A stretch of DNA of 64,000 nucleotides from Caulobacteraceae bacterium. GTDB lineage: Bacteria > Pseudomonadota > Alphaproteobacteria > Caulobacterales > Caulobacteraceae. The notes under the pieces are model-generated. The model was not told where the DNA came from and did not search any database. It saw nothing but the letters and a program-made list of their open reading frames with translations. How positions within the stretch are numbered: position 1 is the stretch's first letter; the number at the start of each line of letters is the position of its first letter. Below are positions 1-64,000 of the stretch, in pieces. A program made the position numbers and the translations under genes. The stretch is taken from assembly GCA_044346445.1 (NCBI GenBank), contig JBIIZD010000002.1:549-64548 (forward strand), read 5' to 3'.

Positions 1-520
1 TCTCCACGATTTCCAGCAGAGCCGGATCGATTAGACGGTCACTTCTGGAAGACTGCCGCGGGCATTAACGCTCAAGGTTGTATAGCTTTCTGCCGTCATG
101 GATATGGAACGCTGCACAGCCCACTCATCGTTCTGTTCGAGCCGGATGGCACCGTGATTTCTTCGATGAACAATTTGCTCAAGAACAATGCCGGGTTTGA
201 TCTCAAGCAGCTGTTCATCGGCACCGAAGGCACGCTGGGAATCGTTACGCGCGGTGTTGCCGTTGTTTCCCCAACAGCCAGACCGCCAGACCGCCTTGAT
301 CGCGCTCGGCGGGTTCGACCAGGTGGTAATCGCGCGCGGCAGTGTGCCTGTGGTGCGCTTGGTCCGGGTTGAGCCGCTTGGACGACGGAAGTTTGGGACG
401 CTCAAGGGCAAGATGGCCATGGATGCGCGGTTCGATGAATCCTTGCCCGAGGACGAGCTAGGCTGGACTTCCCGGCGAGGGCGCAGGGGGGTGAGGGGGT
501 GGAAAGGCGGCGGAAGGTAG
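1..520 (+). pseudogene. FAD-linked oxidase (GlcD / D-lactate dehydrogenase family) fragment, frameshifted and 3'-truncated
   Basis: Frame 1 is open from base 1 and reads ..VLFEPDGTVISSMNNLLKNNAGFDLKQLFIGTEGTLGIVTR, the K..AG(Y/F)DL..LF.G(S/T)EGTLG signature. The family-like continuation VLPLFPQQPDRQTALIALGGFDQVV lies in frame 2 after about nt 250, implying a 1-nt frameshift. The frame ends before the convergent GNAT gene, leaving no room for the C-terminal domain. Confidence 0.5.
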
Positions 521-535
521 TGGGCGGGGAAGCGC

Positions 536-1033
536 CTAAACCGTCCGCATCAGATAGCGCACGGTCTTTTTGCCGCCATCGAGGCTGGCCTCGCCTATGG
601 GCTCGAACCCCAGTTTTTCATGAAACGCATCCGATGCCAGATTCGGTGGGTCGGAATTGACTTCGCAGACTATGCGTGTGTGCCCGGCCTTGGCGGCGGC
701 TTCAAACAGGGCAGCATAGAACTGGCCCGCTAGGCCACGGCCCCGCGCATGGCCGGCAACCACGACCCGGTCAACATAGACAAACCGCTCATAGCGCGCC
801 TTGAGCCACAGGAAGTTGGGGCTGTCATAGGCTGCGTCCTGATCAAAGGTCAGCAAAAATCCGTCGTCCTCGCCGACTTGACGGGCCAGGAATGCCATGG
901 CCACCATATGCGCAAACCGCTCTGGCTCCAGCCAGGACAGCTCAACCGCATGGGCATTGTTCAGTGCTAAAAGAGCCGGGGACGGCTCTAGCGGTCGGAG
1001 AAGCTCGTCCATGTCGCCCTGTGCGCTAATCAT
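536..1033 (-). CDS. GNAT family N-acetyltransferase
   Basis: 165-aa ORF with an acetyl-CoA binding-type motif (VVVAGHARGRGLAGQFY) and GNAT-like length and architecture. Confidence 0.7.
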   Translation of the reverse strand: MISAQGDMDELLRPLEPSPALLALNNAHAVELSWLEPERFAHMVAMAFLARQVGEDDGFLLTFDQDAAYDSPNFLWLKARYERFVYVDRVVVAGHARGRGLAGQFYAALFEAAAKAGHTRIVCEVNSDPPNLASDAFHEKLGFEPIGEASLDGGKKTVRYLMRTV

Positions 1034-1051
1034 TGATCCAAAATCGTGCTT

Positions 1052-1600
1052 CTAAGGAACCTTTATCACCTCGACCTGATCAAGGGTTAGCTTGTTAGGT
1101 CCAGTCCTTGGCTCATTATACCCGTCAATGGCTAACCTCGCCCATCCGGCAAGATTGTCGATGACGACCTTATCTTCTGGAGTTTTCATGAAAATGGACA
1201 GGGTGTTATGTTTAGAGCAATCATAGTCTCTCGTTTTCTTTGTGCAGGCTGTGTGTATTATTCCCAGCGCGATAATACGGCCGTTCGGCTCTAGAACGGC
1301 GGCACCTTTCTCGAAACAACTATGATGCCGACAGGCCGTGAAGCGATAACGACTTCCAATGCGCGTCACATCATCCGAGGGTCCGCCAAGCACTTCCATG
1401 AGTTGAACGGCGACCGTAGCGTCCCAACCCAAATAATCGGCCTGACGAGTTCCGACGAACCTGTTTAGGGCCCTTTGGAAGGGTTTATCCCAGACCAACT
1501 GATTGGCACCTGAGCAGGCTTCTAATCGGTGCAGCGTACAGCCCGCTATATCCGCCTGTGCGGTCGCCATCATGGACATGGCTGCGAGCAAAGCGATCAT
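1052..1600 (-). CDS. hypothetical exported Cys-containing protein
   Basis: 182-aa ORF with an N-terminal signal peptide (MIALLAAMSMMATAQA) and 7 Cys in the mature part. The region is visibly lower in GC than its neighbours. No family recognised. Confidence 0.5.
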   Translation of the reverse strand: MIALLAAMSMMATAQADIAGCTLHRLEACSGANQLVWDKPFQRALNRFVGTRQADYLGWDATVAVQLMEVLGGPSDDVTRIGSRYRFTACRHHSCFEKGAAVLEPNGRIIALGIIHTACTKKTRDYDCSKHNTLSIFMKTPEDKVVIDNLAGWARLAIDGYNEPRTGPNKLTLDQVEVIKVP

Positions 1601-1735
1601 AAGCAGAATACCTTAACCCCGATTGATGGTTTAGGATATACTCTATCTGCTGTGCCTCAAAAAGAAAACATTAACCTATGATGGAATGGCCGGGTGAGTT
1701 TCCTGTCCAGATCAGCCTAAAACGCTCCCCTCACC

Positions 1736-4504
1736 CTAAACCAGCGACCCGTGACAGTGCTTGAACTTTTTGCCGGAGCCGCAGGGGCAGGGGCTGTTGC
1801 GGGCGGTGCGTTCCCAGCCGGTGGGCAGGGCGCTCATCGGCAGGGCGGCGCGCTGTTCAGGCGTCAGGCCGTCTGGGATGACGCCGCCAAAGCGTTCGTT
1901 CTCGCCGGTCTCGGGGTTCATATGCACCTCGATCAGGCCAGCCGAGGGTGGCTTGGCCGGAGCGGGGTCCTGATACTGGAACTCGACCGTCATCAGCCAA
2001 CGCGTCGTATTCATGCGCAGATCGCCGAGCAGTTTTTCAAACAGCGAGAAGGCTTCGGTCTTGTATTCGTTCAAGGGATCGCGCTGACCATAGCCGCGCA
2101 GGCCGATCACATTGCGCAAATGATCCAGATGCATCAGGTGCTCGCGCCATTGCAAATCGATCATCTGGAGCAGGAAGTTCTTTTCCAGACCGCGCATCTG
2201 CTCATCGCCAATCTGGCTCAAGCGTTCGGCGGCGCGGGTATCGGCGGCGGCCTGGATGCGGGCCAGCATTTCCTCATTGGCAATGCCGTCCTCGGCTGCC
2301 CAGTCGCGCAGTGGCAGGCTGAGGCCCAGTATGGTCTCGATCCGCTCTTCCAGCCCATCAATGTCCCATTTTTCGGCATAGGCCTTGGGCGGCAGGTGGC
2401 GATAGACCAGGTCCTCAATGGTGTCGTGACGCATTTCGGTGATGATGTCCGAAAGGTCGGTCGCCTCCATGAATTCCTGGCGTTGCTCGAACACGGCCTT
2501 GCGCTGGTCATTGACCACATCATCGTATTTGAGCAGGTTTTTGCGGATTTCGAAATTGCGCTGCTCGACGCGGCGCTGGGCCGTGGCAATGGCGCTATTG
2601 AGCCATTTATGGGTAATGGCCTCGCCTTCCTGAACGCCAAAGGTGCGCATGATGGAATCGAGCCGCTCGCCAGCAAAGATGCGCAACAGGTCGTCTTCGC
2701 AAGACAGGAAGAATTTGGACGTACCAGGGTCGCCCTGACGGCCGGTACGGCCGCGCAGCTGGTTATCAATGCGGCGGCTCTCGTGCCGCTCGGTGCCCAG
2801 AACGAACAGACCGCCTGCGGCCAAGGCCTTTTCGCGGCGATCGGCAATATCGGCCTCGATAATCTTGGATTGTTCGGCTTCCAGCTCTGGCGTGACCTCA
2901 ATGCCCATGCCGCGCTGCTGCTGACGCCAGGCGGTCATGCGCATGTCCAGATTGCCGCCGAGCTGAATATCGGTGCCGCGGCCAGCCATATTGGTGGCAA
3001 TGGTCACAGAGCCGGGCGAGCCGGCATCGGCAACGATCAGGGCCTCTTGCTCGTGATAACGCGCATTGAGCACATTGTGCGGAATCCCGTTCAGGGTCTT
3101 GCCGTCCAGCTCAAACTTGTGAAGCTTTAAAAGCTCCGACAGGGTTTCGGACTTTTCGATGGATACTGTACCCACCAGAACCGGCTGGCCTCGGCGATAA
3201 CAGTCCTCGATCTGGAGCAGGATGGAGGCGTTCTTTTCGCGCTCTGTGCGATAGACCTCGTCGTCAATATCAATCCGGCAGACAGGTCGGTTGGTCGGGA
3301 TCTCGGTCACTTCCATCTTATAGATGTCGTGGAATTCCGAGGCCTCGGTCGCGGCCGTGCCCGTCATGCCGGAAAGCTTGGAATAGAGGCGGAAATAGTT
3401 CTGGATGGTCACAGAGGCCAGGGTCTGGTTCTCGGGCTGGATGTCCGCGCCTTCCTTGGCCTCGATGGCCTGGTGCAGACCTTCGGAAAGCCGCCGACCC
3501 GTCATCATGCGACCGGTAAATTCGTCGATCAGGATCACCTCGCCGCCCTTGACGATATAATCCTTGTCGCGCTGATAAAGCTTGTTGGCGCGCATGGCCT
3601 GATTGATGTGGTGCACGGCCGAAATATTGGCCGGGTCATACAGGCCCGCTGAATCCTCGACCAGATGGCCAGCATCCATCAGCATTTGCTCGACCTTTTC
3701 CGAACCGTATTCGGTCAGAAGGATCTGGCGCTGCTTTTCGTCCAGATCAAAGGTTTCTTCGTCTTTCAGCATCTCCTTCACCACACCATCAATGATGCGA
3801 TAGAATTCAGAGCGATCCTCGGTCGGGCCGGAAATGATCAAGGGGGTGCGGGCCTCGTCGATCAAGATGGAGTCCACCTCATCGACGATACAGAAGTGAT
3901 GGCCGCGCTGGACCATTTCCTCGGTCGTATAGACCAGATTGTCGCGCAGATAGTCGAAGCCGAACTCGTTATTGGTGCCATAGGTGATGTCGCTGCGATA
4001 GGCGCGCTGGCGATCGCCCTGGCTTAGGCCATTGACGATCACACCGACCGACAGGCCCAAGAACTTATAGACCTTGCCCATCCATTCGGAGTCGCGCGCG
4101 GCCAGATAGTCATTGACCGTGATGACGTGCACGCCCTTGCCGGACAGGGCGTTGAGATAGGTTGGGGCCGTGGCGACCAGGGTCTTGCCCTCGCCGGTGC
4201 GCATTTCGGAAATGCCGCCCTGGTGCAAGACCATGCCGCCGACCAACTGGACATCATAGTGGCGCTGCCCCAGTGTGCGGCGAGACGCCTCGCGCACGGC
4301 GGCAAAGGCCTCGTTCATAATGTCATCAAGCGTCGCGCCCTTGGCCAGGCGGTCCTTGAATTCCTGGGTCTTGCCGCGCAGGGCCTCATCGCTCAAGGCC
4401 ATATAGGCTGGCTCAAGGGCGTTGATGAGCAGGGCACGGGCCCGGAAGGACTTGACCGTGCGGTCATTGGGAGAGCCGAAAAGCTTTTTAGCGAAGCCGA
4501 GCAT
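1736..4504 (-). CDS. secA: preprotein translocase ATPase SecA
   Basis: 922 aa. It carries DEAD-like motor motifs ([40 protein letters not shown]) and the C-terminal zinc-binding tail [14 protein letters not shown]. Confidence 0.97.
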
Positions 4505-4716
4505 GAACTGGTCCGATGGTCGCGAGGAAAGCGCACGGGGGAGGCCGTGACGCCCTTAGGTCTAGCATGTTAAGCTCCGCAGCCTTAACGCCTGATAATC
4601 CGGACACCGGACCATGGGCGAAAAACTCCTCGACTTGCACGCGCGCGAGACTTAAGCACCGACCTTGTTCGTGTCAACGTAACGGCTTTTTCTTTTCCTG
4701 ACGGGAGTCTGGTCTG

Positions 4717-5700
4717 ATGCGCCCCAGCCAAGGTTTCGGCCTTACCAAATTCCTTTGTCTGGGCGCGGTTTTACTGGCCTTGAGCGCTTGCGGGCCCGGC
4801 AAGATTGATGACAAGCCGCCAGAGCGCGGCGATGTGGCTGCGGCCCGGGTTGGTAACCAGACCATCTGGGCTTCCGACGTCAAGCGTGAAGCCATCTCTC
4901 AAGGCCTGATCGGCCAGGGCGAGCCCTTGGACATCTCGTCTGACCTGTTTCGGCGGGTGCTGGACGAGGTGATCGACCAAAAACTGCTGGCGGCCGAGGC
5001 GCGCAAGCGCAAGCTCGATACCAGTCCCTTGGCCCAGCGGCGGTTGGCCGCAGCCCAAGAGCGGGTGCTCGGCGATCTGTTGGTCGAGCAATCGGTCGAA
5101 AAGGCGGTCAATGAAAGCGCGATCCGCTCGCTCTATCAAGACCAACTCAAACAGGCCCGCCAGTCCGAAGAATTCCGCGCCCGCCAGATTGTCGTGGCCA
5201 GCCAGGCTGAGGCTGAGTCTGTGCGCAAATTACTCGCCGCCGGGGCCTCGTTCGAAGCCTTGGCCATGGAGCGCTCGATTGATTCGGCGACGCGCTTTAA
5301 TGGCGGCGATCTGGGGTATTTTACCGCTGACGTCATGCCAGAAGTCTATGTCACAGCCTTGAAATCGGCCACTTCTGGTGCGGTTGTTGGGCCGATCAAG
5401 ACCGATACCGGTTATGCGGTGCTGAAGGTGGAGGACCGTCGCCCCGAAGAGCCGATCACGCTTGAGGCGGCCCGCCCGCAGATTGTGCGCTTCCTGACCT
5501 ATGATCAGGTCCGCGAATTGCTGGAGAGTCTGCGCAAGAGTGCCAAGATCCAGACCCTGATCGGCCCACCCCTCGATGTGCCAGGCGCGCCGTCTGAACC
5601 GGCCTCAGCCCCGCCAGAGGCCCCAGCGACCGCGCCCGCGCCAGTGCCCGCGCCAGTGCCCGCGCCCGCGCCAGCCGCCAAGCCGGGCAAACCCTCATGA
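4717..5700 (+). CDS. parvulin-type peptidyl-prolyl cis-trans isomerase (SurA/PpiD-like), lipoprotein-like N-terminus, Pro/Ala-rich tail
   Basis: Signal/lipobox LLALSAC. Parvulin core FRARQIVV...GGDLGYF...GYAVLKVEDRR. C-terminal APAPVPAPVPAPAPAA tail encoded by short tandem DNA repeats. Confidence 0.85.
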   Translation: MRPSQGFGLTKFLCLGAVLLALSACGPGKIDDKPPERGDVAAARVGNQTIWASDVKREAISQGLIGQGEPLDISSDLFRRVLDEVIDQKLLAAEARKRKLDTSPLAQRRLAAAQERVLGDLLVEQSVEKAVNESAIRSLYQDQLKQARQSEEFRARQIVVASQAEAESVRKLLAAGASFEALAMERSIDSATRFNGGDLGYFTADVMPEVYVTALKSATSGAVVGPIKTDTGYAVLKVEDRRPEEPITLEAARPQIVRFLTYDQVRELLESLRKSAKIQTLIGPPLDVPGAPSEPASAPPEAPATAPAPVPAPVPAPAPAAKPGKPS

Positions 5701-7028
5701 GCGGGGTCTTTGTCCTACAAAGGTTTTTGGATGGTGCAGCGCGGCTCTTGAGTCCGGTGCGAGCCAGTGATGGGCCGGGCAAGCCGGGCCTGTTGGTCTC
5801 GCCCCTGGCTGTGCCGTTTCCGAACATACTGCCAATCGAAGGCGTTGAGATCGCGATTGGCCGGGCGGGTTATTATAAACATCAGCGCGATGACGTCCTG
5901 GTCATGCGCTTTGCTGAAGGCACGACCTGCGCCGGTGTGTTTACCCGTCATGCGGTGGGCTCGGCACCGGTGGACTGGTGCAAGCGCCAGCTTGAGGCCT
6001 CGGGCGGCGAGGATATCCGCGCCCTGGTGGTCAATGCCGGCTGTGCCAATGCCTTTACCGGCAAGCCAGGTGCCGATGCGGCCCGGCGCGTGGCCTCGGC
6101 CGTAGCAAAGCGGCTGGATATTCGCCAGCGCGATATCATGCTGGCCTCGACAGGGGTGATCGGGGTGGTGCTGGACGATGCCAAGCTCACCGCCCGCCTG
6201 CCAGAGCTTGAGGCCGAACTGGACGGCGGGCAAAGGACCTGGGCCAATGCGGCCCAGGCGATCATGACCACCGACACCTTTGCCAAGGGCGCTTTTGCCA
6301 CGGCCATGATCGAGGGCGTGCCCGTGCGCATCGCCGGGATCACCAAGGGCTCTGGCATGATTGCGCCGGACATGGCCACCATGCTGGCCTTTATTGCCAC
6401 CGATGCCGCCATAGCGCCCGCCGCCCTGCAGGCCCTGGTCAGCCTCTATACCCGCACCACCTTTAACGGGGTTACGGTCGATGGGGATACCTCGACCAAT
6501 GATACCTGCCTGCTGTTTGCCACGGGCAAGGCCGGTGCGCCCAGGATTGCCCGGGCCGGGGATCGCAGACTGGCCGATTTTCGCGAAAAGCTGGAACAGG
6601 TCATGCTCGATCTGGCGCTGCAACTCGTGCGCGACGGCGAGGGGGCCAGCAAGTTTGTCAAGATCACGGTCAATGGCGCCCAGTCGCCCGCCTCGGCGCG
6701 CAAGATTGCCAAGACGGTGGCCGAATCGCCCCTGGTCAAGACCGCCTTTGCCGGAGAAGACGCCAATTGGGGCCGGATTGTCATGGCCGTTGGCCGCGCC
6801 GATGAGCCAATCAATCGCGCGCGTCTGGGCATAAGGTTTGGCGATCTGATTGCTGCGGTCGATGGCGCGGTCTCGCCCGGCTATGACGAGGCGGCCATGA
6901 GCGCCTATATGAAAAACGCCGAGCTCGAGGTCAGTGTCGATGTCGGGGTCGGCCGGTCCAGCGCCTCGGTCTGGACCTGTGACCTGACCAAGCGGTATAT
7001 CGAGATCAATGGCGATTACAGAAGCTAA
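5697..7028 (+). CDS. argJ: bifunctional glutamate N-acetyltransferase / amino-acid acetyltransferase ArgJ
   Basis: Motifs ITKGSGMIAPDMATML (autoprocessing T) and DGDTSTNDT, ending YIEINGDYRS. The ATG overlaps the upstream stop (ATGA). The true start could be slightly downstream, since the first ~30 aa are not family-like. Confidence 0.9.
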   Translation: MSGVFVLQRFLDGAARLLSPVRASDGPGKPGLLVSPLAVPFPNILPIEGVEIAIGRAGYYKHQRDDVLVMRFAEGTTCAGVFTRHAVGSAPVDWCKRQLEASGGEDIRALVVNAGCANAFTGKPGADAARRVASAVAKRLDIRQRDIMLASTGVIGVVLDDAKLTARLPELEAELDGGQRTWANAAQAIMTTDTFAKGAFATAMIEGVPVRIAGITKGSGMIAPDMATMLAFIATDAAIAPAALQALVSLYTRTTFNGVTVDGDTSTNDTCLLFATGKAGAPRIARAGDRRLADFREKLEQVMLDLALQLVRDGEGASKFVKITVNGAQSPASARKIAKTVAESPLVKTAFAGEDANWGRIVMAVGRADEPINRARLGIRFGDLIAAVDGAVSPGYDEAAMSAYMKNAELEVSVDVGVGRSSASVWTCDLTKRYIEINGDYRS

Positions 7029-7434
7029 GCCCGCCCTGCCTTTGGTTCTGGTCGTGGCCTGCGCCCTGGTCGATACAGACGGCCGGGTGCTGATCTGCAA
7101 GCGCCCCGAAGGCAAGGCGCTAGCGGGCCTTTGGGAATTTCCCGGCGGCAAGGTCGAGCCGGGCGAGGGGCCAGAAGCGGCCCTGATCCGCGAAATGCAC
7201 GAAGAACTGGGCATTACGATTACCGCCAGTTGCCTGGCCCCATTCGTATTTGCCTCACACAGCTATGAGACCTTTCACCTTCTGATGCCGCTTTATCTGT
7301 GTCGGCGCTGGGAGGGGGTGGTGGTGGCCAAGGAACATGCGGCGCTCGCCTGGGTCAAACCCAACGCCCTCAGCACCTATGCCATGCCCCCCGCAGACGC
7401 GCCACTGGTCGCCTATCTGCGCGATTTTTTGTAG
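7009..7434 (+). CDS. mutT: NUDIX hydrolase, MutT-like 8-oxo-dGTP diphosphatase
   Basis: Nudix box GLWEFPGGKVEPGEGPEAALIREMHEELGI. 141 aa. Overlaps the argJ 3' end by 20 nt. Confidence 0.85.
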   Translation: MAITEAKPALPLVLVVACALVDTDGRVLICKRPEGKALAGLWEFPGGKVEPGEGPEAALIREMHEELGITITASCLAPFVFASHSYETFHLLMPLYLCRRWEGVVVAKEHAALAWVKPNALSTYAMPPADAPLVAYLRDFL

Positions 7435-7455
7435 ATTACTGAGGCTCAGGGGGTC

Positions 7456-7692
7456 TTGCTCGCTCCCAAGCCAGTTCAAGCCTGCGCCGTGCTGGAGGCC
7501 TGGTGGCGAGACCATAACGCACTGCAGCCACACTCGAAGCTCGGCTGGATGACACCGAGGGCCTATGCCAGCGCCTTATCCGCACAAACCCGCGACCGCG
7601 CTGCGCAGCCTAGAGGTGCCGCTGGGACGCCTCTTGCCAAACACACCAATGAAGGGTCAACTTACGGTAGGGCTCTCGTTGTGGTGGGGTGA
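7456..7692 (+). pseudogene. IS3-family transposase (OrfB / rve integrase core) C-terminal remnant
   Basis: The only recognisable part is ..VLEAWWRDHNALQPHSKLGWMTPRAYA.., matching the W..YN..RPHS.LG..TP..(F/Y) tail of DDE rve transposases. The catalytic core is missing, and the fragment begins right after the mutT stop. Confidence 0.6.
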
Positions 7693-7723
7693 GATATGGG
7701 GGTCAGGTCAATTGGTGCCAGAT
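7691..7723. repeat. left inverted repeat of the retron cassette (IS-end-like GGGGGTCAGGTCA)
   Basis: gagatatgggggtcaggtcaattggtgccagat aligns with the reverse complement of 9803-9835 (gagtttcagggggtcatgtcaatggtcgcagct). About 26 of 34 positions match with 2 single-nt indels. A third partial copy, gggggtgacgtca, lies at 7728-7740. Confidence 0.6.
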
Positions 7724-7796
7724 TTTTGGGGGTGACGTCACACGGCAGCCTCCGTTGCTCGGTCCTATTACTCCGCTTTAGTCTGTACAAACTTAG

Positions 7797-9569
7797 TTAG
7801 TTTGGCGGACTATAATGCTCGAGAACCGCGTTGATGCTTTCCAGAATGGGGGCGAACCCAGTCCAGTTCAAACTGGCAGCCTCCGGACGAATTATCCTCT
7901 CAGCGAAAATATGTTTTCCAAACTCTTTCGTTATATCGAGTTTATTTGGGTTGAATGTTTTTCCATTCAATTGTTTTACCCGTATCGCATGATCGAACAT
8001 GTCTTCAATGCAGGTTTTGATTTGTTTTCCAACATGTGGGGTCTTCACCACATAGAGGTTGTCAGTAATGTGGTAAAAATTCTCTTTCGATTCAACAGTG
8101 ATGTTTTTTTTATAATTTTCTTTAATGCAAAGAAATAGTTTCGTTGCTCCGTCGTCATTGTCGAGAAGAATTATAACTGGGTGCAGCTGTGGCCTGTGAC
8201 CAAACCCGAGCATGTGCTTATTATAGTCCTTTATGAGAGATTTAAAGTTTCCAGAGCCGCCATTTAACTCTAGGACGGAGCGGGTTTTATTATGATGATT
8301 AAATAATCGGAGCTTATTAACAAAACCATCTGACGTCATATACCCGAGTTTTGGTTGAAATTCAGGAGAGTATTTTATAGCAAGAGATAAATAAACATTG
8401 TCAGTTTTTCCTTCAGTAATTATTAGTGGTTTATCCAGTGTGACAAAATTTTTGTAAAATAGGAATTTGAAGTAGAGATTTCGAAATGCTGTCTTTAATT
8501 TCCGTTTTTTAATTTCATCGCGTGGATCGATCTCATTTTTAACATAGTGAATGTGGGCTAGCCTGCCTGTTAGGGGACCAAGAGATTTTGTAAGAGACTT
8601 ATGCGACAGGGAGGTAGTAGCTATTTCAGGCACCATCTCAACTGCCTCAGATTTCGTAACAACCTCCACGGCTGGTTTCAACAAAGCTCGCGGATGATCA
8701 ATCCAGTATTCCCCCCTCTTGAACAACGCATCGCACATCGCTCGCGTAAAGCGGTAATAATCGGACTGGACATTGACCTTCTGATTGACCGTCAAACCAG
8801 TAACGATCTTGCGAGACATCCCACATTGCATGCGGGTTTTTTCCGGTTTCACGGTAAAATAAGTATCTTTTATCCGCTTAGCTAAATCTGGGCCGAGGTC
8901 CCACTTTCCCGCTACAATCGGATCCTGAATTGCTACCGCTTCGGGGAACGTTTTTTGGTTGGTCGAGAAGGTGATATCGTCCGCATAGCGTGAATATGTA
9001 ATCCTCTCCTTCTTCGCGAGTTGCGCCAAACGAACATCAAGCAAATGGGTGATTAGGTCTGCAATCACTGGTGAGCATGGACTGCCTTGTGGAAGCTGGT
9101 TGTCATAACATGCGATCTGAGCAATGAGCGTTGCCACCTTGTCATTCAATGCGAACGCTCTGTTTTTTATAAAAAATCCCCGCACCCGCCCGAAATTGAA
9201 AGTCGGGAAAAAATCTTTTAGGTCTAGATTGAAGACGTAACGCCTACGCTGATGCGGCTTGGCATTGGTTACTATTGAGTGACCACGACGAAACCCGTGT
9301 GACAACGAAGCGAGACCGCTCTCTCTGTCGATCTCCGCGCGACACGCGTAGAGAAGATTAGCTAGGCGTCGTTGTAATAGTTTCAATTGAGCGGTCGGGG
9401 CGCATATGTCTCGTACACCGCCGTTTTTTTTAGGGATTTGGAAGCGTTCGTACTTTTCGGACGGATCAAGCTTGTAAAGGATGAATGCGAGTGCATCCGG
9501 CCTGTACCCGAGTAAGGCCGATAGGTCTTTAATGTTGGTTGCTGATTTAAGTTTTTTTAGAGAGGACAC
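7797..9569 (-). CDS. retron-type reverse transcriptase fused to a C-terminal Toprim domain (Ec67 / Retron-Eco2-like architecture)
   Basis: 590 aa with a GTG start. RT motifs: NAKPH (aa 102-106), LDLKDFFPTF, LPQGSPCSP, YADD (aa 195-198) and the retron-typical RKIVTGLTVN (VTG, aa 256-258). The C-terminal part has LIITEGKTD (E386) and ILLDNDDG (aa 470-473), the Toprim E and DxD signatures. Confidence 0.88.
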   Translation of the reverse strand: MSSLKKLKSATNIKDLSALLGYRPDALAFILYKLDPSEKYERFQIPKKNGGVRDICAPTAQLKLLQRRLANLLYACRAEIDRESGLASLSHGFRRGHSIVTNAKPHQRRRYVFNLDLKDFFPTFNFGRVRGFFIKNRAFALNDKVATLIAQIACYDNQLPQGSPCSPVIADLITHLLDVRLAQLAKKERITYSRYADDITFSTNQKTFPEAVAIQDPIVAGKWDLGPDLAKRIKDTYFTVKPEKTRMQCGMSRKIVTGLTVNQKVNVQSDYYRFTRAMCDALFKRGEYWIDHPRALLKPAVEVVTKSEAVEMVPEIATTSLSHKSLTKSLGPLTGRLAHIHYVKNEIDPRDEIKKRKLKTAFRNLYFKFLFYKNFVTLDKPLIITEGKTDNVYLSLAIKYSPEFQPKLGYMTSDGFVNKLRLFNHHNKTRSVLELNGGSGNFKSLIKDYNKHMLGFGHRPQLHPVIILLDNDDGATKLFLCIKENYKKNITVESKENFYHITDNLYVVKTPHVGKQIKTCIEDMFDHAIRVKQLNGKTFNPNKLDITKEFGKHIFAERIIRPEAASLNWTGFAPILESINAVLEHYSPPN

Positions 9570-9591
9570 GGAGTTGGTGCCTTACTTTGCA

Positions 9592-9731
9592 TGGCTTACA
9601 GGCACTCCTACGCGATCATCGAACCATTCGACTGTAATCGGTCAAACGGCAATAAGGGTCATCGGGAAGCAACGACTACTGGCATCGCTTCATATGTCGC
9701 GAAGCGCGACAACAAATCTGCCTGTAAGCCA
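9592..9731 (-). ncRNA. candidate retron msr-msd non-coding RNA (a1/a2-flanked)
   Basis: A perfect 13-bp inverted repeat, tggcttacaggca (9592-9604) / tgcctgtaagcca (9719-9731), encloses 114 nt and ends 22 nt upstream of the RT start on the same strand. A G (9718) follows a1 directly. Two hairpins in the 5' half (9696-9710 and 9666-9691) pair fully only in the minus-strand RNA, through G-U pairs. Confidence 0.65.
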
Positions 9732-9737
9732 CACCAC

Positions 9738-9766
9738 TCACTACGAAACCAAAAGTTATTTTACAA
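9738..9766 (-). promoter_or_regulatory. candidate promoter for the retron transcript
   Basis: On the minus strand: TTGTAA (9766-9761), a 17-nt spacer, then TAGTGA (9743-9738). This would place the TSS at about 9731, the first base of a1. The -10 is weak. An alternative -10, TAAAAT, sits at 9763-9758. Hexamer matching only. Confidence 0.3.
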
Positions 9767-9802
9767 GCTTTAGTTTAAGAGAGAAATGCGGGGGGCGGGA
9801 AC

Positions 9803-9835
9803 AGCTGCGACCATTGACATGACCCCCTGAAACTC
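9803..9835. repeat. right inverted repeat of the retron cassette (IS-end-like TGACATGACCCCC)
   Basis: See 7691-7723. Read on the + strand, TGACATGACCCCCTGAAAC looks like the outer end of an IS3-family element. Confidence 0.6.
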
Positions 9836-9873
9836 ATCCTAAATGCTCTTCAGTCCGCTCCAAGGGGCCGCCC

Positions 9874-11502
9874 CTACAGCTTCTCGCGCTTTAACTTGAT
9901 GCCGGCGGCTTCGCGGTCCCAGGTGTCGGGGGTGATGGCGTCCTTGCGCAGCTTGGCCTTGATGACCTTGGCGGTGGGGGTCTTGGGCAGTTCGTCGAGT
10001 ATGCGGATATAGCGCGGGACCATGAAATAGGGCAGGCGGCCTTCTAGAAAGCTGATCAGCTCAGCCTTGTCGATACTGCGGCCTGGCACCGGCGCGATCA
10101 CGGCCATGACCTCGTCTTCGGAATAGGCGCTTGGCACGCCGATCACGGCGGCTTCGCGCACATCGGGATGGGCGACAATATCGTTCTCGACCTCAAAGGA
10201 TGAGATGTTTTCGCCGCGGCGGCGGATGGCGTCTTTTACCCGGTCGACAAAGTAATAATAGCCGTCCTCGTCGCGCTTAAAGGCGTCGCCGGTGTGGAAC
10301 CAGCCATTGCGCCAGGCCTTGGCCGTGGCCTCTGGATTATTGTGATAGCCGCTATTCATGGCAAAGGGCCGGTCGGTGCGCACCAGCATTTCGCCAACCG
10401 CGCCGATGGCAACCTCGCAGTCATTTTCATCGACCAGCCGCACATCCACGCCGCGCCGCACCGTGCCGCAAGTGCCCGGTTTGACCGGATTGGGATCAGA
10501 CACAATCGGAGACGAGATCTCGGTCATGTTGAAAATCGTATAAATATCAATGCCAAACCGGTCATGGAACGGGCCAGACACCTCGGTCAGGGGCACCATG
10601 AGGGCTGTGCGCACCTTGTGGGCGCGGTCGGCGTCGCTGGGCGGGTTCTTGATCAGGAAGGTGGCCATGACGCCCAGAAGGAAGATCGAGGTGCACTCGG
10701 TCTTGCGCACAAAATCCCAGAAGGTATCGGTCGAGAAATTCTCCATCAGGGCAATTGATCCGCCCCTTGCCAGCATCACAAAGGGCAGGCCCAGCCCGCC
10801 AATATGGAAGATGGGCATATTGACCAAGAACCGGTCTTCGCCGGTGATAAACGGCCAGCTATCGGGGCCTGCATTGGTATAGAGGTGCAGATAGGACGAC
10901 AAGACGCCCTTGGATGGTCCGGTCGTGCCCGAGGTATAGATCACCGACTGGGTGTCCCAAGGCTCGATAGGCCGGGCCAGCGGCGCAAGCTCGTCCTCGG
11001 TGCCAGTCAGGCTTTCAAACGCGCTGGCGCTAAACCGCGCCGGGGCCTGGCCATCGCCCAGCACCACCACATGACGCACGGCGGCGGCATCAGCATCCTC
11101 CAGACGCTCCAATAGGCCCGCATGCGCAATCAGCAGGCGGGCATCGGAATTTTTGAGCACATGCTCCAGGATCGCGCCGCGATAGGCCGTGTTAAACGGC
11201 ACAAACACCGCGCCCAGATAATTGATCGCATAAAAGGTCAATAAGGCCTGGTGGCAATTGGGCAGCCATACCGCGACATGATCGCCCTGTTTGACGCCAA
11301 GCTTTTGCAGGCCAACGGCCACGGCAATGGTTTGGGTTCTAAGCTGGCTATAGGTCCAGTGACTGCCATCCTCGAACACGGCATAGACCTGATCGCCGCG
11401 CTCCTGGTCCATCCTGTCCATCAGGTCGCGCAGCACGCAGACCGCGCGGTTAGGCACGCGATGGTCGCCATGCTTGGCATTGGAGAGGGTAGTGGATGTC
11501 AT
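9874..11502 (-). CDS. AMP-dependent acyl-CoA synthetase/ligase
   Basis: 542 aa. AMP-binding motifs IYTSGTTGPSKGV, GWFHTGD and the C-terminal PKTPTAKVIK. Confidence 0.9.
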   Translation of the reverse strand: MTSTTLSNAKHGDHRVPNRAVCVLRDLMDRMDQERGDQVYAVFEDGSHWTYSQLRTQTIAVAVGLQKLGVKQGDHVAVWLPNCHQALLTFYAINYLGAVFVPFNTAYRGAILEHVLKNSDARLLIAHAGLLERLEDADAAAVRHVVVLGDGQAPARFSASAFESLTGTEDELAPLARPIEPWDTQSVIYTSGTTGPSKGVLSSYLHLYTNAGPDSWPFITGEDRFLVNMPIFHIGGLGLPFVMLARGGSIALMENFSTDTFWDFVRKTECTSIFLLGVMATFLIKNPPSDADRAHKVRTALMVPLTEVSGPFHDRFGIDIYTIFNMTEISSPIVSDPNPVKPGTCGTVRRGVDVRLVDENDCEVAIGAVGEMLVRTDRPFAMNSGYHNNPEATAKAWRNGWFHTGDAFKRDEDGYYYFVDRVKDAIRRRGENISSFEVENDIVAHPDVREAAVIGVPSAYSEDEVMAVIAPVPGRSIDKAELISFLEGRLPYFMVPRYIRILDELPKTPTAKVIKAKLRKDAITPDTWDREAAGIKLKREKL

Positions 11503-11617
11503 GGCTGCGCCCCATATTAGCAGTCGGGTAGAAAAATCTACTAGGCCAAGGGCAGCCTACTGTCTTAGCACTGGCGCGGCAATGGTGCGGGCGGATGCGC
11601 GTGCAGATTTGTCGGGT

Positions 11618-12298
11618 CTAGTTGCGTGCGCGCAGCGTAATCTTCATGACCATATGGATGGCATCCATCACCACCTCGGTCGCTGACCAGCGCCCGCCCT
11701 CGTGATACCAGTTGGCAATCCAGCTGAGCAGGCCGCTGATCCAGATCGCGGCGCGCGAGGCGTCTTCAAACTCAAACTCGCCCGCAGCCTTGCCCTTTTG
11801 CAAAAGGGTGCTGAGCTTTTGATCAAATTGGTGACGCAGCAGGCGGATACGCCGGGCCTCATCAGGCTCCAGGCTCATTTCTTCGCGCTGATAGACGCTG
11901 ATATAGCGCTGGTTTTCGATAATGATCCGCGCCACCCGCTCAACCACCATTTTCAACTGCTCGGTCGCCGTGCCGTCAACGGCCAAGGCATCTTCCAGCG
12001 CGCTGAGCGATAGCTGAATGCCGGTCTGGCAGATCTCGAACAATAGCTCGCTCTTATTGCGATAATAGGAATAGATGAAGGGCTTGGTGACCTGGAGTTG
12101 CTCGGCAACGGCGTCCAGGGTCGTGGCCTCATAGCCGTGTTTGAAGAACAGAAGGCTGGCTTCTTCGACAATGCGCCGACGCTTATAGGCGGCAATCTCG
12201 TTCTTGAGCGGTGCGGTCTGTCGCTTGGCCGCCTTGGCATCGATCATGGATTTAGGTTCCGCAAGAAAGGCGTGAGCCACCCGATTAGGTTGCCTCAC
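11618..12298 (-). CDS. TetR family transcriptional regulator
   Basis: N-terminal HTH (RRRIVEEASLLFFKHGYEATTLDAVAEQLQVTKPFIYSYYRNK). The start may instead be the internal Met at about 12247. Confidence 0.85.
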   Translation of the reverse strand: MRQPNRVAHAFLAEPKSMIDAKAAKRQTAPLKNEIAAYKRRRIVEEASLLFFKHGYEATTLDAVAEQLQVTKPFIYSYYRNKSELLFEICQTGIQLSLSALEDALAVDGTATEQLKMVVERVARIIIENQRYISVYQREEMSLEPDEARRIRLLRHQFDQKLSTLLQKGKAAGEFEFEDASRAAIWISGLLSWIANWYHEGGRWSATEVVMDAIHMVMKITLRARN

Positions 12299-12324
12299 GC
12301 CCTAGATCAAGCTGCATAGGCGGT

Positions 12325-13539
12325 TTAGCCGACCGCTGTTCGCAAAATTTCCATGACGTCCTCGGCCTTAGCGATCGGGCGAGGATTGGTGCGGCCCCAG
12401 AAATCTTCCAAGGTATATTCGGCGATCAGCGGGAATTGATCTTCTGAGACACCAACGGCCTTAAGACTGCGGGGCATGCCAAGGCCGCTGATCAACTTGT
12501 CTAAGAGGTCCGAGGCGGTGCGGCCAGTATCGCCCAGGCAGGCGCTGATGCGCACCTGACGATGGGCATTGACGGGCGCATTAAAGGCCTGAACAAACGG
12601 CGACATCACACAGGACGTATAGCCGTGCGGCACATCGCAAGTGCCGCCCAGGACGTGACCAATGGCATGGCTGGCCCCCATAGGCACGCCGCCCATGATC
12701 GGCAGCATGGACTGCCAGGCACCGATCTGGCACTTGAGCCTTGCATCCAGATCGCCAGGATTGGCCTTGACCTTGGGCAGGCCCTCGGCCAGCAGGCGCA
12801 GCGCGCTGTCGGCAATACCGTCGCAATAGTCATTGGATTGCAAAGACCCCAAGGTCTCGACCGCATGGTCCACCGAGCGCACGCCCGTCGATAGCCAAAG
12901 CCATTCGGGCGTATGGACCGTTATGGCAGGGTCCAGAATGACGGCAATCGGCACCATCATGCGCTGTTCAAAGCCTTGCTTAAGCTTGATGCGCTCGTCG
13001 GTCGCGCCGGACAGGGGGTTGAACTCACCGCCCGATAGTGTGGTCGGCACACAGATGGCGCGGATATCGGGGGCGTCAAAGACCGGTTGGATGACGCTGC
13101 CGTCTTCTTCGACATAGGTGCGAAAGCCGTCAAAGCCTTCGATGGTGGTGATATTGTGCTTCAGGCAGATCAGGATGATCTTGCCCGCATCCGTGACCGA
13201 GCCACCACCGACCGTGACCACCAGATCGGTCTTGACCGCACGGGCCCGCTCTGCGGCGGCCAGCACATCGCTGCGCGGCGCATTGGGGCGGATGCCGGTA
13301 TGGGTGGCGGCGTGGCGGCTGCCCAGAGCCTTTTCAATCTTGCGGATCTCGTCGGTTTGTTCGTTCAGCGTGCTTCCGGCCAGGATAAAGACGCGCTGAG
13401 CGTTCAGGCGTTCGGCCTCTGCTGCTATGGCTTCGGCGGCTGGCACACCCAGATGAACCCGCTCGGTGGCTGTTAAGACGACCTGTGATGCCGCAACCAT
13501 GATAGAACTTCCCTCTGAGCCTGACGGACGGCCCGCCAT
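12325..13539 (-). CDS. iron-containing alcohol dehydrogenase family (maleylacetate reductase-like)
   Basis: 404 aa. GGGS.TD nucleotide-binding motif (VTVGGGSVTDAGK) and His-rich metal site (SHAIGHVLGG..DVPHG). The start may be at about 13500. Confidence 0.8.
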   Translation of the reverse strand: MAGRPSGSEGSSIMVAASQVVLTATERVHLGVPAAEAIAAEAERLNAQRVFILAGSTLNEQTDEIRKIEKALGSRHAATHTGIRPNAPRSDVLAAAERARAVKTDLVVTVGGGSVTDAGKIILICLKHNITTIEGFDGFRTYVEEDGSVIQPVFDAPDIRAICVPTTLSGGEFNPLSGATDERIKLKQGFEQRMMVPIAVILDPAITVHTPEWLWLSTGVRSVDHAVETLGSLQSNDYCDGIADSALRLLAEGLPKVKANPGDLDARLKCQIGAWQSMLPIMGGVPMGASHAIGHVLGGTCDVPHGYTSCVMSPFVQAFNAPVNAHRQVRISACLGDTGRTASDLLDKLISGLGMPRSLKAVGVSEDQFPLIAEYTLEDFWGRTNPRPIAKAEDVMEILRTAVG

Positions 13540-13908
13540 TTTTTGATGTTACTGGACAGTAGCAAAAACCATGTCTCGGTCAATCGGCAGGCGGTATTGT
13601 TTATTTTTTCGGTGACGCCGGGGCCGGGCAGGACCGCGAGCGCGCCCGCAAATCTTAACAAGCTATGACCTAAGCCTTAGTCAAACCGCCCATTACGACC
13701 AGCAACCCACCAAATTGAGCGGTGAGTGACTTTGATCGGCAACCTAATTCTGACACATACCGGAGATTAAAGGGGTTCTTGATCAATGCAGCCCGCCTTG
13801 ATTACGAGTGCGGGTTCAGTTGATCGGCTCCGCGTGCCGTTTGGTGGTCATGTCGCAAAGATTTTCGCGGCGTCACAGGTTTTGACGTCGGTCGGTAGGG
13901 AGCCCAAA

Positions 13909-14511
13909 ATGAAGCCGTTAGAAAACGGGTCTAAGCCATCTACCCGCTATGGAAACCTCGTTCGACTTGTGGCTGGATTTGCGCTGGTCCTATTCTCATC
14001 TTCGTTTGGCACGATCGACAGCGTCCGGGCCAATGGGCTTGGCGAAAACTTTGACTGGCAGTTTCGCAGCACTGCGGACAAGGCGGCCATGGTCGCCATG
14101 CAGGACCTGATCCAAAAGCGCAAGGGCGGCTATTACGCAGCGCCGGTTTACAACACCAAGATCGACCGGCAGTATAATTGCAATGTCGCGGCCAGCGGTC
14201 AGGGCAATAATGGCTCCAACTCGACCGTGACCCATTCGCCCAATACCAATGGTTCGGTCGTGACCCCGACGGGCAATCAAAATGCGACCACGACGACCGG
14301 TACGCCAAGCTTTGGCGGCTCGTCCGGTGTGGCAACGGATCAGACCAATACCGGTGCCGTATCGGCGGCCCTGACCGGCTCGACCAGTACAGCCGTCAGC
14401 GGGCAGGCTTGGCAGGCCTTGAATTCCGACCAGTCCAATTCTGGCGCGGTCGTGTCGTCTGTGACCGGCTCGACGGCTTGCACATTTGGTGCCTACGGCG
14501 CTTTGAACTGA
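13909..14511 (+). CDS. secreted curlin/HfaA-like Gln/Asn/Thr/Ser/Gly repeat protein
   Basis: ATG at 13909 preceded by GGGAG 6 nt upstream; the longer ORF from 13786 lacks this. It has a signal/TM segment (LVRLVAGFALVLFSSSFG). The C-terminal half is made of degenerate Q/N-x-N/S-x-G..S..TGS repeats. It lies immediately upstream of a CsgG-like gene. Confidence 0.6.
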   Translation: MKPLENGSKPSTRYGNLVRLVAGFALVLFSSSFGTIDSVRANGLGENFDWQFRSTADKAAMVAMQDLIQKRKGGYYAAPVYNTKIDRQYNCNVAASGQGNNGSNSTVTHSPNTNGSVVTPTGNQNATTTTGTPSFGGSSGVATDQTNTGAVSAALTGSTSTAVSGQAWQALNSDQSNSGAVVSSVTGSTACTFGAYGALN

Positions 14512-14515
14512 TTAA

Positions 14516-15898
14516 GTGGTCATGACCCCGCGTGCGGTAACGCCTTTTTTGGGTCCAAAGCCCCTTCTTTCCAGCATCGCTGTGATGGCTGGGCTTGTGC
14601 TGGCGCTCGGCTTGACGGGCTGCGGCACGCTTGAGCAGCAGCTTATGAAAAAGGGTGAGATCCCGATCACGGTCGGGGCCCCGGTGCGCAATAATATCAC
14701 GCCCATGGACGGGCCATTGGTCTGTTTTGCCGACAAGCTTGCCGCCTCCAAGCGGCCCCGCGTGGTGATCGCGGTCGGTGACGTCAAGGATTATACCGGT
14801 AAATACAGTGTCGGCGAAGGCAATGCCGTCACCCAGGGCGGTGCCTTAATGGTCTATGGCGCTCTGGGTAAGCTTGACGGCACCGTCTCGATTGCCGAGC
14901 GCTTTGATCCTGTGATTGCCGAGCGCGAGCTAGGCTATATGGACCGTCGCCAGCTTGGCGATAACCAGTTGCATGACAATGGCCCGCCCAATGCCAGCCA
15001 GAAAGTGCCTTGGCTGCCCTATTATGGTGGCACGATCGTGCAGTCCAATTACTATATTGTCGGCGGCATTACCGAGCTGAACTACAATATCCGCTCCGGC
15101 GGTATAGACGTGTCCCTAGACCAGATCGGGCCCAAGCTCAGGACCTTTACCGAGAGCGTTGCGGTTGATCTGCGGATTGTCGATACACGCACCATGATGG
15201 TGGTGCGCACGGTGAGCCTGACCAAGCAGTTCACAGGCTATGAGGTGAATGCCAATATTTTCCGCTTCTTTGGCAGCGACCTGTTTGATGTGAATATCGG
15301 TGCCAAGGGCCAGGAGCCCTTGCAATTTGGTATCCGCACCGCGCTTGAAGAGGCGACCATGAAACTGGTTGGTGCGGTAACAGAGGTTAGTCCGGATAAT
15401 TGCATTGATCAGTTAACCTCCGGTCACGGCACGATCACCGCTCAGAAGGATCTGTTGCCACAACTCCGGCCCCGTGCGCTTTTGCCGGTCCCGCAGACGC
15501 AGCAGCGCTTCGCCGCGCCGATCAATGAAGCGCCCAGCGCCCAGTTCCAGCCCCCGTCCCCGGCCAAGTTCGCTGGAGCGGGTATGCCGGTTGCGTTTCA
15601 GTTTGGATCGGTGACCATAAATGGTGCCTCCATGTCAGTGCTGGACCAGATTGTCGAGGCGGCCAAGACCGGTTCCGTAGAAGTGGTTGTTCAGGCCCCC
15701 GATACAGAGGTTTGGGACCCACAAAAACGCGAAAGCTTGACGATTGATCGGGTCAGGGCGATTTCGTTTGGGCTTGTCTATAGAGGTATTGCGCCCGCCG
15801 CGGTTAATGTCATTTGGAAACCTGATCCATCCGATATGAATATTCACCGTGATTCACCTGGACTTCAAGTTGTTGCAAAGATTAAAATCGGTGGTTGA
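14516..15898 (+). CDS. CsgG/HfaB-like outer-membrane secretion lipoprotein with C-terminal OmpA-C-like extension
   Basis: Lipobox LGLTGC. Its core resembles CsgG as I recall it (not aligned): VIAVGDVKDYTG, TQGGALMVYGAL, IVGGITELNYNIRSGG, VAVDLRIVDTRT, YEVNANIFRFF. An extra ~130 aa tail shows an OmpA-C-like pattern (VAFQFGS..L..I...VVVQAPDT....L..DRVRAI...L..RGI). GTG start at 14516, or ATG at 14522. Confidence 0.8.
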   Translation: MVMTPRAVTPFLGPKPLLSSIAVMAGLVLALGLTGCGTLEQQLMKKGEIPITVGAPVRNNITPMDGPLVCFADKLAASKRPRVVIAVGDVKDYTGKYSVGEGNAVTQGGALMVYGALGKLDGTVSIAERFDPVIAERELGYMDRRQLGDNQLHDNGPPNASQKVPWLPYYGGTIVQSNYYIVGGITELNYNIRSGGIDVSLDQIGPKLRTFTESVAVDLRIVDTRTMMVVRTVSLTKQFTGYEVNANIFRFFGSDLFDVNIGAKGQEPLQFGIRTALEEATMKLVGAVTEVSPDNCIDQLTSGHGTITAQKDLLPQLRPRALLPVPQTQQRFAAPINEAPSAQFQPPSPAKFAGAGMPVAFQFGSVTINGASMSVLDQIVEAAKTGSVEVVVQAPDTEVWDPQKRESLTIDRVRAISFGLVYRGIAPAAVNVIWKPDPSDMNIHRDSPGLQVVAKIKIGG

Positions 15899-15917
15899 TC
15901 GTCCTTATATCAATAAA

Positions 15918-15935
15918 ATTTCCGCAAAATTGCAT
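15918..15935. promoter_or_regulatory. AT-rich box AATTTCCGCAAAATTGCA (copy 1 of 2)
   Basis: Near-identical to 16809-16827 (AATTTCCGTAAAATTTGCA). It lies 116-133 bp upstream of the ATG at 16051. Confidence 0.35.
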
Positions 15936-16050
15936 TAGATGTGGATTCAGATAATTTTTTACTTAAAATTGACACAAAGAATGCCGATAAACTGTTAATT
16001 CAATTTTGATTGCAGTTAGAAACCTGACCATCTGTTGTAAGGATAATCTT

Positions 16051-16680
16051 ATGCGTAGCGCGTCTTCCGCCAAGTCGTTGATCTCCAAGGTGCTTTTGGG
16101 TGCCGTGGTCTGTGTGCCTCTGGTTTTTGGGGCCTTGCCAGCCCTGGCTTCGGATGCCGCAGGCAAGTTTACCGTGCGCGGCGTGGGGTCTAATCCTTGC
16201 TCTGCGGTTCAGGCCTCGCTCAAGAGCAATGATAAGATCGCCGGGTCGCTCTATCTATCTTGGCTAATGGGTTATGCCAGCGCCTATAACCGCCATGTTC
16301 CCCAGACCTTCGACATTTTGCCAACCTCGGCGGGCGGCGATCTTTTGGGCATTGTCATGGCCGTTTGCCGAGTGTCCCCGAATGCATCCCTGGAGACCGC
16401 GACCGCGCAATCTCTGTCGGCTGTGGCGGCCATGCGTCTGACTCGTGAAACCCCAATCGTCAAGGTCACAGCCGATGGCAAGACCGTCGAAATTCGGCAA
16501 GAAGCCCTGACCAATCTGCAACAGAACCTGTCCGAAAAGGGCCTCTATCGGGGCCCGGTTAATGGCGTGAGCTCTCCGGCACTGGTAGCCGCGATCAAGG
16601 CCATCCAGACCCGAGAAAAACTGGAAGTGACCGGTCTTCCCGATATTGACACCATGATCCGCGCCATCCTCAAAAAATAA
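16051..16680 (+). CDS. exported protein with C-terminal peptidoglycan-binding (PG_binding_1-like) domain
   Basis: ATG at 16051 with AAGGA 8 nt upstream. Signal peptide ..VFGALPALASDA. The C-terminus LQQNLSEKGLYRGPVNGVSSPALVAAIKAIQTREKLEVTGLPDIDTM matches the PG-binding repeat pattern. Confidence 0.7.
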   Translation: MRSASSAKSLISKVLLGAVVCVPLVFGALPALASDAAGKFTVRGVGSNPCSAVQASLKSNDKIAGSLYLSWLMGYASAYNRHVPQTFDILPTSAGGDLLGIVMAVCRVSPNASLETATAQSLSAVAAMRLTRETPIVKVTADGKTVEIRQEALTNLQQNLSEKGLYRGPVNGVSSPALVAAIKAIQTREKLEVTGLPDIDTMIRAILKK

Positions 16681-16700
16681 GCCAAAAGTCGCTATAGATC

Positions 16701-16732
16701 AAAGGGCTCGCACGGTTGCGGGCCCTTTTTTT
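16701..16732 (+). terminator. rho-independent terminator
   Basis: aaagggctcgca-cggt-tgcgggcccttttttt: a 9-12 bp GC-rich stem with one G-U pair, a 4-nt loop and a T7 tract, 21 nt after the stop at 16680. Confidence 0.8.
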
Positions 16733-16808
16733 GATGCCTGTGCAAGTCTATGCTTAATGTTGCGTTTTAATTACCATAAACAAGATTTGATTCAGTATTT
16801 CAGAGCGC

Positions 16809-16827
16809 AATTTCCGTAAAATTTGCA
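16809..16827. promoter_or_regulatory. AT-rich box AATTTCCGTAAAATTTGCA (copy 2 of 2)
   Basis: See 15918-15935. It lies about 260 bp upstream of the ATG of the 1,827-aa gene. Confidence 0.35.
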
Positions 16828-17084
16828 AAGCAAAATATAAATTTCAAAATCTTCGTCCCAGAGGTCTATTCTACTGTTTATACGAGGCCTGAAAGCTGCC
16901 GGTTATAGTTAATTTATCAGTAAAGCGCCCATTACAGGGAGCGTGTCCCCATTTTGGGCGGCTAGATGTTTTCCAATTATGGCATTGTGTGTGCCTATAG
17001 ACCCCATAGATCACAGCCAGCCTGGCCGGGATCGTAATCCGGCTTGTCGGCAATAACGGCAGCATTTCTAAGGGGTAAGTTTAT

Positions 17085-20000
17085 ATGTCGAACTTCAAAC
17101 CATCTGACAGGACGGCCCTGAGGGGACGTCTTCTGAGCGGCGCCAGCGCCGTCATACTCGCATCCATGATTGCCGGTGGCGCCCATGCGGCGACATCGAC
17201 CGTAACCAATACGCCAGATATCTATGTCGGTACGGCCGCCAGCATTCAGGACATTACGGTCCTTTCGGCCATCACATCTGGCCTGACCAGCTCGACCACC
17301 AACCAGTCGAACTATTATGCCGTAACCGATACGGTCAATTCGACGACCAACAGCGTGTCCAATACGGGCGGCCTGACCAGCACCTCGGCAGCCGTGACCA
17401 GCGCGACCTTGTCCGCTAGCGCCTTGGCCAACACCTATACCACGGCCATTGACCTGACCTTGATCAGCGGCACCAATGGCGAAAGCATCCAGTCCACGAG
17501 CCTGCAGAACAACGCCTTTATCGAAACCGCAGGCGCCTCCAGCACCGCGGCCGCGACCTTCGGTGATACCGGCAAGATTACCACTACGGTCGGCTCCAAT
17601 GATATATCGATGGCTGTGAATGGGAACATTACCAGCTCGACCGTAACCAATAGCTCCAGCAGCCTGAGCGCCGCCACCACGGTGAACAGCCTGACCACGA
17701 CCGTCAGCGGCACGGTGCCGAATGCCTATCAAGGCACATCGACCGGCGGCATTGTTTCCCTAAATGCCGATACGCTTGTCCCTGCGACCAGCGGCACGAC
17801 CTCGCTGCTTCAGGCGGACATTGTCGTCAATAATGTGCAGCTTGATAGCAGCTATGACGGCGACTCCTCGGCAACCGTGTCGAGCAACGACATCACCACC
17901 AGCCTGCTCGCAACGAGCCTGATCGCAACGCCAACGGCTACCCAGACCGGCAGCATTGCCACCAGCAGCAATACGGTTGCGGCAACCTTTAAGGCCAATA
18001 AGGACATTAGCGCCGTCAGCCTCACGGCCGGTTCCTCGCCAAGCTTTGCCGGTACGATCGCCTTGGCCAATGTTCAGGGCTTTTCTGGCAATCAGACCGA
18101 TGCGGCCGCTACCAACTCCAGCACAACGATCGGTTCAGAGGTCGATACAACCTCTGCCTTGACCTCGGCCTCAATCCTGACCGGTAATGCCGATGTCAAG
18201 TCCAACACCATCAGCGCCACCGCGACCGGCAATGAATCGCTTGGCGCGACCACGGGCACCTATGGTCAGTCGATCATCCTTGGCGACGGCTTGAACTATA
18301 ATGGCTCGGCAACGGGCACTTCGGCAACGGTGTCGTCGGCTCGGGTCATTGCCGCCGTCACCGATCTGGCCATTGGCAGCAGCCAGGCGCTTGACGGTGA
18401 TAACACCCCTGCCGGTACAGCCTTATTGAAGGCCACCACAACCGGTGCCACGATTAGCGATCTGGTCCAGACCCTGACCAGTGGCTCCATGGCGGTTTCG
18501 AGCAATACCGTCCTGTCCACCGTCACGGGCAATGCGGCCTCCAGCGCCATCCTGACCGGAACCGGCGCAGCCAGCTTTGATGGCACCGCGGCCATTGTCG
18601 GCGTTCAATATGCCAATGACATGGCCACCAGCGCGGTCACGACCGGCACCGATATCAATGCTTCGGTCGATAGCTCGGCCGGCACGGCAGGCAATGCGAC
18701 TGACAGCTCTGTAACCATCCAGTCCAACCGGATTGGTGCGACTGCCTATACCAATAAATTGTCCCAGACGGCCAGCCTGGCCGCCACGGACATTGCCCTC
18801 AATACGACCGGAACAACGGCAGCTGAGCTAACCTTCATAACGGCTGCCGGCATTAGCAGCGTTTCTCCCTTGTCCGTCATTAGTGACCAGGAAAGCGTTG
18901 CTGCAACCACCACGGCGACCAACACCACAGGCAGCATTGCCTTGCTGGCCGCCGGCGCGGGCAATCAGTCCGGCGATACCTTCCTGGTTGGCAGCAATAC
19001 GATGGATGCCAATGCGATCGGCAGCAGCGCAAGCAATGCCCTGACCTTGGCAGGTGTTACCGTCGGAACCGGCGGCCTGATTTTCAGTAATCAAAGCACC
19101 ACCGGCACCTCCACGGTTACGGCTACTGAATCCGGTTCAGCCACCTTGATCGTTTCCGGAGCCCTCATTGCGGGCTCGTCGGGCTCGGTGTCGGACAATG
19201 TCGAGCGCGCTCTGGGCTATGGCGGAACGGTCGATAATACCATGTCGATCACGGCTAATACTGTGACGCCGGTTGAGACTGTTACCTCCACGACCACGGG
19301 CTCGACCACGACCTATGCCCTTGATACCCCGTCGGTATTGGCCTCCGGTCAAACGACGATTAATGCAAGCTACGCGATTGGCAATAACCAAACCTTAGCC
19401 TCCAATGTCTTAGCCGCAACAGCGCCGCTCTCGCTCAGCCCGACGTTTGGCATTGACGTCGTAGGTGCTGTGTCTGACAGCAGCCTGGCCAATGACCGCA
19501 ATTCGATCGTCGCTGCCGGCTTTGGCAATCAGGCGTCCAATGCGGCAACCCTGGCCATTGGCACGACGGCAACGGCAACCAGCGTCGTCACCGACTATGC
19601 CAACCTGGCCAGTGTCAATAATAACCAGGCGACAACGGGCAATGTCACATCCACCGTGACCCCCAACGTAGCGGCCCTCGTCTATACCTTGGCTGAAAGC
19701 ACCGTAACGGACGCGGCCCTGACGGCTTCTGAAAACGCCGTCTATGCTCAGTCCACGGGCAACCGCGCGGTCAGCAATAGCCTGACGGTTACCGCAACCA
19801 GCCTGTCGCTTTATGATAATGGCGTATCGACTGCCGGTATGACTGCTGGCCAATCCTACTATAACGGCTCGAACGCCGCCTCCCAGGCAGCCTTGACCGT
19901 GCAAAATCTGCAGACCAATACGGGCGGTACCAATGCGTCCACGATTGCTGCTGCTTCTGAGGCCGTCGCTATAGACGTGACCGCCGCGGTAAATACCTCG

Positions 20001-22568
20001 TCGATCTTGGCCTTGAGCAATACTGAAACGGCGGCAACAACGGCCAATCTATCGGCAAACAAGCTGGCCTTGACCGCCGATACGGTTCGCACAACGGCGG
20101 CCGTGCAGAACGTGCAAACCAGCTCGGCGACCAATACGGCCTCTACCGGCACCTCGACCAGTGCCTATACGGGGACAAGCCTGACCCTCTCCAGCACGGT
20201 TGATGACAGCACGGTCAAGATTGGTAGCAATATGGCGACGGCCTCGGCCCTCGGCGATGTCGCCACCAACACCCTGGCCATCAGCGCGGTCAATGTTACC
20301 GGCGACGGTAGCACCGGTACCGCTACGGCTTCTAACTCCGGCACGATCTTGACCAAGGCTGATTTCGGCCTCATCAGCACCCAGTCTGGCACCGGTAGCA
20401 ATACTGCAAATGTCTTTGATACTAATTCTATCTCGACCGGTGCAGCGACCAATTCGACCATTGTCCTATTGTCCAATGGCAATACGGCCGAGGCGGTTGA
20501 TGGCCGTGCGACCAATAGCCTTACCCTGGCAGCGACCAGCCTGACCTCGAACACGACTGGCCTGACCAACTACCAAGAATCGGCCGGTACCATGGCCGCG
20601 ACGGGGAACACGATCAATCTTGCGACTGTGTCGTCTTCGCTCGATACCAGCTCGGCGCGCGTCGAAAGCAATTACGGTACCGGCTCCAGCCTTGCCAATG
20701 TGGCAACGAATGCCATTACTGTAACGGCGACCGATGTGACCGGTAATAGCTCTGTTGCGACTGGCCAAAATACCAGCGCAGCCGCAGACATGGCCATGTA
20801 TAATGGTCAAGCTGCAACCGGCACCAGCACAACCAATGTTACGGAAGTGTTCAAGGTAGCCGCTGGAGCAGCCGTTACGGACTCCTCCATCACTGTGCTG
20901 TCCAACAGCTCGATTGGTGAGGCTCTTGGCAACCGGGCAACCAATACGCTCGGCCTGACCGCGACCAGCATCTCCAATAACAGTATGGCGCTTGCCAATA
21001 CGCAATCCAGCACGGGCTCTGGCGCGGGCTCTACCGTGACCGGAACAGCCTTGGCTGCGATTACGGCCAACATTGACACCAGCACCATCAAGGTCGGTAG
21101 CAATTATACGGCCAGTGCCTCGACCAATAATACCGCGACCAATAGCTTGAGTGTTGTGGCTACGGATCTGGGTGGCTCTACCGCCTCCAGCACCCGCGCC
21201 GTTGCGGGCAATTCGAACACGGCTGTTGCCGATTATGCGCTGAATAATGACCAGTCTTCGGGCTCGTCTGCGGCTTCTGATGCAACCGCAACCGGCACCT
21301 ATTCGATTACCCAAACCCTGGCGAACACGATTGCCAGCTCTACGCTTGAAGTCTCCAGCAACATCCAGACGGCCACGGCCCTGTCTAATGTCGGCGTCAA
21401 TAGCCTGGTCATGACAGGAACCGCGATCTCTTCCCCGACCACGTCAGCGACCGGTACAACGGCCGCAGTGGCGTCTAAGCAAGAGGGCTATGGCGGGGTG
21501 ACGGCGAGCTCGACCATGACGGTGGCAACACCTGCTGAGTCTGCCGACTCCAGCATCAAGATGTCGAGCAACTCCAACTCGGCCCTGGCCAGCGTCAATA
21601 CGGCGACCAATTCCTTGTTCGCCAGCGCTACGGACCTGGGTACAACGGCTTCTGCCAGCTCTAGCTTGCTGGGTTATGCCACGGATACTGTGGCCAATGG
21701 CTCTTCGGCAGTCTTTAACGCGCAGACAAGCCTAGCCGGTACCACCTCGGCCAATGCGACCAGCACACTCGGCAATTCCGATGCTGGGACCTTGGGTCTC
21801 GATACCGGTACAGTCTTGATCATCGGCAATACAACGGCGGCTGACTCTTCGGCTAACCGTTCGTCCAACACCCTGGTCTTGAACGGCAGTGCCACCCAGT
21901 ATGCTACGGGTGCTATTGGTAACGTCCAGGACTCGGCAACGACGGTCTTGGCCTATGCCTCAACCGCCGCGACCTATGCCTTGGATGGTGCGACCTCGGT
22001 CTCACCGGCCCTGACCTCGGGTACAGTCGCTGTGACGGGTAACTCCACCACGTCACTGGCCCGCGGCAATAGTGCCAGCAATAGCCTGACCTCGATTGCT
22101 TCTGGGACCTATGGCGATCTGGGTGCATCCTCGACCAGCACCGGCACGCCTAGCGTAACCGCCACGTTTGCCGTGCTGAACGATCAGGCCAATACCGGCT
22201 CGGTCACCGCCAATGCCTCTAACCTGGCAGGTACGGCGACCAGCTATTCGGCAACGTCTGGCCTTGCTTCGACCGACGTGATCACGGACAGCTCTGTCAG
22301 TGTCTCGAACAATGTCGTCACGGCTGCGGCCTATGGCAATGCTGCCAGCAACCGTATCACCTTGGCCTCCCTCAATTCGGGAACCCCTTCCAGTGCTGTG
22401 CTGAGCAATCAGAACAACAGTGGCGCGGTTACGGCCAATGCGTTCGGAACCACAATGTCTATCAATACCACAGCCATTATCGATACGAGCCGTCTGCTCC
22501 TCAACGGGAACACGATCAGCTCCACGGCAGTTGGCAACAGCGGTTCGACCGTCATTACGGGCCAATAA
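17085..22568 (+). CDS. giant secreted Thr/Ser/Ala/Asn-rich beta-strand repeat protein (putative surface fibre/adhesin)
   Basis: 1,827 aa. Sec-type signal (..ILASMIAGGAHA/AT). No Cys or Trp, and its only His lies in the signal peptide, with very few charged residues. About 20 degenerate modules share the core (D/S)S(S/T)(I/V)x(V/L)xSNxxxAxAxGNxAxNxLxxxAT. No GGxGxD repeats and no C-terminal barrel-like segment. Confidence 0.8.
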   Translation: MSNFKPSDRTALRGRLLSGASAVILASMIAGGAHAATSTVTNTPDIYVGTAASIQDITVLSAITSGLTSSTTNQSNYYAVTDTVNSTTNSVSNTGGLTSTSAAVTSATLSASALANTYTTAIDLTLISGTNGESIQSTSLQNNAFIETAGASSTAAATFGDTGKITTTVGSNDISMAVNGNITSSTVTNSSSSLSAATTVNSLTTTVSGTVPNAYQGTSTGGIVSLNADTLVPATSGTTSLLQADIVVNNVQLDSSYDGDSSATVSSNDITTSLLATSLIATPTATQTGSIATSSNTVAATFKANKDISAVSLTAGSSPSFAGTIALANVQGFSGNQTDAAATNSSTTIGSEVDTTSALTSASILTGNADVKSNTISATATGNESLGATTGTYGQSIILGDGLNYNGSATGTSATVSSARVIAAVTDLAIGSSQALDGDNTPAGTALLKATTTGATISDLVQTLTSGSMAVSSNTVLSTVTGNAASSAILTGTGAASFDGTAAIVGVQYANDMATSAVTTGTDINASVDSSAGTAGNATDSSVTIQSNRIGATAYTNKLSQTASLAATDIALNTTGTTAAELTFITAAGISSVSPLSVISDQESVAATTTATNTTGSIALLAAGAGNQSGDTFLVGSNTMDANAIGSSASNALTLAGVTVGTGGLIFSNQSTTGTSTVTATESGSATLIVSGALIAGSSGSVSDNVERALGYGGTVDNTMSITANTVTPVETVTSTTTGSTTTYALDTPSVLASGQTTINASYAIGNNQTLASNVLAATAPLSLSPTFGIDVVGAVSDSSLANDRNSIVAAGFGNQASNAATLAIGTTATATSVVTDYANLASVNNNQATTGNVTSTVTPNVAALVYTLAESTVTDAALTASENAVYAQSTGNRAVSNSLTVTATSLSLYDNGVSTAGMTAGQSYYNGSNAASQAALTVQNLQTNTGGTNASTIAAASEAVAIDVTAAVNTSSILALSNTETAATTANLSANKLALTADTVRTTAAVQNVQTSSATNTASTGTSTSAYTGTSLTLSSTVDDSTVKIGSNMATASALGDVATNTLAISAVNVTGDGSTGTATASNSGTILTKADFGLISTQSGTGSNTANVFDTNSISTGAATNSTIVLLSNGNTAEAVDGRATNSLTLAATSLTSNTTGLTNYQESAGTMAATGNTINLATVSSSLDTSSARVESNYGTGSSLANVATNAITVTATDVTGNSSVATGQNTSAAADMAMYNGQAATGTSTTNVTEVFKVAAGAAVTDSSITVLSNSSIGEALGNRATNTLGLTATSISNNSMALANTQSSTGSGAGSTVTGTALAAITANIDTSTIKVGSNYTASASTNNTATNSLSVVATDLGGSTASSTRAVAGNSNTAVADYALNNDQSSGSSAASDATATGTYSITQTLANTIASSTLEVSSNIQTATALSNVGVNSLVMTGTAISSPTTSATGTTAAVASKQEGYGGVTASSTMTVATPAESADSSIKMSSNSNSALASVNTATNSLFASATDLGTTASASSSLLGYATDTVANGSSAVFNAQTSLAGTTSANATSTLGNSDAGTLGLDTGTVLIIGNTTAADSSANRSSNTLVLNGSATQYATGAIGNVQDSATTVLAYASTAATYALDGATSVSPALTSGTVAVTGNSTTSLARGNSASNSLTSIASGTYGDLGASSTSTGTPSVTATFAVLNDQANTGSVTANASNLAGTATSYSATSGLASTDVITDSSVSVSNNVVTAAAYGNAASNRITLASLNSGTPSSAVLSNQNNSGAVTANAFGTTMSINTTAIIDTSRLLLNGNTISSTAVGNSGSTVITGQ

Positions 22569-22630
22569 GCCCAATACGGCTTGGGGCGGGCCTAGCTCGC
22601 CTCGGGTCGGACGGTTTGACCAAAAAAGAA

Positions 22631-22659
22631 AAGGCCGCCAGGAAACTGGCGGCCTTTTT
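22631..22659. terminator. bidirectional rho-independent terminator between convergent genes
   Basis: aaggccgccag-gaaa-ctggcggcctt: a perfect 11-bp stem with a GAAA loop, an A-rich tract upstream and a T tract downstream. Confidence 0.85.
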
Positions 22660-22683
22660 ACTATGGGATGTGAAGGGGGCGGT

Positions 22684-24021
22684 TCAGGGGGCGGCGTGTC
22701 TCAGTTCCAGGCCGCGCATATGCCGCCGCTGAAAGCCCTTCCAGACGGTCGACCCATCCTTGGCCGTGCTATAGGCGTCATAGGCCGACACCTGGTCATA
22801 GGGCCAGACCCCGTCATCCGACACCACGTTGGGCACATCCAGATAGCTGTTCATCTGCGCATCGCCCTTGACCTTCAGATCAAGAAAGGCGGTGATAAAG
22901 TGCAGATTGATCGCATTGATGCGGTCTGTGCGCCAAATCGGATCGTCAAACCAGTCCTTGTCCCAGAGCCGGTTTTGCATCTCGGCGGGGGCGGGGCTAA
23001 GGCCCAAGGCATGGCCTGCCTCGCGGAAGGTCAGCAAATAGCGGTCCGAGTGAATGGCCTGCTGAAACATGGTCAGGGCCCCGGTTTCGTAATTCACCGT
23101 CGGGTCGCGGTCGCCGGAAATAAGCAGGACCGGCGCCGTCATATCGGCCAGGCCCTCACTATTCCATGCCGCCAGGGCACCGCCGCCCGCAGGGGCTATG
23201 GCGACCACGGCCTTTAGGCCGGCAACCTTGATCTCGCCGGCCTTGGCCGCTCCGCGCGCATAGGGCAGCAAGGCCCCGCCGGGAATAAAGCCCATGGCCG
23301 GACCCTTGGGATCGAGTGTCGCGCCGCCCGATGTCATGACGCCATAACCGCCCATGGAATAGCCAATCAAGGCCACGCGGCTGGGGTCAATCTGGGCACC
23401 GAGGCTGGCTTGCAGGCTGCGGGCGGTAAAGCCGATATCGATGGGCCTGCGCAAGGTGGGTATGGCGCGGCTGACCGCATCAGTGCGATCAGGGTCTGGG
23501 TCTTCGTGATGAATCGCCGCGACCACATAGCCCTTGGAGGCCAGATTCTCGGTCAACCAGGTCATGGCGGCGGGATGGTTGCTATAGCCGTGCGAGACAA
23601 TCACCAGCGGATAGCCACCGCGATTGGCCGCAGCATCGCGCACGGCAAGGCCCGGAAAACTAAAGGCAGCCGGGGGCAGGGGCGGCTCACCGCGAAACAC
23701 GGCCCGATAGGTTTCTGGCTGGGCATCAGCGGCCGGGCTGGCCGGATACCAGATATCCACCAGCAGGGTGCGGTCCTTCAGATTAGCCCGGCCGGTCTTG
23801 GGATTGATATCCAGAATATTGGCCTGCTTGGGCTGGACCAGGGTCAGGGTGCGCACACCGACCGCAAAGCGGCCAAGGGCTGCCAGTTGCGGCGCATCGA
23901 CACCGGGCCGACTGGGTACAGTCTGGCCTTGTGTCTGGGCCTGGGCCTGCGCGGCGACGAGCCCAGCGCTCAGGGGTGTGGTCAGGACCATGGCGGCCAT
24001 GACAATGGGTCTAAGCTTCAT
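22684..24021 (-). CDS. secreted alpha/beta hydrolase (dienelactone hydrolase / PAF-acetylhydrolase-like)
   Basis: 445 aa. Signal peptide ending AAQAQAQ. Nucleophile elbow GYSMGGYG. Confidence 0.7.
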   Translation of the reverse strand: MKLRPIVMAAMVLTTPLSAGLVAAQAQAQTQGQTVPSRPGVDAPQLAALGRFAVGVRTLTLVQPKQANILDINPKTGRANLKDRTLLVDIWYPASPAADAQPETYRAVFRGEPPLPPAAFSFPGLAVRDAAANRGGYPLVIVSHGYSNHPAAMTWLTENLASKGYVVAAIHHEDPDPDRTDAVSRAIPTLRRPIDIGFTARSLQASLGAQIDPSRVALIGYSMGGYGVMTSGGATLDPKGPAMGFIPGGALLPYARGAAKAGEIKVAGLKAVVAIAPAGGGALAAWNSEGLADMTAPVLLISGDRDPTVNYETGALTMFQQAIHSDRYLLTFREAGHALGLSPAPAEMQNRLWDKDWFDDPIWRTDRINAINLHFITAFLDLKVKGDAQMNSYLDVPNVVSDDGVWPYDQVSAYDAYSTAKDGSTVWKGFQRRHMRGLELRHAAP

Positions 24022-24546
24022 TCAATTTCCTCACCTGGTTTTGGTCATTCTTGGGTTTTGTGACGGTTTAGGCCTGGGCGACCTGGCTGTGACTGACCAC
24101 ATCGCCTTCATCAAGCTCGCCCAGTGCATCAATATTGCCTCAGATCTAGAAAATCGTAGGTCAGATCAGAGACATGTCCAGCGCATGCACTAGATTTAGC
24201 AACTCGCGCCTATTCAAAAATGTCATGGCACTCTATGAACGGGTATCAATTCGAGACGTTCTGATGGCGAAAACATCTCCAACACGGCATTTTGTCCGGT
24301 TAGATGCTGCTAAAACCTTATACAAACCCACGGATATTGGCCTTAAAGTCTCAGTGCGAATATGTTTGTTGTTGAATGGTGAAATTAAATTAACCGAACT
24401 GATAATTTTAGTGAATTGAAGCCGGGGTGGTCCCTGAACACCTTACCAAGGTAGTACGCGTTCTTTGGGGGGCGGTGCGTATGCTGACTCCAATCCAGAC
24501 AACAGATCTGGGCCCAAAGGAAACGCTCATATTCAGGGGATGCTTG

Positions 24547-27012
24547 ATGAAGAAAAACTGGAAACTTTCAACCGCTGCGGTCGCCTTGTCGATCTTTGGC
24601 GCAGGTATGACTGGCGCCCAGGCGCAAGAGGCGGCCACGGCTGCGGCCAAGACTAATGACACGGCTATTCAAGACGTCGTGATTACGGCCTCGCGCCGTG
24701 AAGAAAAGATGCAGGATGTGCCCATCGCCGTTCAGGCCTTGGGTGCCAAAAGCTTGCAAGAGCTTGGCATTACCGACTTTTCAAAACTGTTGACCTATCT
24801 GCCCGACGTGCATGCGGCCGGTCGCGGTCCTGGACAGAATACGGTCTATATTCGCGGTCTGTCCACGGACACAGCCTCGATCCTGATTGCAGGCGCAGCC
24901 GGAACCAATCCGAACGTGGCCATCTATCTTGATGACGTGGCCGTCTCGATGCCAGCGCGCAATCTGGACGTCTATGCAGCCGATCTGGAGCGCGTTGAAG
25001 TTCTTAAGGGCCCACAAGGCACCTTGTTTGGCGCAAGCGCCATGGGCGGCGCTGTGCGTTACATCACCGCAAAGCCAGACCTGCGTGAATTCCATGCCGG
25101 AATGAAGATGAGCTATGCCCAGACCAAGAGCGGTGACGACAGCGTCTCGGCCCAAGGTTATGTCAATATCCCCATCATTGCCGATAAGTTCGCAATCCGC
25201 GCGGTTGTCTATAATGACAATAGGGGCGGCTATATCGACAATATCGCTGCCACCTATCAGATGCCAGCCAATAGCCCAGGCTTTAAGTCCAATGATGGCA
25301 ATTATGGTTCCAATGTGAGCCGACCCATTGTTGACAATGCCACGGTCGCCAAAAAGAACTTCAATACGACCAATTATCGCGGCGTTCGCCTGTCGGCCAA
25401 GCTTCAGATCAATGATGACTGGTCTGTCGAGGTCCAAAATGCCGCTCAGGTCCTGAAGACCGAAGGCGTGTTCGATTACGATCCAACCTTGCCAGATTTG
25501 CAGGTCAAGCGTTTCAATCCTGACAATCTTCAGGACAAGGGCAATGTTGCGTCCTGGACGGTCAATGGTCGTCTGGGCCAGTTGGACCTTCTGTATACGG
25601 GCGGTTATGTTGAGCGTCGTTCGGTTCAAAATACCGACTATACCGGCTATTCTTCATCCGGCGGTTATGCGGTTTATTACAACTGCGACTATGGCGCTAG
25701 CAATGCAGGGTCAGGTGCGGTCTGTCATAACCCAAAGAACCATGTCCATAATGACACCCGCAATACACGCTTTACCGAAGAATTCCGGGTTTCGACCCCT
25801 TCGGACTGGCGTCTGCGGGCCATTGGCGGCGTCTATTATGATCAGAACCATGTCTATGATCAGGACCATTTTGCTTATGAAGGTTCTGTCGATTCAGGTT
25901 TTAATGGCCCGAACCAACCGCTTTCCTATGCCACAGCAATCAATCGCAACATCACCGATCCGGCTGTTCAGTTTGTGAATGATATCACCCGCTCGGACCG
26001 CCAGATCGCGGTGTTTGGTGAAGTGGCCTATGATCTTATTCCAGAAAAACTGACCTTGACCGTTGGCGCACGCTATTATGACCAACAAGTCGAGATCAAG
26101 GGCGGCGCAAGCTATGGTGCCCGCGATTGGAGTCCGAGCTATAATCAGGCCGGCGATCACGGTATCTCCTTGGAAGCCACGCGTCCTCGGACCGAAAAGG
26201 GTATCATCCCCAAGGTCAATCTGACCTATAAGCCTGCGCCTGGCCTCATGGTCTATGCGACCTATTCAGAAGGCTTCCGTCCCGGCGGCTTTAACCGCGG
26301 CGGCGGTAATGTGAACTCGCAAACCGGGTTTGTTGTGCCAATCGGCTACAATACGGACACGGTCAAGAATTATGAGTTGGGCTGGAAGACCCAGTGGCTG
26401 GACAATACGCTCCAGATCAATGGTGCGGCCTATGTGATCGATTGGAAGGACATTCAGTCCCAAATCTATCGTCCACGGGACTCCTTCCTGACCTTTGTGC
26501 AGAACGCAGCCGATGCGCGCATCAAGGGCGTTGAAGGCAATGTGATCTGGCGCGGTATTCCGGGCCTGACCATCAGCAGCGCCTTTACCTATACCCACAG
26601 CGAGTTGACGCGAGTGAATGAGGGCGTTGCCAATCTGCGTCCTATCGGTAGCCAGCTGGCCCTGACCCCTGAACTTCAGGGCAATATCATGGCCCGTTAT
26701 GAGCGTGACTTTGTCCAAGGCTCGACCGTCTATGGTCAGGTCGGCGCGCAAGCGGCTGGCCGGATGCTGTCGACAATCGACCGCGGCGCGGACTTCAATG
26801 GCAATCCGCTCACGGGCGATTACCACCTGAAGGCCTACCAGACTGTTGATGCCGCAATTGGCGTCAATAAGGACAACTGGAATGTCGAACTCTATGGCGA
26901 CAACCTGACCGATACGCGGGCGCAGCTTTATGCCAATGCCTCGGACCGGACCCTTCGGATTACCACAAACCGTCCAACGACGGTCGGTGTCCGGGTTGCC
27001 GTAAAGTACTAA
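24547..27012 (+). CDS. TonB-dependent receptor
   Basis: Start taken at MKKNWKLSTAAVALSIFGAGMTGAQA (ATG 24547, AGGGGA 9 nt upstream). Plug-domain motifs (VVITASRREEKMQDVPIAV, RVEVLKGPQGTLFG). C-terminal beta-barrel ending ..VRVAVKY. Confidence 0.9.
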   Translation: MKKNWKLSTAAVALSIFGAGMTGAQAQEAATAAAKTNDTAIQDVVITASRREEKMQDVPIAVQALGAKSLQELGITDFSKLLTYLPDVHAAGRGPGQNTVYIRGLSTDTASILIAGAAGTNPNVAIYLDDVAVSMPARNLDVYAADLERVEVLKGPQGTLFGASAMGGAVRYITAKPDLREFHAGMKMSYAQTKSGDDSVSAQGYVNIPIIADKFAIRAVVYNDNRGGYIDNIAATYQMPANSPGFKSNDGNYGSNVSRPIVDNATVAKKNFNTTNYRGVRLSAKLQINDDWSVEVQNAAQVLKTEGVFDYDPTLPDLQVKRFNPDNLQDKGNVASWTVNGRLGQLDLLYTGGYVERRSVQNTDYTGYSSSGGYAVYYNCDYGASNAGSGAVCHNPKNHVHNDTRNTRFTEEFRVSTPSDWRLRAIGGVYYDQNHVYDQDHFAYEGSVDSGFNGPNQPLSYATAINRNITDPAVQFVNDITRSDRQIAVFGEVAYDLIPEKLTLTVGARYYDQQVEIKGGASYGARDWSPSYNQAGDHGISLEATRPRTEKGIIPKVNLTYKPAPGLMVYATYSEGFRPGGFNRGGGNVNSQTGFVVPIGYNTDTVKNYELGWKTQWLDNTLQINGAAYVIDWKDIQSQIYRPRDSFLTFVQNAADARIKGVEGNVIWRGIPGLTISSAFTYTHSELTRVNEGVANLRPIGSQLALTPELQGNIMARYERDFVQGSTVYGQVGAQAAGRMLSTIDRGADFNGNPLTGDYHLKAYQTVDAAIGVNKDNWNVELYGDNLTDTRAQLYANASDRTLRITTNRPTTVGVRVAVKY

Positions 27013-27093
27013 TCAATAAGCCAGAACTTGGGCGGGGAGGGCACTCATGCCCTTCCCGCCTTGTTCTATTGGACCTGTGACCGGAGACACACC

Positions 27094-29103
27094 TTGAGTG
27101 CGCTAGATCAGGTCAAGCCCGATCCTTCTGAGGGCCTGTTAACCGACCAGGCCAAGGCCCTGCTGCAATCTGGTGATCCGGCAGCGGCGACCGATCGGGT
27201 CATGCAAAGACTGACCGATCACCCCAATGATCCCGAAGCACTTTATGTGCTGGCCGTATGCCAGCGTTTCCAATCCAAGAGTTCCGAGGCGCTCGAAACC
27301 CTGGACCGGCTTCTTGTTGCCAAGCCCGGTTTTGGCCGCGCGTTTCAAGAGCAGGGCTATTGCTTTCGCAGCCTAGGCCGGATGGACGATGCCTTCATTG
27401 CGTTCAAGCGCGCCGTCGCGGGCAATCTGGCGCTTATTGCCAGCTGGAAGCTGGTTGCAGACCTGAATGCCAAGGCCGGTCGTTTGCAAGAGGCGGACAT
27501 GGCCCAGGCCCAGTTTGAATGGCTGTCCTCGCTGCCGCGCGAACTGGTCAGTGTTTTGAGTTTCCTGCATGAGGGCAAGGTCTATAAGTCCGAGCAATTG
27601 TGTCGCAGCTATTTGCAAACCCATGGCCATGATGTTGAGGCCATGCGCCTCTTGGCCGAGTTGGGCACGCGCTTTCATGCTCTGGACGATGCCGAATTTC
27701 TGCTCGAAAGCTGTATTGCGCTAAGGCCCGACTATCTGATGGGCCGGTATGACTATGTGCGGGTCCTGAACCGCCGCCAAAAGTTTGAGCAGGCCGTCGC
27801 GGAGGCCAAGGCCTTGTGGCAGTTGGCCCCGGATAATCCGCATTTTCAGCTCCTGCTCGGCCATCAGTACATGGCCATTGGCGACTTTGATGCGGCGCTG
27901 GCCATCTATGAAGCTATGAGCCTGGCCCTGCCCAATGATGCCAATATTGGCCTGATGCGCGGCCACGCGCTCAAGACGGTCGGCCTTCAGGACGATGCCA
28001 TCGCCTCCTACCGCCGGGCCTATGCGCTAAAGCCGGACTATGGCGACGCGTTTTGGAGCCTTGCCAATCTCAAGACCTACACGTTCACCGCGGCAGAAAT
28101 CGCGCAGATGCAGGCCAATGAGGCCGCGCGGCACATTAGCACGGTTGACCGCTATCATCTGTGCTTTGCCTTGGGCAAGGCGCTGGAGGATCGCGGCGAT
28201 TATGCGCAGTCGTTTGCCTATTATGATCGCGGCAATAGCCTAAAGCGCGACGAGATGAATTATAGCGCCGAGCGGATGCATGGCGATCTCGCCGCACAAA
28301 AGCAGTTTTGCGGTCCAGAGCTTTTTGCTGCCAAGGCGGGAAGCGGTTGTGCTGCGCCCGATCCGATCTTCGTGGTTGGCCTGCCCCGCGCGGGTTCGAC
28401 CCTGCTCGAACAGATCTTGGCCTCGCATTCGCAAGTCGAAGGCACGCTTGAGCTTCCCAACATACTGGCCCTGGCGCACAAGCTCGATGGCGGCCGCCGC
28501 GTGGAAGACGAAGCCATCTACCCGGCCAATCTCGATGAATTGTCCGCCGACGCGCTCAAGGCGTTTGGCGAGGCGTTTATGCGCGATACCGCTATTCATC
28601 GCAAATCCGGCACGCCGTTTTTCATCGACAAGATGCCCAACAATTTTCGGCATATTGGTCTGATCCATCTGATCTTGCCCAATGCCAAGATTATTGATGC
28701 GCGGCGCGATGCTATGGCCTGCTGCTTTTCCGGCTTTAAGCAATTATTCGCTGAGGGCCAGGAATTCACCTATGGCCTGGAAGAGGTCGGCCGCTATTAC
28801 CGCGACTATGTCGATCTGATGGATCACTGGGACCGTGTCTTGCCGGGCAAGGTGTTGCGGGTTCAGTATGAATCCGTTGTTGCGGATCTGGATACTCAGG
28901 TTCGCCGAATTCTCGACTATTGTGGCCTAGATTTCGAAGAGTCGTGTGTCAATTTTCATCAAAATAATCGCGCTGTGCGTACCGCCAGTTCTGAACAAGT
29001 ACGTCAACCTATTTTCACGTCGGGTCTTGATCAGTGGGAAAATTTCTCGCCCTATCTGAATCCGCTTCGTGATGTTCTAGGCCATCAATTGGTTTCAATC
29101 TAA
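27094..29103 (+). CDS. TPR repeat-containing sulfotransferase family protein
   Basis: The N-terminal ~400 aa are TPR-like repeats. The C-terminus has the sulfotransferase PAPS-binding motifs (GLPRAGSTLLEQIL; IIDARRDAMACCFS). The start is uncertain: TTG 27094 with GGAGA 6 nt upstream is preferred over TTG 27028. Confidence 0.8.
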   Translation: MSALDQVKPDPSEGLLTDQAKALLQSGDPAAATDRVMQRLTDHPNDPEALYVLAVCQRFQSKSSEALETLDRLLVAKPGFGRAFQEQGYCFRSLGRMDDAFIAFKRAVAGNLALIASWKLVADLNAKAGRLQEADMAQAQFEWLSSLPRELVSVLSFLHEGKVYKSEQLCRSYLQTHGHDVEAMRLLAELGTRFHALDDAEFLLESCIALRPDYLMGRYDYVRVLNRRQKFEQAVAEAKALWQLAPDNPHFQLLLGHQYMAIGDFDAALAIYEAMSLALPNDANIGLMRGHALKTVGLQDDAIASYRRAYALKPDYGDAFWSLANLKTYTFTAAEIAQMQANEAARHISTVDRYHLCFALGKALEDRGDYAQSFAYYDRGNSLKRDEMNYSAERMHGDLAAQKQFCGPELFAAKAGSGCAAPDPIFVVGLPRAGSTLLEQILASHSQVEGTLELPNILALAHKLDGGRRVEDEAIYPANLDELSADALKAFGEAFMRDTAIHRKSGTPFFIDKMPNNFRHIGLIHLILPNAKIIDARRDAMACCFSGFKQLFAEGQEFTYGLEEVGRYYRDYVDLMDHWDRVLPGKVLRVQYESVVADLDTQVRRILDYCGLDFEESCVNFHQNNRAVRTASSEQVRQPIFTSGLDQWENFSPYLNPLRDVLGHQLVSI

Positions 29104-29113
29104 GGAAACAATA

Positions 29114-30415
29114 ATGACAATAACGGCCAATGTTGAAGACGAAACTGCACCCGGCATTTTCCATCGCTGGTATGTTCTGATCATCATGATGTTTGCCTAT
29201 ACGATCAATATTGCTGATCGTTATGTGATGTCCACAGTGCTGGAGCCGATCCGACTGGAGCTTAAGCTCACGGATACGGGTGTTGGCATCTTGACCGGTG
29301 TGTCGCTGGCCTTGTTTTATGTCACCATGGGCATTCCCTTGTCCTGGATTGCCGACCGCTATAATCGGCGCAACCTCTTGGCTATTTCGATCACAGTCTG
29401 GTCAGCCATGACCACGTTTTGCGGCCTCTCGACCAATTACATCCAGCTATTGCTCGCCCGTATTGGCGTTGGCATTGGCGAGGCGGGTGGCACGCCGGCC
29501 TGTAATGCGATTGTCAGCGACTATTTTCCGGCGGCACGGCGACCCATGGCCATGACCATTTTTGCGCTTGGTGCGCCCATCGGGGCCTGGATAGGTGCGG
29601 ACATGGCCGGTTATGTCGCCAATCGTTATGGCTGGCACGCAGCCTTTCTGGTCCTGGGCATTCCTGGTATTCTTTTGGCCGCCTTGATTATGCTGACCAT
29701 TAAGGAGCCAAGGCGCGGGCGACTGGATGCGGTCTCGACCGAAGACACGCCAAGCCTGTTGACGACCTTGGCCTTCTTTTTCAAGCAAAAAGCCGCCTTC
29801 CATGTGATTATGGGCAGTGGTGTTTCGGCCCTGTGGGGCTGGGGCCTGATGTGGTTCACGCCAACCTTTCTCCAGCGCACCTATAATCTGAATGTCGGTG
29901 AGGCTGGCGCAGTCGTTGGACCCATCTATCTGGTCATGGGCATATCCGCCTCACTGTTCACGGCCTGGCTCTTGTCGCGGCCTTCGTTTGTCGATCCACG
30001 CCGGATTGTGAAACTCTTGTCCATTGTCACGGCAGTGGCCACCATCCCCTCGATCATCGCCTATTGGACCCATTCCCTGCCTCTGGCCACCGCCATGCTG
30101 TGGGTGTTCATCCCGGCCATCTATTTCTATATTGGCCCAGCCTTCGCGCTGGGTCAGAATTTGGCCCCGCCCAAGATGCGGGCCATGTTTTCGGCCATTG
30201 CGCTCTTGATCGCCAATGTCTTCAATCTGATTGTCGCGCCATCGGGCGTGGGCTGGCTGAGCGATCATTTTGCAGGCCCAGCGGGCGCGGATGCGGTCTC
30301 GCTGCGCTCAGCCTTGCTGGTCCTGGCCCCGACCGGATTTTGGGCCGCTTGGCACTATTGGATGGCGGCGCGCACCATAGTCGAAGACCAAAAGACGGCC
30401 ATAGGCCAGGTTTGA
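29114..30415 (+). CDS. MFS transporter (paralog of 55783-57117)
   Basis: 433 aa and about 12 TM segments. Shares D(R)..ADRYNRR / ARIGVGIGEAGGTP motifs with the second MFS gene. Confidence 0.85.
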   Translation: MTITANVEDETAPGIFHRWYVLIIMMFAYTINIADRYVMSTVLEPIRLELKLTDTGVGILTGVSLALFYVTMGIPLSWIADRYNRRNLLAISITVWSAMTTFCGLSTNYIQLLLARIGVGIGEAGGTPACNAIVSDYFPAARRPMAMTIFALGAPIGAWIGADMAGYVANRYGWHAAFLVLGIPGILLAALIMLTIKEPRRGRLDAVSTEDTPSLLTTLAFFFKQKAAFHVIMGSGVSALWGWGLMWFTPTFLQRTYNLNVGEAGAVVGPIYLVMGISASLFTAWLLSRPSFVDPRRIVKLLSIVTAVATIPSIIAYWTHSLPLATAMLWVFIPAIYFYIGPAFALGQNLAPPKMRAMFSAIALLIANVFNLIVAPSGVGWLSDHFAGPAGADAVSLRSALLVLAPTGFWAAWHYWMAARTIVEDQKTAIGQV

Positions 30416-30456
30416 CCGGCGGCCCTCTACCCCCTGACCCTGTAGCGCCTAGAGGC

Positions 30457-31911
30457 ATGAGTGTGACTGTGACTGTGACTGTGACTGTGTTGAAAGCCTA
30501 TATTGACGGCCAGTGGGTCTTGCCCCGCAGTGGCAAACACAGGCTTGATGTGATCAATCCGGCGACCGAGCAATCGGTGGCCAGCCTCGCCGTCTGCGAA
30601 GCCGATGACGTGGATCTGGCTGTGGCTGCTGCGCGCCGGGCGTTTGAGGTCTATGGCCTGAGCCCCCTGGACGAGCGCATTGCGCTGGTGCGCAAGCTGA
30701 TTGCCATATTCGAGCGGCGCTATGATGAAATGGTGGCGGCGATCTCGATCGAGATGGGCGCGCCGCACGATCTGTCGCGCAATTCCCAGGCCGCCTGTGG
30801 TCCGGGGCATCTGGACGCCACCATTATCGCAGCCCAGGCCCTGACCTGGGAGCGGGACATGGGCGGCAATGCGGCCCTGATGCTGGAGCCCATCGGGGTC
30901 TGCGTCCTGATCACGCCTTGGAACTGGCCGATCAATCAGTTGGCGGCCAAGATTGGCCCAGCCTTGGTGGCCGGTTGCACGATTGTGCTCAAGCCCAGCG
31001 AGGTGGCCCCGCTTTCAGCCCAGCTGTTTGCTGAATTTATCGATGAGGCAGGCTTTGCGCCCGGCGTGTTCAATATGGTGCATGGCACCGGGGCCTCGGT
31101 CGGCACCGCCCTGACCAGCCACCCTGATGTCGATATGGTCTCCTTCACAGGCTCCACCCGGGCCGGGATTCAGGTCGCCCATGCGGCTGCCGATACGGTC
31201 AAGCGGGTGTCGCAAGAGCTTGGCGGCAAGTCGCCCAATATTGTGTTTGCCGATAGCGGGCTTGAGGCGGCGGTGACGCGCGGTGTCCTGCACTGTTTCA
31301 ACAATACCGGCCAGTCCTGCAATGCCCCGACCCGGATGCTGGTCGAGGCCAGTGTCTATGAACAGGCCGTTGCCATTGCCGCCAAGGTCGCCGCCGGGGT
31401 GACGCTTGGCGATCCGATGCAGCCTGGCCCGCATCTAGGCCCCGTGGTCAGCAAGCTGCAATATGACAAGATTCAGGCCCTGATCCAGGTTGGCATTGAT
31501 GAGGGCGCGCGTCTGGTTGCGGGCGGCCTTGGCAAGCCAAAGGGCCTTGAGACCGGCTATTATGTCCAGCCGACCATTTTTGCTGGCGTCCATAACCAGA
31601 TGACCATTGCCCGCGAGGAGATTTTCGGCCCCGTCCTTTGCATCATCCCGTTCACGGATGCCGACGAGGCGATTGAGATTGCCAATGACACCCCGTTTGG
31701 CCTGGCCGCCTATGTCCAGTGCGCTGACAAGGACACAGCGCGCTATGTCATTCGCCGCCTGCGCGCTGGCAGTGTGCATTTGAACGGCGCGGGCCAGGAC
31801 TATTGCTCACCGTTTGGCGGCTATAAGCAGTCCGGCAATGGCCGCGAATGGGGCGAATTTGGCCTGCACGACTATCTGGAATACAAGGCCGTCAACGGCT
31901 ATTACGCTTAG
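30457..31911 (+). CDS. NAD(P)-dependent aldehyde dehydrogenase
   Basis: ATG 30457 (MSVTVTVTVTVLKAYIDGQWV..). Catalytic motifs ELGGKSP and NTGQSCNAPTR. The longer ORF from 30064 overlaps the MFS gene and is not family-like. Confidence 0.9.
   Translation: MSVTVTVTVTVLKAYIDGQWVLPRSGKHRLDVINPATEQSVASLAVCEADDVDLAVAAARRAFEVYGLSPLDERIALVRKLIAIFERRYDEMVAAISIEMGAPHDLSRNSQAACGPGHLDATIIAAQALTWERDMGGNAALMLEPIGVCVLITPWNWPINQLAAKIGPALVAGCTIVLKPSEVAPLSAQLFAEFIDEAGFAPGVFNMVHGTGASVGTALTSHPDVDMVSFTGSTRAGIQVAHAAADTVKRVSQELGGKSPNIVFADSGLEAAVTRGVLHCFNNTGQSCNAPTRMLVEASVYEQAVAIAAKVAAGVTLGDPMQPGPHLGPVVSKLQYDKIQALIQVGIDEGARLVAGGLGKPKGLETGYYVQPTIFAGVHNQMTIAREEIFGPVLCIIPFTDADEAIEIANDTPFGLAAYVQCADKDTARYVIRRLRAGSVHLNGAGQDYCSPFGGYKQSGNGREWGEFGLHDYLEYKAVNGYYA
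30461..30489 (+). repeat. in-frame hexanucleotide microsatellite (GTGACT)x4 plus partial units
   Basis: gtGTGACTGTGACTGTGACTGTGACTgtg, encoding (VT)4V at codons 3-11 of the aldehyde dehydrogenase. Confidence 0.95.
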
Positions 31912-31922
31912 GGGCCGGGCCG

Positions 31923-33110
31923 ATGAAACTCACCGATATCAAGACCTTTGTCGTTGGCAATCCGCCGCCGCATTTTGGCGGGCGCTATTTTGTCTTCGTC
32001 AAGCTGACCACGGACAGCAATGTTTCGGGCATTGGCGAGGCCTATTGCGTGCCGTTCTCGCCGCATCTGGTCGCCAAGATGATCGAGGATGTGTTTGAGC
32101 GCTATGTGCGCGGCTGTGACCCGCACGATATTGAGGTCATGTGGCGCCGGGTCTATTCGTCCGGCTTTACCCAGCATCCCGACCTGTCCTTGATGGGCGT
32201 CTTGAGTGCGCTGGAAATGGCCTGCTGGGACATTATCGGCAAGGAGGCCAATAAGCCGGTCTATAAGCTGCTCGGCGGTCAGGTGCATGAGCGGCTGCGA
32301 TCCTACACATACATCTATCCGCGTCCCGGCGATAAGACCGATGTCTATCACGACCCCGATCTGGCCGCCGAGCGAGCGCAGGAATATCTGGGCCGCGGCT
32401 ATACGGCGCTGAAATTTGATCCGGCTGGGCCCTATAGCGCCTTTGATGGTCGCCAATTATCGCTAGAGGCGCTGGACCTGTCCGAGCGCTTTGCCAAGAC
32501 CATGCGCGAGGCGGTTGGCACCAAGGCCGACCTCTTGTTTGGCACCCATGGCCAGATGACCGCCGCCGGGGCCATTCGTCTGGCCAAGCGGCTCGAGCCC
32601 TATGACCCCCTATGGCTCGAAGAACCCATTCCGCCAGATGCCCCCGACGAAATGGCCAAGGTGGCGCGGGCAACCAGTATTCCTGTCGCCACGGGCGAGC
32701 GCCTGACCACCAAATACGATTTCCACCGGCTGTTGCAGGCGGGAGCGGCCTCTATTTTGCAAATGAATCTGGGCCGGGTTGGCGGTATATTGGAAGCCAA
32801 AAAGATTGCTGGCATGGCCGAGGCCTATCACGCCCAGATCGCGCCGCACCTCTATTGCGGCCCGATTGTCGGGGCCGCCAATATCCAGATCGCCACCTGC
32901 TCGCCCAACTTCCTGATCCTGGAAAGTATTGAATACTGGCAAGGCTTCCATGCTGACATCTTGATGAAGCCGGTTCAGTGGCAAGATGGCTATGTCATCC
33001 CCTCTGCCGAGCCGGGTCTTGGCGTTGAGCTGAATGAGGCGGTGGCCCTGGCCAATCCCTATACCGGCCACATGCTGCATCTGGACATGACGGGGCATCC
33101 GGTCGTTTGA
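31923..33110 (+). CDS. enolase-superfamily enzyme (mandelate racemase / acid-sugar dehydratase-like)
   Basis: ATG 31923 (MKLTDIKTFVVGNPPPHFGGRYFVFVKLTTDSNVSGIGEAY). Metal-ligand region ..LWLEEP.. and ..ATGERL... Confidence 0.85.
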   Translation: MKLTDIKTFVVGNPPPHFGGRYFVFVKLTTDSNVSGIGEAYCVPFSPHLVAKMIEDVFERYVRGCDPHDIEVMWRRVYSSGFTQHPDLSLMGVLSALEMACWDIIGKEANKPVYKLLGGQVHERLRSYTYIYPRPGDKTDVYHDPDLAAERAQEYLGRGYTALKFDPAGPYSAFDGRQLSLEALDLSERFAKTMREAVGTKADLLFGTHGQMTAAGAIRLAKRLEPYDPLWLEEPIPPDAPDEMAKVARATSIPVATGERLTTKYDFHRLLQAGAASILQMNLGRVGGILEAKKIAGMAEAYHAQIAPHLYCGPIVGAANIQIATCSPNFLILESIEYWQGFHADILMKPVQWQDGYVIPSAEPGLGVELNEAVALANPYTGHMLHLDMTGHPVV

Positions 33111-34732
33111 TGGACAGTTTTGATTATGTGATTGTCGGGGCAGGCACCGCTGGCTGTGTCGTGGCCAGCCGCCTGTCTGAGGACGGCAAGGCCAATGTCC
33201 TGGTGCTGGAAGCGGGCGGCACCGACCGCACGGTCTGGATCCAATTGCCGATCGGCTATGGCCGCACCTTCTTCGACCGGTCGATCAACTGGATGTATGA
33301 CACGCAGGTCGAGTCCAATCTGGCTGGCCGCACCAGCTATTGGCCGCGCGGCAAGGTGATTGGTGGCTCTGGCTCGATCAATGCCATGGTCTATGTCCGG
33401 GGACGGCCCGAAGACTTCGAAGACTGGAAGGCCATGGGCAATAGCGGTTGGGGCTGGGACGATGTCCTGCCCTATTTTCGCAAGTCCGAGGATCATGATG
33501 GCGGCGAGACCAGCCATCACGGCAAGGGCGGCCCGATCCATGTCACCGATATTTCCAAGCGCGCCCATCCGATCTGCCAGACCTTTATCGAGACGGCCAA
33601 GGGGCTGGGCTATGCCTATACGCCCGACTTTAACGGCCCGTCTGGCGAGGGCGTCGGCATTTATCAGATCAATACCGATAAGGGCTTTCGTGCCTCCAGC
33701 GCCAATGCCTTTTTGCGCCCGGCCCTGCGCCGCAAAAACCTGACCCTGCGCGCCAAGGCTCAGGTCACGCGCATCCTGTTTGAAGGCAAGACCGCTGTCG
33801 GTCTTGAATACCGCCAAGGCGGCAAGCTGCACGCGGTGCGGGCCAGGCGCGAGGTGATCTTGTGCGGCGGCACGATCAATTCGCCGCAATTATTGCAGGT
33901 TTCCGGCATTGGCGACGGCGCCTTGCTGCGCGGTCTTGGCATACCGGTCGTGCATGACGCCCGGGCTGTGGGCCAGAACCTGCAAGACCATCTGGCTGTG
34001 TCTTATTTCTACAAGTGCAGCGTCCCAACCTTGAATGACCAGCTTGGCCCCTGGCATGGCAAGGTCAAGGCGGGCCTGCACTATCTGCTCAATCGCGGCG
34101 GCCCCTTATCCATGAGCGTCAACCAAGGCGGCGGCTTTTTGCGCTCTAGCCCCGATAAGACCCGCCCCGACCTACAGCTCTATTTCAGCCCGGTCAGCTA
34201 TACCCAGACCTCGCTGGCCAAGCGTGAACTGCTTAATCCCGATCCATTTTCGGCGTTTTTGCTGTCGTTTAATGCTTGCCGTCCGACCAGCCGTGGCCAT
34301 CTGGCCATTACCTCGCCGGACCCGTCCGTCTATCCCTCGATCAAACCCAATTATTTATCGACCGATAAGGATGTCAGCGACGCTGTGATTGGCAATCGGC
34401 TCTTGCGCACCATAGCCGCCAGCGCGCCCCTGTCCGATATCATCACCGAAGAACTGGTGCCGGGCACCCATCTGAAGACCGATCAGGAACTGCTCGACGA
34501 TTTTCGCAAGCGCGCCGATACGGTCTATCATCCGGTTGGCACCTGTATGATGGGCCTTGATCCGGCCCTGTCGGTGGTTGATGCGCGGCTCAAGGTGCAC
34601 GGGATCGCGCGCTTGCGAATTATTGACGCTTCGATCTTTCCGACCGTCACATCCGGCAATACCAATGCCCCGACGGTCATGGTGGCGGAAAAGGGCGCGG
34701 CCATGGTGCTGGAAGATGCGCATCTGACCTAG
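33110..34732 (+). CDS. GMC family oxidoreductase (choline dehydrogenase-like)
   Basis: N-terminal FAD fold DYVIVGAGTAGCVVASRLSED, GGSGSINAMVY, and C-terminal HPVGTCMMG. The ATG overlaps the upstream TGA (TGATG). Confidence 0.9.
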   Translation: MDSFDYVIVGAGTAGCVVASRLSEDGKANVLVLEAGGTDRTVWIQLPIGYGRTFFDRSINWMYDTQVESNLAGRTSYWPRGKVIGGSGSINAMVYVRGRPEDFEDWKAMGNSGWGWDDVLPYFRKSEDHDGGETSHHGKGGPIHVTDISKRAHPICQTFIETAKGLGYAYTPDFNGPSGEGVGIYQINTDKGFRASSANAFLRPALRRKNLTLRAKAQVTRILFEGKTAVGLEYRQGGKLHAVRARREVILCGGTINSPQLLQVSGIGDGALLRGLGIPVVHDARAVGQNLQDHLAVSYFYKCSVPTLNDQLGPWHGKVKAGLHYLLNRGGPLSMSVNQGGGFLRSSPDKTRPDLQLYFSPVSYTQTSLAKRELLNPDPFSAFLLSFNACRPTSRGHLAITSPDPSVYPSIKPNYLSTDKDVSDAVIGNRLLRTIAASAPLSDIITEELVPGTHLKTDQELLDDFRKRADTVYHPVGTCMMGLDPALSVVDARLKVHGIARLRIIDASIFPTVTSGNTNAPTVMVAEKGAAMVLEDAHLT

Positions 34733-34823
34733 GGGGCTAGCCTTGTCTGACCGGGCCGCTAATGTGGCCTTGTATCCAATCTGATCCCCGGCAAGCGCCG
34801 CTCCAAATCAATAAGGCAGTCCC

Positions 34824-35816
34824 ATGACATTCAAGGCATTGGTGGTTCACAAATCCGATGACGGCGCGATCCGGTCTGGCATTGAAACCTTAGACGATTG
34901 CGCCCTGCCGCAGGGCAATGTCACGGTTGAGGTCGAATATTCCACCGTCAATTATAAGGATGGCCTGTGCATGGGCGGTCAGGGCCGTCTGGTGCGTAAT
35001 TATCCACATGTTCCGGGCATTGATTTTGCGGGCACGGTCAGCCAGTCCAGCGATGAGCGTTATAAGGTCGGTGACGCGGTTGTCCTGACCGGCTGGCGGG
35101 TGGGCGAGACCCATTGGGGCGGCTATGCCACCAAGACAAGGCTCAATGCCGATTGGCTGGTGCCACTCCCTGCGGGTCTCAGCGCGCGCAATGCCATGGC
35201 CATTGGCACGGCGGGCTTTACCGCCATATTGAGCGTCATGGCGCTCGAAGATCACGGCCTGACGCCCGACAAGGGCGAGGTCCTGGTTACGGGCGCAGCG
35301 GGCGGGGTTGGCTCGGTCGCCACCGCCATCCTTGCGCATCTCGGCTATAAGGTGGTCTGCGTCACCGGCCGGGCCGAGGCGGCCGATTATCTGACCAGTC
35401 TGGGCGCTAGCCGCATAATTAGCCGTGAGGATCTGTCGACCCTGTCAAAGGCGCCGCTGGAGTCCGAGACCTGGGCGGGCTGTATTGATGCGGTTGGCGG
35501 TCATATGCTGGCGCGGGTGCTGGGCCAGATGAAATATGGCGCGTCCGTCGCCTCGGTTGGCCTGGCGGGCGGCGCAGAACTGCCCACCACTGTGTTGCCC
35601 TTCCTTTTGCGCGGCGTGAACCTTTTGGGTATTGAATCGGTTATGCAGCCCTATGCCAACCGCCTGCGCGCCTGGGAACGGATCGCAAAAGACCTGCCTA
35701 TGGACCTGCTGGAAAAAATGATCACCCCGATCACCCTAGCCGACCTGCCCAAGGCCGGGGACGATATCCTCAAGGGTCAGGTCCAAGGCCGCCTGGTCGT
35801 GGATATGAAGGCTTAA
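34824..35816 (+). CDS. MDR-family quinone oxidoreductase (YhdH/AcuI-like)
   Basis: 330 aa. NYKDGL and VLVTGAAGGVGS motifs typical of the YhdH/acrylyl-CoA reductase subgroup. Confidence 0.8.
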   Translation: MTFKALVVHKSDDGAIRSGIETLDDCALPQGNVTVEVEYSTVNYKDGLCMGGQGRLVRNYPHVPGIDFAGTVSQSSDERYKVGDAVVLTGWRVGETHWGGYATKTRLNADWLVPLPAGLSARNAMAIGTAGFTAILSVMALEDHGLTPDKGEVLVTGAAGGVGSVATAILAHLGYKVVCVTGRAEAADYLTSLGASRIISREDLSTLSKAPLESETWAGCIDAVGGHMLARVLGQMKYGASVASVGLAGGAELPTTVLPFLLRGVNLLGIESVMQPYANRLRAWERIAKDLPMDLLEKMITPITLADLPKAGDDILKGQVQGRLVVDMKA

Positions 35817-35839
35817 AGCGGGTTGGCGACGGGCGGGAC

Positions 35840-36259
35840 CTATCCCGCCCAAGGGTTTAAGACGCGCGCGCCGGTCTTGGCAAAATCGGCCAGATTGCGC
35901 GTGACCACGGTCAGATTATGGGTAAGGGCCGTCGCTGCAATCAGGGCGTCGCGCTCTGACCTTGGGTCTGGCACATGCAGGCGCGCGCAGGTCTTGGCAA
36001 TGGCAGACGTCACCGGCAAGGTTTGCTCTGCAAAGGTGGGCAGGACCTGGCCATCCAGCCATTGCCGCAGCATCTTCGCTTGAGGCCCGTCGCGCCGTTC
36101 GATCTGCAAGACGCCCAATTCCAGCTCCAAGACCGTAATCGCCGAGATATAGAGCTGGCTTGTCTCAATCGTCTGCGCCCAGGCGACCAGATTGGCATCG
36201 GCCTTGCCAGAGGCGGCCTTGCGCAGTTCTGAGACCACATTGGTGTCGAGCAAAAACAT
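35840..36259 (-). CDS. vapC: type II toxin, PIN-domain ribonuclease VapC
   Basis: 139 aa. MFLLDTNVVSE (N-terminal acidic PIN residue) and ..ATALTHNLTVVTRNLADF. The start overlaps the upstream antitoxin stop. Confidence 0.85.
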   Translation of the reverse strand: MFLLDTNVVSELRKAASGKADANLVAWAQTIETSQLYISAITVLELELGVLQIERRDGPQAKMLRQWLDGQVLPTFAEQTLPVTSAIAKTCARLHVPDPRSERDALIAATALTHNLTVVTRNLADFAKTGARVLNPWAG

Positions 36260-36513
36260 CAGGCCAGTTCGGCCGCGCGGCTTTCAATCCTGGCCTTGGG
36301 CGGATCAAATTCTAGATCCCCGCCTTCGGGCATGGCCAAGAGGTCAGCTATTCTAGGCTGGCCACCAATCAGGCGCTGATAGTCCTCCATGCTCAGCAAG
36401 ACATGGGCAGGACGGCCACGGTCGGTAATAAAGACCGGGCCAAGCTGGGCGGCCCGCTTGGCACCGCTGGCGTCTTGATTGAAGGCCCGGCTTGATAGGG
36501 TGGTGATGGTCAT
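36259..36513 (-). CDS. type II antitoxin (Phd/YefM-like) partner of VapC
   Basis: 84 aa from MTITTLSSRAFNQD..GPVFITDRGRPAHVLLSMEDYQRL. There is a 1-4 nt overlap with vapC. The ORF track start at 36531 is also possible. Confidence 0.8.
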   Translation of the reverse strand: MTITTLSSRAFNQDASGAKRAAQLGPVFITDRGRPAHVLLSMEDYQRLIGGQPRIADLLAMPEGGDLEFDPPKARIESRAAELA

Positions 36514-36679
36514 GCCCTTGGTCCATGGCAAAGTGTTATAGGCACGTTACTACAATGGCTCAACGGTTTCAATGCCAAGGCCATGCGACCCACGCGAGCC
36601 CAATCCGTAAAATTTATTTACCGATAGCCAAGACTGCTGTTAAGCTTTTCATCAGGCTGACCAGTGGCGAGACCTAGTT

Positions 36680-37591
36680 GTGCAAAACAAGTTCGATCTT
36701 CGCAAATTGCCGCCGCTCAAATCGCTGAAAGGGTTTGAGGCGGCGACCCGGCATCAGAGCATTCGCGAGGCGGCAGATGAGCTGTGCCTGACCCATCCCG
36801 CCGTCAGTCATCAGGTACAACTGATCGAGGAGGCGCTAGGGGTGACGCTCTTTGCCCAGGATGGTCGGCGGATTGTTTCGACCGAGGAAGGGCGCGTGCT
36901 CTATCCCTATGTGCGGGCGGCGTTTGAATCCCTGCTCGAAGGGGTTGAGGCCGCGCACCGCCACGCTTTGGACAAGCCCTTGAGGGTCCAGACCTATGTC
37001 ACCGCCTCGATCCGCTGGATGGCGCGGCGTGTGCCGCAATTCTTGCAGGACAATCCCCAGGTCAAGCTGGTGCTCAGCACCTGTGCTGTGGAGTGGGAGT
37101 TTGACGATGTCCACGCCGATGTCGGGCTGGTCTATTGCGAAACCCCACCCAGCAACAAGTATCACTGGGTGCCCTTGTTTGATTACACCCTGTTTCCGGT
37201 CTGCAGCCCGCAAATGGCGGCCAGTATGGGCCCTGACCCGACACCTGCCGACCTCTTGGCCAAGCCGCTGATTGCCATCAATACGGAGGTGCGCAACTGG
37301 CAGACCTGGTTTGAATCGGCAGGGCTCAGCTTTGATGCCGCCTCAAGCTATATGGTTGTCGATACCTTGGCCGTGGCCTTGGAAATGGCCCTGAATAATG
37401 AGGCGATTGCGCTGGTCAATGGGCCGTTTGTCGATCAGGACCTGGCCCTGGGCCGTCTGGTCCAGCCGGTCGCGCATAGGGCGGTCTGCCCCGGCGAATG
37501 GGGCCTGATCTGCCGCAAGGAGCTAAAGGAAAACCTGCGCATCCGCACCTTTATGGACTGGATGATTCAGAGCGCTGCGCAAGTCTGCTAG
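36680..37591 (+). CDS. LysR family transcriptional regulator (GcvA-like)
   Basis: HTH LKGFEAATRHQSIREAADELCLTHPAVSHQVQLIEEALG. 303 aa. Confidence 0.85.
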   Translation: MQNKFDLRKLPPLKSLKGFEAATRHQSIREAADELCLTHPAVSHQVQLIEEALGVTLFAQDGRRIVSTEEGRVLYPYVRAAFESLLEGVEAAHRHALDKPLRVQTYVTASIRWMARRVPQFLQDNPQVKLVLSTCAVEWEFDDVHADVGLVYCETPPSNKYHWVPLFDYTLFPVCSPQMAASMGPDPTPADLLAKPLIAINTEVRNWQTWFESAGLSFDAASSYMVVDTLAVALEMALNNEAIALVNGPFVDQDLALGRLVQPVAHRAVCPGEWGLICRKELKENLRIRTFMDWMIQSAAQVC

Positions 37592-37595
37592 GGGC

Positions 37596-39104
37596 CTAGC
37601 CCAGCGACAGCCAAGCGGCCTTGGACTGCATGTATCCGGCCAGACATTCCATCGACTTGTCGCGCGTATTGCCAGACTGCTTATAGCCGCCAAACGGTTG
37701 GGTCATGTCGCCATCGCCAAAGCAATTGACCCAGACCACGCCCGCCTCCAGCGCCTTGATCATGCGGTGCGCGCAGTTTAAGTCGCTGGTCCAGACGCTG
37801 GCCGCCAGCCCATAAATGGAGTCATTGGCCAGCGCGATTGCCTCGGCCTCGGTCTTGAACGGCAAGACCACGGCCACCGGGCCAAAGATCTCCTCGCGGG
37901 CTATCTCCATGCCGGGGGTGACGCCGGTAAATAGGGTCGGGGCGACATAGGCCCCGTCTGGCCGGTCCGCCACCGCATCGCCGCCAAAGGCCAGATGCGC
38001 GCCCTCAGTCTTGCCCTTGGCGATCCAGCCGAGCACATCGCGCTGCTGGGCGCGCGAGACCATGGGGCCAAGCGAGGTTGAGGGATCAAGCGGATCACCG
38101 GCGCTATAGAGCTGGCCGGTGCGCTGGCTAAAGCGTTCGACAAAGGCGTCATGAATATCGGCATGGACCAATAGCCGCGACCCGGCATTACAGACCTGGC
38201 CAGCATTGTCATAAATGCCGCCAATCGCGCGGTCGACGGCTGAATCGAGGTCGGCCAGATCGCGCATAAAGATTTGCGGGCTCTTGCCGCCGGTTTCCAG
38301 CGAGACGCGCTTGAGATTGGACTGGCCGGCATAGATCATCAGCTGCTTGCCCACGGCGGTCGAGCCGGTAAAGCTGATCTTGGCTACATCCTGGTGCAGG
38401 GCGAGCGCCTTGCCCGCATCCTGACCGCGGCCATTGACGACATTGAACACCCCGTCCGGCCCGCCCGCGGCAACGAACAGCTCTGCCAGTTTCAGGCAGC
38501 TCAAAGGCGCTTGCTGGGCCGGTTTGAGCACCACGCAATTGCCAGCCGCCAGGGCCGGGGCCACCTTCCAGGTCGCCATGAGCAGCGGATAGTTCCATGA
38601 CGAGATTGCCCCGACCACGCCCAAGGGCTCGCGCGAAATGATCTGCACCGCCTCATGCGGCGAGGTGGTGACAGCCCCCGCCACCTTATCGATACATTCG
38701 CCAAAATAGCGCAGGGTCACCACGACTTCGGGCAGGTCAATGGTCAGGGCATCGGTAATCGGCTTGCCCATGGACAGGCATTCCAAAAGGGCAAGGTCTG
38801 CGGCGTGTTCCTCGACCAGATCGGCAAAGCGCCGAAAGATCGCCATACGCGCGCGCGGTGCCATGTGCCGCCAGCGCCCGTCATCCCAGGCGGCCTTGGC
38901 GCTGGCCACGGCCAGATCAATGTCCTGAGCCGTCCCGCAGGCCATGCGCGCCACGCTGGTGCCATTGGCAGGATTAAGCGCCTCAAAGCTCTGGCCCAGC
39001 ACCCCCGGCCTATAGCCCCCGTCAATGAATAGGCCAGTTTCGATCTTTAGAGCGGCTGCGCGGGCGGTCCAGGCAGCAAGGTCGAAGGTATCGGGCGTGG
39101 CCAT
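37596..39104 (-). CDS. NAD-dependent aldehyde dehydrogenase
   Basis: 502 aa. Motifs LETGGKSP, NAGQVCNAGSR, EEIFGPV. Confidence 0.9.
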   Translation of the reverse strand: MATPDTFDLAAWTARAAALKIETGLFIDGGYRPGVLGQSFEALNPANGTSVARMACGTAQDIDLAVASAKAAWDDGRWRHMAPRARMAIFRRFADLVEEHAADLALLECLSMGKPITDALTIDLPEVVVTLRYFGECIDKVAGAVTTSPHEAVQIISREPLGVVGAISSWNYPLLMATWKVAPALAAGNCVVLKPAQQAPLSCLKLAELFVAAGGPDGVFNVVNGRGQDAGKALALHQDVAKISFTGSTAVGKQLMIYAGQSNLKRVSLETGGKSPQIFMRDLADLDSAVDRAIGGIYDNAGQVCNAGSRLLVHADIHDAFVERFSQRTGQLYSAGDPLDPSTSLGPMVSRAQQRDVLGWIAKGKTEGAHLAFGGDAVADRPDGAYVAPTLFTGVTPGMEIAREEIFGPVAVVLPFKTEAEAIALANDSIYGLAASVWTSDLNCAHRMIKALEAGVVWVNCFGDGDMTQPFGGYKQSGNTRDKSMECLAGYMQSKAAWLSLG

Positions 39105-39143
39105 GGGCAGTCCTAGCGAAAACGGGGGGCTTGAGCTGAGCGA

Positions 39144-40100
39144 CTAGCGCTTGGCGATCACTTCATAGCCGGGTTCTTCGGGCTCATCATCCACCATATC
39201 GGCGGGGAAGCCTTGGCCCAGTACCTTGACGCCGCAAGGCTCTTCAATGCGCCGGATGATATTGGGCGAATGCTCGCGCGGGCCGTACCTGGCCTGGCCG
39301 TCCTTGAAAATGTTCAGAACCAGGGGCGAGATCTCCAAGGGCACGTCTAGGTCCTGAGCCCACTGATCGAACAGGCCGACATCCTTGATCACCAGATCCA
39401 TGGTAAAATTGATGTCGCGGCTGCCGTTCAAGATCACCTGGGACTCAGTTTCGTGCACGAAGGAATTGCCCGACGAGATGCGTATCGCCTCATAGGCTGT
39501 GTTCATATCCATGCCGCCGACCTTACACACGGTCAGGGCCTCGGCCAGGGCCGCCAGATGCACAGTGCACAGATAATTGGTAACGACCTTCAGGGTCGAG
39601 GCAGTGCCCAGATCGCCCGTGTGCAGAATACGCCGACCCATGGTGGTCAGCACAGGGAAGACCTTGTCAAAGGCTTCGCGCTTGCCCGCTGCAAAAATGG
39701 CAATATTGCCCGTATCGGCGCGATGACAGCCGCCCGAGACGGGGCAGTCCATGATCATGGCCCCCTTGGCCTCAACCAGCTTGGACAGGCGCAGGACCTC
39801 ATTATGGTCGGTGGTGCTCATCTCCATCCAGACCTGACCGGGACGCATGACGGCGATAAAGCCATCCTCGCCCTCGGCCACGGCGGCGCTGGCGGCGGGG
39901 GAGGGCAGGCAGGTAATGATGATATCGACGGCCTCGGCCATGGCGCGGGGCGAGGCCGCCGCCTTGGCACCGCGGGCGACAAAGGCCTGGACCAGGCTGT
40001 CATCCAGATCGCGCACCGTCACATCATGGCCGTTGCGAATAAGGCTGCCGGCCAGCTTGCCGCCAACATTTCCCAGACCAATAAAGCCAATTTTCGTCAT
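39144..40100 (-). CDS. NAD(P)-dependent oxidoreductase, 3-hydroxyisobutyrate dehydrogenase family
   Basis: Start taken at MTKIGFIGLGNVGGKLA (ATG at 40100, Rossmann GxGxxG). The 40-codon upstream extension in the ORF track is not family-like. Confidence 0.8.
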   Translation of the reverse strand: MTKIGFIGLGNVGGKLAGSLIRNGHDVTVRDLDDSLVQAFVARGAKAAASPRAMAEAVDIIITCLPSPAASAAVAEGEDGFIAVMRPGQVWMEMSTTDHNEVLRLSKLVEAKGAMIMDCPVSGGCHRADTGNIAIFAAGKREAFDKVFPVLTTMGRRILHTGDLGTASTLKVVTNYLCTVHLAALAEALTVCKVGGMDMNTAYEAIRISSGNSFVHETESQVILNGSRDINFTMDLVIKDVGLFDQWAQDLDVPLEISPLVLNIFKDGQARYGPREHSPNIIRRIEEPCGVKVLGQGFPADMVDDEPEEPGYEVIAKR

Positions 40101-40238
40101 GATTCCGGAGCCATTCTTGAGCGGTTTGAGGGTCTTTAGGGCGTCCCAGACGCGCATGACGCCCCGGATATTGCCCCAGTCATAACCGCAGCTTAAGGAA
40201 CCGTTTGAGCCGCCCCACAATTCAATATTTTCGTCTCA

Positions 40239-40535
40239 TTGCAAAATTTTTTTGAAAATATCTGGTCGCCGCGCGGTCGCTACGGCGTATCGGGGGCGAT
40301 TGCCGGGCCGATGGTCAATCTGGACCTGCGCAAGCTTTACCTTAAGGACCTGACCTTTTTTGGCTGCACGGCCCAGGACGAGGGCGTGTTCCAAAACCTG
40401 ATCGGCTATATTGAGCGCGGCGAGATCAGGCCCCTCATCGCCCGGACCTATGCCTTGTCAGACATGGTCCAGGCGCAGAAAGATTTTGTCGCCAAAAGCC
40501 ATATTGGCAAGCTGGTCCTGATCGTGCCGCAATAG
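40239..40535 (+). pseudogene. 5'-truncated MDR (zinc-type alcohol dehydrogenase / quinone oxidoreductase) remnant
   Basis: Only the last ~85 aa of the fold are present (..LDLRKLYLKDLTFFGCT....YALSDMVQAQKDFVAKSHIGKLVLIVPQ). No catalytic or Rossmann part lies upstream, and an AT-rich junction sits at about 40225-40260. Confidence 0.6.
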
Positions 40536-40537
40536 GC

Positions 40538-42109
40538 CTACCGCCCGGCCGGGACCAGGCCGCTGGCCGTCAGGCTGGCTTCAATCGCATCGAGCATGGG
40601 CTTGTTGAAGCCAGACTTGACGCTATTGGTCGGGGCAAAATCCATCAACTGATCGGTTTGCACCGAATAGGCCGGCCAGGCAGGCGCGCCCTCGCAGGCG
40701 GGAACACCGGTCTTGGCAAAGGCCACCCAACAGGCATGGACGGTTGCCGACTGGGCGCGGTCTGTATTGGTCAGCAAAAGGCTGAGCGGACCAATCGCGC
40801 GCCAGCTATCAAACACGAACGGTATCTCATAGCCGTGATTGGTCCCGGCCGAGCCCTTGCGCAAACGCTCGGGCACATAGTCGAAATGATAAAGCCAGGC
40901 TGGGCTTCTGGCCGAGGCCTTGCGGGCCACCCAGCGCGCCGGAGCGGCAAAGGTCGCATCGCGCCATAGGCGGCTGGCCAGGCTGGCATCGGTGGCGGCG
41001 TCTTGGCCATAAAAGGCCTTGCTGGCGCTGAGCAGGTCAGGCGCGGCCTTGCTCAAGACATTGGCTGGATCACTATTGACGATCAGCGAGCCCTCATTGG
41101 AATTGGTGCCAATGATCAGCGGCACAGCCAGGGCCTCGCCCTTGTCAAAGGCCAGGCTCGGATTTTGTGGCAGCAGGCGCCCATCGACGATCAGGCCCGG
41201 CTTGACGCTTTCCGCCGCCGCGATCAGGGCATCACCCGACACGGCGCGCAATTGTGCGACCGTGGCATTCTCGCCGTCCAGGCCTAGAAGCTTGGCCGCT
41301 GCCACGCCTTCGGATTGCGCCTTTTCAAACGTGCGCGGCGCGGCCCAACCAAGGCCCGACTGCACTATGGCCTTGGCAAACAGGCCCTTGGCCGAGGGGC
41401 TGGTCAAGATGGCCAGCGTGCTCATGCCGCCAGCAGACTCGCCAAACAGGGTGACATTGGCCGGGTCACCGCCAAAGGCGGCAATGTTTTTCTGCACCCA
41501 GCGCAGGGCCTCTAATTGATCTGTGGTGCCATAGCCGCCGAGGGGCGCATCGCTGCTGGCCGCCTTGGTCAGGGCAGGGTGGGCGAAATAGCCCAATAGG
41601 CCGAGGCGATAATTAATGCTGACCAGGATAACGCCGTTACGGGCAAAGCTTGCGCCATCATAGAAGGGCAGGGAGCCTGCGCCCGAGACATGGCTGCCGC
41701 CGTGCAACCAGACCATGACCGGCAGGGGCTGATCGGCCTTGGCTGGAGCCCAGATATTCAAGGTCAGACAGTCTTCGGACACCGCGCTTGGCACGCTGCC
41801 GGAGGCCGCTTTTTCCGCCGCCGTCATCTTGGTCTTTTGCAGACAGGCGGGGCCAAACCTGGTCGCCTTCAAGGTGCCATTCCAGGGCTGGGCGGGCTGG
41901 GCGGGCTGCCAGCGCAAGGCGCCAATGGGCGGCTGAGCAAAGGGCACGCCGCGAAACACCATGGCGCCGTCTTCGCTTCTGCCGACCATCAGGCCGTTAT
42001 CGGTCTTGATTTGAGGTGCCGCCGCAAGAACGGGGCTGGCCATGCCCGTGACGAGGGCTGCGACTGCGATCAGGGCTGCTCGGTGCAACCGAAGAAAATC
42101 AAGAACCAT
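40538..42109 (-). CDS. secreted carboxylesterase, type B family
   Basis: Start taken at MVLDFLRLHRAALIAVAALVTGMASPVLAA (ATG at 42109). Motifs WLHGGS and the active-site FGESAGG. Confidence 0.85.
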   Translation of the reverse strand: MVLDFLRLHRAALIAVAALVTGMASPVLAAAPQIKTDNGLMVGRSEDGAMVFRGVPFAQPPIGALRWQPAQPAQPWNGTLKATRFGPACLQKTKMTAAEKAASGSVPSAVSEDCLTLNIWAPAKADQPLPVMVWLHGGSHVSGAGSLPFYDGASFARNGVILVSINYRLGLLGYFAHPALTKAASSDAPLGGYGTTDQLEALRWVQKNIAAFGGDPANVTLFGESAGGMSTLAILTSPSAKGLFAKAIVQSGLGWAAPRTFEKAQSEGVAAAKLLGLDGENATVAQLRAVSGDALIAAAESVKPGLIVDGRLLPQNPSLAFDKGEALAVPLIIGTNSNEGSLIVNSDPANVLSKAAPDLLSASKAFYGQDAATDASLASRLWRDATFAAPARWVARKASARSPAWLYHFDYVPERLRKGSAGTNHGYEIPFVFDSWRAIGPLSLLLTNTDRAQSATVHACWVAFAKTGVPACEGAPAWPAYSVQTDQLMDFAPTNSVKSGFNKPMLDAIEASLTASGLVPAGR

Positions 42110-42451
42110 AGTCCACCTTGTTGTTTGCCGCTTCAGTCGCGCTGTGAGGCTTTGGCGTTTGAGAATAATGGATAGCCTAAACGCACTGGCTATCGGAGTC
42201 GAGATGTGGCCCTGCCAGCCCCGATCAAGCTCTATTATGCTAAGATTGAATATGAGTTCAATTCTCAAGGCTCGCACAGTAAGAAATTATGCATCCATAA
42301 GTTCAAATTTTAAACTGACCTTGAAAATATTGACGAATTGTCTAATTTTTCAGTATTAAAATTTAAAAATTGTTTTTGAATTGAATAAATCCTGTCATTA
42401 CAAATTGATAAATTTAAAAATAGATAAGGTTCGGAATTTTATCTGAAATGT

Positions 42452-43897
42452 ATGACTGTGCTGAGCAATAGGCGCGTTTCGGTTGTTTGCGGGTATCTGT
42501 TGGCTTGCCTGTTGCTGGCGGCGTATCCGGGTATAGGTCGTGCTCAGGTTCAGCCTGCCCCCAGTATGGCCAGCCCGATGGAGATTGATTTCTCAAGCGA
42601 TCCTATCTTGTCGCTATCGCGTCGTCCTAGGGATCCGGCGAGGTTTATGGCTCTGGTTGAAGCCGCCGTGCTGCGCGCGCCGTCGCTTGCAGAGGCCGAG
42701 GCTGGACGCGCCGATGCCAAGGCCAGTTTGCGCCAGGTCAGGGCCGGTTATCTGCCGACCATTGATCTGTCTTTCAGCCGCGAACGCTCCCTATCCAGCC
42801 GTATTTCCAACGATCCTCTAAACATTATTGAAAGGCTGCGCGGGCGGGGGCGGACCGATGCCATAGCGTCAGCCAACCAGACGCTTGTGGATTTTGGTGC
42901 AACCCGCGCGCGGGTGCGGGCAGCAGGCGCGCGCCTTACCGCTGCCGATGCGGAAATTGCGCGGGTGAATGATGATGTCATTCTTCAGGCCATCAGCATC
43001 TGGCTGGATGTCGATAATTTCAGAATGCTCGAAGCGCTTGCGACCCAATTGGCCGAACGCCAAGCAGGCCTTGCCAAGGCGATTGACCTGCGGGTCGGTC
43101 AAGGCGCGTCGGCCCCGGCCGAGCAGGTGCGTGTTCAGGCCTATCTGGCCAGCACCGCCCTGACCATCGCGCGCTATAGCCGCGACCGTCAGGCGGCTGA
43201 GGCGCGGTTTGAAGACGTGTTTGGCCAGCCCGCTCCTGGCGATCTCACAGCAGTGCCGCGCGCGCCGTTTGAGGTCTTGAGCCGGTTGGATCTGGAGGGC
43301 GCAATAGAGGCCCTGCCGATGATCCGTGCGGCCAGGGCTGATGCCGATGCTGCAGGTCAGGACGCCCGTGCCCTGCGGGCCGATAACCTGCCCAGCATAA
43401 CCGCGACCCTGGATGCTGGACGCTATGGCGTTTACGAAACGCCCGGCGATTACGATATTCGCGCCAGGGTCACGGTTCGTAAACGCCTGTTTGGCACAGG
43501 CCTTGGGCGAGCAGACCAGGGCTTGGCCCGGGCGATCCAGGCGCAGGCCAAGCTGTCGGCTTTGCGCAATGAGGCGGTACGCAATGCCCAGATTGCCCAG
43601 TCGGATGTCTTGGCGCTCAATAATGTCCTGTCAGCCGCCGCCTTGAGCTATCAGGCCGCTCGGCAGTTGCGCGATGTGCAACGGGTGCGTTTCAGCCTGG
43701 TCAAGGGCGCGGTTTTTGACCTGATTTCGGCGGAAGAAGCCTATAGCCAGGCCGCCGAAGCTTATGTCTCTGCCTTAAACGAAAGCGAGGCTGCGGGTTA
43801 TGTCTTATTGGCCAGGCGCGGTGACCTTGCCAAGGCGATTGATCTGCAGACCTCCCGCCAGATCCAATCCCATACCCAAACCAGGGGCCAGCCATGA
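42452..43897 (+). CDS. TolC-family outer membrane efflux protein (T1SS component)
   Basis: 481 aa with a signal peptide and two-repeat coiled-coil TolC-like composition. The stop overlaps the ABC gene start (ATGA). Confidence 0.8.
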   Translation: MTVLSNRRVSVVCGYLLACLLLAAYPGIGRAQVQPAPSMASPMEIDFSSDPILSLSRRPRDPARFMALVEAAVLRAPSLAEAEAGRADAKASLRQVRAGYLPTIDLSFSRERSLSSRISNDPLNIIERLRGRGRTDAIASANQTLVDFGATRARVRAAGARLTAADAEIARVNDDVILQAISIWLDVDNFRMLEALATQLAERQAGLAKAIDLRVGQGASAPAEQVRVQAYLASTALTIARYSRDRQAAEARFEDVFGQPAPGDLTAVPRAPFEVLSRLDLEGAIEALPMIRAARADADAAGQDARALRADNLPSITATLDAGRYGVYETPGDYDIRARVTVRKRLFGTGLGRADQGLARAIQAQAKLSALRNEAVRNAQIAQSDVLALNNVLSAAALSYQAARQLRDVQRVRFSLVKGAVFDLISAEEAYSQAAEAYVSALNESEAAGYVLLARRGDLAKAIDLQTSRQIQSHTQTRGQP

Positions 43898-45609
43898 TTG
43901 TGCAGCCACCAGCACCGCGACTGGCGGTCTGGCTAACCCAGCCCCTGCGCGAGAACCGCAAGACCTATATTGAGGCCGGTTTGGCAGCGGTAATGATCAG
44001 CTGCTTTTCGCTGCTCACCTCGGTTTTTACCATGACGGTCTATGATCGGGTCGTGCCCAATAACGCCTTTTCGTCCTTGGCGGTGCTGACCCTGGGCCTA
44101 GGCATTGTGATCGGGTTTGATTTTGTGCTCAAATCCTTGCGGGCCTATTTTGTGGATATTGCCGGAGCGCGGATTGATCACACGGTCGGCGAGACCCTGT
44201 TTCAGCGACTGCTGGCCATGCGGCTTGAGCTGAAACGCACCAGCACAGGCACGCTGACTGGCCTGATCCGCGAGATTGAGAGCTTGAGGGAGTTTTTCAC
44301 CTCCGCCACCCTGACGGCGGTGGTCGATGTGCCGTTTATCATCCTGACCCTGGTCGTGATCGGCCTGATCGGTCACAGCCTTGTGCTTGTGCCCATCGTC
44401 ATGATCCCGCTGGTTATTCTGGTTGGCGCTGTCACCCAGCCCGCGCTGGAGCGGCTGTCGGCCAAGACCATGAGCGAGGGGTTTCAAAAACAGTCCGTGC
44501 TGGTTGAGACCATTGGTGGTTTGGAAATGGTCAAGACGGCGGGCGCTGGACCGTTCTTGCGCCAGCGGTGGTTGGAGGCTGTGCATCGCCACGCCAGCCT
44601 GGGTTTGCAACAAAGGCTTGTCGGCTCGATTGCGATCAATTTTGCATCTGCGGCCCAACTGATTGTCTATGCCGGGGTCGTGGTCATGGGCGTCTTTAAG
44701 GTGGCGGATCACAGCCTGACCACGGGCGGACTGGTCGCGTGTTCGATGTTGGCCAGTCGCGCGGTCGCGCCGCTGGGCCAGATTGCCAATCTATTGTCGC
44801 GCCTGACCTCAACCCAGACCGCCTATCGTCAGATTAATGCCTTTATGGCCATTCCGATCGAAGGCCCTGCTGGCGAGGGCTTGAAAATGGGCGCACTCAA
44901 GGGTGCGATTGCTTTTCGTGAGGTGAATTTCGCCTATCCGGGCGCGGCGGAACCGGCCTTGAAAGCGGTCAATTTTGCCATTGCGCCGGGCGAGCGCGTA
45001 GCCATTGTCGGGCCTGTAGGCTCGGGAAAATCAACCATTACCCGCCTGATCTTGGGGCTCTATCCGGCCAGCCAAGGCGTGGTGACGATTGACGGTACCG
45101 ACCTGCGCCAGATGGACCCGGCCAGTTTGCGCAGGTCGATCGGGGCAGCGGGCCAGGACAATGTGCTCTTGACTGGCAGTATCCGCGAAAACATCTGTCT
45201 TGGCCGCGATGGCATAGACGATGAGGAAATGCTGCGGGTCGCCCAGGTGTCGGGTACTAGTGGCTTTATGGCCCGCACGGTCAATGGCTATGATCTGGTA
45301 TTGGCTGACCGTGGTGAAGGCCTGTCGGGCGGGCAGCGCCAATCGATTGCCATAGCCCGCGCCCTAGCGGGACGGCCCCCTATTGTCCTTTTGGACGAGC
45401 CCTCATCCTCGATTGATTCTGATACCGAAGCGCGGCTCATTCAGGGTTTGATCCAGGAATTGCAGGGGCGCACCCTGGTGGTCGTGACCCATAGACCGGC
45501 CATGTTGGCCTTGGCCGAGCGGGTGATCGTCATGGCCGAGGGGCGCGTGGTTATGGACGGTCCGCGCGAGGCCATACTGGCCAAGATTTCCGGTCCAAGG
45601 GTCGCCTAG
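43894..45609 (+). CDS. type I secretion system ABC permease/ATPase (PrtD/RsaD-like, no C39 domain)
   Basis: 571 aa. N-terminal 6-TM domain, Walker A GPVGSGKST, signature LSGGQRQ, Walker B ILLDEPSSSID. Confidence 0.9.
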   Translation: MIVQPPAPRLAVWLTQPLRENRKTYIEAGLAAVMISCFSLLTSVFTMTVYDRVVPNNAFSSLAVLTLGLGIVIGFDFVLKSLRAYFVDIAGARIDHTVGETLFQRLLAMRLELKRTSTGTLTGLIREIESLREFFTSATLTAVVDVPFIILTLVVIGLIGHSLVLVPIVMIPLVILVGAVTQPALERLSAKTMSEGFQKQSVLVETIGGLEMVKTAGAGPFLRQRWLEAVHRHASLGLQQRLVGSIAINFASAAQLIVYAGVVVMGVFKVADHSLTTGGLVACSMLASRAVAPLGQIANLLSRLTSTQTAYRQINAFMAIPIEGPAGEGLKMGALKGAIAFREVNFAYPGAAEPALKAVNFAIAPGERVAIVGPVGSGKSTITRLILGLYPASQGVVTIDGTDLRQMDPASLRRSIGAAGQDNVLLTGSIRENICLGRDGIDDEEMLRVAQVSGTSGFMARTVNGYDLVLADRGEGLSGGQRQSIAIARALAGRPPIVLLDEPSSSIDSDTEARLIQGLIQELQGRTLVVVTHRPAMLALAERVIVMAEGRVVMDGPREAILAKISGPRVA

Positions 45610-46884
45610 ATGTCACAGAATAATCTCGAAGACCGGTTGCAGAGCCTCGATATTGCCCAGCCCTCGCGCTGGCTCTTATGGGCGATTATCGGCTTTTTTG
45701 TCGTGTTTGTGATCTGGGCCAATCTTGCGCAGCTTAATCGCACCGTGCGCGGGGTAGGCCGGGTTGTGCCAAGCGGTCAATTACAGGTCTTGTCCAGTCA
45801 TGAGGGCGGGGTGGTTGAGGCCATACTGGTCAAGGCGGGTGATCGGGTGGTGGCTGGTGCCGGTCTGGTGCAGTTGGTGGAGGTCGCAGCCCAAGGCGAG
45901 CTGGCGGCCAATACGGCCACAGTGTCAGCACTTACGGCCAAGGTCGCGCGGCTTTCGGGTGAAATCGCGGGTACGCGCCCGCAACTCGGCAGCAATGATG
46001 GTGCCGAGGGGGCCTTGTATGCTGCCCGCATGGCCGAGGCAGCACAGATGAACCAGATGGCCTCCAGCCGCATTGAGCAGGCCCAGCGCAGTATTTCCGA
46101 GGCCCAGGCCAATCTGGCCTCGCGCCATGCCAGCCTGCAAAATGCCCGCTCCGAGCTGTCTGTAACCCAAAAACTGGTCGATGCCGGTATCGAGGCGCGG
46201 CTTGCTCTGGAGCGCGCGCAAGCCGCAGCGCAAATTGCCGCCAGTGATGTCATGGCCGCTGAGGCCGTCTTGGCCAGGGCCAAGGCCGGTTTGGCTGAGG
46301 CGCGTGCCAGCCGTGGGCAAAAGCGCCAGGAATGGCGCTCTGCGGCGGCGCAAGATCTTTCGCAAGCGCGCTCGGAACTGGCCGCCAAGTCCAGTATATT
46401 GCCCGTGCTGCAGGATCGGCTTAGCCGAACCTTGATCCGTGCGCCGCTGGCCGGCCGCGTCAACCGGGTTCTGGTGACCACCCTCGGCAGCGCCCTAGCC
46501 CCCGGCGCGCCCGCGGTTGAAATCGTTCCCGACCATGAGCGTCTGACCATTGAGGCCCAGATCCGCCCTTCGGATATTGGCCGGGTGCGGCTGGACCAGC
46601 CGGTCAAGATTGATGTGACGGCCTATGATTCAGCCATTTATGGCGCCTTGCAGGGCAAGGTGCGCAGCATTTCGCCGGACACGATTACCGATCAGCGCAC
46701 GGGCAATAGCTATTATCTGGTCGAGGTCACAACCCAGGGCGAATTGCACGATCCCAAGGGCAAGGTCTTGCCGCTTGGCCCGGGTATGCTCGCCAATGTC
46801 AGCCTATTGGGCGAGCGCCGTTCCATCATGGCCTATCTGCTAACCCCCTGGACGCGGCTTGGTGAGAAGGCGTTTCGCGAATAG
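45610..46884 (+). CDS. HlyD-family type I secretion membrane fusion protein
   Basis: 424 aa. Single N-terminal TM, long coiled coil, and a C-terminal ..YLLTPWTRLGEKAFRE tail typical of HlyD/PrtE adaptors. The start abuts the ABC stop. Confidence 0.88.
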   Translation: MSQNNLEDRLQSLDIAQPSRWLLWAIIGFFVVFVIWANLAQLNRTVRGVGRVVPSGQLQVLSSHEGGVVEAILVKAGDRVVAGAGLVQLVEVAAQGELAANTATVSALTAKVARLSGEIAGTRPQLGSNDGAEGALYAARMAEAAQMNQMASSRIEQAQRSISEAQANLASRHASLQNARSELSVTQKLVDAGIEARLALERAQAAAQIAASDVMAAEAVLARAKAGLAEARASRGQKRQEWRSAAAQDLSQARSELAAKSSILPVLQDRLSRTLIRAPLAGRVNRVLVTTLGSALAPGAPAVEIVPDHERLTIEAQIRPSDIGRVRLDQPVKIDVTAYDSAIYGALQGKVRSISPDTITDQRTGNSYYLVEVTTQGELHDPKGKVLPLGPGMLANVSLLGERRSIMAYLLTPWTRLGEKAFRE

Positions 46885-46898
46885 GTCGGACTTGGCCG

Positions 46899-48608
46899 CT
46901 AAACTACCTGGGTGGCGGTGCCAGCCACCAGATACCAGGTCACAAACAGGGCGCAGATCAAGGCTCCTGGCACATAGGAATGGGTGCGCCGCCAGGTAAA
47001 GACGCTGATCACCGCGACCATGGCCATGAGCGGCAAGAACTGCATGGCCACCACTGTGCTCAAGGGATCAAAGCGGGTCGGCAGTGAGCCTGTAACAAAG
47101 AACACGCCATAATCGAGGCCAAGCAGGAGCGCAAAACCCAGCGCCATGGCCCCAATGGCGGCCACATAGCGATTGATCGGCGCGTCGCCGCGAATGGCCA
47201 ATTGTTCGTGCAAGGCCTTTAAGGCGACCAGGAAAAACACGGTCAGACCGACCAGATAGACCGGGGCAATCTGCAACTGCGCGGCGCTGAAGGGCTTTAA
47301 GGCCAAGACCCAGAACCGAAGGTCGGTCGTAAAGACCTTGGCTGTGGCCGCAACCACGGCATAACCAATTCCCACGGTCAGCAGCGAAATCAGGACGCTA
47401 AGGCCCCAGCGATTGTCAAACTGTCCCGCTCGTCGCCGATCAACAAGGCCAAGGCCAAGCGTGATGGCCGTATTGATCAGGGCCCAGACCAGGACCTGAT
47501 TGCTGATGGTCTGCGGCAACAGGCTTGATGGCTTCATAAATAGGGTCACGAGCATAAAGGCCGGGAAATAGGTGACAATCGGCACCAGGGCCATGATCCA
47601 AAACCGCCGCCACCAGCCCCCATCGCGCACTGGGTGGGTGCCAATGGCCGCCCGGTTCAGGCCTGCGAACACAGCCAGGCCAAGCAAGACATCAAAGGTA
47701 CCGAGCAAGAGGAGAACAAACCCGATCAAGCCAATTCCGGTTCCCACCTCTTTCCATATCCAGATCTGGTTATTTGCGGGCAAGGGCGTGCCGCCGGTCA
47801 GGGTCTTGGCAAACCAGTCCAGACTATAGCCAATCGCCTCAGGACTGAAGTGATCACCAGGGTGGGTGGTGGCGGGCGTGGACAAGCGCCGGGCGGTGCC
47901 ATTGGCAATCTGGCCATAGATCCGGCCGGGCACAATGGTCTGGGTCGTGCCGAAAACAGCTTTGAGTTTTTCACTGCTGGTCACGTCCTTGGCCCGGTCG
48001 ACATTCCACATGATCTTGGAAAACTCGTCATATTGGCTAAACACCAGACCCAGATTGCGCGGCCAGGTCGGGCTGCCCTCGGCGGCAAAAGGCGCGCCGG
48101 TCGAGGAGCCTTCCAGAACAATGGCCTTATAGGCATCGGGCATGGCCGCCGCCGCCGCCAGAACCGTCCAGCCGCCCATGCTGTGACCTTCCAGACCGAT
48201 ATTGGCCTTATCGACCATGGGCAGGCTGCGCAGATAGCTCAGGCCCGCTGGCCCGCCAAAGCCTTGGGAAAAGGCCGCCCCGCCGCTATAGCCATGGCCG
48301 GTCTGGTCCATGGCCAGGACCACATAGCCGCGCCTTGCAAACTCAATTGCAAACCCGGCTTGAGTCTCGCGGCTATTGATATAGCCGTGCACAGCAAGGA
48401 TGCCGGGGGCTGGCTTGTCCGGCGTCGCGGTCTTGGGTGTATAGAGCAGGCCGCTCATCAACACGCCATCGGCCCCGGCAAAGCGGACATCATCGACCTT
48501 GATACCGCCGCTCGTCTGGATACGGCTGGCCAGATAAGCGCCGCCAAGGATCAGGGCCAGGCCCGCCAGTAAAACTACCCAAGCTTTGCGCATCTGTGTC
48601 TCCCCCAA
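46899..48608 (-). CDS. alpha/beta hydrolase fused to a C-terminal polytopic membrane domain
   Basis: 569 aa. N-terminal TM anchor and a hydrolase core with GHSMGG, followed by ~270 aa containing about 7-8 predicted hydrophobic helices. Confidence 0.7.
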   Translation of the reverse strand: MGETQMRKAWVVLLAGLALILGGAYLASRIQTSGGIKVDDVRFAGADGVLMSGLLYTPKTATPDKPAPGILAVHGYINSRETQAGFAIEFARRGYVVLAMDQTGHGYSGGAAFSQGFGGPAGLSYLRSLPMVDKANIGLEGHSMGGWTVLAAAAAMPDAYKAIVLEGSSTGAPFAAEGSPTWPRNLGLVFSQYDEFSKIMWNVDRAKDVTSSEKLKAVFGTTQTIVPGRIYGQIANGTARRLSTPATTHPGDHFSPEAIGYSLDWFAKTLTGGTPLPANNQIWIWKEVGTGIGLIGFVLLLLGTFDVLLGLAVFAGLNRAAIGTHPVRDGGWWRRFWIMALVPIVTYFPAFMLVTLFMKPSSLLPQTISNQVLVWALINTAITLGLGLVDRRRAGQFDNRWGLSVLISLLTVGIGYAVVAATAKVFTTDLRFWVLALKPFSAAQLQIAPVYLVGLTVFFLVALKALHEQLAIRGDAPINRYVAAIGAMALGFALLLGLDYGVFFVTGSLPTRFDPLSTVVAMQFLPLMAMVAVISVFTWRRTHSYVPGALICALFVTWYLVAGTATQVV

Positions 48609-48649
48609 GACGTTTAAGGCGGACCCGAAGACCCGCCTTATGATAGGCT

Positions 48650-50350
48650 CTAGACTGCGGTCTCGACCTTGAGCGCTTCGCGCAACTCACGCTTCAAGAA
48701 CTTGCCGCTGGCATTGCGCGGCAAGGGCTGGTCCATGAACCAGACATAACGCGGTGACTTGTGCTTGGCCATCAGCTCGGCGCAGTGGGTGCGAATATCG
48801 GCCGCCGTCAGGCTGGTGCCCGGCTTGAGCACCACGGCCAACCCAACCTCTTCGCCTAACCGGTCATCGGGCACGCCAAACACGCAGCACTCGGCCACGG
48901 CGGGAATGCGGAAGATACAGGCCTCGACCTCGGCGCAATAGACGTTTTCACCGCCGCGCAGCACCATGTCCTTCTTGCGATCGACAATATAGATGAAGCC
49001 ATCCTGATCGATCCGCGCAATATCGCCGGTCTGTAGCCAGCCATCGACGATCGAGCTGGCGGTCGCTTCTGGGCGGTTGATATAGCCCTTGATCACGGGC
49101 GAGCCCTTGACCCAAAGCTCACCAACCTGATCGGTGCCGAGCGTATTGCCCGCATCATCGACGCATTTGGCCTCAAGCGTTGGCACGGCCCGGCCCGCGC
49201 TTTCGGGTTTGCCGACAAAGAAGTCACCGGAGACGGAGGTGATAATGCCGCTAGTCTCGGTCATGCCATAGCCGGTATTGGGCCTAGCGGTCTTGACCGT
49301 GCTGTCGATCTTGGCGACCAGATCGGGCTGAAGCTGCGCGCCGCCGCCGCCAAGACTGGTCAGGCTGGAGGTGTCATAGGCTTCAAATTCAGGGTGGTTG
49401 ATCAGTTCGCGCGACATGACCGGCACACCGCTCATGGCCGTGACGCCTTCGCGGGCAATGATCTTCAAGGCCTCGCCCGCGTCCCAGCGATACATCAGCA
49501 CAATCGCGCCGCCGCCCGCCGTCGTCAGATAAGCGCCGCAATTATTGGCTGTGACATGGAAGAGCGGCGTGGTCAGAAGCGAAACCGGGATCGGGGCTTG
49601 TTCTGGCGGGATCGGCGCAATGCCGGTCGCACGGTGCATGGCCAGGGCCTGAACCTGTCCGGCAAACACCATATTAAACAGGTTGGCAATACAGCTGCGA
49701 TGGGTCAGCTGCGCGCCCTTGGGCATGCCCGTCGTGCCCGATGTATAAAAGATGCAGGCATCGGTTTCAGGATCAATAGCCACCTGAGGCAGGCCGCCGG
49801 TATGGGCGATCACATCCGCCCACTGCACGACGCCCGCCGCCGCACCGGGGCTGCGCACTGCCACCAGGGTCATGCCCTTGGCCATATCGGGTTGCTCGGC
49901 CATCCGCGCCAGACGCTCGGCATCGGCAAACACCACTTTTGGCGCGGAATCCTTGAGGGCATAGGCCAGTTCTTCGGGCGCCCACCAGGCATTGAGCCCG
50001 ACCACGGCCACGCCAATGCTAAGGCACGCCCAATAGATCAGCATCCATTCGGGATAATTGCGCATGCCAATGGCCACCCTATCCCCGATCTTGACGCCTT
50101 GCGCATCCAGCCAGGCTGCGATTGCGGCGACCTGGGCATGGGACTGGGTATAGGTCAGGCGCTCATCTTCATAGATCAGATAGGTGCGCTCGCCAAAGGC
50201 AGCGGTCGACAACCAGAAGTCACGAATACTGGCCGGAGCATGCTTGAAACAGCGCAGGTTCTGCCCACCAATCTGGTTTTCAACAATTTCGAACGGCGAG
50301 CCGGGGGCAATCAATTCTTCCCAGGCTTTTGTCAATTCAGCGTAATGCAT
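48650..50350 (-). CDS. AMP-dependent acyl-CoA synthetase (long-chain fatty acid-CoA ligase-like)
   Basis: 566 aa. Motifs FYTSGTTGMPKGA, GWLQTGD, PRNASGKFLKR. Confidence 0.9.
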   Translation of the reverse strand: MHYAELTKAWEELIAPGSPFEIVENQIGGQNLRCFKHAPASIRDFWLSTAAFGERTYLIYEDERLTYTQSHAQVAAIAAWLDAQGVKIGDRVAIGMRNYPEWMLIYWACLSIGVAVVGLNAWWAPEELAYALKDSAPKVVFADAERLARMAEQPDMAKGMTLVAVRSPGAAAGVVQWADVIAHTGGLPQVAIDPETDACIFYTSGTTGMPKGAQLTHRSCIANLFNMVFAGQVQALAMHRATGIAPIPPEQAPIPVSLLTTPLFHVTANNCGAYLTTAGGGAIVLMYRWDAGEALKIIAREGVTAMSGVPVMSRELINHPEFEAYDTSSLTSLGGGGAQLQPDLVAKIDSTVKTARPNTGYGMTETSGIITSVSGDFFVGKPESAGRAVPTLEAKCVDDAGNTLGTDQVGELWVKGSPVIKGYINRPEATASSIVDGWLQTGDIARIDQDGFIYIVDRKKDMVLRGGENVYCAEVEACIFRIPAVAECCVFGVPDDRLGEEVGLAVVLKPGTSLTAADIRTHCAELMAKHKSPRYVWFMDQPLPRNASGKFLKRELREALKVETAV

Positions 50351-50437
50351 TCTTCCTCCGAAGGGTCTGGTCTGATGCCGAACTTGAAATGTCTAATCTG
50401 TTTGTGGCGTGATCATGTCAGACGCTAAAGCGTTACG

Positions 50438-51979
50438 CTACAGGGCTTTGACCTCTGCCGCTGCGTCATCTCGGCGCTTTTTTGACAAAACTGCAATATC
50501 GGCCTGCCAAGATAGCCCCAGCGCCTTCAGCATGGCCTCGCGCTCGGGGCCAAGCCTTGGTGGATAACCGGCGGCATTGCGTTTCTTGCCGCGCGCCCAA
50601 TAGCCCAAGACGCGCATCAGATTGCGCGGCCGCTTAAGCCAGGCATCGGGATGTTCGAGCATGTGAAAGCCGCGCATGGCTTCGCGCAGCAGGTCCGTAT
50701 CAAAGCGGATGGCCGGGGTAATCGCGTCTTCCAAAAACGATTTCAGCATCCGCGCCTTGAAACTGGGCTTATAGTCTGGGGTCAGAACCTGTTCTGCCCT
50801 GCGCATGGCGCTGCGATCCTGGCGCAGCATGGACTGGTAATAGGGCCGGACATCAGACTCTAGCCGCTGATCATAGGCAAGCACACGAGCGGCAGGATCA
50901 CGGGTCTGGTTCAGCACGTCGCGCAGACCATAGGCCTCGACGGCAGCGAAAGAGCAGCCCCGTCCATAGAGCGGATTGGTCCGGATCAGGCTATCGCCCA
51001 CGGCAAAAAAGCCTAGCACAGCGGGCTTGTCATCCTTGACCAGTTTGCGCCAGCGACTGTGCAGATTGCCCATGCCAAACACCTTGCTGACGGCCTGCGC
51101 CTGATCAGGCAGGGTCCAGACCTTGAGGCCGGGAATATTGGCGACCATGGCGTCCCAAATCTTTGGCTGCACGATGGCCTTGCGCATTTCATACTCGATT
51201 TCCGGCGTGCAAAGCGTGATCGAAAAACAGCCATTATCGGCGGGAAACACGCCAAATTTCAGATAGCCAAGATCGCCGGTCGCGGGGGGATTGCCTTCGC
51301 GCGGCGGCTCGCTGCGACCTGGCCTTAGCTTATAATGACGGGTGAAATAGAGGATGCCGGCGGTTTCGCTGTCCTCGGCGATTGGCGCGCCCTCGGCCAC
51401 CAGTTGCTCCATTGCCGAGCCATTCTTGCCGCCGGTATCAATGATCAGATCAGCAGTCAGTTCGACCGGGCCGGTTTCATCGTCTGCGACGACACCGCGC
51501 ACGGTCAAGGTGCCGTCTGCGGCGCGATCGGTCAGCAAGCTGCGGACAAAAATATCGGAGCGGATGGTGACATTGGCCATGCGCTCGACATAGCGGCGGA
51601 TCACCAGTTCCATGGTGGTGCGGCGACTGGTCAATATGGTCAGTTCGGCGTCCTCAGCCGTCGGCACATAGCTGGCCTTCTGCATTGGGGTCAAAAGCCC
51701 GTCAAAGGCCAGTTCGCGCACGCCAATATCCAGCAGGTCTTGGCGCAGCCTCGGATGGTCCGTCTTGATGATCTTGCCCAGCCGCGCCAAAAAGGCATGG
51801 CTTTGACGCAGTTGACCAACGCCCTTGCGGCTCCAGTCGCGAAAGGCGCAGTCGACGTCGCCCGGGGGCGGTGTGCCGTCGCGCTCCAGCAGGGTGATCG
51901 ACCGGCCCGTGGGGCCAAGCGCAAGCGCGGTGCAAAGCCCGCCAATTCCGGCCCCGATGACAAGCACTGTTTCGGTCAT
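50438..51979 (-). CDS. FAD-dependent oxidoreductase
   Basis: 513 aa. N-terminal dinucleotide fold VLVIGAGIGGLCTALAL...LLERD. Confidence 0.7.
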   Translation of the reverse strand: MTETVLVIGAGIGGLCTALALGPTGRSITLLERDGTPPPGDVDCAFRDWSRKGVGQLRQSHAFLARLGKIIKTDHPRLRQDLLDIGVRELAFDGLLTPMQKASYVPTAEDAELTILTSRRTTMELVIRRYVERMANVTIRSDIFVRSLLTDRAADGTLTVRGVVADDETGPVELTADLIIDTGGKNGSAMEQLVAEGAPIAEDSETAGILYFTRHYKLRPGRSEPPREGNPPATGDLGYLKFGVFPADNGCFSITLCTPEIEYEMRKAIVQPKIWDAMVANIPGLKVWTLPDQAQAVSKVFGMGNLHSRWRKLVKDDKPAVLGFFAVGDSLIRTNPLYGRGCSFAAVEAYGLRDVLNQTRDPAARVLAYDQRLESDVRPYYQSMLRQDRSAMRRAEQVLTPDYKPSFKARMLKSFLEDAITPAIRFDTDLLREAMRGFHMLEHPDAWLKRPRNLMRVLGYWARGKKRNAAGYPPRLGPEREAMLKALGLSWQADIAVLSKKRRDDAAAEVKAL

Positions 51980-52063
51980 ACTGGTCTGTTCCGTTCATCC
52001 CTGCGCCGGGCGCCTTGGTCAGCCCGATCTTTTCGCCATCATGCCAGAGCCCTATCGCCTAGG

Positions 52064-52894
52064 CTAGCGCCCCTCAAATCGCGGGGGGCGTTTTTCGAAA
52101 AAGGCCTGCACGCCTTCGCCTACATCCTGACTGGGATTGGTGATCATTACCGCCATCTGGGCATCGAGCATTGAGGCCTCCAGACTGATCTGGCTAGCCT
52201 TGCCCATCATCATCTTGGTCAGGCGCACCGCCAGCGGGGCCTTGGCGGCCAATTGACGGCAAAAGTCCAGGCAGCGCGCCTCAAGTTCGCTGTCCGCGAC
52301 CACCTCGGTGACAAGACCCAGTCTTTGCGCTTCATCGGCGGGATAGATTTCGCTCAGCAAGGTCATTTTTAAGGCCCGGTCTAGGCCCATGGCGCGGGGA
52401 AACAGCCAGGCCCCGCCTTCGTCGGGCAAGAGTCCAACCTTGTTGCTGGTATCGCCCAGCTTGGCGCTTGCCGCCGCAAAGCGAAAATCACAGGCCAGCG
52501 CAAGGGCAAGCCCCCCGGCCACAGCATAGCCGCGCACCATGGCAAGGCTTGGCTTGTCCAGTTTCTGCAAGGCGCTGACCACGGCCTGCATGCCATCGCG
52601 CATTTCGCGGCCATGACCCATGGGCTGGCTGGCTACCTTTTGGCTGTGTTCGGGCTCAGACCCAGACAAATCGCCGCCGGTGCAAAAGGCCCGCTCACCA
52701 GCCCCGGTCAGGATCAGGACCTTGAGGTCGTCATCCGCAGCAAAGGCGGCGATTGCGCCTTGCAAGTCCTTGGTCATGCCAAAACTATAGGCATTCATCT
52801 GGGCCGGGCGGTTGAGGCTAATCCGCGCCACGCCGGGGGCGGGCACGTCGCAAAGCAGGCTTGGATAGGCCTTGGCCAAGAAGGCTATTGTCAT
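52064..52894 (-). CDS. enoyl-CoA hydratase/isomerase (crotonase) family protein
   Basis: 276 aa. LTGAGERAFCTGGDL oxyanion-hole motif and crotonase-fold length. Confidence 0.85.
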   Translation of the reverse strand: MTIAFLAKAYPSLLCDVPAPGVARISLNRPAQMNAYSFGMTKDLQGAIAAFAADDDLKVLILTGAGERAFCTGGDLSGSEPEHSQKVASQPMGHGREMRDGMQAVVSALQKLDKPSLAMVRGYAVAGGLALALACDFRFAAASAKLGDTSNKVGLLPDEGGAWLFPRAMGLDRALKMTLLSEIYPADEAQRLGLVTEVVADSELEARCLDFCRQLAAKAPLAVRLTKMMMGKASQISLEASMLDAQMAVMITNPSQDVGEGVQAFFEKRPPRFEGR

Positions 52895-53064
52895 GGGGGT
52901 TTTGCCTCACGCTTGAGATTTTTTGTGCAGCATAGCCAGACAAACGCGCCTTCATCCAGCCCGATCTCGGTCCTGATAAAAGTCTTGCTGGTCTAGCTAT
53001 CATGAAACTGACATGAGCAAGTCATAGTATAGTCGCGATTCTGATCCTGTAGGGAGACCGCCAA

Positions 53065-54408
53065 GTGCGCCGATATATTGCCACCGTCCTGACCTGCCTT
53101 GGCCTTAGTGCCGCCAGCGCCCTGGTGCCTGCCGCCGCTGTGGCTGGTCCGGTTTTGCTGATTTCGATTGACGGGCTACAGCCTGCCGATGTGCTCAATG
53201 CCAAGGCGCGGGGCCTGTCGGTGCCGACGCTTTCGGGCCTGGTCAAGGAAGGGGCCTATGCCCAGACCGTGCGCGGCGTCCTGCCGACCGTGACCTATCC
53301 TAGCCATACAACCATTGTCACCGGGGTTTGGCCCGCTCAGCATGGCATTGTCAATAATCAGACCTTTGACCCGCTGCAAAAGAACCGGCAGGGCTGGTAC
53401 TGGTATGCCGAGGACATCAAGGTGCCCACCCTTTGGGCGGCGGCGCATAAGGGCGGCATGAAGGTCGTTAATGTGCATTGGCCGGTCAGTGTTGGCGCTG
53501 AGGGCATTGATCTTAATCTGCCGCAGCTTTGGACTTCAGGCTCGCCCGATGACCGCAAGCTCAATCGCGCCTTGGCAACCAAGGGCCTGACCGAACGGTT
53601 GGAGGCCAAGGTCGGCGCCTATGCTGATGGCATTGATGAAAGCGTTGAGGGCGATGAAAACCGCGGCAAATTTGCTGAAGTTCTGATGGCCGAAGAAAAG
53701 CCCGGCTTTGCCACTGTCTATTTCACTGGCCTTGACCATGTGCAGCATGAGAGCGGTCCTGATACGCCACAGGCACATGCAGCGCTGGAGCGGATCGATA
53801 CCGCCGTTGGCAAGGTCATTGCTGCCGCGCGCAAGTCGCAGCCCAATATCAATATCGTCATTGTTTCGGATCATGGATTTGCCCCCATATCCAAGGACGT
53901 AAACCTGATGGGCGCCTTTATTCAGGCCGGCCTGATCAAGGTCGATATGGCGACGAGCAAGATCGTGTCCTGGGAGGCTACACCCTGGATGGCCGGTGGT
54001 TCCTCGGCCATTGTCTTGGCTCGCCCCGATGACGCCGCCTTGCGGGCCAAGGTTGAAGGTCTGTTGGATGCCATGAAGGCCAATCCCGAACTTGGTGTTG
54101 ATCGCTGGATCAAGGCAGATGAAATGGCGGCCCTAGGCGGTGGCGGCGCGCAATATTTCCTCAATTTCAAGCCCGGCTTCCAATCAGGCCGCAACCCAAC
54201 CGCGCCCGCCGTTAGCCCCAGCACGAGCAAAGGCATGCATGGCTATTTCCCTGAGCTTGCCCTGATGCGCGCAGCCCTGATCGCGGCGGGTCCCGATGTT
54301 AAGGCCAAGGGTGCACTGGGCGAGTTGGATATGCGCGACATCGCCCCCTCCATCGCCCGCGTGCTCGGCGTGGAAGCACCAAACCCTGGGCGCAAGCCGG
54401 TTTTCTAG
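53065..54408 (+). CDS. secreted alkaline-phosphatase-superfamily nucleotide pyrophosphatase/phosphodiesterase (NPP-like)
   Basis: Signal peptide. Motifs SIDGLQPADV, PTVTYPSHTTIVTG (Thr nucleophile context) and VSDHGF. GTG start. Confidence 0.8.
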   Translation: MRRYIATVLTCLGLSAASALVPAAAVAGPVLLISIDGLQPADVLNAKARGLSVPTLSGLVKEGAYAQTVRGVLPTVTYPSHTTIVTGVWPAQHGIVNNQTFDPLQKNRQGWYWYAEDIKVPTLWAAAHKGGMKVVNVHWPVSVGAEGIDLNLPQLWTSGSPDDRKLNRALATKGLTERLEAKVGAYADGIDESVEGDENRGKFAEVLMAEEKPGFATVYFTGLDHVQHESGPDTPQAHAALERIDTAVGKVIAAARKSQPNINIVIVSDHGFAPISKDVNLMGAFIQAGLIKVDMATSKIVSWEATPWMAGGSSAIVLARPDDAALRAKVEGLLDAMKANPELGVDRWIKADEMAALGGGGAQYFLNFKPGFQSGRNPTAPAVSPSTSKGMHGYFPELALMRAALIAAGPDVKAKGALGELDMRDIAPSIARVLGVEAPNPGRKPVF

Positions 54409-54501
54409 GATCGGCAAAGGCTCAATCCACGCTCAGGCAATCTGGTTTGTCTACAAGCTGACGAACCTTATGAAGCGCGGCCTCGACACGCTCAAGCCCT
54501 T

Positions 54502-54597
54502 CACCCTCCGCCGCCTTCCCCCGCGAAGGCGGGGAGCCAGAAGATAGGTTACTGGGCTTGCGAAACGGTCTGGGCCCCGGCCTTGGCGGGGGGGTGA
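54502..54597. repeat. single palindromic REP/MITE-like unit, inverted relative to the 59.9-60.4 kb array
   Basis: caccctccgccgccttcccccgcgaaggcggggagccag ... cgaaacggtctgggccccggccttggcggggggg. It shares the ccccgcgaaggcgggg hairpin and the cccagaccgtttcg segment (here reverse-complemented) with the array units. Confidence 0.7.
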
Positions 54598-54665
54598 TAT
54601 GAGATAAATCTTCCCCCACCGAACGTGGATTGAACCTAGTCAAACACAGGTTTGTTTGTGAGCTC

Positions 54666-54704
54666 AACCGGCCCTTCGATAAACGAGGGACCGGTTGTTT
54701 TTTT
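54666..54704 (+). terminator. strong rho-independent terminator without an adjacent upstream gene
   Basis: aaccggccct-(10 nt loop)-agggaccggtt: a 10-bp stem with one bulge, followed by gTTTTTTTT. The nearest + strand stop is 258 nt upstream (54408). Confidence 0.7.
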
Positions 54705-54724
54705 CAGCATAAATTTTCGTCTAT

Positions 54725-54756
54725 TTGAGATATCTGAATATTGAGATATCTGAATA
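54725..54756. promoter_or_regulatory. perfect tandem duplication of a 16-bp unit containing the palindrome AGATATCT
   Basis: ttgagatatctgaata occurs twice, at 54725-54740 and 54741-54756, 55-86 bp upstream of the ATG at 54811. Confidence 0.4.
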
Positions 54757-54810
54757 TATAGATTATATATTTCGTTAAAATGCGTCCTTGGCTCTATTAG
54801 GATTTATTAC

Positions 54811-55704
54811 ATGCAGCGCTCTGGGTTTTCCGTTTTTTTAAATAATACTTCCAAGCGCTCCGGTTTGAAGGTGTGGGCGGTGGCGGGTGCGCTCATTGGC
54901 CTGACAGCCTGTTCAACCCTGCCCGAGCCGACGGGTCAGTTGAGCGGCTATGGCAATCTTGATAAATCCAAAGGCGTGGTTGCGCGCTATAAGACGTTTG
55001 CGAACCATGACGGCCTTGCCGAATATAAGCGTATCCACATCCGCCCCGTTGTTATTACAGCATCGGCTGCGGCTAAGGCCGGGGATGCGAACCTGAATCT
55101 GGTTAGCAATGCGATCGCGCGGGACATGTGCAATGCCTTGGCCGGTTACTATCAGATTGTTGATCAGGCCGGAGCCGATAGCCTGGAGCTTGCGGCGTTT
55201 GTGACCGATTTTTCACCGACCAGCGCAAAGGCGTCCGCCGCCTCATCGGCCATCGGGTTCTTTTCACCCGTCTCTCGCCTTCCCATCGGCCTTGGGCTTT
55301 TGTCCGCCGAAGCCGAGGTTCTGTCCCCTGATGGCCAGCAATTGGCCAGTCTGGTCTGGTCACGAAAGGCCAATTTACTCGATACGGGCGGCTTGTCGCA
55401 GATCAGTGATGCCTATGCGTTTTCGGGCGGGTTTTCATCGGCCTTTGTTAAGGTTTTGAAACCCGTCAAGTCCCCCGTCAAATCCAATCTATCTGCTGCG
55501 CCCAAGCCCGGTTCCAAGGCCTTCGAGCAGCAAAAAGCGGTTAATGGCGCCGCCTGTAAGGTCTATGGCGAGGGACCCGGCGTTAAGGGCTTTTTGAATC
55601 GCTTTTCGCCCCTAGGCGCCCCGCCTGAATGGATTGACAAGGGACGCGCTACGAAACCCCAGCCTGATCAGGAGCCTGCCAAGGCAAAAGCGGCGCCCAA
55701 ATAA
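54811..55704 (+). CDS. hypothetical lipoprotein (DUF3313-like by recollection)
   Basis: 297 aa, lipobox LIGLTAC, no catalytic motifs recognised. Confidence 0.55.
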   Translation: MQRSGFSVFLNNTSKRSGLKVWAVAGALIGLTACSTLPEPTGQLSGYGNLDKSKGVVARYKTFANHDGLAEYKRIHIRPVVITASAAAKAGDANLNLVSNAIARDMCNALAGYYQIVDQAGADSLELAAFVTDFSPTSAKASAASSAIGFFSPVSRLPIGLGLLSAEAEVLSPDGQQLASLVWSRKANLLDTGGLSQISDAYAFSGGFSSAFVKVLKPVKSPVKSNLSAAPKPGSKAFEQQKAVNGAACKVYGEGPGVKGFLNRFSPLGAPPEWIDKGRATKPQPDQEPAKAKAAPK

Positions 55705-55782
55705 GCGACTGGTCAGAAACTCTAGAATAGGCCAAGCTCTGGAAAAGGCCTCGAAAAGAGGCTGTATCGGGAGGTTGTCTAG

Positions 55783-57117
55783 ATGACGGACCAGGCTGTG
55801 AACGCGCCAAGCGCGGTCCAACCCAAGGTATCAGACGGCTATCGGCGCTATGCCATGACCGTGCTCTTGATCATTTATATCCTGAACTTTGTCGACCGCC
55901 AGGTGATCAATATCCTGGCCGAGCCGATCAAGAATGAGCTGGGCCTGATGGACTGGCAGCTTGGCATGCTGACGGGTCTGGCCTTTGCCGTCCTTTATAC
56001 CGTGCTGGGCCTGCCGATTGCGCGACTGGCCGAGCGGCGGCACAGGCCAGCCATTATCGCCACGTCTCTGGCGGTCTGGTCGGTGTTTACGGCCCTGTGT
56101 GGTCTTGCCCAAAACTTTTTCCAGCTCGTCTTGGCCCGGATTGGGGTCGGGGTGGGTGAGGCAGGCTGTACGCCAGCGGCCCATTCGCTAATTGCGGATT
56201 ATGTGCCGCGCGAGCAGCGGGCCTCGGCCATTGCCTTTTACTCCATGGGCACGCCGCTGGGCTCGCTGGTTGGCCTTGCCATTGGCGGCATGATTGCCGA
56301 TGCCTATGGCTGGCGGATGGCCTTTATTGTCTGCGGCCTGCCCGGCGTAATCTTTGCCCTGATTGCAGGCTTTACCCTGATCGAGCCGCGCCTAAAGCAG
56401 GTTGGCGTGGCCGCCGCGGCGCAGGGCGCGACCTATCGCGAAGTGCTGACAGAGCTGTTTCGCAAGCGCACCTTTTGGCATATTGCCGTGGGCACATCTG
56501 TGGTGGCCTTTATCGGCTATGGCCACGCGCCCTTCACCGCCTCGTTCTTTTTCCGCATCCATGCTGAGGAACTGGCGAGCCTTGCTGCACCCTTTGGCCT
56601 AAAGGCAGGCGGGTTTTTGGGCATAGCGCTTGGTCTAGGGACCGGTCTTGGCGGCGCGATTGGGGCCTTTATTGGCGGCCAATTGGCCGATCGCCTAGGC
56701 AAGCGTGATATTCGCTACTGGATGGCGGTGCCAACCCTTGGAATGCTGGCATCAATGCCGCTCTATGGCGCCATGCTGTGGGCACCGAATGTGACCTTAG
56801 CCCTTTGCCTCTTATCGCTATCCACCGTGTTCGCCTCGCTCTGGTATGGTCCCATCTATGCGACGGCCCAGAGCATTTCGCCAATCCGCACCCGTGCCAC
56901 AGCCTCGGCGGTCTTGCTGTTCATCATCAATCTGATTGGGCTAGGCCTTGGCCCGCTTCTGGTCGGGGTCTTGAGTGATTTTTGCGCCATTAGCCTTGGC
57001 ATGGGCAAGGGCGAGGGGGTGCGCTGGGCCCTATTGCTGTCTACCCTGCCCGGCGTCATAGCCTGCGCCGCCTTTTGGAGGGCCAGGGGCTTTATCAAGG
57101 GCGATATGGAAGACTGA
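55783..57117 (+). CDS. MFS transporter (paralog of 29114-30415)
   Basis: 444 aa and about 12 TM segments. Motifs NFVDRQV, LAERRHRP, ARIGVGVGEAGCTP. Confidence 0.85.
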   Translation: MTDQAVNAPSAVQPKVSDGYRRYAMTVLLIIYILNFVDRQVINILAEPIKNELGLMDWQLGMLTGLAFAVLYTVLGLPIARLAERRHRPAIIATSLAVWSVFTALCGLAQNFFQLVLARIGVGVGEAGCTPAAHSLIADYVPREQRASAIAFYSMGTPLGSLVGLAIGGMIADAYGWRMAFIVCGLPGVIFALIAGFTLIEPRLKQVGVAAAAQGATYREVLTELFRKRTFWHIAVGTSVVAFIGYGHAPFTASFFFRIHAEELASLAAPFGLKAGGFLGIALGLGTGLGGAIGAFIGGQLADRLGKRDIRYWMAVPTLGMLASMPLYGAMLWAPNVTLALCLLSLSTVFASLWYGPIYATAQSISPIRTRATASAVLLFIINLIGLGLGPLLVGVLSDFCAISLGMGKGEGVRWALLLSTLPGVIACAAFWRARGFIKGDMED

Positions 57118-57122
57118 AGAGA

Positions 57123-57150
57123 CGGGTGGCTGAGCGCGCGCCCAGCCACC
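57123..57150. terminator. GC-rich hairpin between convergent genes (no U tract)
   Basis: gggtggctg-agcgcgcgcc-cagccaccc: a perfect 9-bp stem. Confidence 0.35.
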
Positions 57151-57159
57151 CAATCATCC

Positions 57160-58176
57160 CTAGCCCATCGGATACATGATCTCTTTTGAGACCGCATTGA
57201 TTGCCTTCATCACCTCATCGCTCAGCACCAGATCAGCGGCGGCGAAGATCTCGGCCAATTGGTCGGTATGGGTTACGCCGACAATGGTCGAGGCGACAAA
57301 GTCGTGCTGCTTGCTCCAGGCCGTGGCAAGCGTAACCAGCGACATGCCAGCCTCAGCCGCAATCGCGCCAAACCGCTCGGTCGCGGCCAGGGACTTTTCA
57401 TTGATAAAGCGTTTGGCCATAGCCCCTTGTCGGCCACCCATTTTCAGATAGCCGGAGAAGCGTGCGCCTTCTGGCGTCGCACCGCCATTATACTTGCCCG
57501 ACAGGACCCCGCCAGCGAGCGGGGAATAGGGGATCAGGCTAACGCCCTCTTGGCGGCAGACCTGGGCCAGCTCGTCCTCGAACCGGCGGCTATTGAGGCT
57601 GAAATTGTTCTGGATGGTTTCGTAGCGGGCAAGTCCCTCGCGCTCGGACACCGACAGGCTCTTCATCAGGCCCCAGCTGGTCTCATTGCTACAGCCAATA
57701 ATCCGCACCTTGCCCGATTCCACCAGATCATCGAGGGCGCGCAGGGCGTCTTCATAGCGTGCGCCATGATCGGGCCAATGGGTCTGATAAAGGTCGATAT
57801 AGTCGGTGCCCATGCGGGTTAGGCTGTCCTCGACCGCGCGGACAATATTGTGACGGTCCAGAGCGGTCATGCCCGCGCGCTGGCTGCCCTTGATCCAGCC
57901 ATGGCTGGGGCCGCAAACCTTGGTGGCAATGATCAGCTCATCGCGCCGCTTGGTCTTCATCCAGCGCCCGACAATTTCCTCGGTCCGCCCGGCCCATTCT
58001 TCCTTGGGCGGCACGGGATAGTTTTCCGCCGTGTCATAGAAATTGATCCCGGCCTCGAGCGACATGTCTAGAATGCGGTGCGACATCTTTTCATCGGCCT
58101 GGGAGCCAAAGGTCATGGTGCCCATGCAAATGTCGGAAACAACAATCGGGCTGCGGCCCAGGCGTTTGGTCGTCAT
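57160..58176 (-). CDS. aldo/keto reductase
   Basis: 338 aa. Motifs GTMTFG, NFYDTAENY, DLYQTHWPD. Confidence 0.88.
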   Translation of the reverse strand: MTTKRLGRSPIVVSDICMGTMTFGSQADEKMSHRILDMSLEAGINFYDTAENYPVPPKEEWAGRTEEIVGRWMKTKRRDELIIATKVCGPSHGWIKGSQRAGMTALDRHNIVRAVEDSLTRMGTDYIDLYQTHWPDHGARYEDALRALDDLVESGKVRIIGCSNETSWGLMKSLSVSEREGLARYETIQNNFSLNSRRFEDELAQVCRQEGVSLIPYSPLAGGVLSGKYNGGATPEGARFSGYLKMGGRQGAMAKRFINEKSLAATERFGAIAAEAGMSLVTLATAWSKQHDFVASTIVGVTHTDQLAEIFAAADLVLSDEVMKAINAVSKEIMYPMG

Positions 58177-58263
58177 AATCTCTGTCCTTTGCTCTGCCAG
58201 ATCGGTGTCTGGTCATGCGTCCGGCCTAGGTTAAGGCGCGCGGTCCATGCTCGGCAAGCCTTG

Positions 58264-58704
58264 TTAAGCGCCTTTGACAAGGTGGGTTTCTAGAACCGCG
58301 CGCAGCTTGTCCGAAATCGGGGTGCTGCCTTTTTCCGTGGCCTGAACAAATGTGGTGTCACAAATACCCACGCAAACCCCGTTCTGGAACAGGCCCTGGG
58401 CGATCTGGAACGAGGCGGTGCCAATGCGCAAGATCGCATTGCCAATATGAATCTGGTCGGGGTGAAACACCTCGCCCAAAAATCGGACATAGGTGTCTGC
58501 CGTGACAATGCGCACCCGCTCCAGCGCGTTTTCTGGCCTGAAAATATACTGCATGAAGCGCGAACGTGCCTCGTCATAATTGCCAGCGACGGCGATATTA
58601 TTGACATGGCCCAGACTGTCCTCGTCGCGATAGCGGGTCTGGATCTCAAAGGCGTGGCTATAGGCGGCGGCGTCAAGACGCCAGGCAGGAGGTTTCATTG
58701 GCAC
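58264..58704 (-). CDS. acyl-CoA thioesterase, 4HBT/hotdog fold
   Basis: 146 aa. The YRDEDSLGHVNN motif is typical of YbgC/4HBT thioesterases. Confidence 0.7.
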   Translation of the reverse strand: MPMKPPAWRLDAAAYSHAFEIQTRYRDEDSLGHVNNIAVAGNYDEARSRFMQYIFRPENALERVRIVTADTYVRFLGEVFHPDQIHIGNAILRIGTASFQIAQGLFQNGVCVGICDTTFVQATEKGSTPISDKLRAVLETHLVKGA

Positions 58705-58789
58705 TCATCAAGGCTTTGTATAGGTTGGCTTGGACCTATAAGGGTAAGACTTCGGTTTTGCGCCCCTAAAAATTTCTGGAGTAATTGTC

Positions 58790-59869
58790 TTGTCCAATAC
58801 TGACCTGTTCGCCCCCCTGACCTTTAAGCGCGGCCCGGCCATGAAGAACCGCTTCATGCTGGCGCCGCTGACCAATCAGCAAAGCCATGTCGATGGGCGT
58901 TTGTCGGATGAGGAGTTTCATTGGCTGACCTTGCGGGCCAAGGGCGGGTTTGGCCTGACCATGACCTGCGCCGCGCATGTCCAGGCCATTGGCCAGGGCT
59001 TTGCCGGTCAGTTGGGGATTTTTTCGGACATCCATCTCGAAGGCCTGACCCGTCTGGCCAGCGCCATAAAGGCTGAAGACAGTTTGGCAGTGGTGCAATT
59101 GCATCATGCCGGTATGCGCTCGCCCAAGGACCTAATCGGCGAGGCCCCGGTCTGCCCGTCAGACAATGCTGAGTTTTCGGCCCGTGCCCTAACCACAGCC
59201 GAGGTCGAGCAATTGATCGAGGACTTTATTGCGGCGGCTGAGCGGGCGCAAAAGGCAGGCTTTGACGGGGTCGAGCTACATGGCGCACACGGCTATATTC
59301 TTTGCCAATTCCTCAGCGGTGAGATCAATCAACGCTCCGACCGGTTTGGCGGCTCACTGACAAACCGCGCTCGCGTGATTATGGAGATTATTGTCGGCAT
59401 TCGCGCCCGTTGCCGCGCCGACTTTAATCTGGGCCTGCGTCTGTCGCCCGAGCGGTTTGGCTTGCAATTGGCCGAGATACTAGAGCTGACCCAGGCCCTG
59501 ATGACGGCGGGTGATCTGGACTATATCGACCTGTCGCTTTGGGATGTGAACAAGCTGCCAGAAGAAGAGGCGTTTAAGGACCGCAGCCTGATGGCCTGGT
59601 TTATGGGTCTGGATCGCGGCCATGTGCGGGTTGGGGTGGCTGGCAAGGTCTTATCGGCCCAGAGCGCCCGCGATTGCCTAGACAAGGGCGCAGACTTCGT
59701 CCTGATCGGCCGCGGCGCGGTCCTGCACCATGACTATCCACTTCAGATCAAGGCCAATCCAGACTTTACGCCAATCGCCCTGCCGGTGACCGAGGCGCAT
59801 CTGTTGAACGAAGGCCTTAGCCCCGCCTTCGTCACCTATATGCGCAATTGGAAGGGGTTTGTGGCCTAG
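58790..59869 (+). CDS. NADH:flavin oxidoreductase, Old Yellow Enzyme family
   Basis: 359 aa. Motifs LAPLTN, VQLHHAG, GFDGVELHGAHGYILCQFLS. TTG start with GGAG 8 nt upstream. Confidence 0.88.
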   Translation: MSNTDLFAPLTFKRGPAMKNRFMLAPLTNQQSHVDGRLSDEEFHWLTLRAKGGFGLTMTCAAHVQAIGQGFAGQLGIFSDIHLEGLTRLASAIKAEDSLAVVQLHHAGMRSPKDLIGEAPVCPSDNAEFSARALTTAEVEQLIEDFIAAAERAQKAGFDGVELHGAHGYILCQFLSGEINQRSDRFGGSLTNRARVIMEIIVGIRARCRADFNLGLRLSPERFGLQLAEILELTQALMTAGDLDYIDLSLWDVNKLPEEEAFKDRSLMAWFMGLDRGHVRVGVAGKVLSAQSARDCLDKGADFVLIGRGAVLHHDYPLQIKANPDFTPIALPVTEAHLLNEGLSPAFVTYMRNWKGFVA

Positions 59870-59881
59870 GTTCAACCCGCC

Positions 59882-60378
59882 CACCCCTCCGTTTTCCCCG
59901 CGAAGGCGGGGACCCAGACCGTTTCGCACAGCCTGTGATCCACACACTGGATCCCCGCCTACGCGGGGAAGGAGGGGGAGGGAGTGGGACATTCTGGTGC
60001 TTCGATTGGCTCAGGACAGCAAGGCGCGAACCTCTCACCCCTTCCGTTTTCCCCGCGAAGGCGGGGACCCAGACCGTTTCGCACAGCCTGTGATCCACAC
60101 GCTGGATACCCGCCTGCGCGGGGAAGGCGGAGGGGGAGTGGGACATTCTGGTGCTTCGATTGGCTCAGGATAGCAAGGCGCGAACCTCCCGCCCCTCCGT
60201 TTTCCCCGCGAAGGCGGGGACCCAGACCGTTTCGCACAGCCTGTGATCCATCATCTGGATCCCCGCCTGCACGGGGAAAGAGGGGGAGGGGGCAGGTTGG
60301 TATGCCGGTGCTTCGACAGGCGCTGCATGGGAACTAAGCAGCCCCCGCCCCTTCCGCCTGCGCGGCGAAGGCGGGGGC
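59882..60378. repeat. tandem array of three ~154-bp palindromic REP/MITE-like units plus a terminal GC hairpin
   Basis: Units span 59882-60035, 60036-60189 and 60190-~60340 (the third has a diverged 3' part). Each contains ccccgcgaaggcgggg and its near-inverse ccccgcct(a/g)cgcgggg as the cores of ~35-nt inverted arms. A terminal hairpin lies at 60341-60378. Confidence 0.9.
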
Positions 60379-60514
60379 CTCTCACATTCAATTAACCGGC
60401 AATCCCTGAATCTGGGTTGAGCTCAGGCTTGGGTCCGCAAACTTTTTGCCACACGCCAATTGTCCGGACCAGCAATTGCCCTATACTAAATGTCCGGACT
60501 TTTGAGGGCTTGCC

Positions 60515-62215
60515 ATGAATATCGCCGCGACCATTATCGCTGACCACGCCACCCTAATCCTGCCCGATCTGCGTACGCATCTGCGCAGTGCGGCTGTGTC
60601 GGCGGAAGGCTTTGTCGCCCAGGCGCGCCTGACGATCAGGGCGCTGGTCTGCACGGATGGCAAGCTCGATCGCAAGGCCTTGGACCGCGAGCAGCATGCG
60701 GTGCACGGGTTTGGCTGGTATGCCACCTATGCCGAACTGTTTCGAGAGGTTGCCAATTGGGCCGATAATCTGGACGCCGAAGGCAGGTTTGGCGAGGTTG
60801 AGTCCCTGCTGGCCCAGCTCCTGATCAGCGAATATGCCGCGCAAATGCTTGGCGGCATTTCGATGAATCAGGGCGAGGTGATCCGCCCGGCCCAGATGGG
60901 CATGGACCAGGCCCAGATCGACGGCCTGCGCACACCCTCCATCTCGGCCCTGCTGAGCTTTGGCGGCACACAGGCGGTCAAGACCCGGCTTGCCACGCTT
61001 TTAGCTCAAGCCAAGGGTCGGCCAACGCTAGAGGCCACGGGTCTGGACGAGACGTTCGAAATGATCCGCGATCAGTTTCATTCACTTGCCGAGGCCAAGG
61101 TCACGCCCTTTGCCCATCAATGGCACTTAAAGGACCAGCTCATTCCAATCGAACTGATCAAGGAACTGGGCGATCTGGGTGTGTTTGGCCTGACGGTTCC
61201 AGAGGAATACGGCGGCTCGGGCATGGGCAAGATGGCCATGTGCGTCGTCTCTGAAGAGCTTAGCCGCGCCTATATTGGCGTGGGCTCGCTGGCCACCCGC
61301 TCCGAAATCGCGGCCGAGCTGATCTTGACCGGCGGCACTGAGGCGCAAAAGCAATATTGGCTGCCCAAGATCGCTTCGGCTGAAATCTTGCCGACCGCTG
61401 TGTTTACCGAGCCCAATACCGGCTCTGATCTGGGGGCCCTGCGCACCCGGGCTGTGCGTGACGGCGATGATTATGTCGTGACGGGCAACAAGACCTGGAT
61501 CACCCATGCGGCCCGGGCCGATGTCATGACCATGATGGTGCGCACCGATCCCAACACCACCGATTATCGCGGCCTGTCCATGTTCTTGGCGCCCAAGCTG
61601 CGCGGCAATGACCAGTCTGATTTCCCTACGCCCGGCATGAGTGGCGGTGAGATCGAGGTCTTGGGCTATCGCGGTATGAAGGAGTACGAGCTGGCCTTTG
61701 ACGGGTTCAAGGTGCCAGCCGAAAACCTGCTTGGCGGGGTCGAGGGGCAGGGCTTTAAGCAGCTGATGGCTACTTTTGAGAGCGCCCGCATCCAGACCGC
61801 AGCCCGCGCCGTTGGCGTGGCGCAAAATGCCATGGAGATCGGCCTTAGCTATGCCCTGGACCGCAAGCAATTTGGTCAGGCGATTTTTGAGTTTCCCCGC
61901 GTGCACAACAAGCTGGCCATGATGGCCGCCGAGATTATGGGCGTGCGGCAACTGACCTATTATGCCGCCCGGGCCAAGGATAATGACAAGCGCTGTGACC
62001 TAGAGGCCGGCATGGCCAAGCTCTTGGCCGCGCGGGTCGCCTGGATGAGCGCCGATAATGCCTTGCAGATTCACGGCGGTAACGGCTTTGCGCTGGAATA
62101 TGCCATTAGCCGCGTGCTGCAAGACGCCCGCATCTTGAACATATTCGAGGGCGCTGGCGAAATCCAGGCCCAGGTCATTGCCCGGCGCTTGCTCGAAGAC
62201 GGTCCAAACGCCTAG
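60515..62215 (+). CDS. acyl-CoA dehydrogenase family protein (long N-terminal extension)
   Basis: 566 aa. The ACAD core carries FTEPNTGSDL, KTWITHA, and C-terminal IFEGAGEIQ. Confidence 0.88.
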   Translation: MNIAATIIADHATLILPDLRTHLRSAAVSAEGFVAQARLTIRALVCTDGKLDRKALDREQHAVHGFGWYATYAELFREVANWADNLDAEGRFGEVESLLAQLLISEYAAQMLGGISMNQGEVIRPAQMGMDQAQIDGLRTPSISALLSFGGTQAVKTRLATLLAQAKGRPTLEATGLDETFEMIRDQFHSLAEAKVTPFAHQWHLKDQLIPIELIKELGDLGVFGLTVPEEYGGSGMGKMAMCVVSEELSRAYIGVGSLATRSEIAAELILTGGTEAQKQYWLPKIASAEILPTAVFTEPNTGSDLGALRTRAVRDGDDYVVTGNKTWITHAARADVMTMMVRTDPNTTDYRGLSMFLAPKLRGNDQSDFPTPGMSGGEIEVLGYRGMKEYELAFDGFKVPAENLLGGVEGQGFKQLMATFESARIQTAARAVGVAQNAMEIGLSYALDRKQFGQAIFEFPRVHNKLAMMAAEIMGVRQLTYYAARAKDNDKRCDLEAGMAKLLAARVAWMSADNALQIHGGNGFALEYAISRVLQDARILNIFEGAGEIQAQVIARRLLEDGPNA

Positions 62216-62856
62216 GGCTGCCAGCCCTCGGCCAGGGTCTTGAGGGTTTGGGTCATGTCGGCCTCGATGCTGGCGCGGTCCTGACCGGTCTGAATGGCGG
62301 CCTGTAGGCTGGCGACAAACAGGGTGGCGATTTGTCGGCTGGTCTGGGCCGTATCGAGGCTCTTGCGGATCGTGTCGGCCAGCTTGCCTTGTTCCAGCCG
62401 TCGGGCGATCTGGGCAAGGATCGGCGCGAAAGCCTTTTCACGCTCCAGATAGAGGCCAGGTTGGCTTGTCCAGTCCGTGCTGAACAAGGCCTGGGCAAAC
62501 GGTAATTGCGGCCAGAAAAATGCACAGGTTGTGTCCATCAAGGCCATTAGGTCGCTGAGAACATCCAGGCCAGATTGTGGGGTCTTGGCAAAGGCTTCGG
62601 CCAGCAGTTCGTACTCCGCCATAACAATTGCATTAAACAGGTCGGCCTTGTTCTCGAAATTGGCAAATAGGGCGCCGGTGGACAGGCCAGCCTGGGTAGC
62701 AATCGCGCGCAGATTGGCACCGTCAAACCCATGGCTCATAAACATGGCCTTGGCCGCCTGAAGTATTTTTTCGCGAGTCCTGGCCTTGCCAATCGATCGT
62801 TTTGACGGCGCAGGCGCGGCATTCAAATGCGTCACGGGCATACTTTCTGTCTCCAT
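62212..62856 (-). CDS. TetR family transcriptional regulator
   Basis: HTH REKILQAAKAMFMSHGFDGANLRAIATQAGLSTGALFANFENK. The stop overlaps the ACAD stop region (convergent, 4-nt overlap). Confidence 0.85.
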   Translation of the reverse strand: METESMPVTHLNAAPAPSKRSIGKARTREKILQAAKAMFMSHGFDGANLRAIATQAGLSTGALFANFENKADLFNAIVMAEYELLAEAFAKTPQSGLDVLSDLMALMDTTCAFFWPQLPFAQALFSTDWTSQPGLYLEREKAFAPILAQIARRLEQGKLADTIRKSLDTAQTSRQIATLFVASLQAAIQTGQDRASIEADMTQTLKTLAEGWQP

Positions 62857-63075
62857 GGCGGCTTTGCCAAGGGGCGAGAGAGGGGGCGACTATATAAGAT
62901 AATTAACGCTATCATACATTTTTAAGAGATTTGCACCTCCTATTGCGGGCTATTTTTGTAAGATTTACAGAGACTAAGCCTTGTTAGTGAGCCGGCTTTC
63001 AAGCGAGTGCATTTTTTAGGCCGGACGCCAGCCTGCCATATGGTCGCCGGTGCGGTTCTGCCCTATGTTTATGGA

Positions 63076-63285
63076 ATGCATAATTTGTTCAATATCCTGA
63101 TCCCCGCCGTTTTGCTTGCTGTGCTCGCCACATTGGGTGTGGGAATCTATGCCCTGTTCCGGGGCGGAGATTTTGGCCGGTCCTATTCCAACAAGCTGAT
63201 GCGCCTGCGCGTCCTGCTGCAATTCATTGCGGTCTTGGTGCTTTGCGCTGGTATGTGGGCCAAGAGCCATTTCCACGGATGGTAA
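63076..63285 (+). CDS. twin-transmembrane-helix small protein (HIG1-like)
   Basis: 69 aa from MHNLFNILIPAVLLAV.., with two hydrophobic helices and an ..LMRLRV.. linker. The upstream 23 codons in the ORF track are not needed. Confidence 0.6.
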   Translation: MHNLFNILIPAVLLAVLATLGVGIYALFRGGDFGRSYSNKLMRLRVLLQFIAVLVLCAGMWAKSHFHGW

Positions 63286-63857
63286 CGCTCAACCGAATCT
63301 ATACGCGGACGGGCGATGGCGGGCTGACGCGCCTTGCCAATGGCGAGGAGGTGGCCAAGTTCGATCCTCGGGTCGAGGCCTATGGCGCTGTGGATGAGAC
63401 CAATGCCTGTCTGGGACTGGTGCGTCAGCACACCGTATCAGAGCCCTTGCTCGATGCTATGTTCGAGCGGATACAGAATGATCTTTTTGATCTGGGTGCA
63501 GATTTGGCGACGCCAGAGCGCGGTGCCCCCCTCGGCTGGACGCCCTTGCGCATAACCCAAGGCCAGGTTGACCGGCTCGAACAGGAACTGGACGGACTGA
63601 ATGACGCGCTAGAGCCCTTGACCTCATTTGTCCTGCCCGCAGGCAGTGCGGCGTCTGCGGCCCTGCATCTGGCCCGGACCGTGTGTCGGCGGGCCGAGCG
63701 GGCGACCGTGTTCTTGGCTCAGATTGACGGTGAGACCGTGTCAGAGCCTGCGGTCAAGTATCTAAACCGCCTGTCAGACCTGTTATTTGTCGCCGCGCGC
63801 TGGACCAATGATCGCGGCCGGGCCGATGTCTTATGGACGCCGGGCGCGAACCGCTAG
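63279..63857 (+). CDS. ATP:cob(I)alamin adenosyltransferase, PduO type
   Basis: MVTLNRIYTRTGDGGLT..DPRVEAYG.VDE.N and ..LFDLGADLATP.. motifs. The ATG overlaps the upstream stop (ATGGTAA). Confidence 0.88.
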   Translation: MVTLNRIYTRTGDGGLTRLANGEEVAKFDPRVEAYGAVDETNACLGLVRQHTVSEPLLDAMFERIQNDLFDLGADLATPERGAPLGWTPLRITQGQVDRLEQELDGLNDALEPLTSFVLPAGSAASAALHLARTVCRRAERATVFLAQIDGETVSEPAVKYLNRLSDLLFVAARWTNDRGRADVLWTPGANR

Positions 63858-64000
63858 GGCTTGGGCGTGGCTGAGCTGGGTTGTTCGGATGCGGGTTTGG
63901 CTTTGTTTGGCCGCCCCGTCAGGGCCGATAGCTTGACCGGGACAGCGCAGATACGGGTTTGCGGGTCCCACCAGTTCTGGTTGGCCTCGCACGCATCACG
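63854..64000 (-). CDS. 3' end of an unidentified ORF running off the window edge
   Basis: The minus-strand frame is open from 64000 to a TAG at 63856-63854 (..RDACEANQNWWDPQTRICAVPVKLSALTGRPNKAKPASEQPSSATPKP*). Only 48 codons are visible. Confidence 0.3.
   Translation of the reverse strand, partial: RDACEANQNWWDPQTRICAVPVKLSALTGRPNKAKPASEQPSSATPKP

Follow-up and report, generated by a model that had tools for sequence, protein, structure and literature searches.

A type I-C retron as the probable present occupant of an IS-edged, strain-variable slot in lake-water Caulobacterales

Introduction

Insertion sequences (IS) of the IS3 family are recognised by a DDE (rve) transposase that orfA and orfB together encode through frameshifting, by terminal inverted repeats of the form 5'-TG...CA-3', and by a target duplication of 3–4 bp. 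Within this family, the IS407 group includes ISPmar2 of Paracoccus marcusii and, as another member, IS511 of Caulobacter. In the minicircle or (IS)2 junction of IS3-family elements, the right (IRR) and left (IRL) terminal repeats of one IS face each other, and a composite transposon has two copies of one IS in direct orientation, with cargo enclosed by their inner ends. The defence hotspots known in E. coli and P. aeruginosa and the minimal mobile elements (MMEs) of Neisseria lie between conserved flanking genes and are exchanged through homologous recombination. The target duplication is 4 bp in most IS407-group elements (PMC3281130). In Eco2 (Ec67), a type I-C1 RT-Toprim retron of E. coli, the msDNA scaffold cages Toprim nucleases, and phage-triggered msDNA decay leads to tRNA cutting and a stop of translation (PMC12916289).

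Here we describe a slot between a mutT-like gene and an acyl-CoA ligase gene in the window, which is the whole 64,000-nt (64 kb) stretch of DNA analysed, and compare it with each of these systems. As in the IS407 group, the termini read TGAC...CCCCC and GGGGG...GTCA, the orfB tail finishes a few nucleotides before the IRR, and a live copy has an OrfA start of the type MKRSRFT.EQIIGI and a 4-bp duplication; the window, however, keeps only two dead pieces (about 234 nt and 52 nt) without a duplication, in permuted order with the right end first, facing each other across the cargo. Their orientation is that of a minicircle or (IS)2 junction, but 2.1 kb of cargo instead of 3–4 bp lies between them and both IS bodies are gone. 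Whereas the inner ends recall a composite transposon, the window lacks both IS bodies, their transposase genes, all outer ends, and the flanking duplication, so the slot cannot move as a unit and we rejected a composite transposon proper; remnants of the window type also enclose other cargo elsewhere in the population. With the hotspots and MMEs the slot shares fixed core-gene flanks, small alternative cargo without a recombinase, and raised, mosaic flank divergence, but it differs from them in that its edges are the exact tips of IS terminal repeats and in having arrays with duplicated units of an IS end plus a gene 3'-end.

Results

The retron cassette

The cassette at 7711–9814 (2.1 kb) holds an RT-Toprim gene and an msr/msd RNA:

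7797–9569, minus strand: RT-Toprim fusion protein of 590 aa, retron type I-C (Ec67/Eco2 family), from NCBIfam, PADLOC, and PDB matches
9592–9731, minus strand: msr/msd non-coding RNA, with a2 at 9592–9604 and a1 at 9719–9731 (13/13 inverted repeat)
9735–9775, minus strand: putative retron promoter region, with a AAGCTTGTAAA box at 9760–9770

The 590-aa protein scored 680.3 bits against NF038237 of NCBIfam (cut-off 450) and 712.7 bits against RT-Toprim_I-C of PADLOC, and residues 2–587 aligned to the solved Ec67 protein (PDB 9i2f) with an E value of 1.2e-113. The retron-type RT motifs NAxxH, VTG, and YxDD were present in the translation as NAKPH, VTG, and YADD. The Toprim motifs IV (EGxxD) and V (DxD), defined for I-C1 and I-C3 retrons (PMC7736814), were found in the C-terminal part as ITEGKTDNVY and ILLDNDDG, which aligned with TEGKTDRIY and LDNDTG of the Ec67 protein. 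Like Eco2, the window retron is a single-protein RT-Toprim fusion with an ncRNA carrying a1/a2 repeats directly upstream; compared with Eco2, however, its protein was clearly diverged (384 bits by phmmer) and its host is a freshwater Caulobacterales bacterium. The nearest database relative, the L093 retron, showed 71% amino acid identity, and only one contig in the protein collection searched carried the window RT. Judged by these matches, the window retron is an ordinary member of the known Ec67/Eco2 anti-phage family, type I-C. By homology with Eco2, its RT would make msDNA from the upstream ncRNA, the msDNA scaffold would cage the Toprim nucleases until phage-triggered msDNA decay, and the freed nucleases would cut tRNAs and thereby halt translation.

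The msr/msd RNA, which had a predicted fold of −65.4 kcal/mol (z = −5.6) and a G following a1 in the transcript, was also kept in the L093 retron; an Rfam scan gave a chance ALIL match and no match to a retron RNA family. The promoter box recurred as AAGCTTGCAAA upstream of the ncRNA in L093. Since a scan for the sigma-70 consensus did not call a promoter at 9735–9775, we infer from this recurrence that the region is likely the retron promoter.

The GC content of the cassette was 0.446, against 0.63 and 0.60 in the flanks. A sharp fall of GC between the mutT stop and the ligase stop had been claimed in a first-pass annotation of the window; the fall was real, but in 300-nt windows the GC content stayed at 0.60–0.65 up to 7749, was 0.34–0.50 over 7750–9849, and was 0.63 from 9850, so that its onset was at about 7750 and not at the mutT stop. 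The IS tail at 7436–7710 had a host-like GC content.

The edges of the slot

The following features were recognised on the two sides of the cassette:

7009–7434, plus strand: mutT-like NUDIX gene, left core flank (Pfam NUDIX_4, 4e-28)
7440–7458, plus strand: possible fourth IS-end relic, TGAGGCTCAGGGGGTCTTG, resembling the inner IRL in reverse complement and assigned with low confidence (84% complementary to 9818–9836)
7477–7692, plus strand: dead C-terminal tail (about 70 codons and stop) of an IS3-family orfB transposase, from rve_3, tblastn, phmmer, and live-copy matches
7691–7710, plus strand: IRR of the tail's IS (GAGATATGGGGGTCAGGTCA; GGGGGTCAGGTCA ends at 7710), tip at 7710 facing the cargo
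7711–7740, plus strand: solo IS end of 30 nt and of a second subtype (…TTTTTGGGGGTGACGTCA), its tip at 7740 facing the 3' end of the RT, from recurrence in other strains
9815–9866, plus strand: IRL and 5' leader (first about 52 nt) of the tail's IS, with the tip at 9815 facing the cargo, from the live-IS match
9874–11502, minus strand: acyl-CoA ligase gene, right core flank (AMP-binding, 4.8e-61; NF004808, 508 bits, below its cut-off)

The tail of an rve-type transposase reported earlier after mutT was recovered by protein searches. Pfam rve_3 matched residues 7–34 of the ORF at 7456–7692 (E = 6e-6; score 26.4 bits, cut-off 26.5), and tblastn matched the tail to C-termini of IS3-family transposases on alphaproteobacterial plasmids at 35–50% identity up to the stop codon, one of these matches being annotated as 'IS3 family transposase'. 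By phmmer against 1.84 billion representatives there were 208 matches with a best identity of 70%, and homology began near residue 15, at about nt 7477; the best representatives were all fragments, with no full-length close transposase relative among them. Plasmid DNA searches with the tail and with the ligase-side stub gave no match, the tail being matched by the protein search. Tail and IRR together form a remnant of about 234 nt (7477–7710), in which the distance from the stop codon to the IRR was the same as in Paracoccus and Acidisoma IS3 elements. On the other side, the stub has a tip at 9815 reading TGACATGACCCCC and ends 6–8 nt from the acyl-CoA ligase stop; a metagenome scan with the stub found 2 loci.

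A live copy of this IS was polymorphic in the same species as the window. Its left end reads TGACGTGACCCCCTGAAACTCGTCC...ATG MKRSRFTQEQIIGI and its right end ...LVMAG (stop) GATATGGGGGTCAGGTCA, with TG...CA ends; an orfA start and an orfB tail were visible, at contig ends only. At L083:6688 it was inserted with a 4-bp duplication, GCTG, on both sides (two contigs from one sample). The window tail was identical to the right end of the live copy in L104 at 146/172 nt, the last 18 nt of the window IRR (GATATGGGGGTCAGGTCA) matching the IRR of the live copy exactly. The stub agreed at 44/53 positions with the left end that the live IS has in L092, and the live copy runs on into orfA where the stub runs on into the ligase stop. 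Terminal repeats of this type also come after the stop in the Paracoccus and Acidisoma IS3 elements. Because both ends can be read in a live copy from the species of the window, the assignment of the IS ends in the window was regarded as proven, which also bore out the IS3-family (IS407-group-like) nature proposed earlier for the repeat halves. By sequence match, the stub beside the ligase comes from the same IS as the mutT-side tail and is its left end, and both slot edges are fossil ends of one IS3-family (IS407-group-like) IS in plus orientation with the tips inward.

A third partial copy of the repeat, GGGGGTGACGTCA at 7728–7740, had been noted before and proved to be the tip of the 30-nt unit at 7711–7740. 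This solo end recurred beside the TIR gene in L085, L094, and L095 at 93–96% identity, and its tip differed from the IRL tip of the live IS by 1 of 13 nt. The 113-nt spacer beside the 30-nt end in L085 and L095 was AT-rich and, by eye, had no orfA or orfB reading, and was ruled out as IS interior. The local alignment of the possible relic at 7440–7458 exceeded 500 of 500 shuffles in the window and was weak in L090 and L085; taken as a direct copy of IRL positions 13–52, the segment 7436–7476 was non-significant (131 of 500 shuffles), the reverse-complement match alone being significant.

Variable cargo between mutT and the ligase

An identical MutT of 141 aa was encoded on 22 metagenome contigs with differing cargo downstream. 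The cargo sets in strains with this MutT (n = 5) were the retron, a ThsB-like TIR, SoFic, a RES pair, and DAO/TetR; in detail, the non-retron cargo comprised TIR with SoFic, HEPN/RES-NTD with RES, and DAO/244-aa/TetR (an oxidoreductase/TetR set). Slot cargo in related lake bacteria consisted mostly of defence or toxin genes, and every slot cargo was lower in GC than its flanks. In one further arrangement (L116, L117, and L108), the stub tip adjoins a gatCAB...abhydrolase region. The homology of other strains with the window always halted at 7710 (exactly so in L090 and L085) or 7435 and restarted at 9814/9815, that is, at the IS tips. Altogether the stub tip was joined to six unrelated sequences, the tail tip to three, and the 30-nt solo end to two. 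A target duplication was sought around every cargo in the slot and none was found; in the window, as the first reading had remarked, there was no clean duplication, the cargo beginning with ATTG and finishing with CCAT. Among the listed cargo and flank genes there was no integrase or recombinase domain, and an integron-like or integrase-borne island was ruled out by the absence of a recombinase gene within the variable region or next to it.

The same truncated tail and stub enclosed other cargo in L090 and L085, whose flanks were 90% and 92% identical to those of the window. Since the remnants are common to these 90–92% identical lineages carrying other cargo, they are older than the cargo.

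The first-pass annotation had found an inverted repeat around the RT gene, matching at about 26 of 34 positions. On recomputation, 7691–7723 and the reverse complement of 9803–9835 agreed at 25 of 34 aligned positions, and the repeat core GGGGGTCAKGTCA had two exact matches only in the 64 kb, at 7698–7710 (plus) and 9815–9827 (minus). The match encloses the cassette and extends about 12 nt past the IS tips into the cargo (ATTGGTGCCAGAT and ATGGTCGCAGCT), as might be expected had the 2.1-kb cassette been a non-autonomous mobile element bounded by inverted repeats, which was one of two readings offered earlier. That reading was largely refuted and is now very improbable: the IS parts of the arms stay put under different cargo (L090, L085, and L083), the tips point inward with no duplication, and the L093 retron shares only window positions 7811–9730 (ncRNA and RT), without such IS ends. 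The left extra 12 nt belong to the solo end also found beside the TIR gene, and no other copy of the right 12 nt was found. The inverted repeats, judged from these alignments, belong to the flanks and not to the cassette. A MITE-like element was likewise rejected, the arms staying with the flanks and the RT being on a single contig.

In genus-level relatives (80 loci, reached via ArgJ), synteny was lost right after mutT and the ligase was never nearby, so these loci cannot show an empty site. When relatives were checked for mutT abutting the ligase, as had been advised, abutment was seen solely as a relic in L083-type strains. The RT was not syntenic across the clade, so the objection raised beforehand, that it might be an ancestral gene, failed. 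In other lakes the retron allele had a depth of 1–4, against 8–25 for the flanks, and one contig from another lake covered 9551–9915 with 7 differences; the retron allele is a minority variant there.

Units of 'stub plus ligase 3'-end' were duplicated inside arrays in L085, L095, and L083, which suggests another insertion route. Such units could arise if a circle with cargo, the IRL stub, and the last 120–200 nt of the ligase entered by a Campbell-type single crossover at the ligase 3' end; each new cassette would then lie beside the ligase, older cassettes with their stub-plus-relic would be pushed toward mutT, and the retron would be the sole cassette left here. In favour of this route are the stub-plus-relic units that separate cassettes in L085 (196 nt, 86% to the window) and in L095 (152 nt), the 122-nt ligase relic directly after the mutT stop in L083-type strains, and the two-cassette arrays (TIR then SoFic, TIR then DAO). 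The window itself, however, has no ligase relic, so nothing links the retron to it; moreover, no circle and no recombinase gene was found in any cargo, the relics are of unequal length (to 9989 and to about 10012), and the tip-precise left joints are left unexplained. We regard this route as an improbable source of the present locus.

Recombination in the flanks

Comparison with the same-species strain L096 delimited one further feature:

9815–11657, no strand: recombination tract, 96 differences (5.2%) from L096

The 96 differences were counted over 9819–11657. Past 11657 there were no differences from L096 until 13393, and the left flank (1154–7435) had 3 differences in 6282 nt (0.05%). The flanks of L107, L108, and L115 showed mosaic patterns of other kinds. 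Both marks of a recombination-exchanged hotspot, alternative cargo between the same core genes and a recombination signal in the flanks, were thus found. From this pattern, the retron allele most likely reached this genome through homologous recombination in the flanks, and the recipient may have been the window lineage or the L096 lineage. The apparent IS-mediated acquisition proposed at first was not supported as a recent event, the IS remnants predating the cargo and the allele having most likely arrived by homologous recombination. The companion proposal, that the cargo sat with the right end of one IS copy on one side and the left end of a second copy on the other, held in its geometry, both ends being in plus orientation and truncated.

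Discussion

The best explanation, which we consider probable, is that the retron is the current occupant of an IS-edged slot, the alleles of which are shuffled by homologous recombination. In this lake-water Caulobacterales population, the slot between mutT and the ligase would be the interior of an IS-cargo-IS arrangement that lost its IS bodies long ago; because no complete IS was seen flanking a cargo, we infer this ancestor. Later, alleles with different cargo would have been shuffled among strains via homologous recombination in the flanking core genes, and the retron allele of this genome would have been gained by the same flank recombination, as the divergence tract indirectly indicates. 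On both sides the outer IS parts are missing directly beside the stop codons of intact genes, and the cargo has no duplication, so that either two tidy deletions or another route is needed. Homology of 30–52 nt is also a poor maker of such joints, and some joining events may therefore have needed transposase.

A more active role for the transposase would be that the fossil IRR and IRL still bind OrfAB supplied in trans by live copies, the locus serving as a cassette dock and rearrangement breakpoint. Cleavage at the tips and strand transfer would delete the resident cargo to give a junction like that of an IS circle, and the tips would then join new DNA. Joints fall exactly on the tips, and their partners are many and unrelated, among them the core-gene region in L116, L117, and L108, and a closely related live IS sharing the last 18 nt of the IRR is polymorphic in the species. 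According to two reports, the reactive substrate of the IS3-family pathway is the abutted IRR/IRL junction (PMC3299598, PMC3219604), and ISPmar2 shows that insertion with an adjacent deletion and without a duplication is possible (PMC3281130). Capture of a circle, however, should leave direct repeats of 3–4 bp at the cargo ends, and the window, L090, and L085 show none; an empty junction was not observed among the strains examined; and variation of the terminal repeats between lineages is about equal to that of the neighbouring sequence, which gives no sign of selection for working ends. Such docking is in our view unlikely, and the full claim, in which a dead pair of IS407-group ends stands as a dock where a trans-acting transposase swaps defence cassettes, and sometimes chromosome segments, with tip precision, is decidedly unlikely. 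Were it true, the locus would be an IS-derived counterpart of the integron platform without a cassette-borne recombinase.

The slot is a clean natural example of the turnover of small defence and toxin systems: its two core genes are fixed, its alternative neighbours number at least six, and its breakpoints are located at IS tips to the single nucleotide. The window retron is a diverged, environmental addition to the structurally solved Eco2 family. Enzymatically active tips would make dead IS ends a type of cassette-exchange site that had gone unrecognised, and would help to explain why defence genes are frequent beside IS debris; with inactive tips, the locus is a well-resolved instance of a hotspot exchanged through homologous recombination in an uncultured freshwater lineage.

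Retron in the cargo between mutT and the acyl-CoA ligase gene

The slot, a strain-variable region, is preceded by secA, a PpiC-type rotamase gene, argJ, and a mutT-like NUDIX gene (stop at 7434), and is followed by an acyl-CoA ligase gene convergent with mutT (stop at 9874). The GC content was 0.60–0.65 up to approximately 7750 and 0.34–0.50 from there to approximately 9800; the drop noticed in the first-pass annotation was real, but it began after the IS tail and not at the mutT stop. The cargo of 2104 nt had a GC content of 0.446, compared with 0.63 and 0.60 in the flanks. The features of the slot are as follows.

7477–7710, plus strand: tail (remnant of orfB C-terminus with right inverted repeat, IRR)
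7711–7740: solo IS end of 30 nt, second subtype, abutting the retron
7797–9569, minus strand: RT-Toprim fusion protein of 590 aa, sole gene in the cargo
9592–9604 (a2) and 9719–9731 (a1): perfect 13-nt repeat of the retron ncRNA, immediately upstream of the RT-Toprim gene
9815–9866, plus strand: stub (left inverted repeat, IRL, with 5' leader)

The RT-Toprim protein scored 680 bits with the NCBIfam model "retron Ec67 family" (cut-off 450) and 713 bits with PADLOC RT-Toprim_I-C, and the solved Ec67 (Eco2) protein aligned with its residues 2–587 (E 1.2e-113). It had the motifs NAKPH, VTG, YADD, EGKTD, and DND, the type of motifs that defines subtype I-C1/C3 (PMC7736814), and the ncRNA fold was much more stable than those of shuffled sequences (z -5.6). 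Its family is already known, and the window retron adds a new member to it. Eco2 keeps its Toprim nucleases caged by msDNA until phage-induced msDNA decay frees them to cut tRNAs (PMC12916289); by homology, the window retron should behave in the same way. The retron and the ligase gene share their orientation, no terminator was called between them (9815–9873, relative to 9569–9731), and outward promoters have been reported in IS407-group ends (PMC3281130); transcriptional read-through into the retron is possible.

IS ends at both edges and a live copy in the population

The ORF remnant 3' of mutT was the C-terminal end of an orfB from the IS3 family: it matched Pfam rve_3 (E 6e-6), aligned by tblastn to the stop codon with alphaproteobacterial plasmid transposases at 35–50% identity, and gave 208 phmmer matches with homology beginning near residue 15 (approximately nt 7477), all in agreement with the first-pass annotation of an rve-type transposase tail. 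The IS3 element of Paracoccus marcusii has the ends TGACGTTGCCCCC and GGGGGCAACGTCA, which those of an Acidisoma IS3 copy resemble, and its right end begins 5 nt past the stop codon; GGGGGTCAGGTCA (7698–7710) in the window lies at the same spacing from the tail stop.

In one JGI sample, contig L092 was 99.9% identical to strain type L083 as far as L083:6688, past which L092 (from about 3960) continued as TGACGTGACCCCCTGAAACTCGTCC...GGACAAATG, encoding MKRSRFTQEQIIGI, the start of an IS407-group OrfA. A second contig of this sample, L104, started with an orfB tail (...LGWMTPKDYASAL...LVMAG and stop) and GATATGGGGGTCAGGTCA, followed by L083 sequence, the IS being its first 172 nt in reverse complement. 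GCTG on either side of the insertion constitutes a 4-bp duplication; the reading comes from two contigs of a single sample, in which only the two IS ends were assembled. These ends and the duplication indicate that a live IS407-group element is polymorphic within the same species; its insertion target was the oxidoreductase cargo.

The tail was identical to the right end of this live copy at 146 of 172 positions and the stub to its left end at 44 of 53, and stub and live copy parted just where the window runs into the ligase stop and the live copy into the orfA ribosome site. From these matches, the layout is [orfB tail–IRR] cargo [IRL–52 nt], both parts in plus orientation with the tips (outermost IS bases) inward. 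The inverted repeats and IS3/IS407-type termini proposed earlier were thus borne out, the repeat count being corrected to 25/34; its exact 13-nt core occurred at just two sites within the 64-kb window, one per edge. The 30 nt of the solo end also adjoined a TIR gene in three contigs (L085, L094, L095), with different sequence on either side, and 7440–7458 may be a fourth IS-end relic. Within the ligase gene, GGGGGTCTTGGGCA (9976–9989) resembles the right end of the IS and terminates in CA; the ligase relic of L083 ends exactly at its last base, window 9989. The stub and 9976–9989 could form a candidate MITE-like unit of 175 nt.

Strain-variable slot and its breakpoints

Searches for contigs with an identical MutT protein and the neighbouring proteins returned many lake-metagenome contigs, and all comparison sequences were metagenome contigs.

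Arrangement of the slot in related strain types, with identity to the window
L083 (99.95%, left flank): mutT stop; 122-nt ligase 3'-end relic; FAD/NAD oxidoreductase-like gene, 244-aa gene, TetR gene; 11-nt IRL fragment; stub; ligase
L085/L087 (92%): shorter tail (window 7477–7661 missing) with IRR; ThsB-like TIR gene; stub and 196-nt ligase relic; SoFic; stub; ligase
L090 (90%): full tail and IRR; HEPN/RES-NTD gene, RES gene; stub; ligase
L108/L116/L117 (98.6–98.7%, right flank): stub tip next to a REP-like hairpin and a gatCAB-to-abhydrolase gene block

In every comparison, homology with the window ended at 7710/7711 and restarted at 9814/9815, except that in tail-less strains it ended at 7435. 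The stub tip had six distinct partners and the tail tip three, and "stub plus ligase 3'-end" units were duplicated within arrays. The RT was not fixed at the mutT–ligase interval, other strains carrying other cargo, mainly defence or toxin genes. Cargo GC was below flank GC in all cargo sets, none of which encoded a recombinase, and no direct repeat flanked any cargo, as had been noted for the window. The closest retron relative (71% aa) was located at an unrelated locus without IS-type ends and shared only the ncRNA and RT with the window (7811–9730, 68% nt). As the breakpoints at the tips and this relative show, the repeats are a property of the slot and not of the retron cassette; contrary to the earlier alternative, the cassette is not itself an element bounded by inverted repeats.

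In L108/L116/L117, strains of the same species, the stub tip adjoins rearranged chromosome and not cargo, and the rearrangement breaks precisely at the IS tip, the position equivalent to window 9815; the block comprises gatC-gatA-gatB, an N6/N4 methyltransferase, SDR, FAD_binding_7, HTH_3, AMP-binding, and abhydrolase. A family of REP-like, GC-rich palindromes (CCCCGCCTTCCCCGCGAAGGCGGGG) is present as at least four degenerate copies within window 59887–60219, and a related 44-nt stretch at 54497–54540 matched the L108 junction; the same element was located at the L108/L116 junction. The 122-nt ligase relic (L083 6428–6549; also in L084, L086, L089, L091, and L092) lies 7 nt past the mutT stop, is called as a 29-aa ORF, and suggests that mutT and the ligase gene were formerly direct convergent neighbours. 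The oxidoreductase-like gene (L083/L096 vs L084/L098) was called as 630 or 575 aa depending on the contig, these being allelic or frameshift variants. Past the TIR gene, L094 1236–5739 encodes a 1205-aa protein with a Peptidase_M1 domain and an ABC-type ATPase matching PADLOC model mad3, and may be more defence cargo of the same array.

Probable recombination and the joining of cargo to the tips

Compared with the window, L096, a strain of the same species, had 3 differences over 6282 left-flank positions, with no difference in the final 3.2 kb before the mutT stop; on the right it had 96 differences in 9819–11657 (5.2%), followed by none until 13393. Further strains showed differing mosaics across the ligase gene and, in L107, also across the 3' part of mutT. 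Such a flank pattern is characteristic of an allele replaced through homologous recombination, one crossover lying close to 11.66 kb and the second at the mutT end or to its left. Parts of the cassette were found on contigs from three other lake runs at a depth of 1–4, compared with 8–25 for the flanks; one spanned the retron–stub–ligase joint (9551–9915, 7 differences) and another the tail–IRR–30-mer (7527–7735). In those runs, the retron is a minority allele.

These truncated remnants also occurred with different cargo in lineages 8–10% diverged, so either the cargo was switched after the remnants were dead or deletion alleles were spread by recombination. The IS remnants are older than the cargo. 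Of the IS-mediated acquisition first proposed, two truncated IS copies around horizontally acquired cargo were retained; as judged from the flanks, the retron most likely entered this genome directly through homologous recombination at the hotspot. For the tip-bounded structure itself, we favour, with moderate confidence, ancient IS–cargo–IS structures that would have decayed, with recombination coming later. In a second route, live copies would supply transposase in trans to the fossil ends, giving tip-precise deletions, inversions, and captures; IS407-group insertion without duplication is documented for ISPmar2 (PMC3281130), and abutted IRR/IRL junctions are used in the IS3 pathway (PMC3299598); however, duplications are missing at the cargo and the terminal repeats show no extra conservation, and we consider this route unlikely. 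Equally improbable is Campbell-type insertion of circles bearing the ligase 3' end together with the stub; for this cassette, the lack of any ligase relic in the window counts against it. Each of the three routes accounts for part of the evidence, and the tip-bounded slot is a neat, somewhat unusual hotspot architecture.

What the first reader, a model, noticed from the sequence alone, without database searches (positions are those of the whole stretch)
7797..9569. Retron-type reverse transcriptase fused to a Toprim nuclease-like domain, a likely anti-phage retron in an AT-rich island
Seen in sequence: a 590-aa ORF has an N-terminal ~320 aa with the full RT motif set (LDLKDFFPTF, LPQGSPCSP, YADD). 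It also has two motifs that, to my knowledge, separate retron RTs from group II intron, DGR and Abi RTs: NAxxH (NAKPH) and the VTG box (RKIVTGLTVN). After a ~60-aa basic linker, the C-terminal ~200 aa carry ITEGKTD and ILLDNDDG, the conserved Glu and DxD of Toprim domains as in OLD-family nucleases and primases. Established knowledge, from memory: an RT-Toprim single-polypeptide architecture is that of E. coli retron Ec67 (Retron-Eco2, RT of about 586 aa), and retrons are abortive-infection-type phage defence systems. Inference: this is a one-gene effector-fused retron. It sits in a genome whose flanking genes look alphaproteobacterial, where I am not aware of characterised retrons. Its trigger, the target of the Toprim domain and the role of the msDNA are all open.
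Basis: partly seen in the sequence, partly recalled or inferred. Interest (0 to 1): 0.78.

Follow-up and report, generated by a model that had tools for sequence, protein, structure and literature searches.

The report
Ec67-type retron in a Caulobacter relative
This is a complete but ordinary member of the known Ec67/Eco2 (type I-C) retron family of anti-phage systems, one gene fusing a reverse transcriptase to a Toprim nuclease plus its small RNA, sitting in a strain-variable defence hotspot of a freshwater Caulobacter-like bacterium.

Summary
A 590-aa ORF (7797-9569, minus strand) carries all the quoted motifs. It matches the curated Ec67-retron models end to end (NCBIfam NF038237, 680 bits against a cutoff of 450; PADLOC RT-Toprim_I-C, E=8e-215) and the solved Eco2 structure (E=1e-113, 38% identity). 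All catalytic residues are invariant in 28 homologues: YADD 195-198, E386/D390 and D470/D472. The modelled C-terminal domain superposes on Eco2's TOPRIM domain (TM 0.85-0.88). A canonical msr-msd lies at 9592-9731, with 13-nt perfect a1/a2 repeats and a branching G at 9718. It aligns with authentic Ec67 RNA and is supported by strong covariation across 58 loci. The family is common (at least 589 species genomes; 30 of the 80 loci fetched are alphaproteobacterial) and NCBI already annotates it in Alphaproteobacteria. Eco2's trigger, target and msDNA role were solved in 2025-26, so they are no longer open. Additional finding: the 2.4-kb retron module (7435-9814), next to an IS remnant, fills a slot where sister strains carry TIR+SoFic defence genes or an oxidoreductase/TetR set. 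Verdict: new member of a known kind, low interest.

The parts
7797..9569 (-). RT-Toprim fusion gene (590 aa, GTG start, stop codon included)
   Evidence: ORF. Full-length PADLOC RT-Toprim_I-C and NCBIfam NF038237 matches. Aligns with aa 5-581 of the Eco2 chain 9i2f at E=1.2e-113. 38% identity to E. coli Ec67.
8670..9569 (-). Reverse-transcriptase domain (about aa 1-300): NAKPH 102-106, YADD 195-198, VTG 256-258
   Evidence: Pfam RVT_1 over aa 45-250. Motif positions. Y195-A-D-D198, N102/A103/H106 and V256/T257 are invariant in 28 homologues.
8472..8669 (-). Linker/thumb-bridge segment (about aa 301-366). It aligns poorly with the Eco2 region that holds the trimer-contact loop (Eco2 residues 325-347) but is conserved within the close subclade (SLGPLxGRLAHIH.VK..ID)
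   Evidence: Alignments. Conserved columns L330, P332, G335, L337, H339, I340, K344, D348. Eco2 loop as described in PMC12916289.
7800..8471 (-). Toprim nuclease domain (aa 367-590): E386/D390 (EGKTD), D470/D472 (DND), E522
   Evidence: phmmer against Eco2 chain residues 356-581, E=2.4e-31. AF2 model pLDDT 88.6. Foldseek TM 0.85-0.88 to the Eco2 TOPRIM domain. Residues invariant. They equal Eco2 E374/D378/D460/D462/E515.
9592..9731 (-). Retron non-coding RNA (msr-msd), bounded by the a1/a2 inverted repeats
   Evidence: 13-nt perfect inverted repeat with 114 nt between the arms. Fold -65.4 kcal/mol, z=-5.9. Same geometry in 62 relatives. Aligns with authentic Ec67 ncRNA.
9719..9731 (-). a1 repeat (TGGCTTACAGGCA). 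Pairing extends to 9734 in the fold.
   Evidence: All 11 aligned a1/a2 pairs show compensatory changes.
9592..9604 (-). a2 repeat (TGCCTGTAAGCCA). It ends 22 nt before the GTG start, and pairing extends to 9589.
9718..9718 (-). Predicted branching guanosine (priming 2'-OH) in the invariant 'AG' that follows a1
   Evidence: Columns A16/G17 are invariant in 58 loci. It occupies the same position as the G in GGCA-G-ATTT of Ec67. Its function is inferred by homology.
9695..9711 (-). msr hairpin 1 (GTCGCGC-TTC-GCGCGAC type)
   Evidence: Fold. All 7 pairs show changes on both sides and 98.3% of cells are paired.
9606..9683 (-). Predicted msd template, giving a predicted msDNA of about 78 nt (5'-TCCTACGCG...CTACTGGC-3')
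   Evidence: Derived by transferring the Eco2 start and termination points (A of the invariant GAGT; G52:dC67 from PMC12916289) through the alignment. The same rule reproduces a 67-nt product for Ec67. This is an inference, not a measurement.
9742..9767 (-). Promoter-like block (GCTTG...N~18...CGTA/GGTA) about 12 nt upstream of a1
   Evidence: The block is conserved upstream of a1 in most alphaproteobacterial relatives. No E. coli-type sigma-70 consensus was found there. This is an inference only.
7435..9814 (.). Strain-specific insert (2.38 kb, GC 0.47) holding the IS remnant and the retron
   Evidence: Sister-strain contigs are 99.8% identical up to 7435 and 98.3% identical from 9815 onward, with different cargo in between.
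7456..7692 (+). Remnant of an IS transposase C-terminus (rve_3 integrase core)
   Evidence: Pfam rve_3 E=6e-06, 26.4 bits, just under the 26.5 cutoff, matching profile positions 40-67 of 67.
7697..7740 (-). Two IS-end-like motifs (TGACCTGACCCCCA at 7710 to 7697; TGACGTCACCCCCA at 7740 to 7727). A third, TGACATGACCCCC, lies at the right junction (9815-9827, + strand).
   Evidence: Direct repeat D5. Junction sequences. Reading them as IS3/IS407-type terminal repeats comes from my memory and was not tested.

Best explanation
The locus is a complete type I-C retron of the Ec67/Retron-Eco2 family, in the same PADLOC sub-model group as Eco2. It was acquired horizontally into a defence hotspot of a Caulobacteraceae-like bacterium.

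Shown here: the gene, its catalytic residues, the fold of its C-terminal domain, and a conserved, co-varying msr-msd RNA directly upstream.

Inferred by homology with Eco2:
1. One transcript starts just upstream of a1 (about 9735) and carries both the ncRNA and the RT-Toprim mRNA.
2. The RT binds the msr hairpin and primes from the 2'-OH of G9718, using the a1/a2 duplex.
3. It copies the msd (9606 to 9683) into a branched msDNA of about 78 nt, and the template RNA is then removed.
4. RT-Toprim and msDNA assemble into an auto-inhibited nucleoprotein complex (a trimer in Eco2) in which the msDNA cages the Toprim active site.
5. A phage-encoded DNA endonuclease cuts the msDNA (DenB of T-even phages and A1 of T5 are the ones implicated for Eco2), and host nucleases finish its degradation.
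6. The freed Toprim domain (E386/D390/D470/D472, two-metal catalysis) then acts as an RNase that nicks tRNA acceptor stems and other RNAs. This shuts down translation and aborts the infection.
For: - Family profiles: PADLOC RT-Toprim_I-C, E=7.7e-215, full length. NCBIfam NF038237, 680 bits against a cutoff of 450. Authentic Eco2 scores best on the same two PADLOC sub-models, PDLC02966 and PDLC02963, with near-equal bits.
- Solved structure: end-to-end match to Eco2 chains 9i2f and 9lm3 at E=1.2e-113, 38% identity.
- Catalytic residues YADD, E386, D390, D470, D472 and E522 are invariant in homologues. They correspond to the Eco2 residues whose mutation abolishes RNase activity and defence.
- C-terminal domain model: pLDDT 88.6, TM 0.85-0.88 to the Eco2 TOPRIM domain.
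- ncRNA: a1/a2 repeat and fold z=-5.9. The same geometry occurs in 62 of the 72 related loci examined, with an invariant AG after a1 and an invariant GAGT before a2. Covariation: 98.6% of cells paired against 29-47% in slid controls, 18 of 20 pairs with double changes, 0 of 500 shuffles as good.
- The ncRNA aligns block by block with the authentic Ec67 ncRNA, which was verified in 14 E. coli genomes.
- Defence context: sister strains carry a TIR protein (PDC-S66/ThsB-like) plus SoFic in the same slot.
- Mechanism source: PMC12916289 and PMC12405507.
Against: - Nothing functional was measured for this locus: no msDNA, no expression data, no phage phenotype.
- Identity to Eco2 is only 38%.
- The segment matching Eco2's trimer-contact loop (Eco2 residues 325-347) aligns poorly and carries a 12-residue insertion, so the oligomeric state may differ.
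- The Eco2 metal-B ligand S513 is Cys (C520) here.
- The predicted msDNA is longer than Eco2's (78 against 67 nt), and its termination point is only transferred by alignment.
- DenB and A1 belong to coliphages, so the trigger in a Caulobacter-like host is unknown.
- Generic Toprim/OLD profiles do not reach significance, and fold matches to OLD and AriB are weak (E=0.05-0.2).
- No Rfam family matched the ncRNA.
- The adjacent IS remnant shows the neighbourhood has been rearranged, so the native promoter context is uncertain.
Confidence: 0.88

Rival explanations
1. The locus is an inactive relic: a retron carried in by IS-mediated rearrangement that is no longer expressed or no longer makes msDNA, and is drifting toward loss.
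For: A truncated IS transposase fragment and solo IS-end-like motifs flank it. No sigma-70 consensus promoter lies upstream of a1. Only one contig in the protein collection carries this exact protein, and exact-protein look-ups found no further contigs. Sister strains lack it.
Against: The ORF is full length, with no frameshift or premature stop. Every catalytic and family-invariant residue is intact. The a1/a2 arms are 13/13 perfect and the invariant AG and GAGT are present. A promoter-like block conserved in relatives is retained inside the insert.
Confidence: 0.07
2. The RT belongs to a different RT class: a retron type XI (RT-protease) or XII (RT-TIR), a group II intron RT, a DGR RT, or an Abi/UG/DRT reverse transcriptase.
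For: The RT domain alone also scores well against the RT-TIR_XII and RT-Protease_XI models (E about 1e-95). These share RT clade 8 with type I-C (Mestre et al.). PMC12916289 notes that some I-C sequences are mislabelled as type XII.
Against: Those matches cover essentially the RT part only, and the NCBIfam TIR-RT model scores 288 bits against a cutoff of 600. The C-terminal domain is Toprim by fold, not TIR or protease. The group II intron RT model scores 56.7 against 300, Drt2 27 against 390 and Drt3a 22 against 200. No group II intron or other RNA family was found by Rfam. A retron-type a1/a2 ncRNA is present.
Confidence: 0.02
3. It is a genuine type I-C retron whose effector logic differs from Eco2: a different oligomer, a different nucleic-acid target (DNA rather than tRNA), or a different trigger such as msDNA modification rather than cleavage.
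For: Identity to Eco2 is 38%. The trimer-loop region has diverged, while a different motif is conserved in the subclade. C520 stands at the Eco2 S513 metal-B position. The msDNA is predicted to be longer. The ncRNA is unusually conserved relative to the gene: 83% against 64% nucleotide identity with the Brevundimonas relative.
Against: The active-site residues and overall Toprim fold are the same as in Eco2. The ncRNA blocks that contact the RT are conserved. There is no positive evidence for another target.
Confidence: 0.2

Closest known systems
Retron-Eco2 (Ec67), type I-C1, E. coli (PDB 9I2F/9I2G/9S1F, 9LM3)
   Same: - Single polypeptide with an RT fused to a C-terminal Toprim domain, of similar length (590 against 586 aa).
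- Same retron motifs (NAxxH, YADD, VTG) and the same Toprim residues (EGKTD, DND, E522).
- Same best PADLOC sub-models.
- Same ncRNA layout: a1, then G, then ATTTGTTG, then msr hairpin, variable msd, GGAGT and a2, ending about 20 nt before the start codon.
   Different: - Only 38% identical.
- The linker region that holds Eco2's trimer-contact loop has diverged and carries an insertion.
- C520 replaces S513.
- Predicted msDNA is about 78 nt rather than 67 nt.
- The host is a Caulobacteraceae-like alphaproteobacterium with about 59% GC.
- The genomic context is a chromosomal IS-scarred hotspot, whereas in E. coli strain 2012C-4502 the retron sits among prophage-type genes (replication endonuclease, DinI-like, portal, terminase).
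Alphaproteobacterial 'retron Ec67 family' proteins already in NCBI (Xanthobacter variabilis 64%, Hartmannibacter diazotrophicus 61%, Brevundimonas sp. 61-62%)
   Same: Same subclade. The architecture is the same, and the ncRNA of the Brevundimonas MAG locus L001 is 83% identical to the window's.
   Different: Different host lineage and insertion site. None of them has been characterised experimentally, as far as the searched literature shows.
OLD-family, PARIS AriB and Gabija GajA Toprim nucleases
   Same: The Toprim catalytic core (Glu plus DxD, two-metal chemistry). PARIS AriB and P2 OLD are also phage-triggered tRNA-cleaving effectors (abstracts).
   Different: - This protein has no ABC-ATPase partner or domain.
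- Regulation is by msDNA caging, not by an ATPase sensor.
- Sequence profiles are not significant and fold matches are weak (E=0.05-0.2, TM about 0.3-0.4).
- Eco2 nicks the acceptor stem, whereas PARIS cuts the anticodon stem.
Retron types XI (RT-protease) and XII (RT-TIR)
   Same: RT clade 8, an effector fused to the RT C-terminus, and a one-gene design.
   Different: The effector domain here is Toprim, not a protease or TIR domain.

Membership tests
Retron type I-C (Ec67/Eco2 family; NCBIfam NF038237; PADLOC RT-Toprim_I-C) | Full-length match to the curated family model, above its cutoff | tested here: met
   NF038237: 680.3 bits against a cutoff of 450, aa 4-586 on profile positions 1-572 of 572. 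PADLOC PDLC02966: E=7.7e-215. Eco2 itself scores best on the same models.
Retron type I-C (Ec67/Eco2 family) | Retron-type RT with NAxxH, YxDD and VTG motifs | tested here: met
   NAKPH 102-106, YADD 195-198, VTG 256-258. They align with the same Eco2 motifs and are invariant in homologues.
Retron type I-C (Ec67/Eco2 family) | C-terminal fused Toprim domain with motif IV EGxxD and motif V DxD (the I-C1/I-C3 signature; I-C2 has DxE) | tested here: met
   EGKTD 386-390 and DND 470-472. Definitions from Mestre et al. 2020. Invariant in homologues.
Retron type I-C (Ec67/Eco2 family) | C-terminal domain adopts the Eco2 TOPRIM fold | tested here: met
   AF2 model pLDDT 88.6, pTM 0.88. Foldseek against 9lm3, 9i2f and 9s1f: E=1e-18 to 4e-15, TM 0.85-0.88, rmsd about 2.6 A.
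Retron type I-C (Ec67/Eco2 family) | msr-msd ncRNA directly upstream on the same strand, closed by a1/a2 inverted repeats, with a conserved branching G after a1 | tested here: met
   Conserved geometry in 62 relatives. Covariation. Alignment with authentic Ec67 ncRNA.
Retron type I-C (Ec67/Eco2 family) | Single-gene system with no separate effector gene | tested here: met
   The strain-specific insert is only 2.38 kb. It holds the ncRNA, the fusion gene and an IS fragment, and nothing else.
Retron type I-C (Ec67/Eco2 family) | Produces branched msDNA in vivo | not testable with these tools
   Only predicted: about 78 nt from template 9683..9606.
Retron type I-C (Ec67/Eco2 family) | Confers anti-phage defence through nuclease-triggered msDNA loss and Toprim RNase activity | not testable with these tools
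   Known for Eco2 only (PMC12916289, PMC12405507).
Retron type I-C, sub-variant C1 versus C3 | Placement in the reference RT/Toprim tree and ncRNA type of Mestre et al. | tested here: inconclusive
   The motifs fit both C1 and C3. Sharing best PADLOC sub-models and ncRNA blocks with Eco2 favours C1. No reference tree was built.
Generic Toprim / OLD-family nuclease (Pfam Toprim families; ATPase plus Toprim) | Significant match to Toprim/OLD sequence profiles, and an N-terminal ABC ATPase for OLD proper | tested here: not met
   No Pfam Toprim hit at E<=1 for this protein. OLD-like_TOPRIM reaches only E=0.14, in 3 of 28 homologues. Foldseek matches to OLD and AriB are weak, E=0.05-0.2. There is no ATPase domain. 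It is a Toprim-superfamily member only through Eco2.
Retron type XII (RT-TIR) / type XI (RT-protease) | C-terminal TIR or trypsin-like protease domain | tested here: not met
   NF042941 scores 288 bits against a cutoff of 600 and covers aa 13-286 only. The C-terminal domain is Toprim.
Group II intron RT/maturase | Match to the group II RT model above cutoff, and an intron RNA | tested here: not met
   TIGR04416 scores 56.7 bits against a cutoff of 300. No intron RNA family in 7000-10500.
DRT / UG / Abi reverse transcriptases | Match to DRT models above cutoff | tested here: not met
   Drt2 scores 27.3 against 390 and Drt3a 22.3 against 200.

The most novel reading that the evidence does not exclude
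The alphaproteobacterial subclade to which this retron belongs may work as a variant of Eco2 rather than a copy of it. Several features point that way. The linker has its own conserved motif (SLGPLxGRLAHIH.VK..ID) in place of Eco2's trimer-contact loop. The msDNA is predicted to be about 78 nt. Cys stands at a metal-B ligand position. The ncRNA is much more conserved than the protein (83% against 64% nucleotide identity). This subclade could therefore assemble differently, or sense a different class of phage nuclease or DNA-modifying enzyme. The NUDIX/acyl-CoA-synthetase slot could also be a previously undescribed, IS-scarred defence hotspot in freshwater Caulobacteraceae.
Probability: 0.2. 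Interest if true: 0.4.

Novelty: new member of a known kind. Interest (0 to 1): 0.2.

Why it matters
The locus matters little on its own. It would be annotated automatically by NCBI's Ec67-family model, and the family's structure, trigger and target are now published. Its modest value is threefold:
- It is a clean, complete type I-C retron from a Caulobacter-like host. With a defined ncRNA, branching G and predicted msDNA, it could serve to test whether the Eco2 mechanism (msDNA cage, nuclease trigger, tRNA nicking) generalises beyond enterobacteria, and to find triggers in Caulobacter phages.
- It gives a natural example of defence-gene turnover at a single chromosomal slot among near-identical strains.
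- The 58-locus ncRNA alignment shows which positions are invariant across the family (AG after a1, GAGT before a2). That is useful for engineering retrons.

Tried and rejected
- Rfam scan of 7000-10500 at E<=10 found no retron msr family or any other credible RNA family, only three chance-level hits. The ncRNA was therefore established by inverted repeats, folding, covariation and alignment with Ec67.
- Pfam finds only RVT_1, with no Toprim family for this protein. Scanning 28 homologues gives at best OLD-like_TOPRIM at E=0.14 and RloB at E=0.13. Generic Toprim profiles are therefore not a usable test for this lineage.
- A PDB sequence search with the C-terminal domain alone at E<=10 returns only Eco2.
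- Exact-protein contig look-ups for the RT and the acyl-CoA synthetase found nothing. Look-ups with ArgJ and NUDIX worked.
- The sigma-70 consensus scan found no promoter upstream of a1 and no terminator after the gene. The promoter-like block comes only from comparison with relatives.
- I searched the retron insert for a relic copy of the synthetase 3' end, which is present in the sister-strain cargoes. None was found.
- The 'catalytic lysine K562' named in PMC12405507 could not be mapped. By my count from the alignment, position 562 of the E. coli 2012C-4502 protein is Asp. The lysines invariant in the family are K537 and K552 (Eco2 K530 and K546). I make no claim about it.
- The group II intron, DGR, DRT/Abi and retron XI/XII readings were considered and rejected on profile scores and C-terminal fold.
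Full report
**1. The observation**

Every quoted motif is present:
- NAKPH 102-106
- LDLKDFFPTF 115-124
- LPQGSPCSP 159-167
- YADD 195-198
- RKIVTGLTVN 253-262
- ITEGKTD 384-390 (E386, D390)
- LLDNDDG 468-474 (D470, D472)

The gene lies in a low-GC patch. The insert 7435-9814 has GC 0.47 against 0.586 for the window, and the Toprim-encoding half has GC 0.38. The neighbours are alphaproteobacterial. ArgJ (5697-7028) is 77-80% identical to Caulobacter and Caulobacteraceae proteins, and identical copies occur in freshwater metagenome assemblies.

**2. What the protein is**

- Pfam sees only RVT_1 (E=7e-21).
- PADLOC gives full-length matches to RT-Toprim_I-C (E=7.7e-215 and 3.2e-213).
- NCBIfam gives retron_Ec67_fus (NF038237) at 680 bits against a curated cutoff of 450, covering aa 4-586 on profile positions 1-572 of 572.
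- Competing RT classes fall far below their cutoffs:

| Model | Score (bits) | Cutoff (bits) |
|---|---|---|
| TIR-RT (NF042941) | 288 | 600 |
| Group II intron RT (TIGR04416) | 57 | 300 |
| Drt2 | 27 | 390 |
| Drt3a | 22 | 200 |

- The protein aligns end to end with the solved Retron-Eco2 (Ec67) chains 9I2F and 9LM3 at E=1.2e-113. It is 38% identical to the E. coli protein.
- Authentic Eco2 scores best on the same two PADLOC sub-models, at 718 and 717 bits against 713 and 707 for the window. The window therefore falls in Eco2's own subgroup.
- In an alignment of 28 homologues, Y195-A-D-D198, N102/A103/H106, V256/T257, E386-G-K-T-D390, D470-N-D472 and E522 are all invariant.
- These Toprim residues correspond to Eco2 E374/D378/D460/D462/E515. 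Mutating them abolishes RNase activity and defence (PMC12916289; PMC12405507).
- Mestre et al. define I-C1/I-C3 by Toprim motif IV EGxxD plus motif V DxD, and I-C2 by DxE. The window has EGKTD and DND.

**3. The Toprim question**

That test is not met. There is no Pfam Toprim hit for this protein. Among the 28 homologues, the best result is OLD-like_TOPRIM at E=0.14, in three members.

**4. The missing half: the ncRNA**

Immediately upstream of the gene, on the same strand, there is a perfect 13-nt inverted repeat: a1 at 9731 to 9719 (TGGCTTACAGGCA) and a2 at 9604 to 9592. The arms are 114 nt apart, and a2 ends 22 nt before the GTG. The 156-nt RNA folds at -65.4 kcal/mol, with z=-5.9 against shuffles. 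The fold is the classic retron shape: a long closing duplex, two small hairpins and a longer msd hairpin.

I fetched 80 related loci from species-representative genomes. Of the 72 I could examine for an upstream repeat, 62 have an a1/a2 repeat with the same geometry: 96-123 nt between the arms in the typical loci, with a2 ending within 5-45 nt (typically about 20 nt) of the start codon. In most of them a1 is followed by GATT.

In a 58-sequence alignment:
- The AG after a1 and the GAGT before a2 are invariant.
- All 11 a1/a2 pairs and all 7 pairs of msr hairpin 1 show compensatory double changes.
- 98.6% of cells are paired, against 29-47% when the partners are slid by 1-3 columns, and 0 of 500 shuffles reach the observed values.

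One caveat applies. The loci were selected for having an inverted repeat, which biases helix 1 but not helix 2.

The Ec67 ncRNA sequence I recalled from memory was verified. It is 100% identical in 14 complete E. coli genomes, at the start of the annotated Ec67-family gene. The window RNA aligns with it block by block: GGCA-G-ATTTGTTG, the msr hairpin, and GGAGTGCCTG.

Using the published Eco2 termination point (G52:dC67, with U51 flipped), the rule 'start opposite the A of GAGT, stop opposite the aligned G52' reproduces a 67-nt Ec67 msDNA. Applied to the window, it predicts a 78-nt msDNA (template 9683..9606) primed from G9718. This is a prediction by homology only. A promoter-like block (GCTTG, about 18 nt, then GGTA/CGTA) is conserved about 12 nt upstream of a1 in most alphaproteobacterial relatives and lies inside the insert at about 9742-9767. 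Rfam did not recognise the RNA.

**5. Mechanism**

Shown here: the sequence, the fold and the RNA structure are those of an Eco2-type retron. Every functional step below is inferred from the Eco2 work.
- Eco2's RT-TOPRIM and its branched msDNA form a trimeric complex in which the msDNA cages the nuclease.
- The T-even endonuclease DenB cuts the msDNA, and phage A1 of T5 is also implicated.
- Loss of the msDNA exposes and re-shapes the active site.
- The enzyme then nicks tRNA acceptor stems 6-7 nt from the CCA end, cuts other RNAs promiscuously, and stops translation.

I rate membership of the family at about 0.9, and an Eco2-like mechanism, given membership, at about 0.7-0.8. Reasons for caution:
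- Identity to Eco2 is 38%.
- The linker that holds Eco2's trimer-contact loop (residues 325-347) aligns poorly and has a 12-residue insertion. The subclade conserves a different motif there.
- C520 replaces the metal-B ligand S513.
- Caulobacter-type phages do not obviously encode DenB or A1. This last point comes from my own knowledge and was not tested.

**6. Context**

Contigs from near-identical strains are 99.8% identical over window 524-7435 and 98.3% identical over 9815-16154, and they carry different DNA between these points.

| Strain set | Cargo between NUDIX and the acyl-CoA synthetase |
|---|---|
| This window | IS remnant plus retron (7435-9814) |
| L085, L086, L088 | FAD/NAD oxidoreductase, a 244-aa protein with no family match, and a TetR regulator |
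| L087, L089 (about 92% identical) | TIR protein matching PADLOC PDC-S66/ThsB (E=2e-43) and a SoFic homologue (E=4e-45) |

The slot between the NUDIX gene and the acyl-CoA synthetase gene is therefore a strain-variable hotspot that repeatedly hosts defence genes. The window's insert also contains a transposase C-terminal fragment (rve_3, just under cutoff). IS-end-like motifs (TGACCTGACCCCC) occur at 7697-7710, at 7727-7740 and at the right junction 9815-9827. The sister cargoes carry degenerate copies of the synthetase gene's 3' end, which suggests repeated insertion at this site.

In E. coli strain 2012C-4502 the Ec67 retron sits in a different context, among prophage-type genes (replication endonuclease, DinI-like protein, portal protein, terminase). 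In the relatives checked, the retron genes usually have lower GC than their flanks, consistent with horizontal spread.

**7. Comparison with what is known, and novelty**

The family is large. More than 6000 proteins match at E<=1e-10 in the protein collection, and at least 589 species-representative genomes carry a relative. By my count of record titles, 30 of the best 80 loci are alphaproteobacterial, including Brevundimonas, Rhizobium, Mesorhizobium, Methylobacterium, Afipia, Bartonella and Sphingomonas. NCBI already labels the Xanthobacter, Brevundimonas and Hyphomicrobiaceae homologues 'retron Ec67 family RNA-directed DNA polymerase/endonuclease'.

I found no paper that characterises an alphaproteobacterial retron of this type experimentally. 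The statement that the trigger, the target and the msDNA role are open is superseded by PMC12405507 (2025) and PMC12916289 (2026).

Verdict: the identification is correct, the locus is a new member of a known kind, and interest is low (0.2). The most novel reading not excluded is that this subclade differs from Eco2 in assembly or trigger, and that the slot is an undescribed Caulobacteraceae defence hotspot. I put its probability at about 0.2.

Noticed in passing
window 7435-9814, compared with L085:10428-14086, L087:6297-8828 and L089: The slot between the NUDIX (mutT-like) gene and the acyl-CoA synthetase gene is a strain-variable hotspot. Near-identical strains carry one of three cargoes: this retron; a TIR protein (PADLOC PDC-S66/ThsB-like, E=2e-43) plus SoFic (E=4e-45); or an FAD/NAD oxidoreductase, a 244-aa protein with no family match, and a TetR regulator.
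   Followed up: yes
L085:10428-10549 and L087:7435-7630, against window 9815-10010: The alternative cargoes carry degenerate copies (88.5% and 85.7% identity) of the 3' end of the acyl-CoA synthetase gene. This suggests successive insertions at that gene's 3' end. No such relic was found in the retron insert.
   Followed up: partly
window 7456-7692 (+), 7697-7710, 7727-7740 and 9815-9827: There is an IS transposase C-terminal fragment (rve_3, 26.4 bits against a cutoff of 26.5) and three copies of an IS-end-like motif, TGAC(C/G/A)T(G/C)ACCCCC. One copy sits exactly at the right junction, and sister strains share it. The IS family was not determined.
   Followed up: partly
window 9589-9734 against L001:2835-2980; CDS 7797-9569 against L001:3001-4761: The ncRNA, including the normally hypervariable msd, is 83% identical to that of a Brevundimonas MAG. 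The RT-Toprim genes are only 64% identical at the nucleotide level (62% at the amino-acid level). This points to strong constraint on the msd, or to ncRNA exchange, within this subclade.
   Followed up: partly
window 7800-8790 against 8790-9569: The Toprim-encoding part of the gene is much more AT-rich than the RT part (GC 0.38 against 0.48; GC3 0.39 against 0.51). Relatives show a smaller and inconsistent difference. The cause is unknown: amino-acid composition or a mosaic origin.
   Followed up: partly
window residue C520 (codon at about 8010-8012, minus strand): The position aligned with Eco2 S513, reported as a metal-B ligand, is Cys here and in most close homologues (KTCIED or KSCIED).
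   Followed up: no
L084:3990-5930 (E. coli NZ_CP027440.1): The RefSeq CDS for the Ec67-family protein is annotated as starting at 3990. It therefore runs through the whole msr-msd (4001-4132) and is about 60 codons longer than the 586-aa protein that aligns with the window and the PDB chain. This looks like an over-extended start call.
   Followed up: no
window 59868-60330, also 54501-54584 and L085:2049-2161 and 3404-3509: An intergenic tandem array of three units of about 154 bp (84-89% identical, G-rich ends) has further dispersed copies in the window and in sister-strain contigs. It looks like a REP/MITE-like repeat and is unrelated to the retron.
   Followed up: partly
PMC12405507, against L084 protein numbering: The 'catalytic lysine K562' named for Eco2 does not map to a Lys in my alignment of the E. 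coli 2012C-4502 protein, where position 562 is Asp by my count. The lysines invariant in the family correspond to Eco2 K530 and K546 (window K537 and K552).
   Followed up: no

Follow-up and report, generated by a model that had tools for sequence, protein, structure and literature searches.

A very probable msr-msd RNA gene of the Ec67/Eco2 (type I-C) retron family upstream of an intact RT-Toprim gene in a high-GC bacterial genome

Retrons of the Ec67/Eco2 type are known bacterial anti-phage systems. Retron-Eco2 (Ec67) of E. coli belongs to type I-C1 and has been solved structurally (PDB 9I2F/9I2G/9S1F and 9LM3). Synthesis of the Eco2 msDNA is primed at the 2'-OH of G15, the branching nucleotide (PMC12916289), and in the Eco2 structure it terminates at the base pair G52:dC67 of the 67-nt msDNA. 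According to cryo-EM, the Eco2 msDNA is without the hairpin proposed for it; instead, base pairing connects the subunits through a three-way junction. One consensus msr-msd structure was described by Mestre et al. (2020; PMC7736814) for RT clade 8, to which type I-C belongs. The ends of RT-DNA currently have to be determined empirically. Type XI (RT-protease) and type XII (RT-TIR) retrons of the same clade have a related RT and carry a protease or TIR as the C-terminal effector, whereas retrons of the Ec86 type (Eco1, type II-A) encode their effector separately and, as retron ncRNAs are generally described, possess a long stable msd stem-loop.

The window studied here is the whole analyzed stretch of 64,000 nucleotides, and judging by its closest relatives it comes from an apparently alphaproteobacterial, high-GC host. 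Positions 9591-9732 of its minus strand very probably constitute an msr-msd ncRNA gene belonging to an Ec67/Eco2-family retron (type I-C), with the GTG start of an RT-Toprim gene (at 9569) 22 nt 3' of the a2 repeat (Table 1). The 590-aa product of this gene matched Pfam RVT_1 and, over residues 1-587, the PADLOC model RT-Toprim_I-C ("single gene"; E = 7.7e-215). The protein of Retron Ec67/Eco2 (PDB chains 9i2f/9lm3) aligned with it at E = 1.2e-113 (residues 2-587 against 5-581), and the closest homologues from isolates are named by NCBI "retron Ec67 family RNA-directed DNA polymerase/endonuclease". In the alignment of 49 homologues, the RT motif YADD (195-198) was invariant, as were the retron RT signature motifs NAxxH and VTG (N102-A-x-x-H106 and V256-T257-G) and the Toprim residues E386, D390, D470 and D472 (E386-G-K-T-D390 and D470-N-D472). 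The latter four match E374, D378, D460 and D462 of Eco2, mutation of which abolished RNase activity in the Eco2 study. The Toprim motifs fit the definition of subtypes I-C1 and I-C3 (EGxxD and DxD, with DxE marking I-C2; Mestre et al. 2020, PMC7736814), I-C1 and I-C3 not being separated from each other. Judged by its sequence, the RT-Toprim protein is intact and of full length, with all catalytic residues present. No second effector gene was found, nor any ORF of the same strand further downstream of the RT gene.

Like Eco2, the locus combines a single RT-Toprim protein of equal length, with the same domain order and catalytic residues, with an ncRNA directly upstream of the RT gene and on its strand. 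As the two proteins are only about 40% identical, the window system may have a trigger and RNA targets other than those of Eco2. The RT models of types XI and XII were also matched (PADLOC, E from 1e-94 to 2e-96), but the effector in the window is a Toprim with a full-length match to the Toprim model. With Ec86, the window shares the a1/a2 stem, the branching G, msr hairpins and the order of ncRNA first and RT gene second; however, its RT is distant from that of Ec86 (E = 1e-28), its effector is fused to the RT, and its msd is without a strong DNA stem.

Table 1. Features of the retron locus in the window (transcript sense on the minus strand; ncRNA features listed before the promoter and protein gene)
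Feature	Position	Strand	Remark
Very probable msr-msd ncRNA gene, type I-C retron	9591-9732	minus	stretch originally flagged: 9592-9731, 140 bases
a1, 5' arm of the terminal inverted repeat, UGGCUUACAGGCA	9731-9719	minus	perfect 13-nt complement of 9592-9604
Predicted branching G	9718	minus	directly 3' of a1; its 2'-OH would prime cDNA synthesis
msr hairpin 1, 7 bp	9711-9695	minus	conserved UUCG/AUCG-type loop; covariation
Hairpin 2, 9 bp including two G.U pairs	9691-9666	minus	present in the MFE fold
Predicted msd template	9606-9683	minus	from A9606 to ~G9683; ends transferred from Ec67
Invariant GAGU at the msd/a2 junction (putative priming site)	9604-9607	minus	67 sequences
a2, 3' arm of the terminal inverted repeat, UGCCUGUAAGCCA	9604-9592	minus	pairs with a1
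Putative -35 hexamer, TTGTAA	9766-9761	minus	CTTG invariant in 10 close relatives
Putative -10 hexamer, TAGTGA	9743-9738	minus	TA invariant in close relatives
Retron RT-Toprim fusion gene, 590 aa, GTG start	7797-9569	minus	single-gene type I-C effector

The coordinates and sequences given in the preliminary description were all correct on the minus strand, and the perfect a1/a2 repeat that it reported was reproduced by an independent inverted-repeat search (13-nt arms, 100% complementary, 114 nt enclosed). The core of hairpin 1 (9710-9696) is lengthened by one extra U-A pair to the limits given in Table 1, and this is probably the RT recognition hairpin. Hairpin 2, with its G.U pairs G9686.U9671 and U9684.G9673, is separated from a2 by about 60 nt with weak self-pairing. 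Folding of the minus-strand RNA 9580-9745, which had been suggested as a check, gave -65.4 kcal/mol (z = -4.56; 0 of 200 shuffles as good), the a1/a2 stem lengthening to 16 bp via G.U pairs. The fold of the plus strand reached -48.2 kcal/mol and was therefore 17 kcal/mol worse, which bears out the earlier suggestion that the ncRNA fold is specific to the minus strand. Two plus-strand ORFs, 9481-9822 (113 aa) and 9591-9773 (60 aa), run across the ncRNA and the beginning of the RT gene; with a conserved RNA encoded opposite them, they are most likely spurious.

It should be noted that the 13-nt inverted repeat by itself is weak evidence, as it lies within chance expectation. Under first-order Markov models of the window, perfect 13-nt inverted repeats with loops of 60-200 nt occurred on average 0.35 times per simulated 64 kb, and at least one was found in 25% of the simulations. 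The window contains a second such repeat (34503-34515 / 34607-34619, 91-nt loop), enclosed in the plus-strand ORF 33107-34732, whose 541-aa product presumably resembles a GMC-type oxidoreductase, as judged by eye. This repeat was without a retron model match and was taken as a chance occurrence. It is the position of the retron repeat and its conservation in the family that place the ncRNA feature far beyond chance.

The homologous loci were obtained by a profile scan from the 49-protein alignment with one genome per species, which yielded 80 RT-Toprim loci from many phyla, and the 300 nt upstream of the RT were searched for inverted repeats in the 72 loci having upstream DNA. An a1/a2 repeat followed by a G was present at a constant offset from the RT start in 66 of these 72 loci; a1 began about 140-170 nt and a2 ended about 15-25 nt before the RT start, and the residues after a1 were G, mostly GAUU. 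Compensatory variants of the arms included GGCUUACAGGCA, GGCUUGCGGGCA, GCCUACAGCCA and GUCUGCGGACA. In the MAFFT alignment of the window with the 66 loci (67 sequences), double-sided changes were found in 11 of 11 a1/a2 pairs and in 7 of 7 hairpin 1 pairs. The proportion of paired cells was 98.4% for a1/a2, 97.7% for hairpin 1 and 98.1% for all 18 pairs, the a1/a2 value being inflated because the sequences were cut with the best inverted repeat as anchor. This bias affects neither hairpin 1 nor the covariance model matches in six loci that failed the repeat search. When the partners were slid by 1-3 columns as a control, 28.6-44.6% of the cells were paired, and 0 of 500 shuffles reached any of the observed measures. 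On the evidence of this alignment, the a1/a2 stem and msr hairpin 1 have been maintained by compensatory substitutions. The preliminary description had proposed conservation of the a1/a2 pairing and of the G in homologues as a test of its reading, and the outcome (66/72 loci and 18/18 pairs) is strongly positive. The A14-G15 column, into which G9718 falls, was invariant both in the 67 and in the 68 sequences, and the motif GCnUAGGAGU, which surrounds the GAGU invariant in the 67 sequences, was nearly so. Among the close relatives, the mean nucleotide identity was 80% for the ncRNA, 67% for the RT gene and 37% for the DNA upstream of a1.

A covariance model, R1, was constructed from the 66 homologous loci and the E. 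coli Ec67 sequence, the window being left out. In the 64 kb of the window, on both strands, its sole match was 9591-9732 (minus), with 99.7 bits and E = 5.3e-24, against a range of 59.9-110.6 bits among the family members. Matches were obtained in 72 of the 80 loci, in every case on the strand of the RT and upstream of it, and included the six loci outside the training set that had failed the repeat search; of the eight loci without a match, six have no upstream DNA because their contigs stop within the RT gene. The model also matched, with 95-103 bits, each of eight close relatives (60-71% protein identity to the window) that had been retrieved independently from metagenomes and genomes. The scan with Rfam covariance models recommended in the preliminary description (Rfam 15, positions 7000-12000, E up to 10) gave no family on the ncRNA, and its three chance-level matches all lay away from it; this only shows that Rfam is without a matching model.

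The Ec67 ncRNA sequence used for comparison was found with 100% identity in each of 14 complete E. coli genomes, where it is located at the 5' end of an annotated Ec67-family RT gene in a P2-like prophage. It aligned end to end with the 66 loci, with its G15 in the invariant G column, so that G9718 is the homologue of the proven branching G, in agreement with the role assigned to it from the outset. The layout common to Ec67 and the window comprises, in the 5' part, a1, AGA with the branching G and a U-rich linker; in the middle part, hairpin 1 with a UCG-containing loop and UGAA..AAUG; and in the 3' part, a variable msd, GCnnAGGAGU and a2. The whole-length alignment of the ncRNA and the full-length homology of the protein thus uphold both the original interpretation as an msr-msd ncRNA and its likeness to Ec67, and the RNA of the window is shown to be a homologue of the Ec67 ncRNA. 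Predicted by analogy are the production of msDNA, the position of its ends, its 2'-5' branch and the site at which transcription starts.

Given the stop of Eco2 synthesis at G52:dC67 and the length of 67 nt, the first template base in Ec67 is A118, which belongs to the invariant GAGU, while its neighbor G119 is unpaired beside a2 (the numbering was verified on the Ec67 sequence). By transfer of these ends, the msDNA of the window probably corresponds to the plus strand 9606-9683 (5'-TCCTACGCGATC...ACTACTGGC-3'), with a length of about 78 nt compared with 67 nt in Ec67 and a 3' end good to within a few nucleotides, and G9605 probably stays unpaired opposite the branch G. The 5' end is therefore probably one base inward of position 9605, which had been proposed earlier, and the msd length of 55-65 nt assumed at that time is replaced by this longer estimate. 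Reverse transcription would probably continue as far as about G9683; since the 3' end would thus lie inside the 5' arm of hairpin 2, this hairpin would be part msr and part msd.

In the distant relatives and in Ec67, the second hairpin begins directly 3' of the AAUG site, whereas in the window it is shifted 5' and spans the predicted termination site. The register in which hairpin 2 had been described could not be extended to the whole family: only 25 of 68 sequences pair the segment ending at the equivalent of Ec67 G52, and by this count the register in the window is specific to its subclade. Hairpin 2 is retained in 10 close relatives, with one compensation (G-C to A-U) and several one-sided changes, and its apical part in the window is decayed relative to these. 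The register shift together with the apical decay makes the termination point transferred from Ec67 uncertain.

The weak msd stem had been regarded either as a real peculiarity of this locus or as a sign of wrong boundaries. The stem is indeed weak: the DNA 9605-9670 (plus) folds with -5 kcal/mol (z = +0.26) and the predicted msDNA of the window with -5.9 kcal/mol (z = +0.78). The corresponding values are -6.2 kcal/mol (z = 0.0) for the Ec67 msDNA and a median of -8 kcal/mol (median z = -0.64 against mononucleotide shuffles) for the predicted msDNAs of 68 loci folded as DNA, which on average are thus no more structured than shuffled sequence. No significant msd stem, as DNA or as RNA, was found in the window or in the family, and the long stable msd stem-loop of the general retron definition is absent from the window, Ec67 and the family alike. 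As Ec67 and the family are equally weak, wrong boundaries were rejected as the cause; the weakness is real but family-wide, and these folds together with the Eco2 cryo-EM data make it a trait of the family. Absent throughout the characterized subfamily, the stem-loop does not count against membership in type I-C. In the subclade of the window, an RNA-level stem with several G.U pairs is predicted in the msd template, and since G.U pairs become A.C mismatches in the cDNA, such a stem would be lost in the cDNA. It is conceivable, although we regard it as rather doubtful, that the type I-C msd encodes no hairpin-forming DNA, the msDNA serving as a largely unstructured or intermolecularly paired scaffold and the RNA stem serving template presentation or chaperone binding. 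On such a reading, the msDNA may be under some sequence constraint, by analogy with the Eco2 three-way junction.

In the DNA upstream of a1, alignment among the 10 close relatives is limited to CTTG and to a TA that follows 17-18 nt later. When 76 loci were stacked on the ncRNA start, TTG peaked at -34 to -32 and TGnTAnnnT at -14 to -6. These comparisons show a conserved promoter-like signal whose spacing to a1 is constant. In the window, the spacer between the putative hexamers TTGTAA and TAGTGA is 17 nt, which together with the hexamers predicts that transcription starts at about 9731, where a1 begins. A generic sigma-70 scan called no promoter upstream of a1, the proposed site included, and a terminator scan called none after the RT gene; the putative promoter is proposed on grounds of conservation.

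The mechanism is most likely that of Eco2 (PMC12916289). By analogy, the transcript starting at about 9731 would fold so that a1/a2 place G9718 beside the template end. The RT would bind the msr hairpin, prime from the 2'-OH of G9718 and copy from A9606 to about G9683, which would yield the msDNA of about 78 nt joined 2'-5' to an msr RNA of about 55 nt. The msDNA would then keep the RT-Toprim subunits as a trimer and cage the Toprim active site. Degradation of the msDNA by phage nucleases such as DenB would free the Toprim RNase, which would cut tRNAs and stop translation, resulting in defense of the abortive-infection type.

The retron cassette forms a low-GC island (GC of 0.33-0.50, compared with 0.60-0.66 in the flanks) and, unlike Ec67, lies outside any P2-like prophage. 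A short plus-strand ORF (7456-7692) between the gene 7009-7434, which we take by eye to be NUDIX/MutT-like, and the 3' end of the RT gene contains a remnant of about 25 aa (AWWRDHNALQPHSKLGWMTPRAYA) of the C-terminus of what is presumably an rve-type (IS3-like) transposase. On either side of the island lies one arm of an imperfect inverted repeat, about 40 nt long (7687-7726, plus; 9800-9839, minus), whose core GGGGGTCAkGTCAAT is exact at 7698-7712 (plus) and 9813-9827 (minus), and a third partial copy, TGAGGCTCAGGGGGTCTTG, is present at 7440-7458, just after the NUDIX gene. The motif was absent from all 90 related loci, and no target-site duplication was seen by eye in the flanks of the island. 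These repeats may have been left behind by the element with which the retron arrived.

Uncharacterized type I-C retrons of alphaproteobacteria were found in Xanthobacter variabilis, Hartmannibacter diazotrophicus, Brevundimonas spp. and metagenomic relatives, with identities to the window of 60-71% for the protein and 75-85% for the ncRNA. The hairpin 2 register, the msd RNA stem and the CTTG...TA promoter signal are common to these relatives and the window; however, the relatives have other genomic neighborhoods, several beside defense genes, and the hairpin 2 apex of the window has diverged. The neighbors of three close relatives (L083, L087 and L088) include other defense or anti-defense genes, namely, DUF3800 with Fic/DUF4172, AbiJ_NTD3/Abi_C, and ArdA, which suggests defense-island contexts for these three, whereas the window has housekeeping flanks.

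The surroundings of the cassette raise the question of whether the ncRNA, although a genuine retron RNA by descent, is a decaying, non-functional relic in a foreign island that may have ceased to produce msDNA or to protect the cell. The low GC content of the island, the transposase remnant at 7456-7692, the degraded apex of hairpin 2 and a -10 hexamer without the usual final T are all in line with decay. Meanwhile, the RT-Toprim ORF is unbroken and of full length and has every catalytic and invariant residue, all invariant RNA positions are kept, and the R1 score lies inside the range of the family; decay into a relic is accordingly considered improbable. The same debris of mobile elements, with other inverted repeats at the edges of a horizontally acquired island, could be taken to mean that the 13-nt repeats are the terminal repeats of a small MITE- or IS-like element and not an RNA stem. 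In transposon ends, however, the sequence itself would be conserved, and neither a fixed G nor an internal hairpin would be retained, whereas the repeats studied change in a compensatory manner, at positions fixed relative to the RT gene in many phyla. Moreover, the G.U pairs make the fold strand-specific, and the R1 search found no further copy of the 140-nt unit in the window, so that a transposon origin of the repeats deserves hardly any credence.

Equally remote is the explanation that the region never undergoes reverse transcription and is either a chance repeat or, as part of the RT mRNA, a structured 5' leader or attenuator. The expected number of such repeats per 64 kb, the occurrence of another inside a gene of the window and the lack of an Rfam match would be compatible with it, but the homology extends over the full length of the Ec67 ncRNA, for which the msDNA and the branch point have been established experimentally, the branch G and the GAGU of the priming site are invariant, and the covariation spans 67 loci. 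Thus, interpretation as the msr-msd ncRNA of a type I-C retron is preferred, and the locus is an ordinary, uncharacterized addition to a known family for which a structure has been solved.

The locus adds one confidently annotated type I-C retron to those known. The limits of its ncRNA, the branch G, the predicted msDNA and the promoter are specified with sufficient precision for cloning and testing. The current understanding of retrons is unchanged by it. The by-products at the level of the family may outweigh the locus itself: R1 recovers 72 of 80 loci where Rfam gave nothing here, the AGA and GAGU priming elements are invariant, the promoter signal is positional, and weak self-structure of the msd is general in the type I-C family, consistent with the cryo-EM structure of Eco2.

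In the locus of Sphingomonas silueang (L059), the R1 match (1077-1217) and the RT match (from 2501) are about 1.3 kb apart, and the RT match starts only at residue 30, which suggests either that DNA has been inserted between the two or that the 5' end of the RT gene is disrupted. The Ec67-family RT CDS annotated in RefSeq for E. coli NZ_CP027440 (2990-4930 of L081) encodes 646 aa and overlaps the ncRNA, nearly all records of this kind being annotated by PGAP, and the 614-aa gene call of a metagenomic homologue (339-2183 of L086) overlaps it as well. RT gene calls that begin upstream of or inside the ncRNA show a systematic over-extension of the N-terminus.
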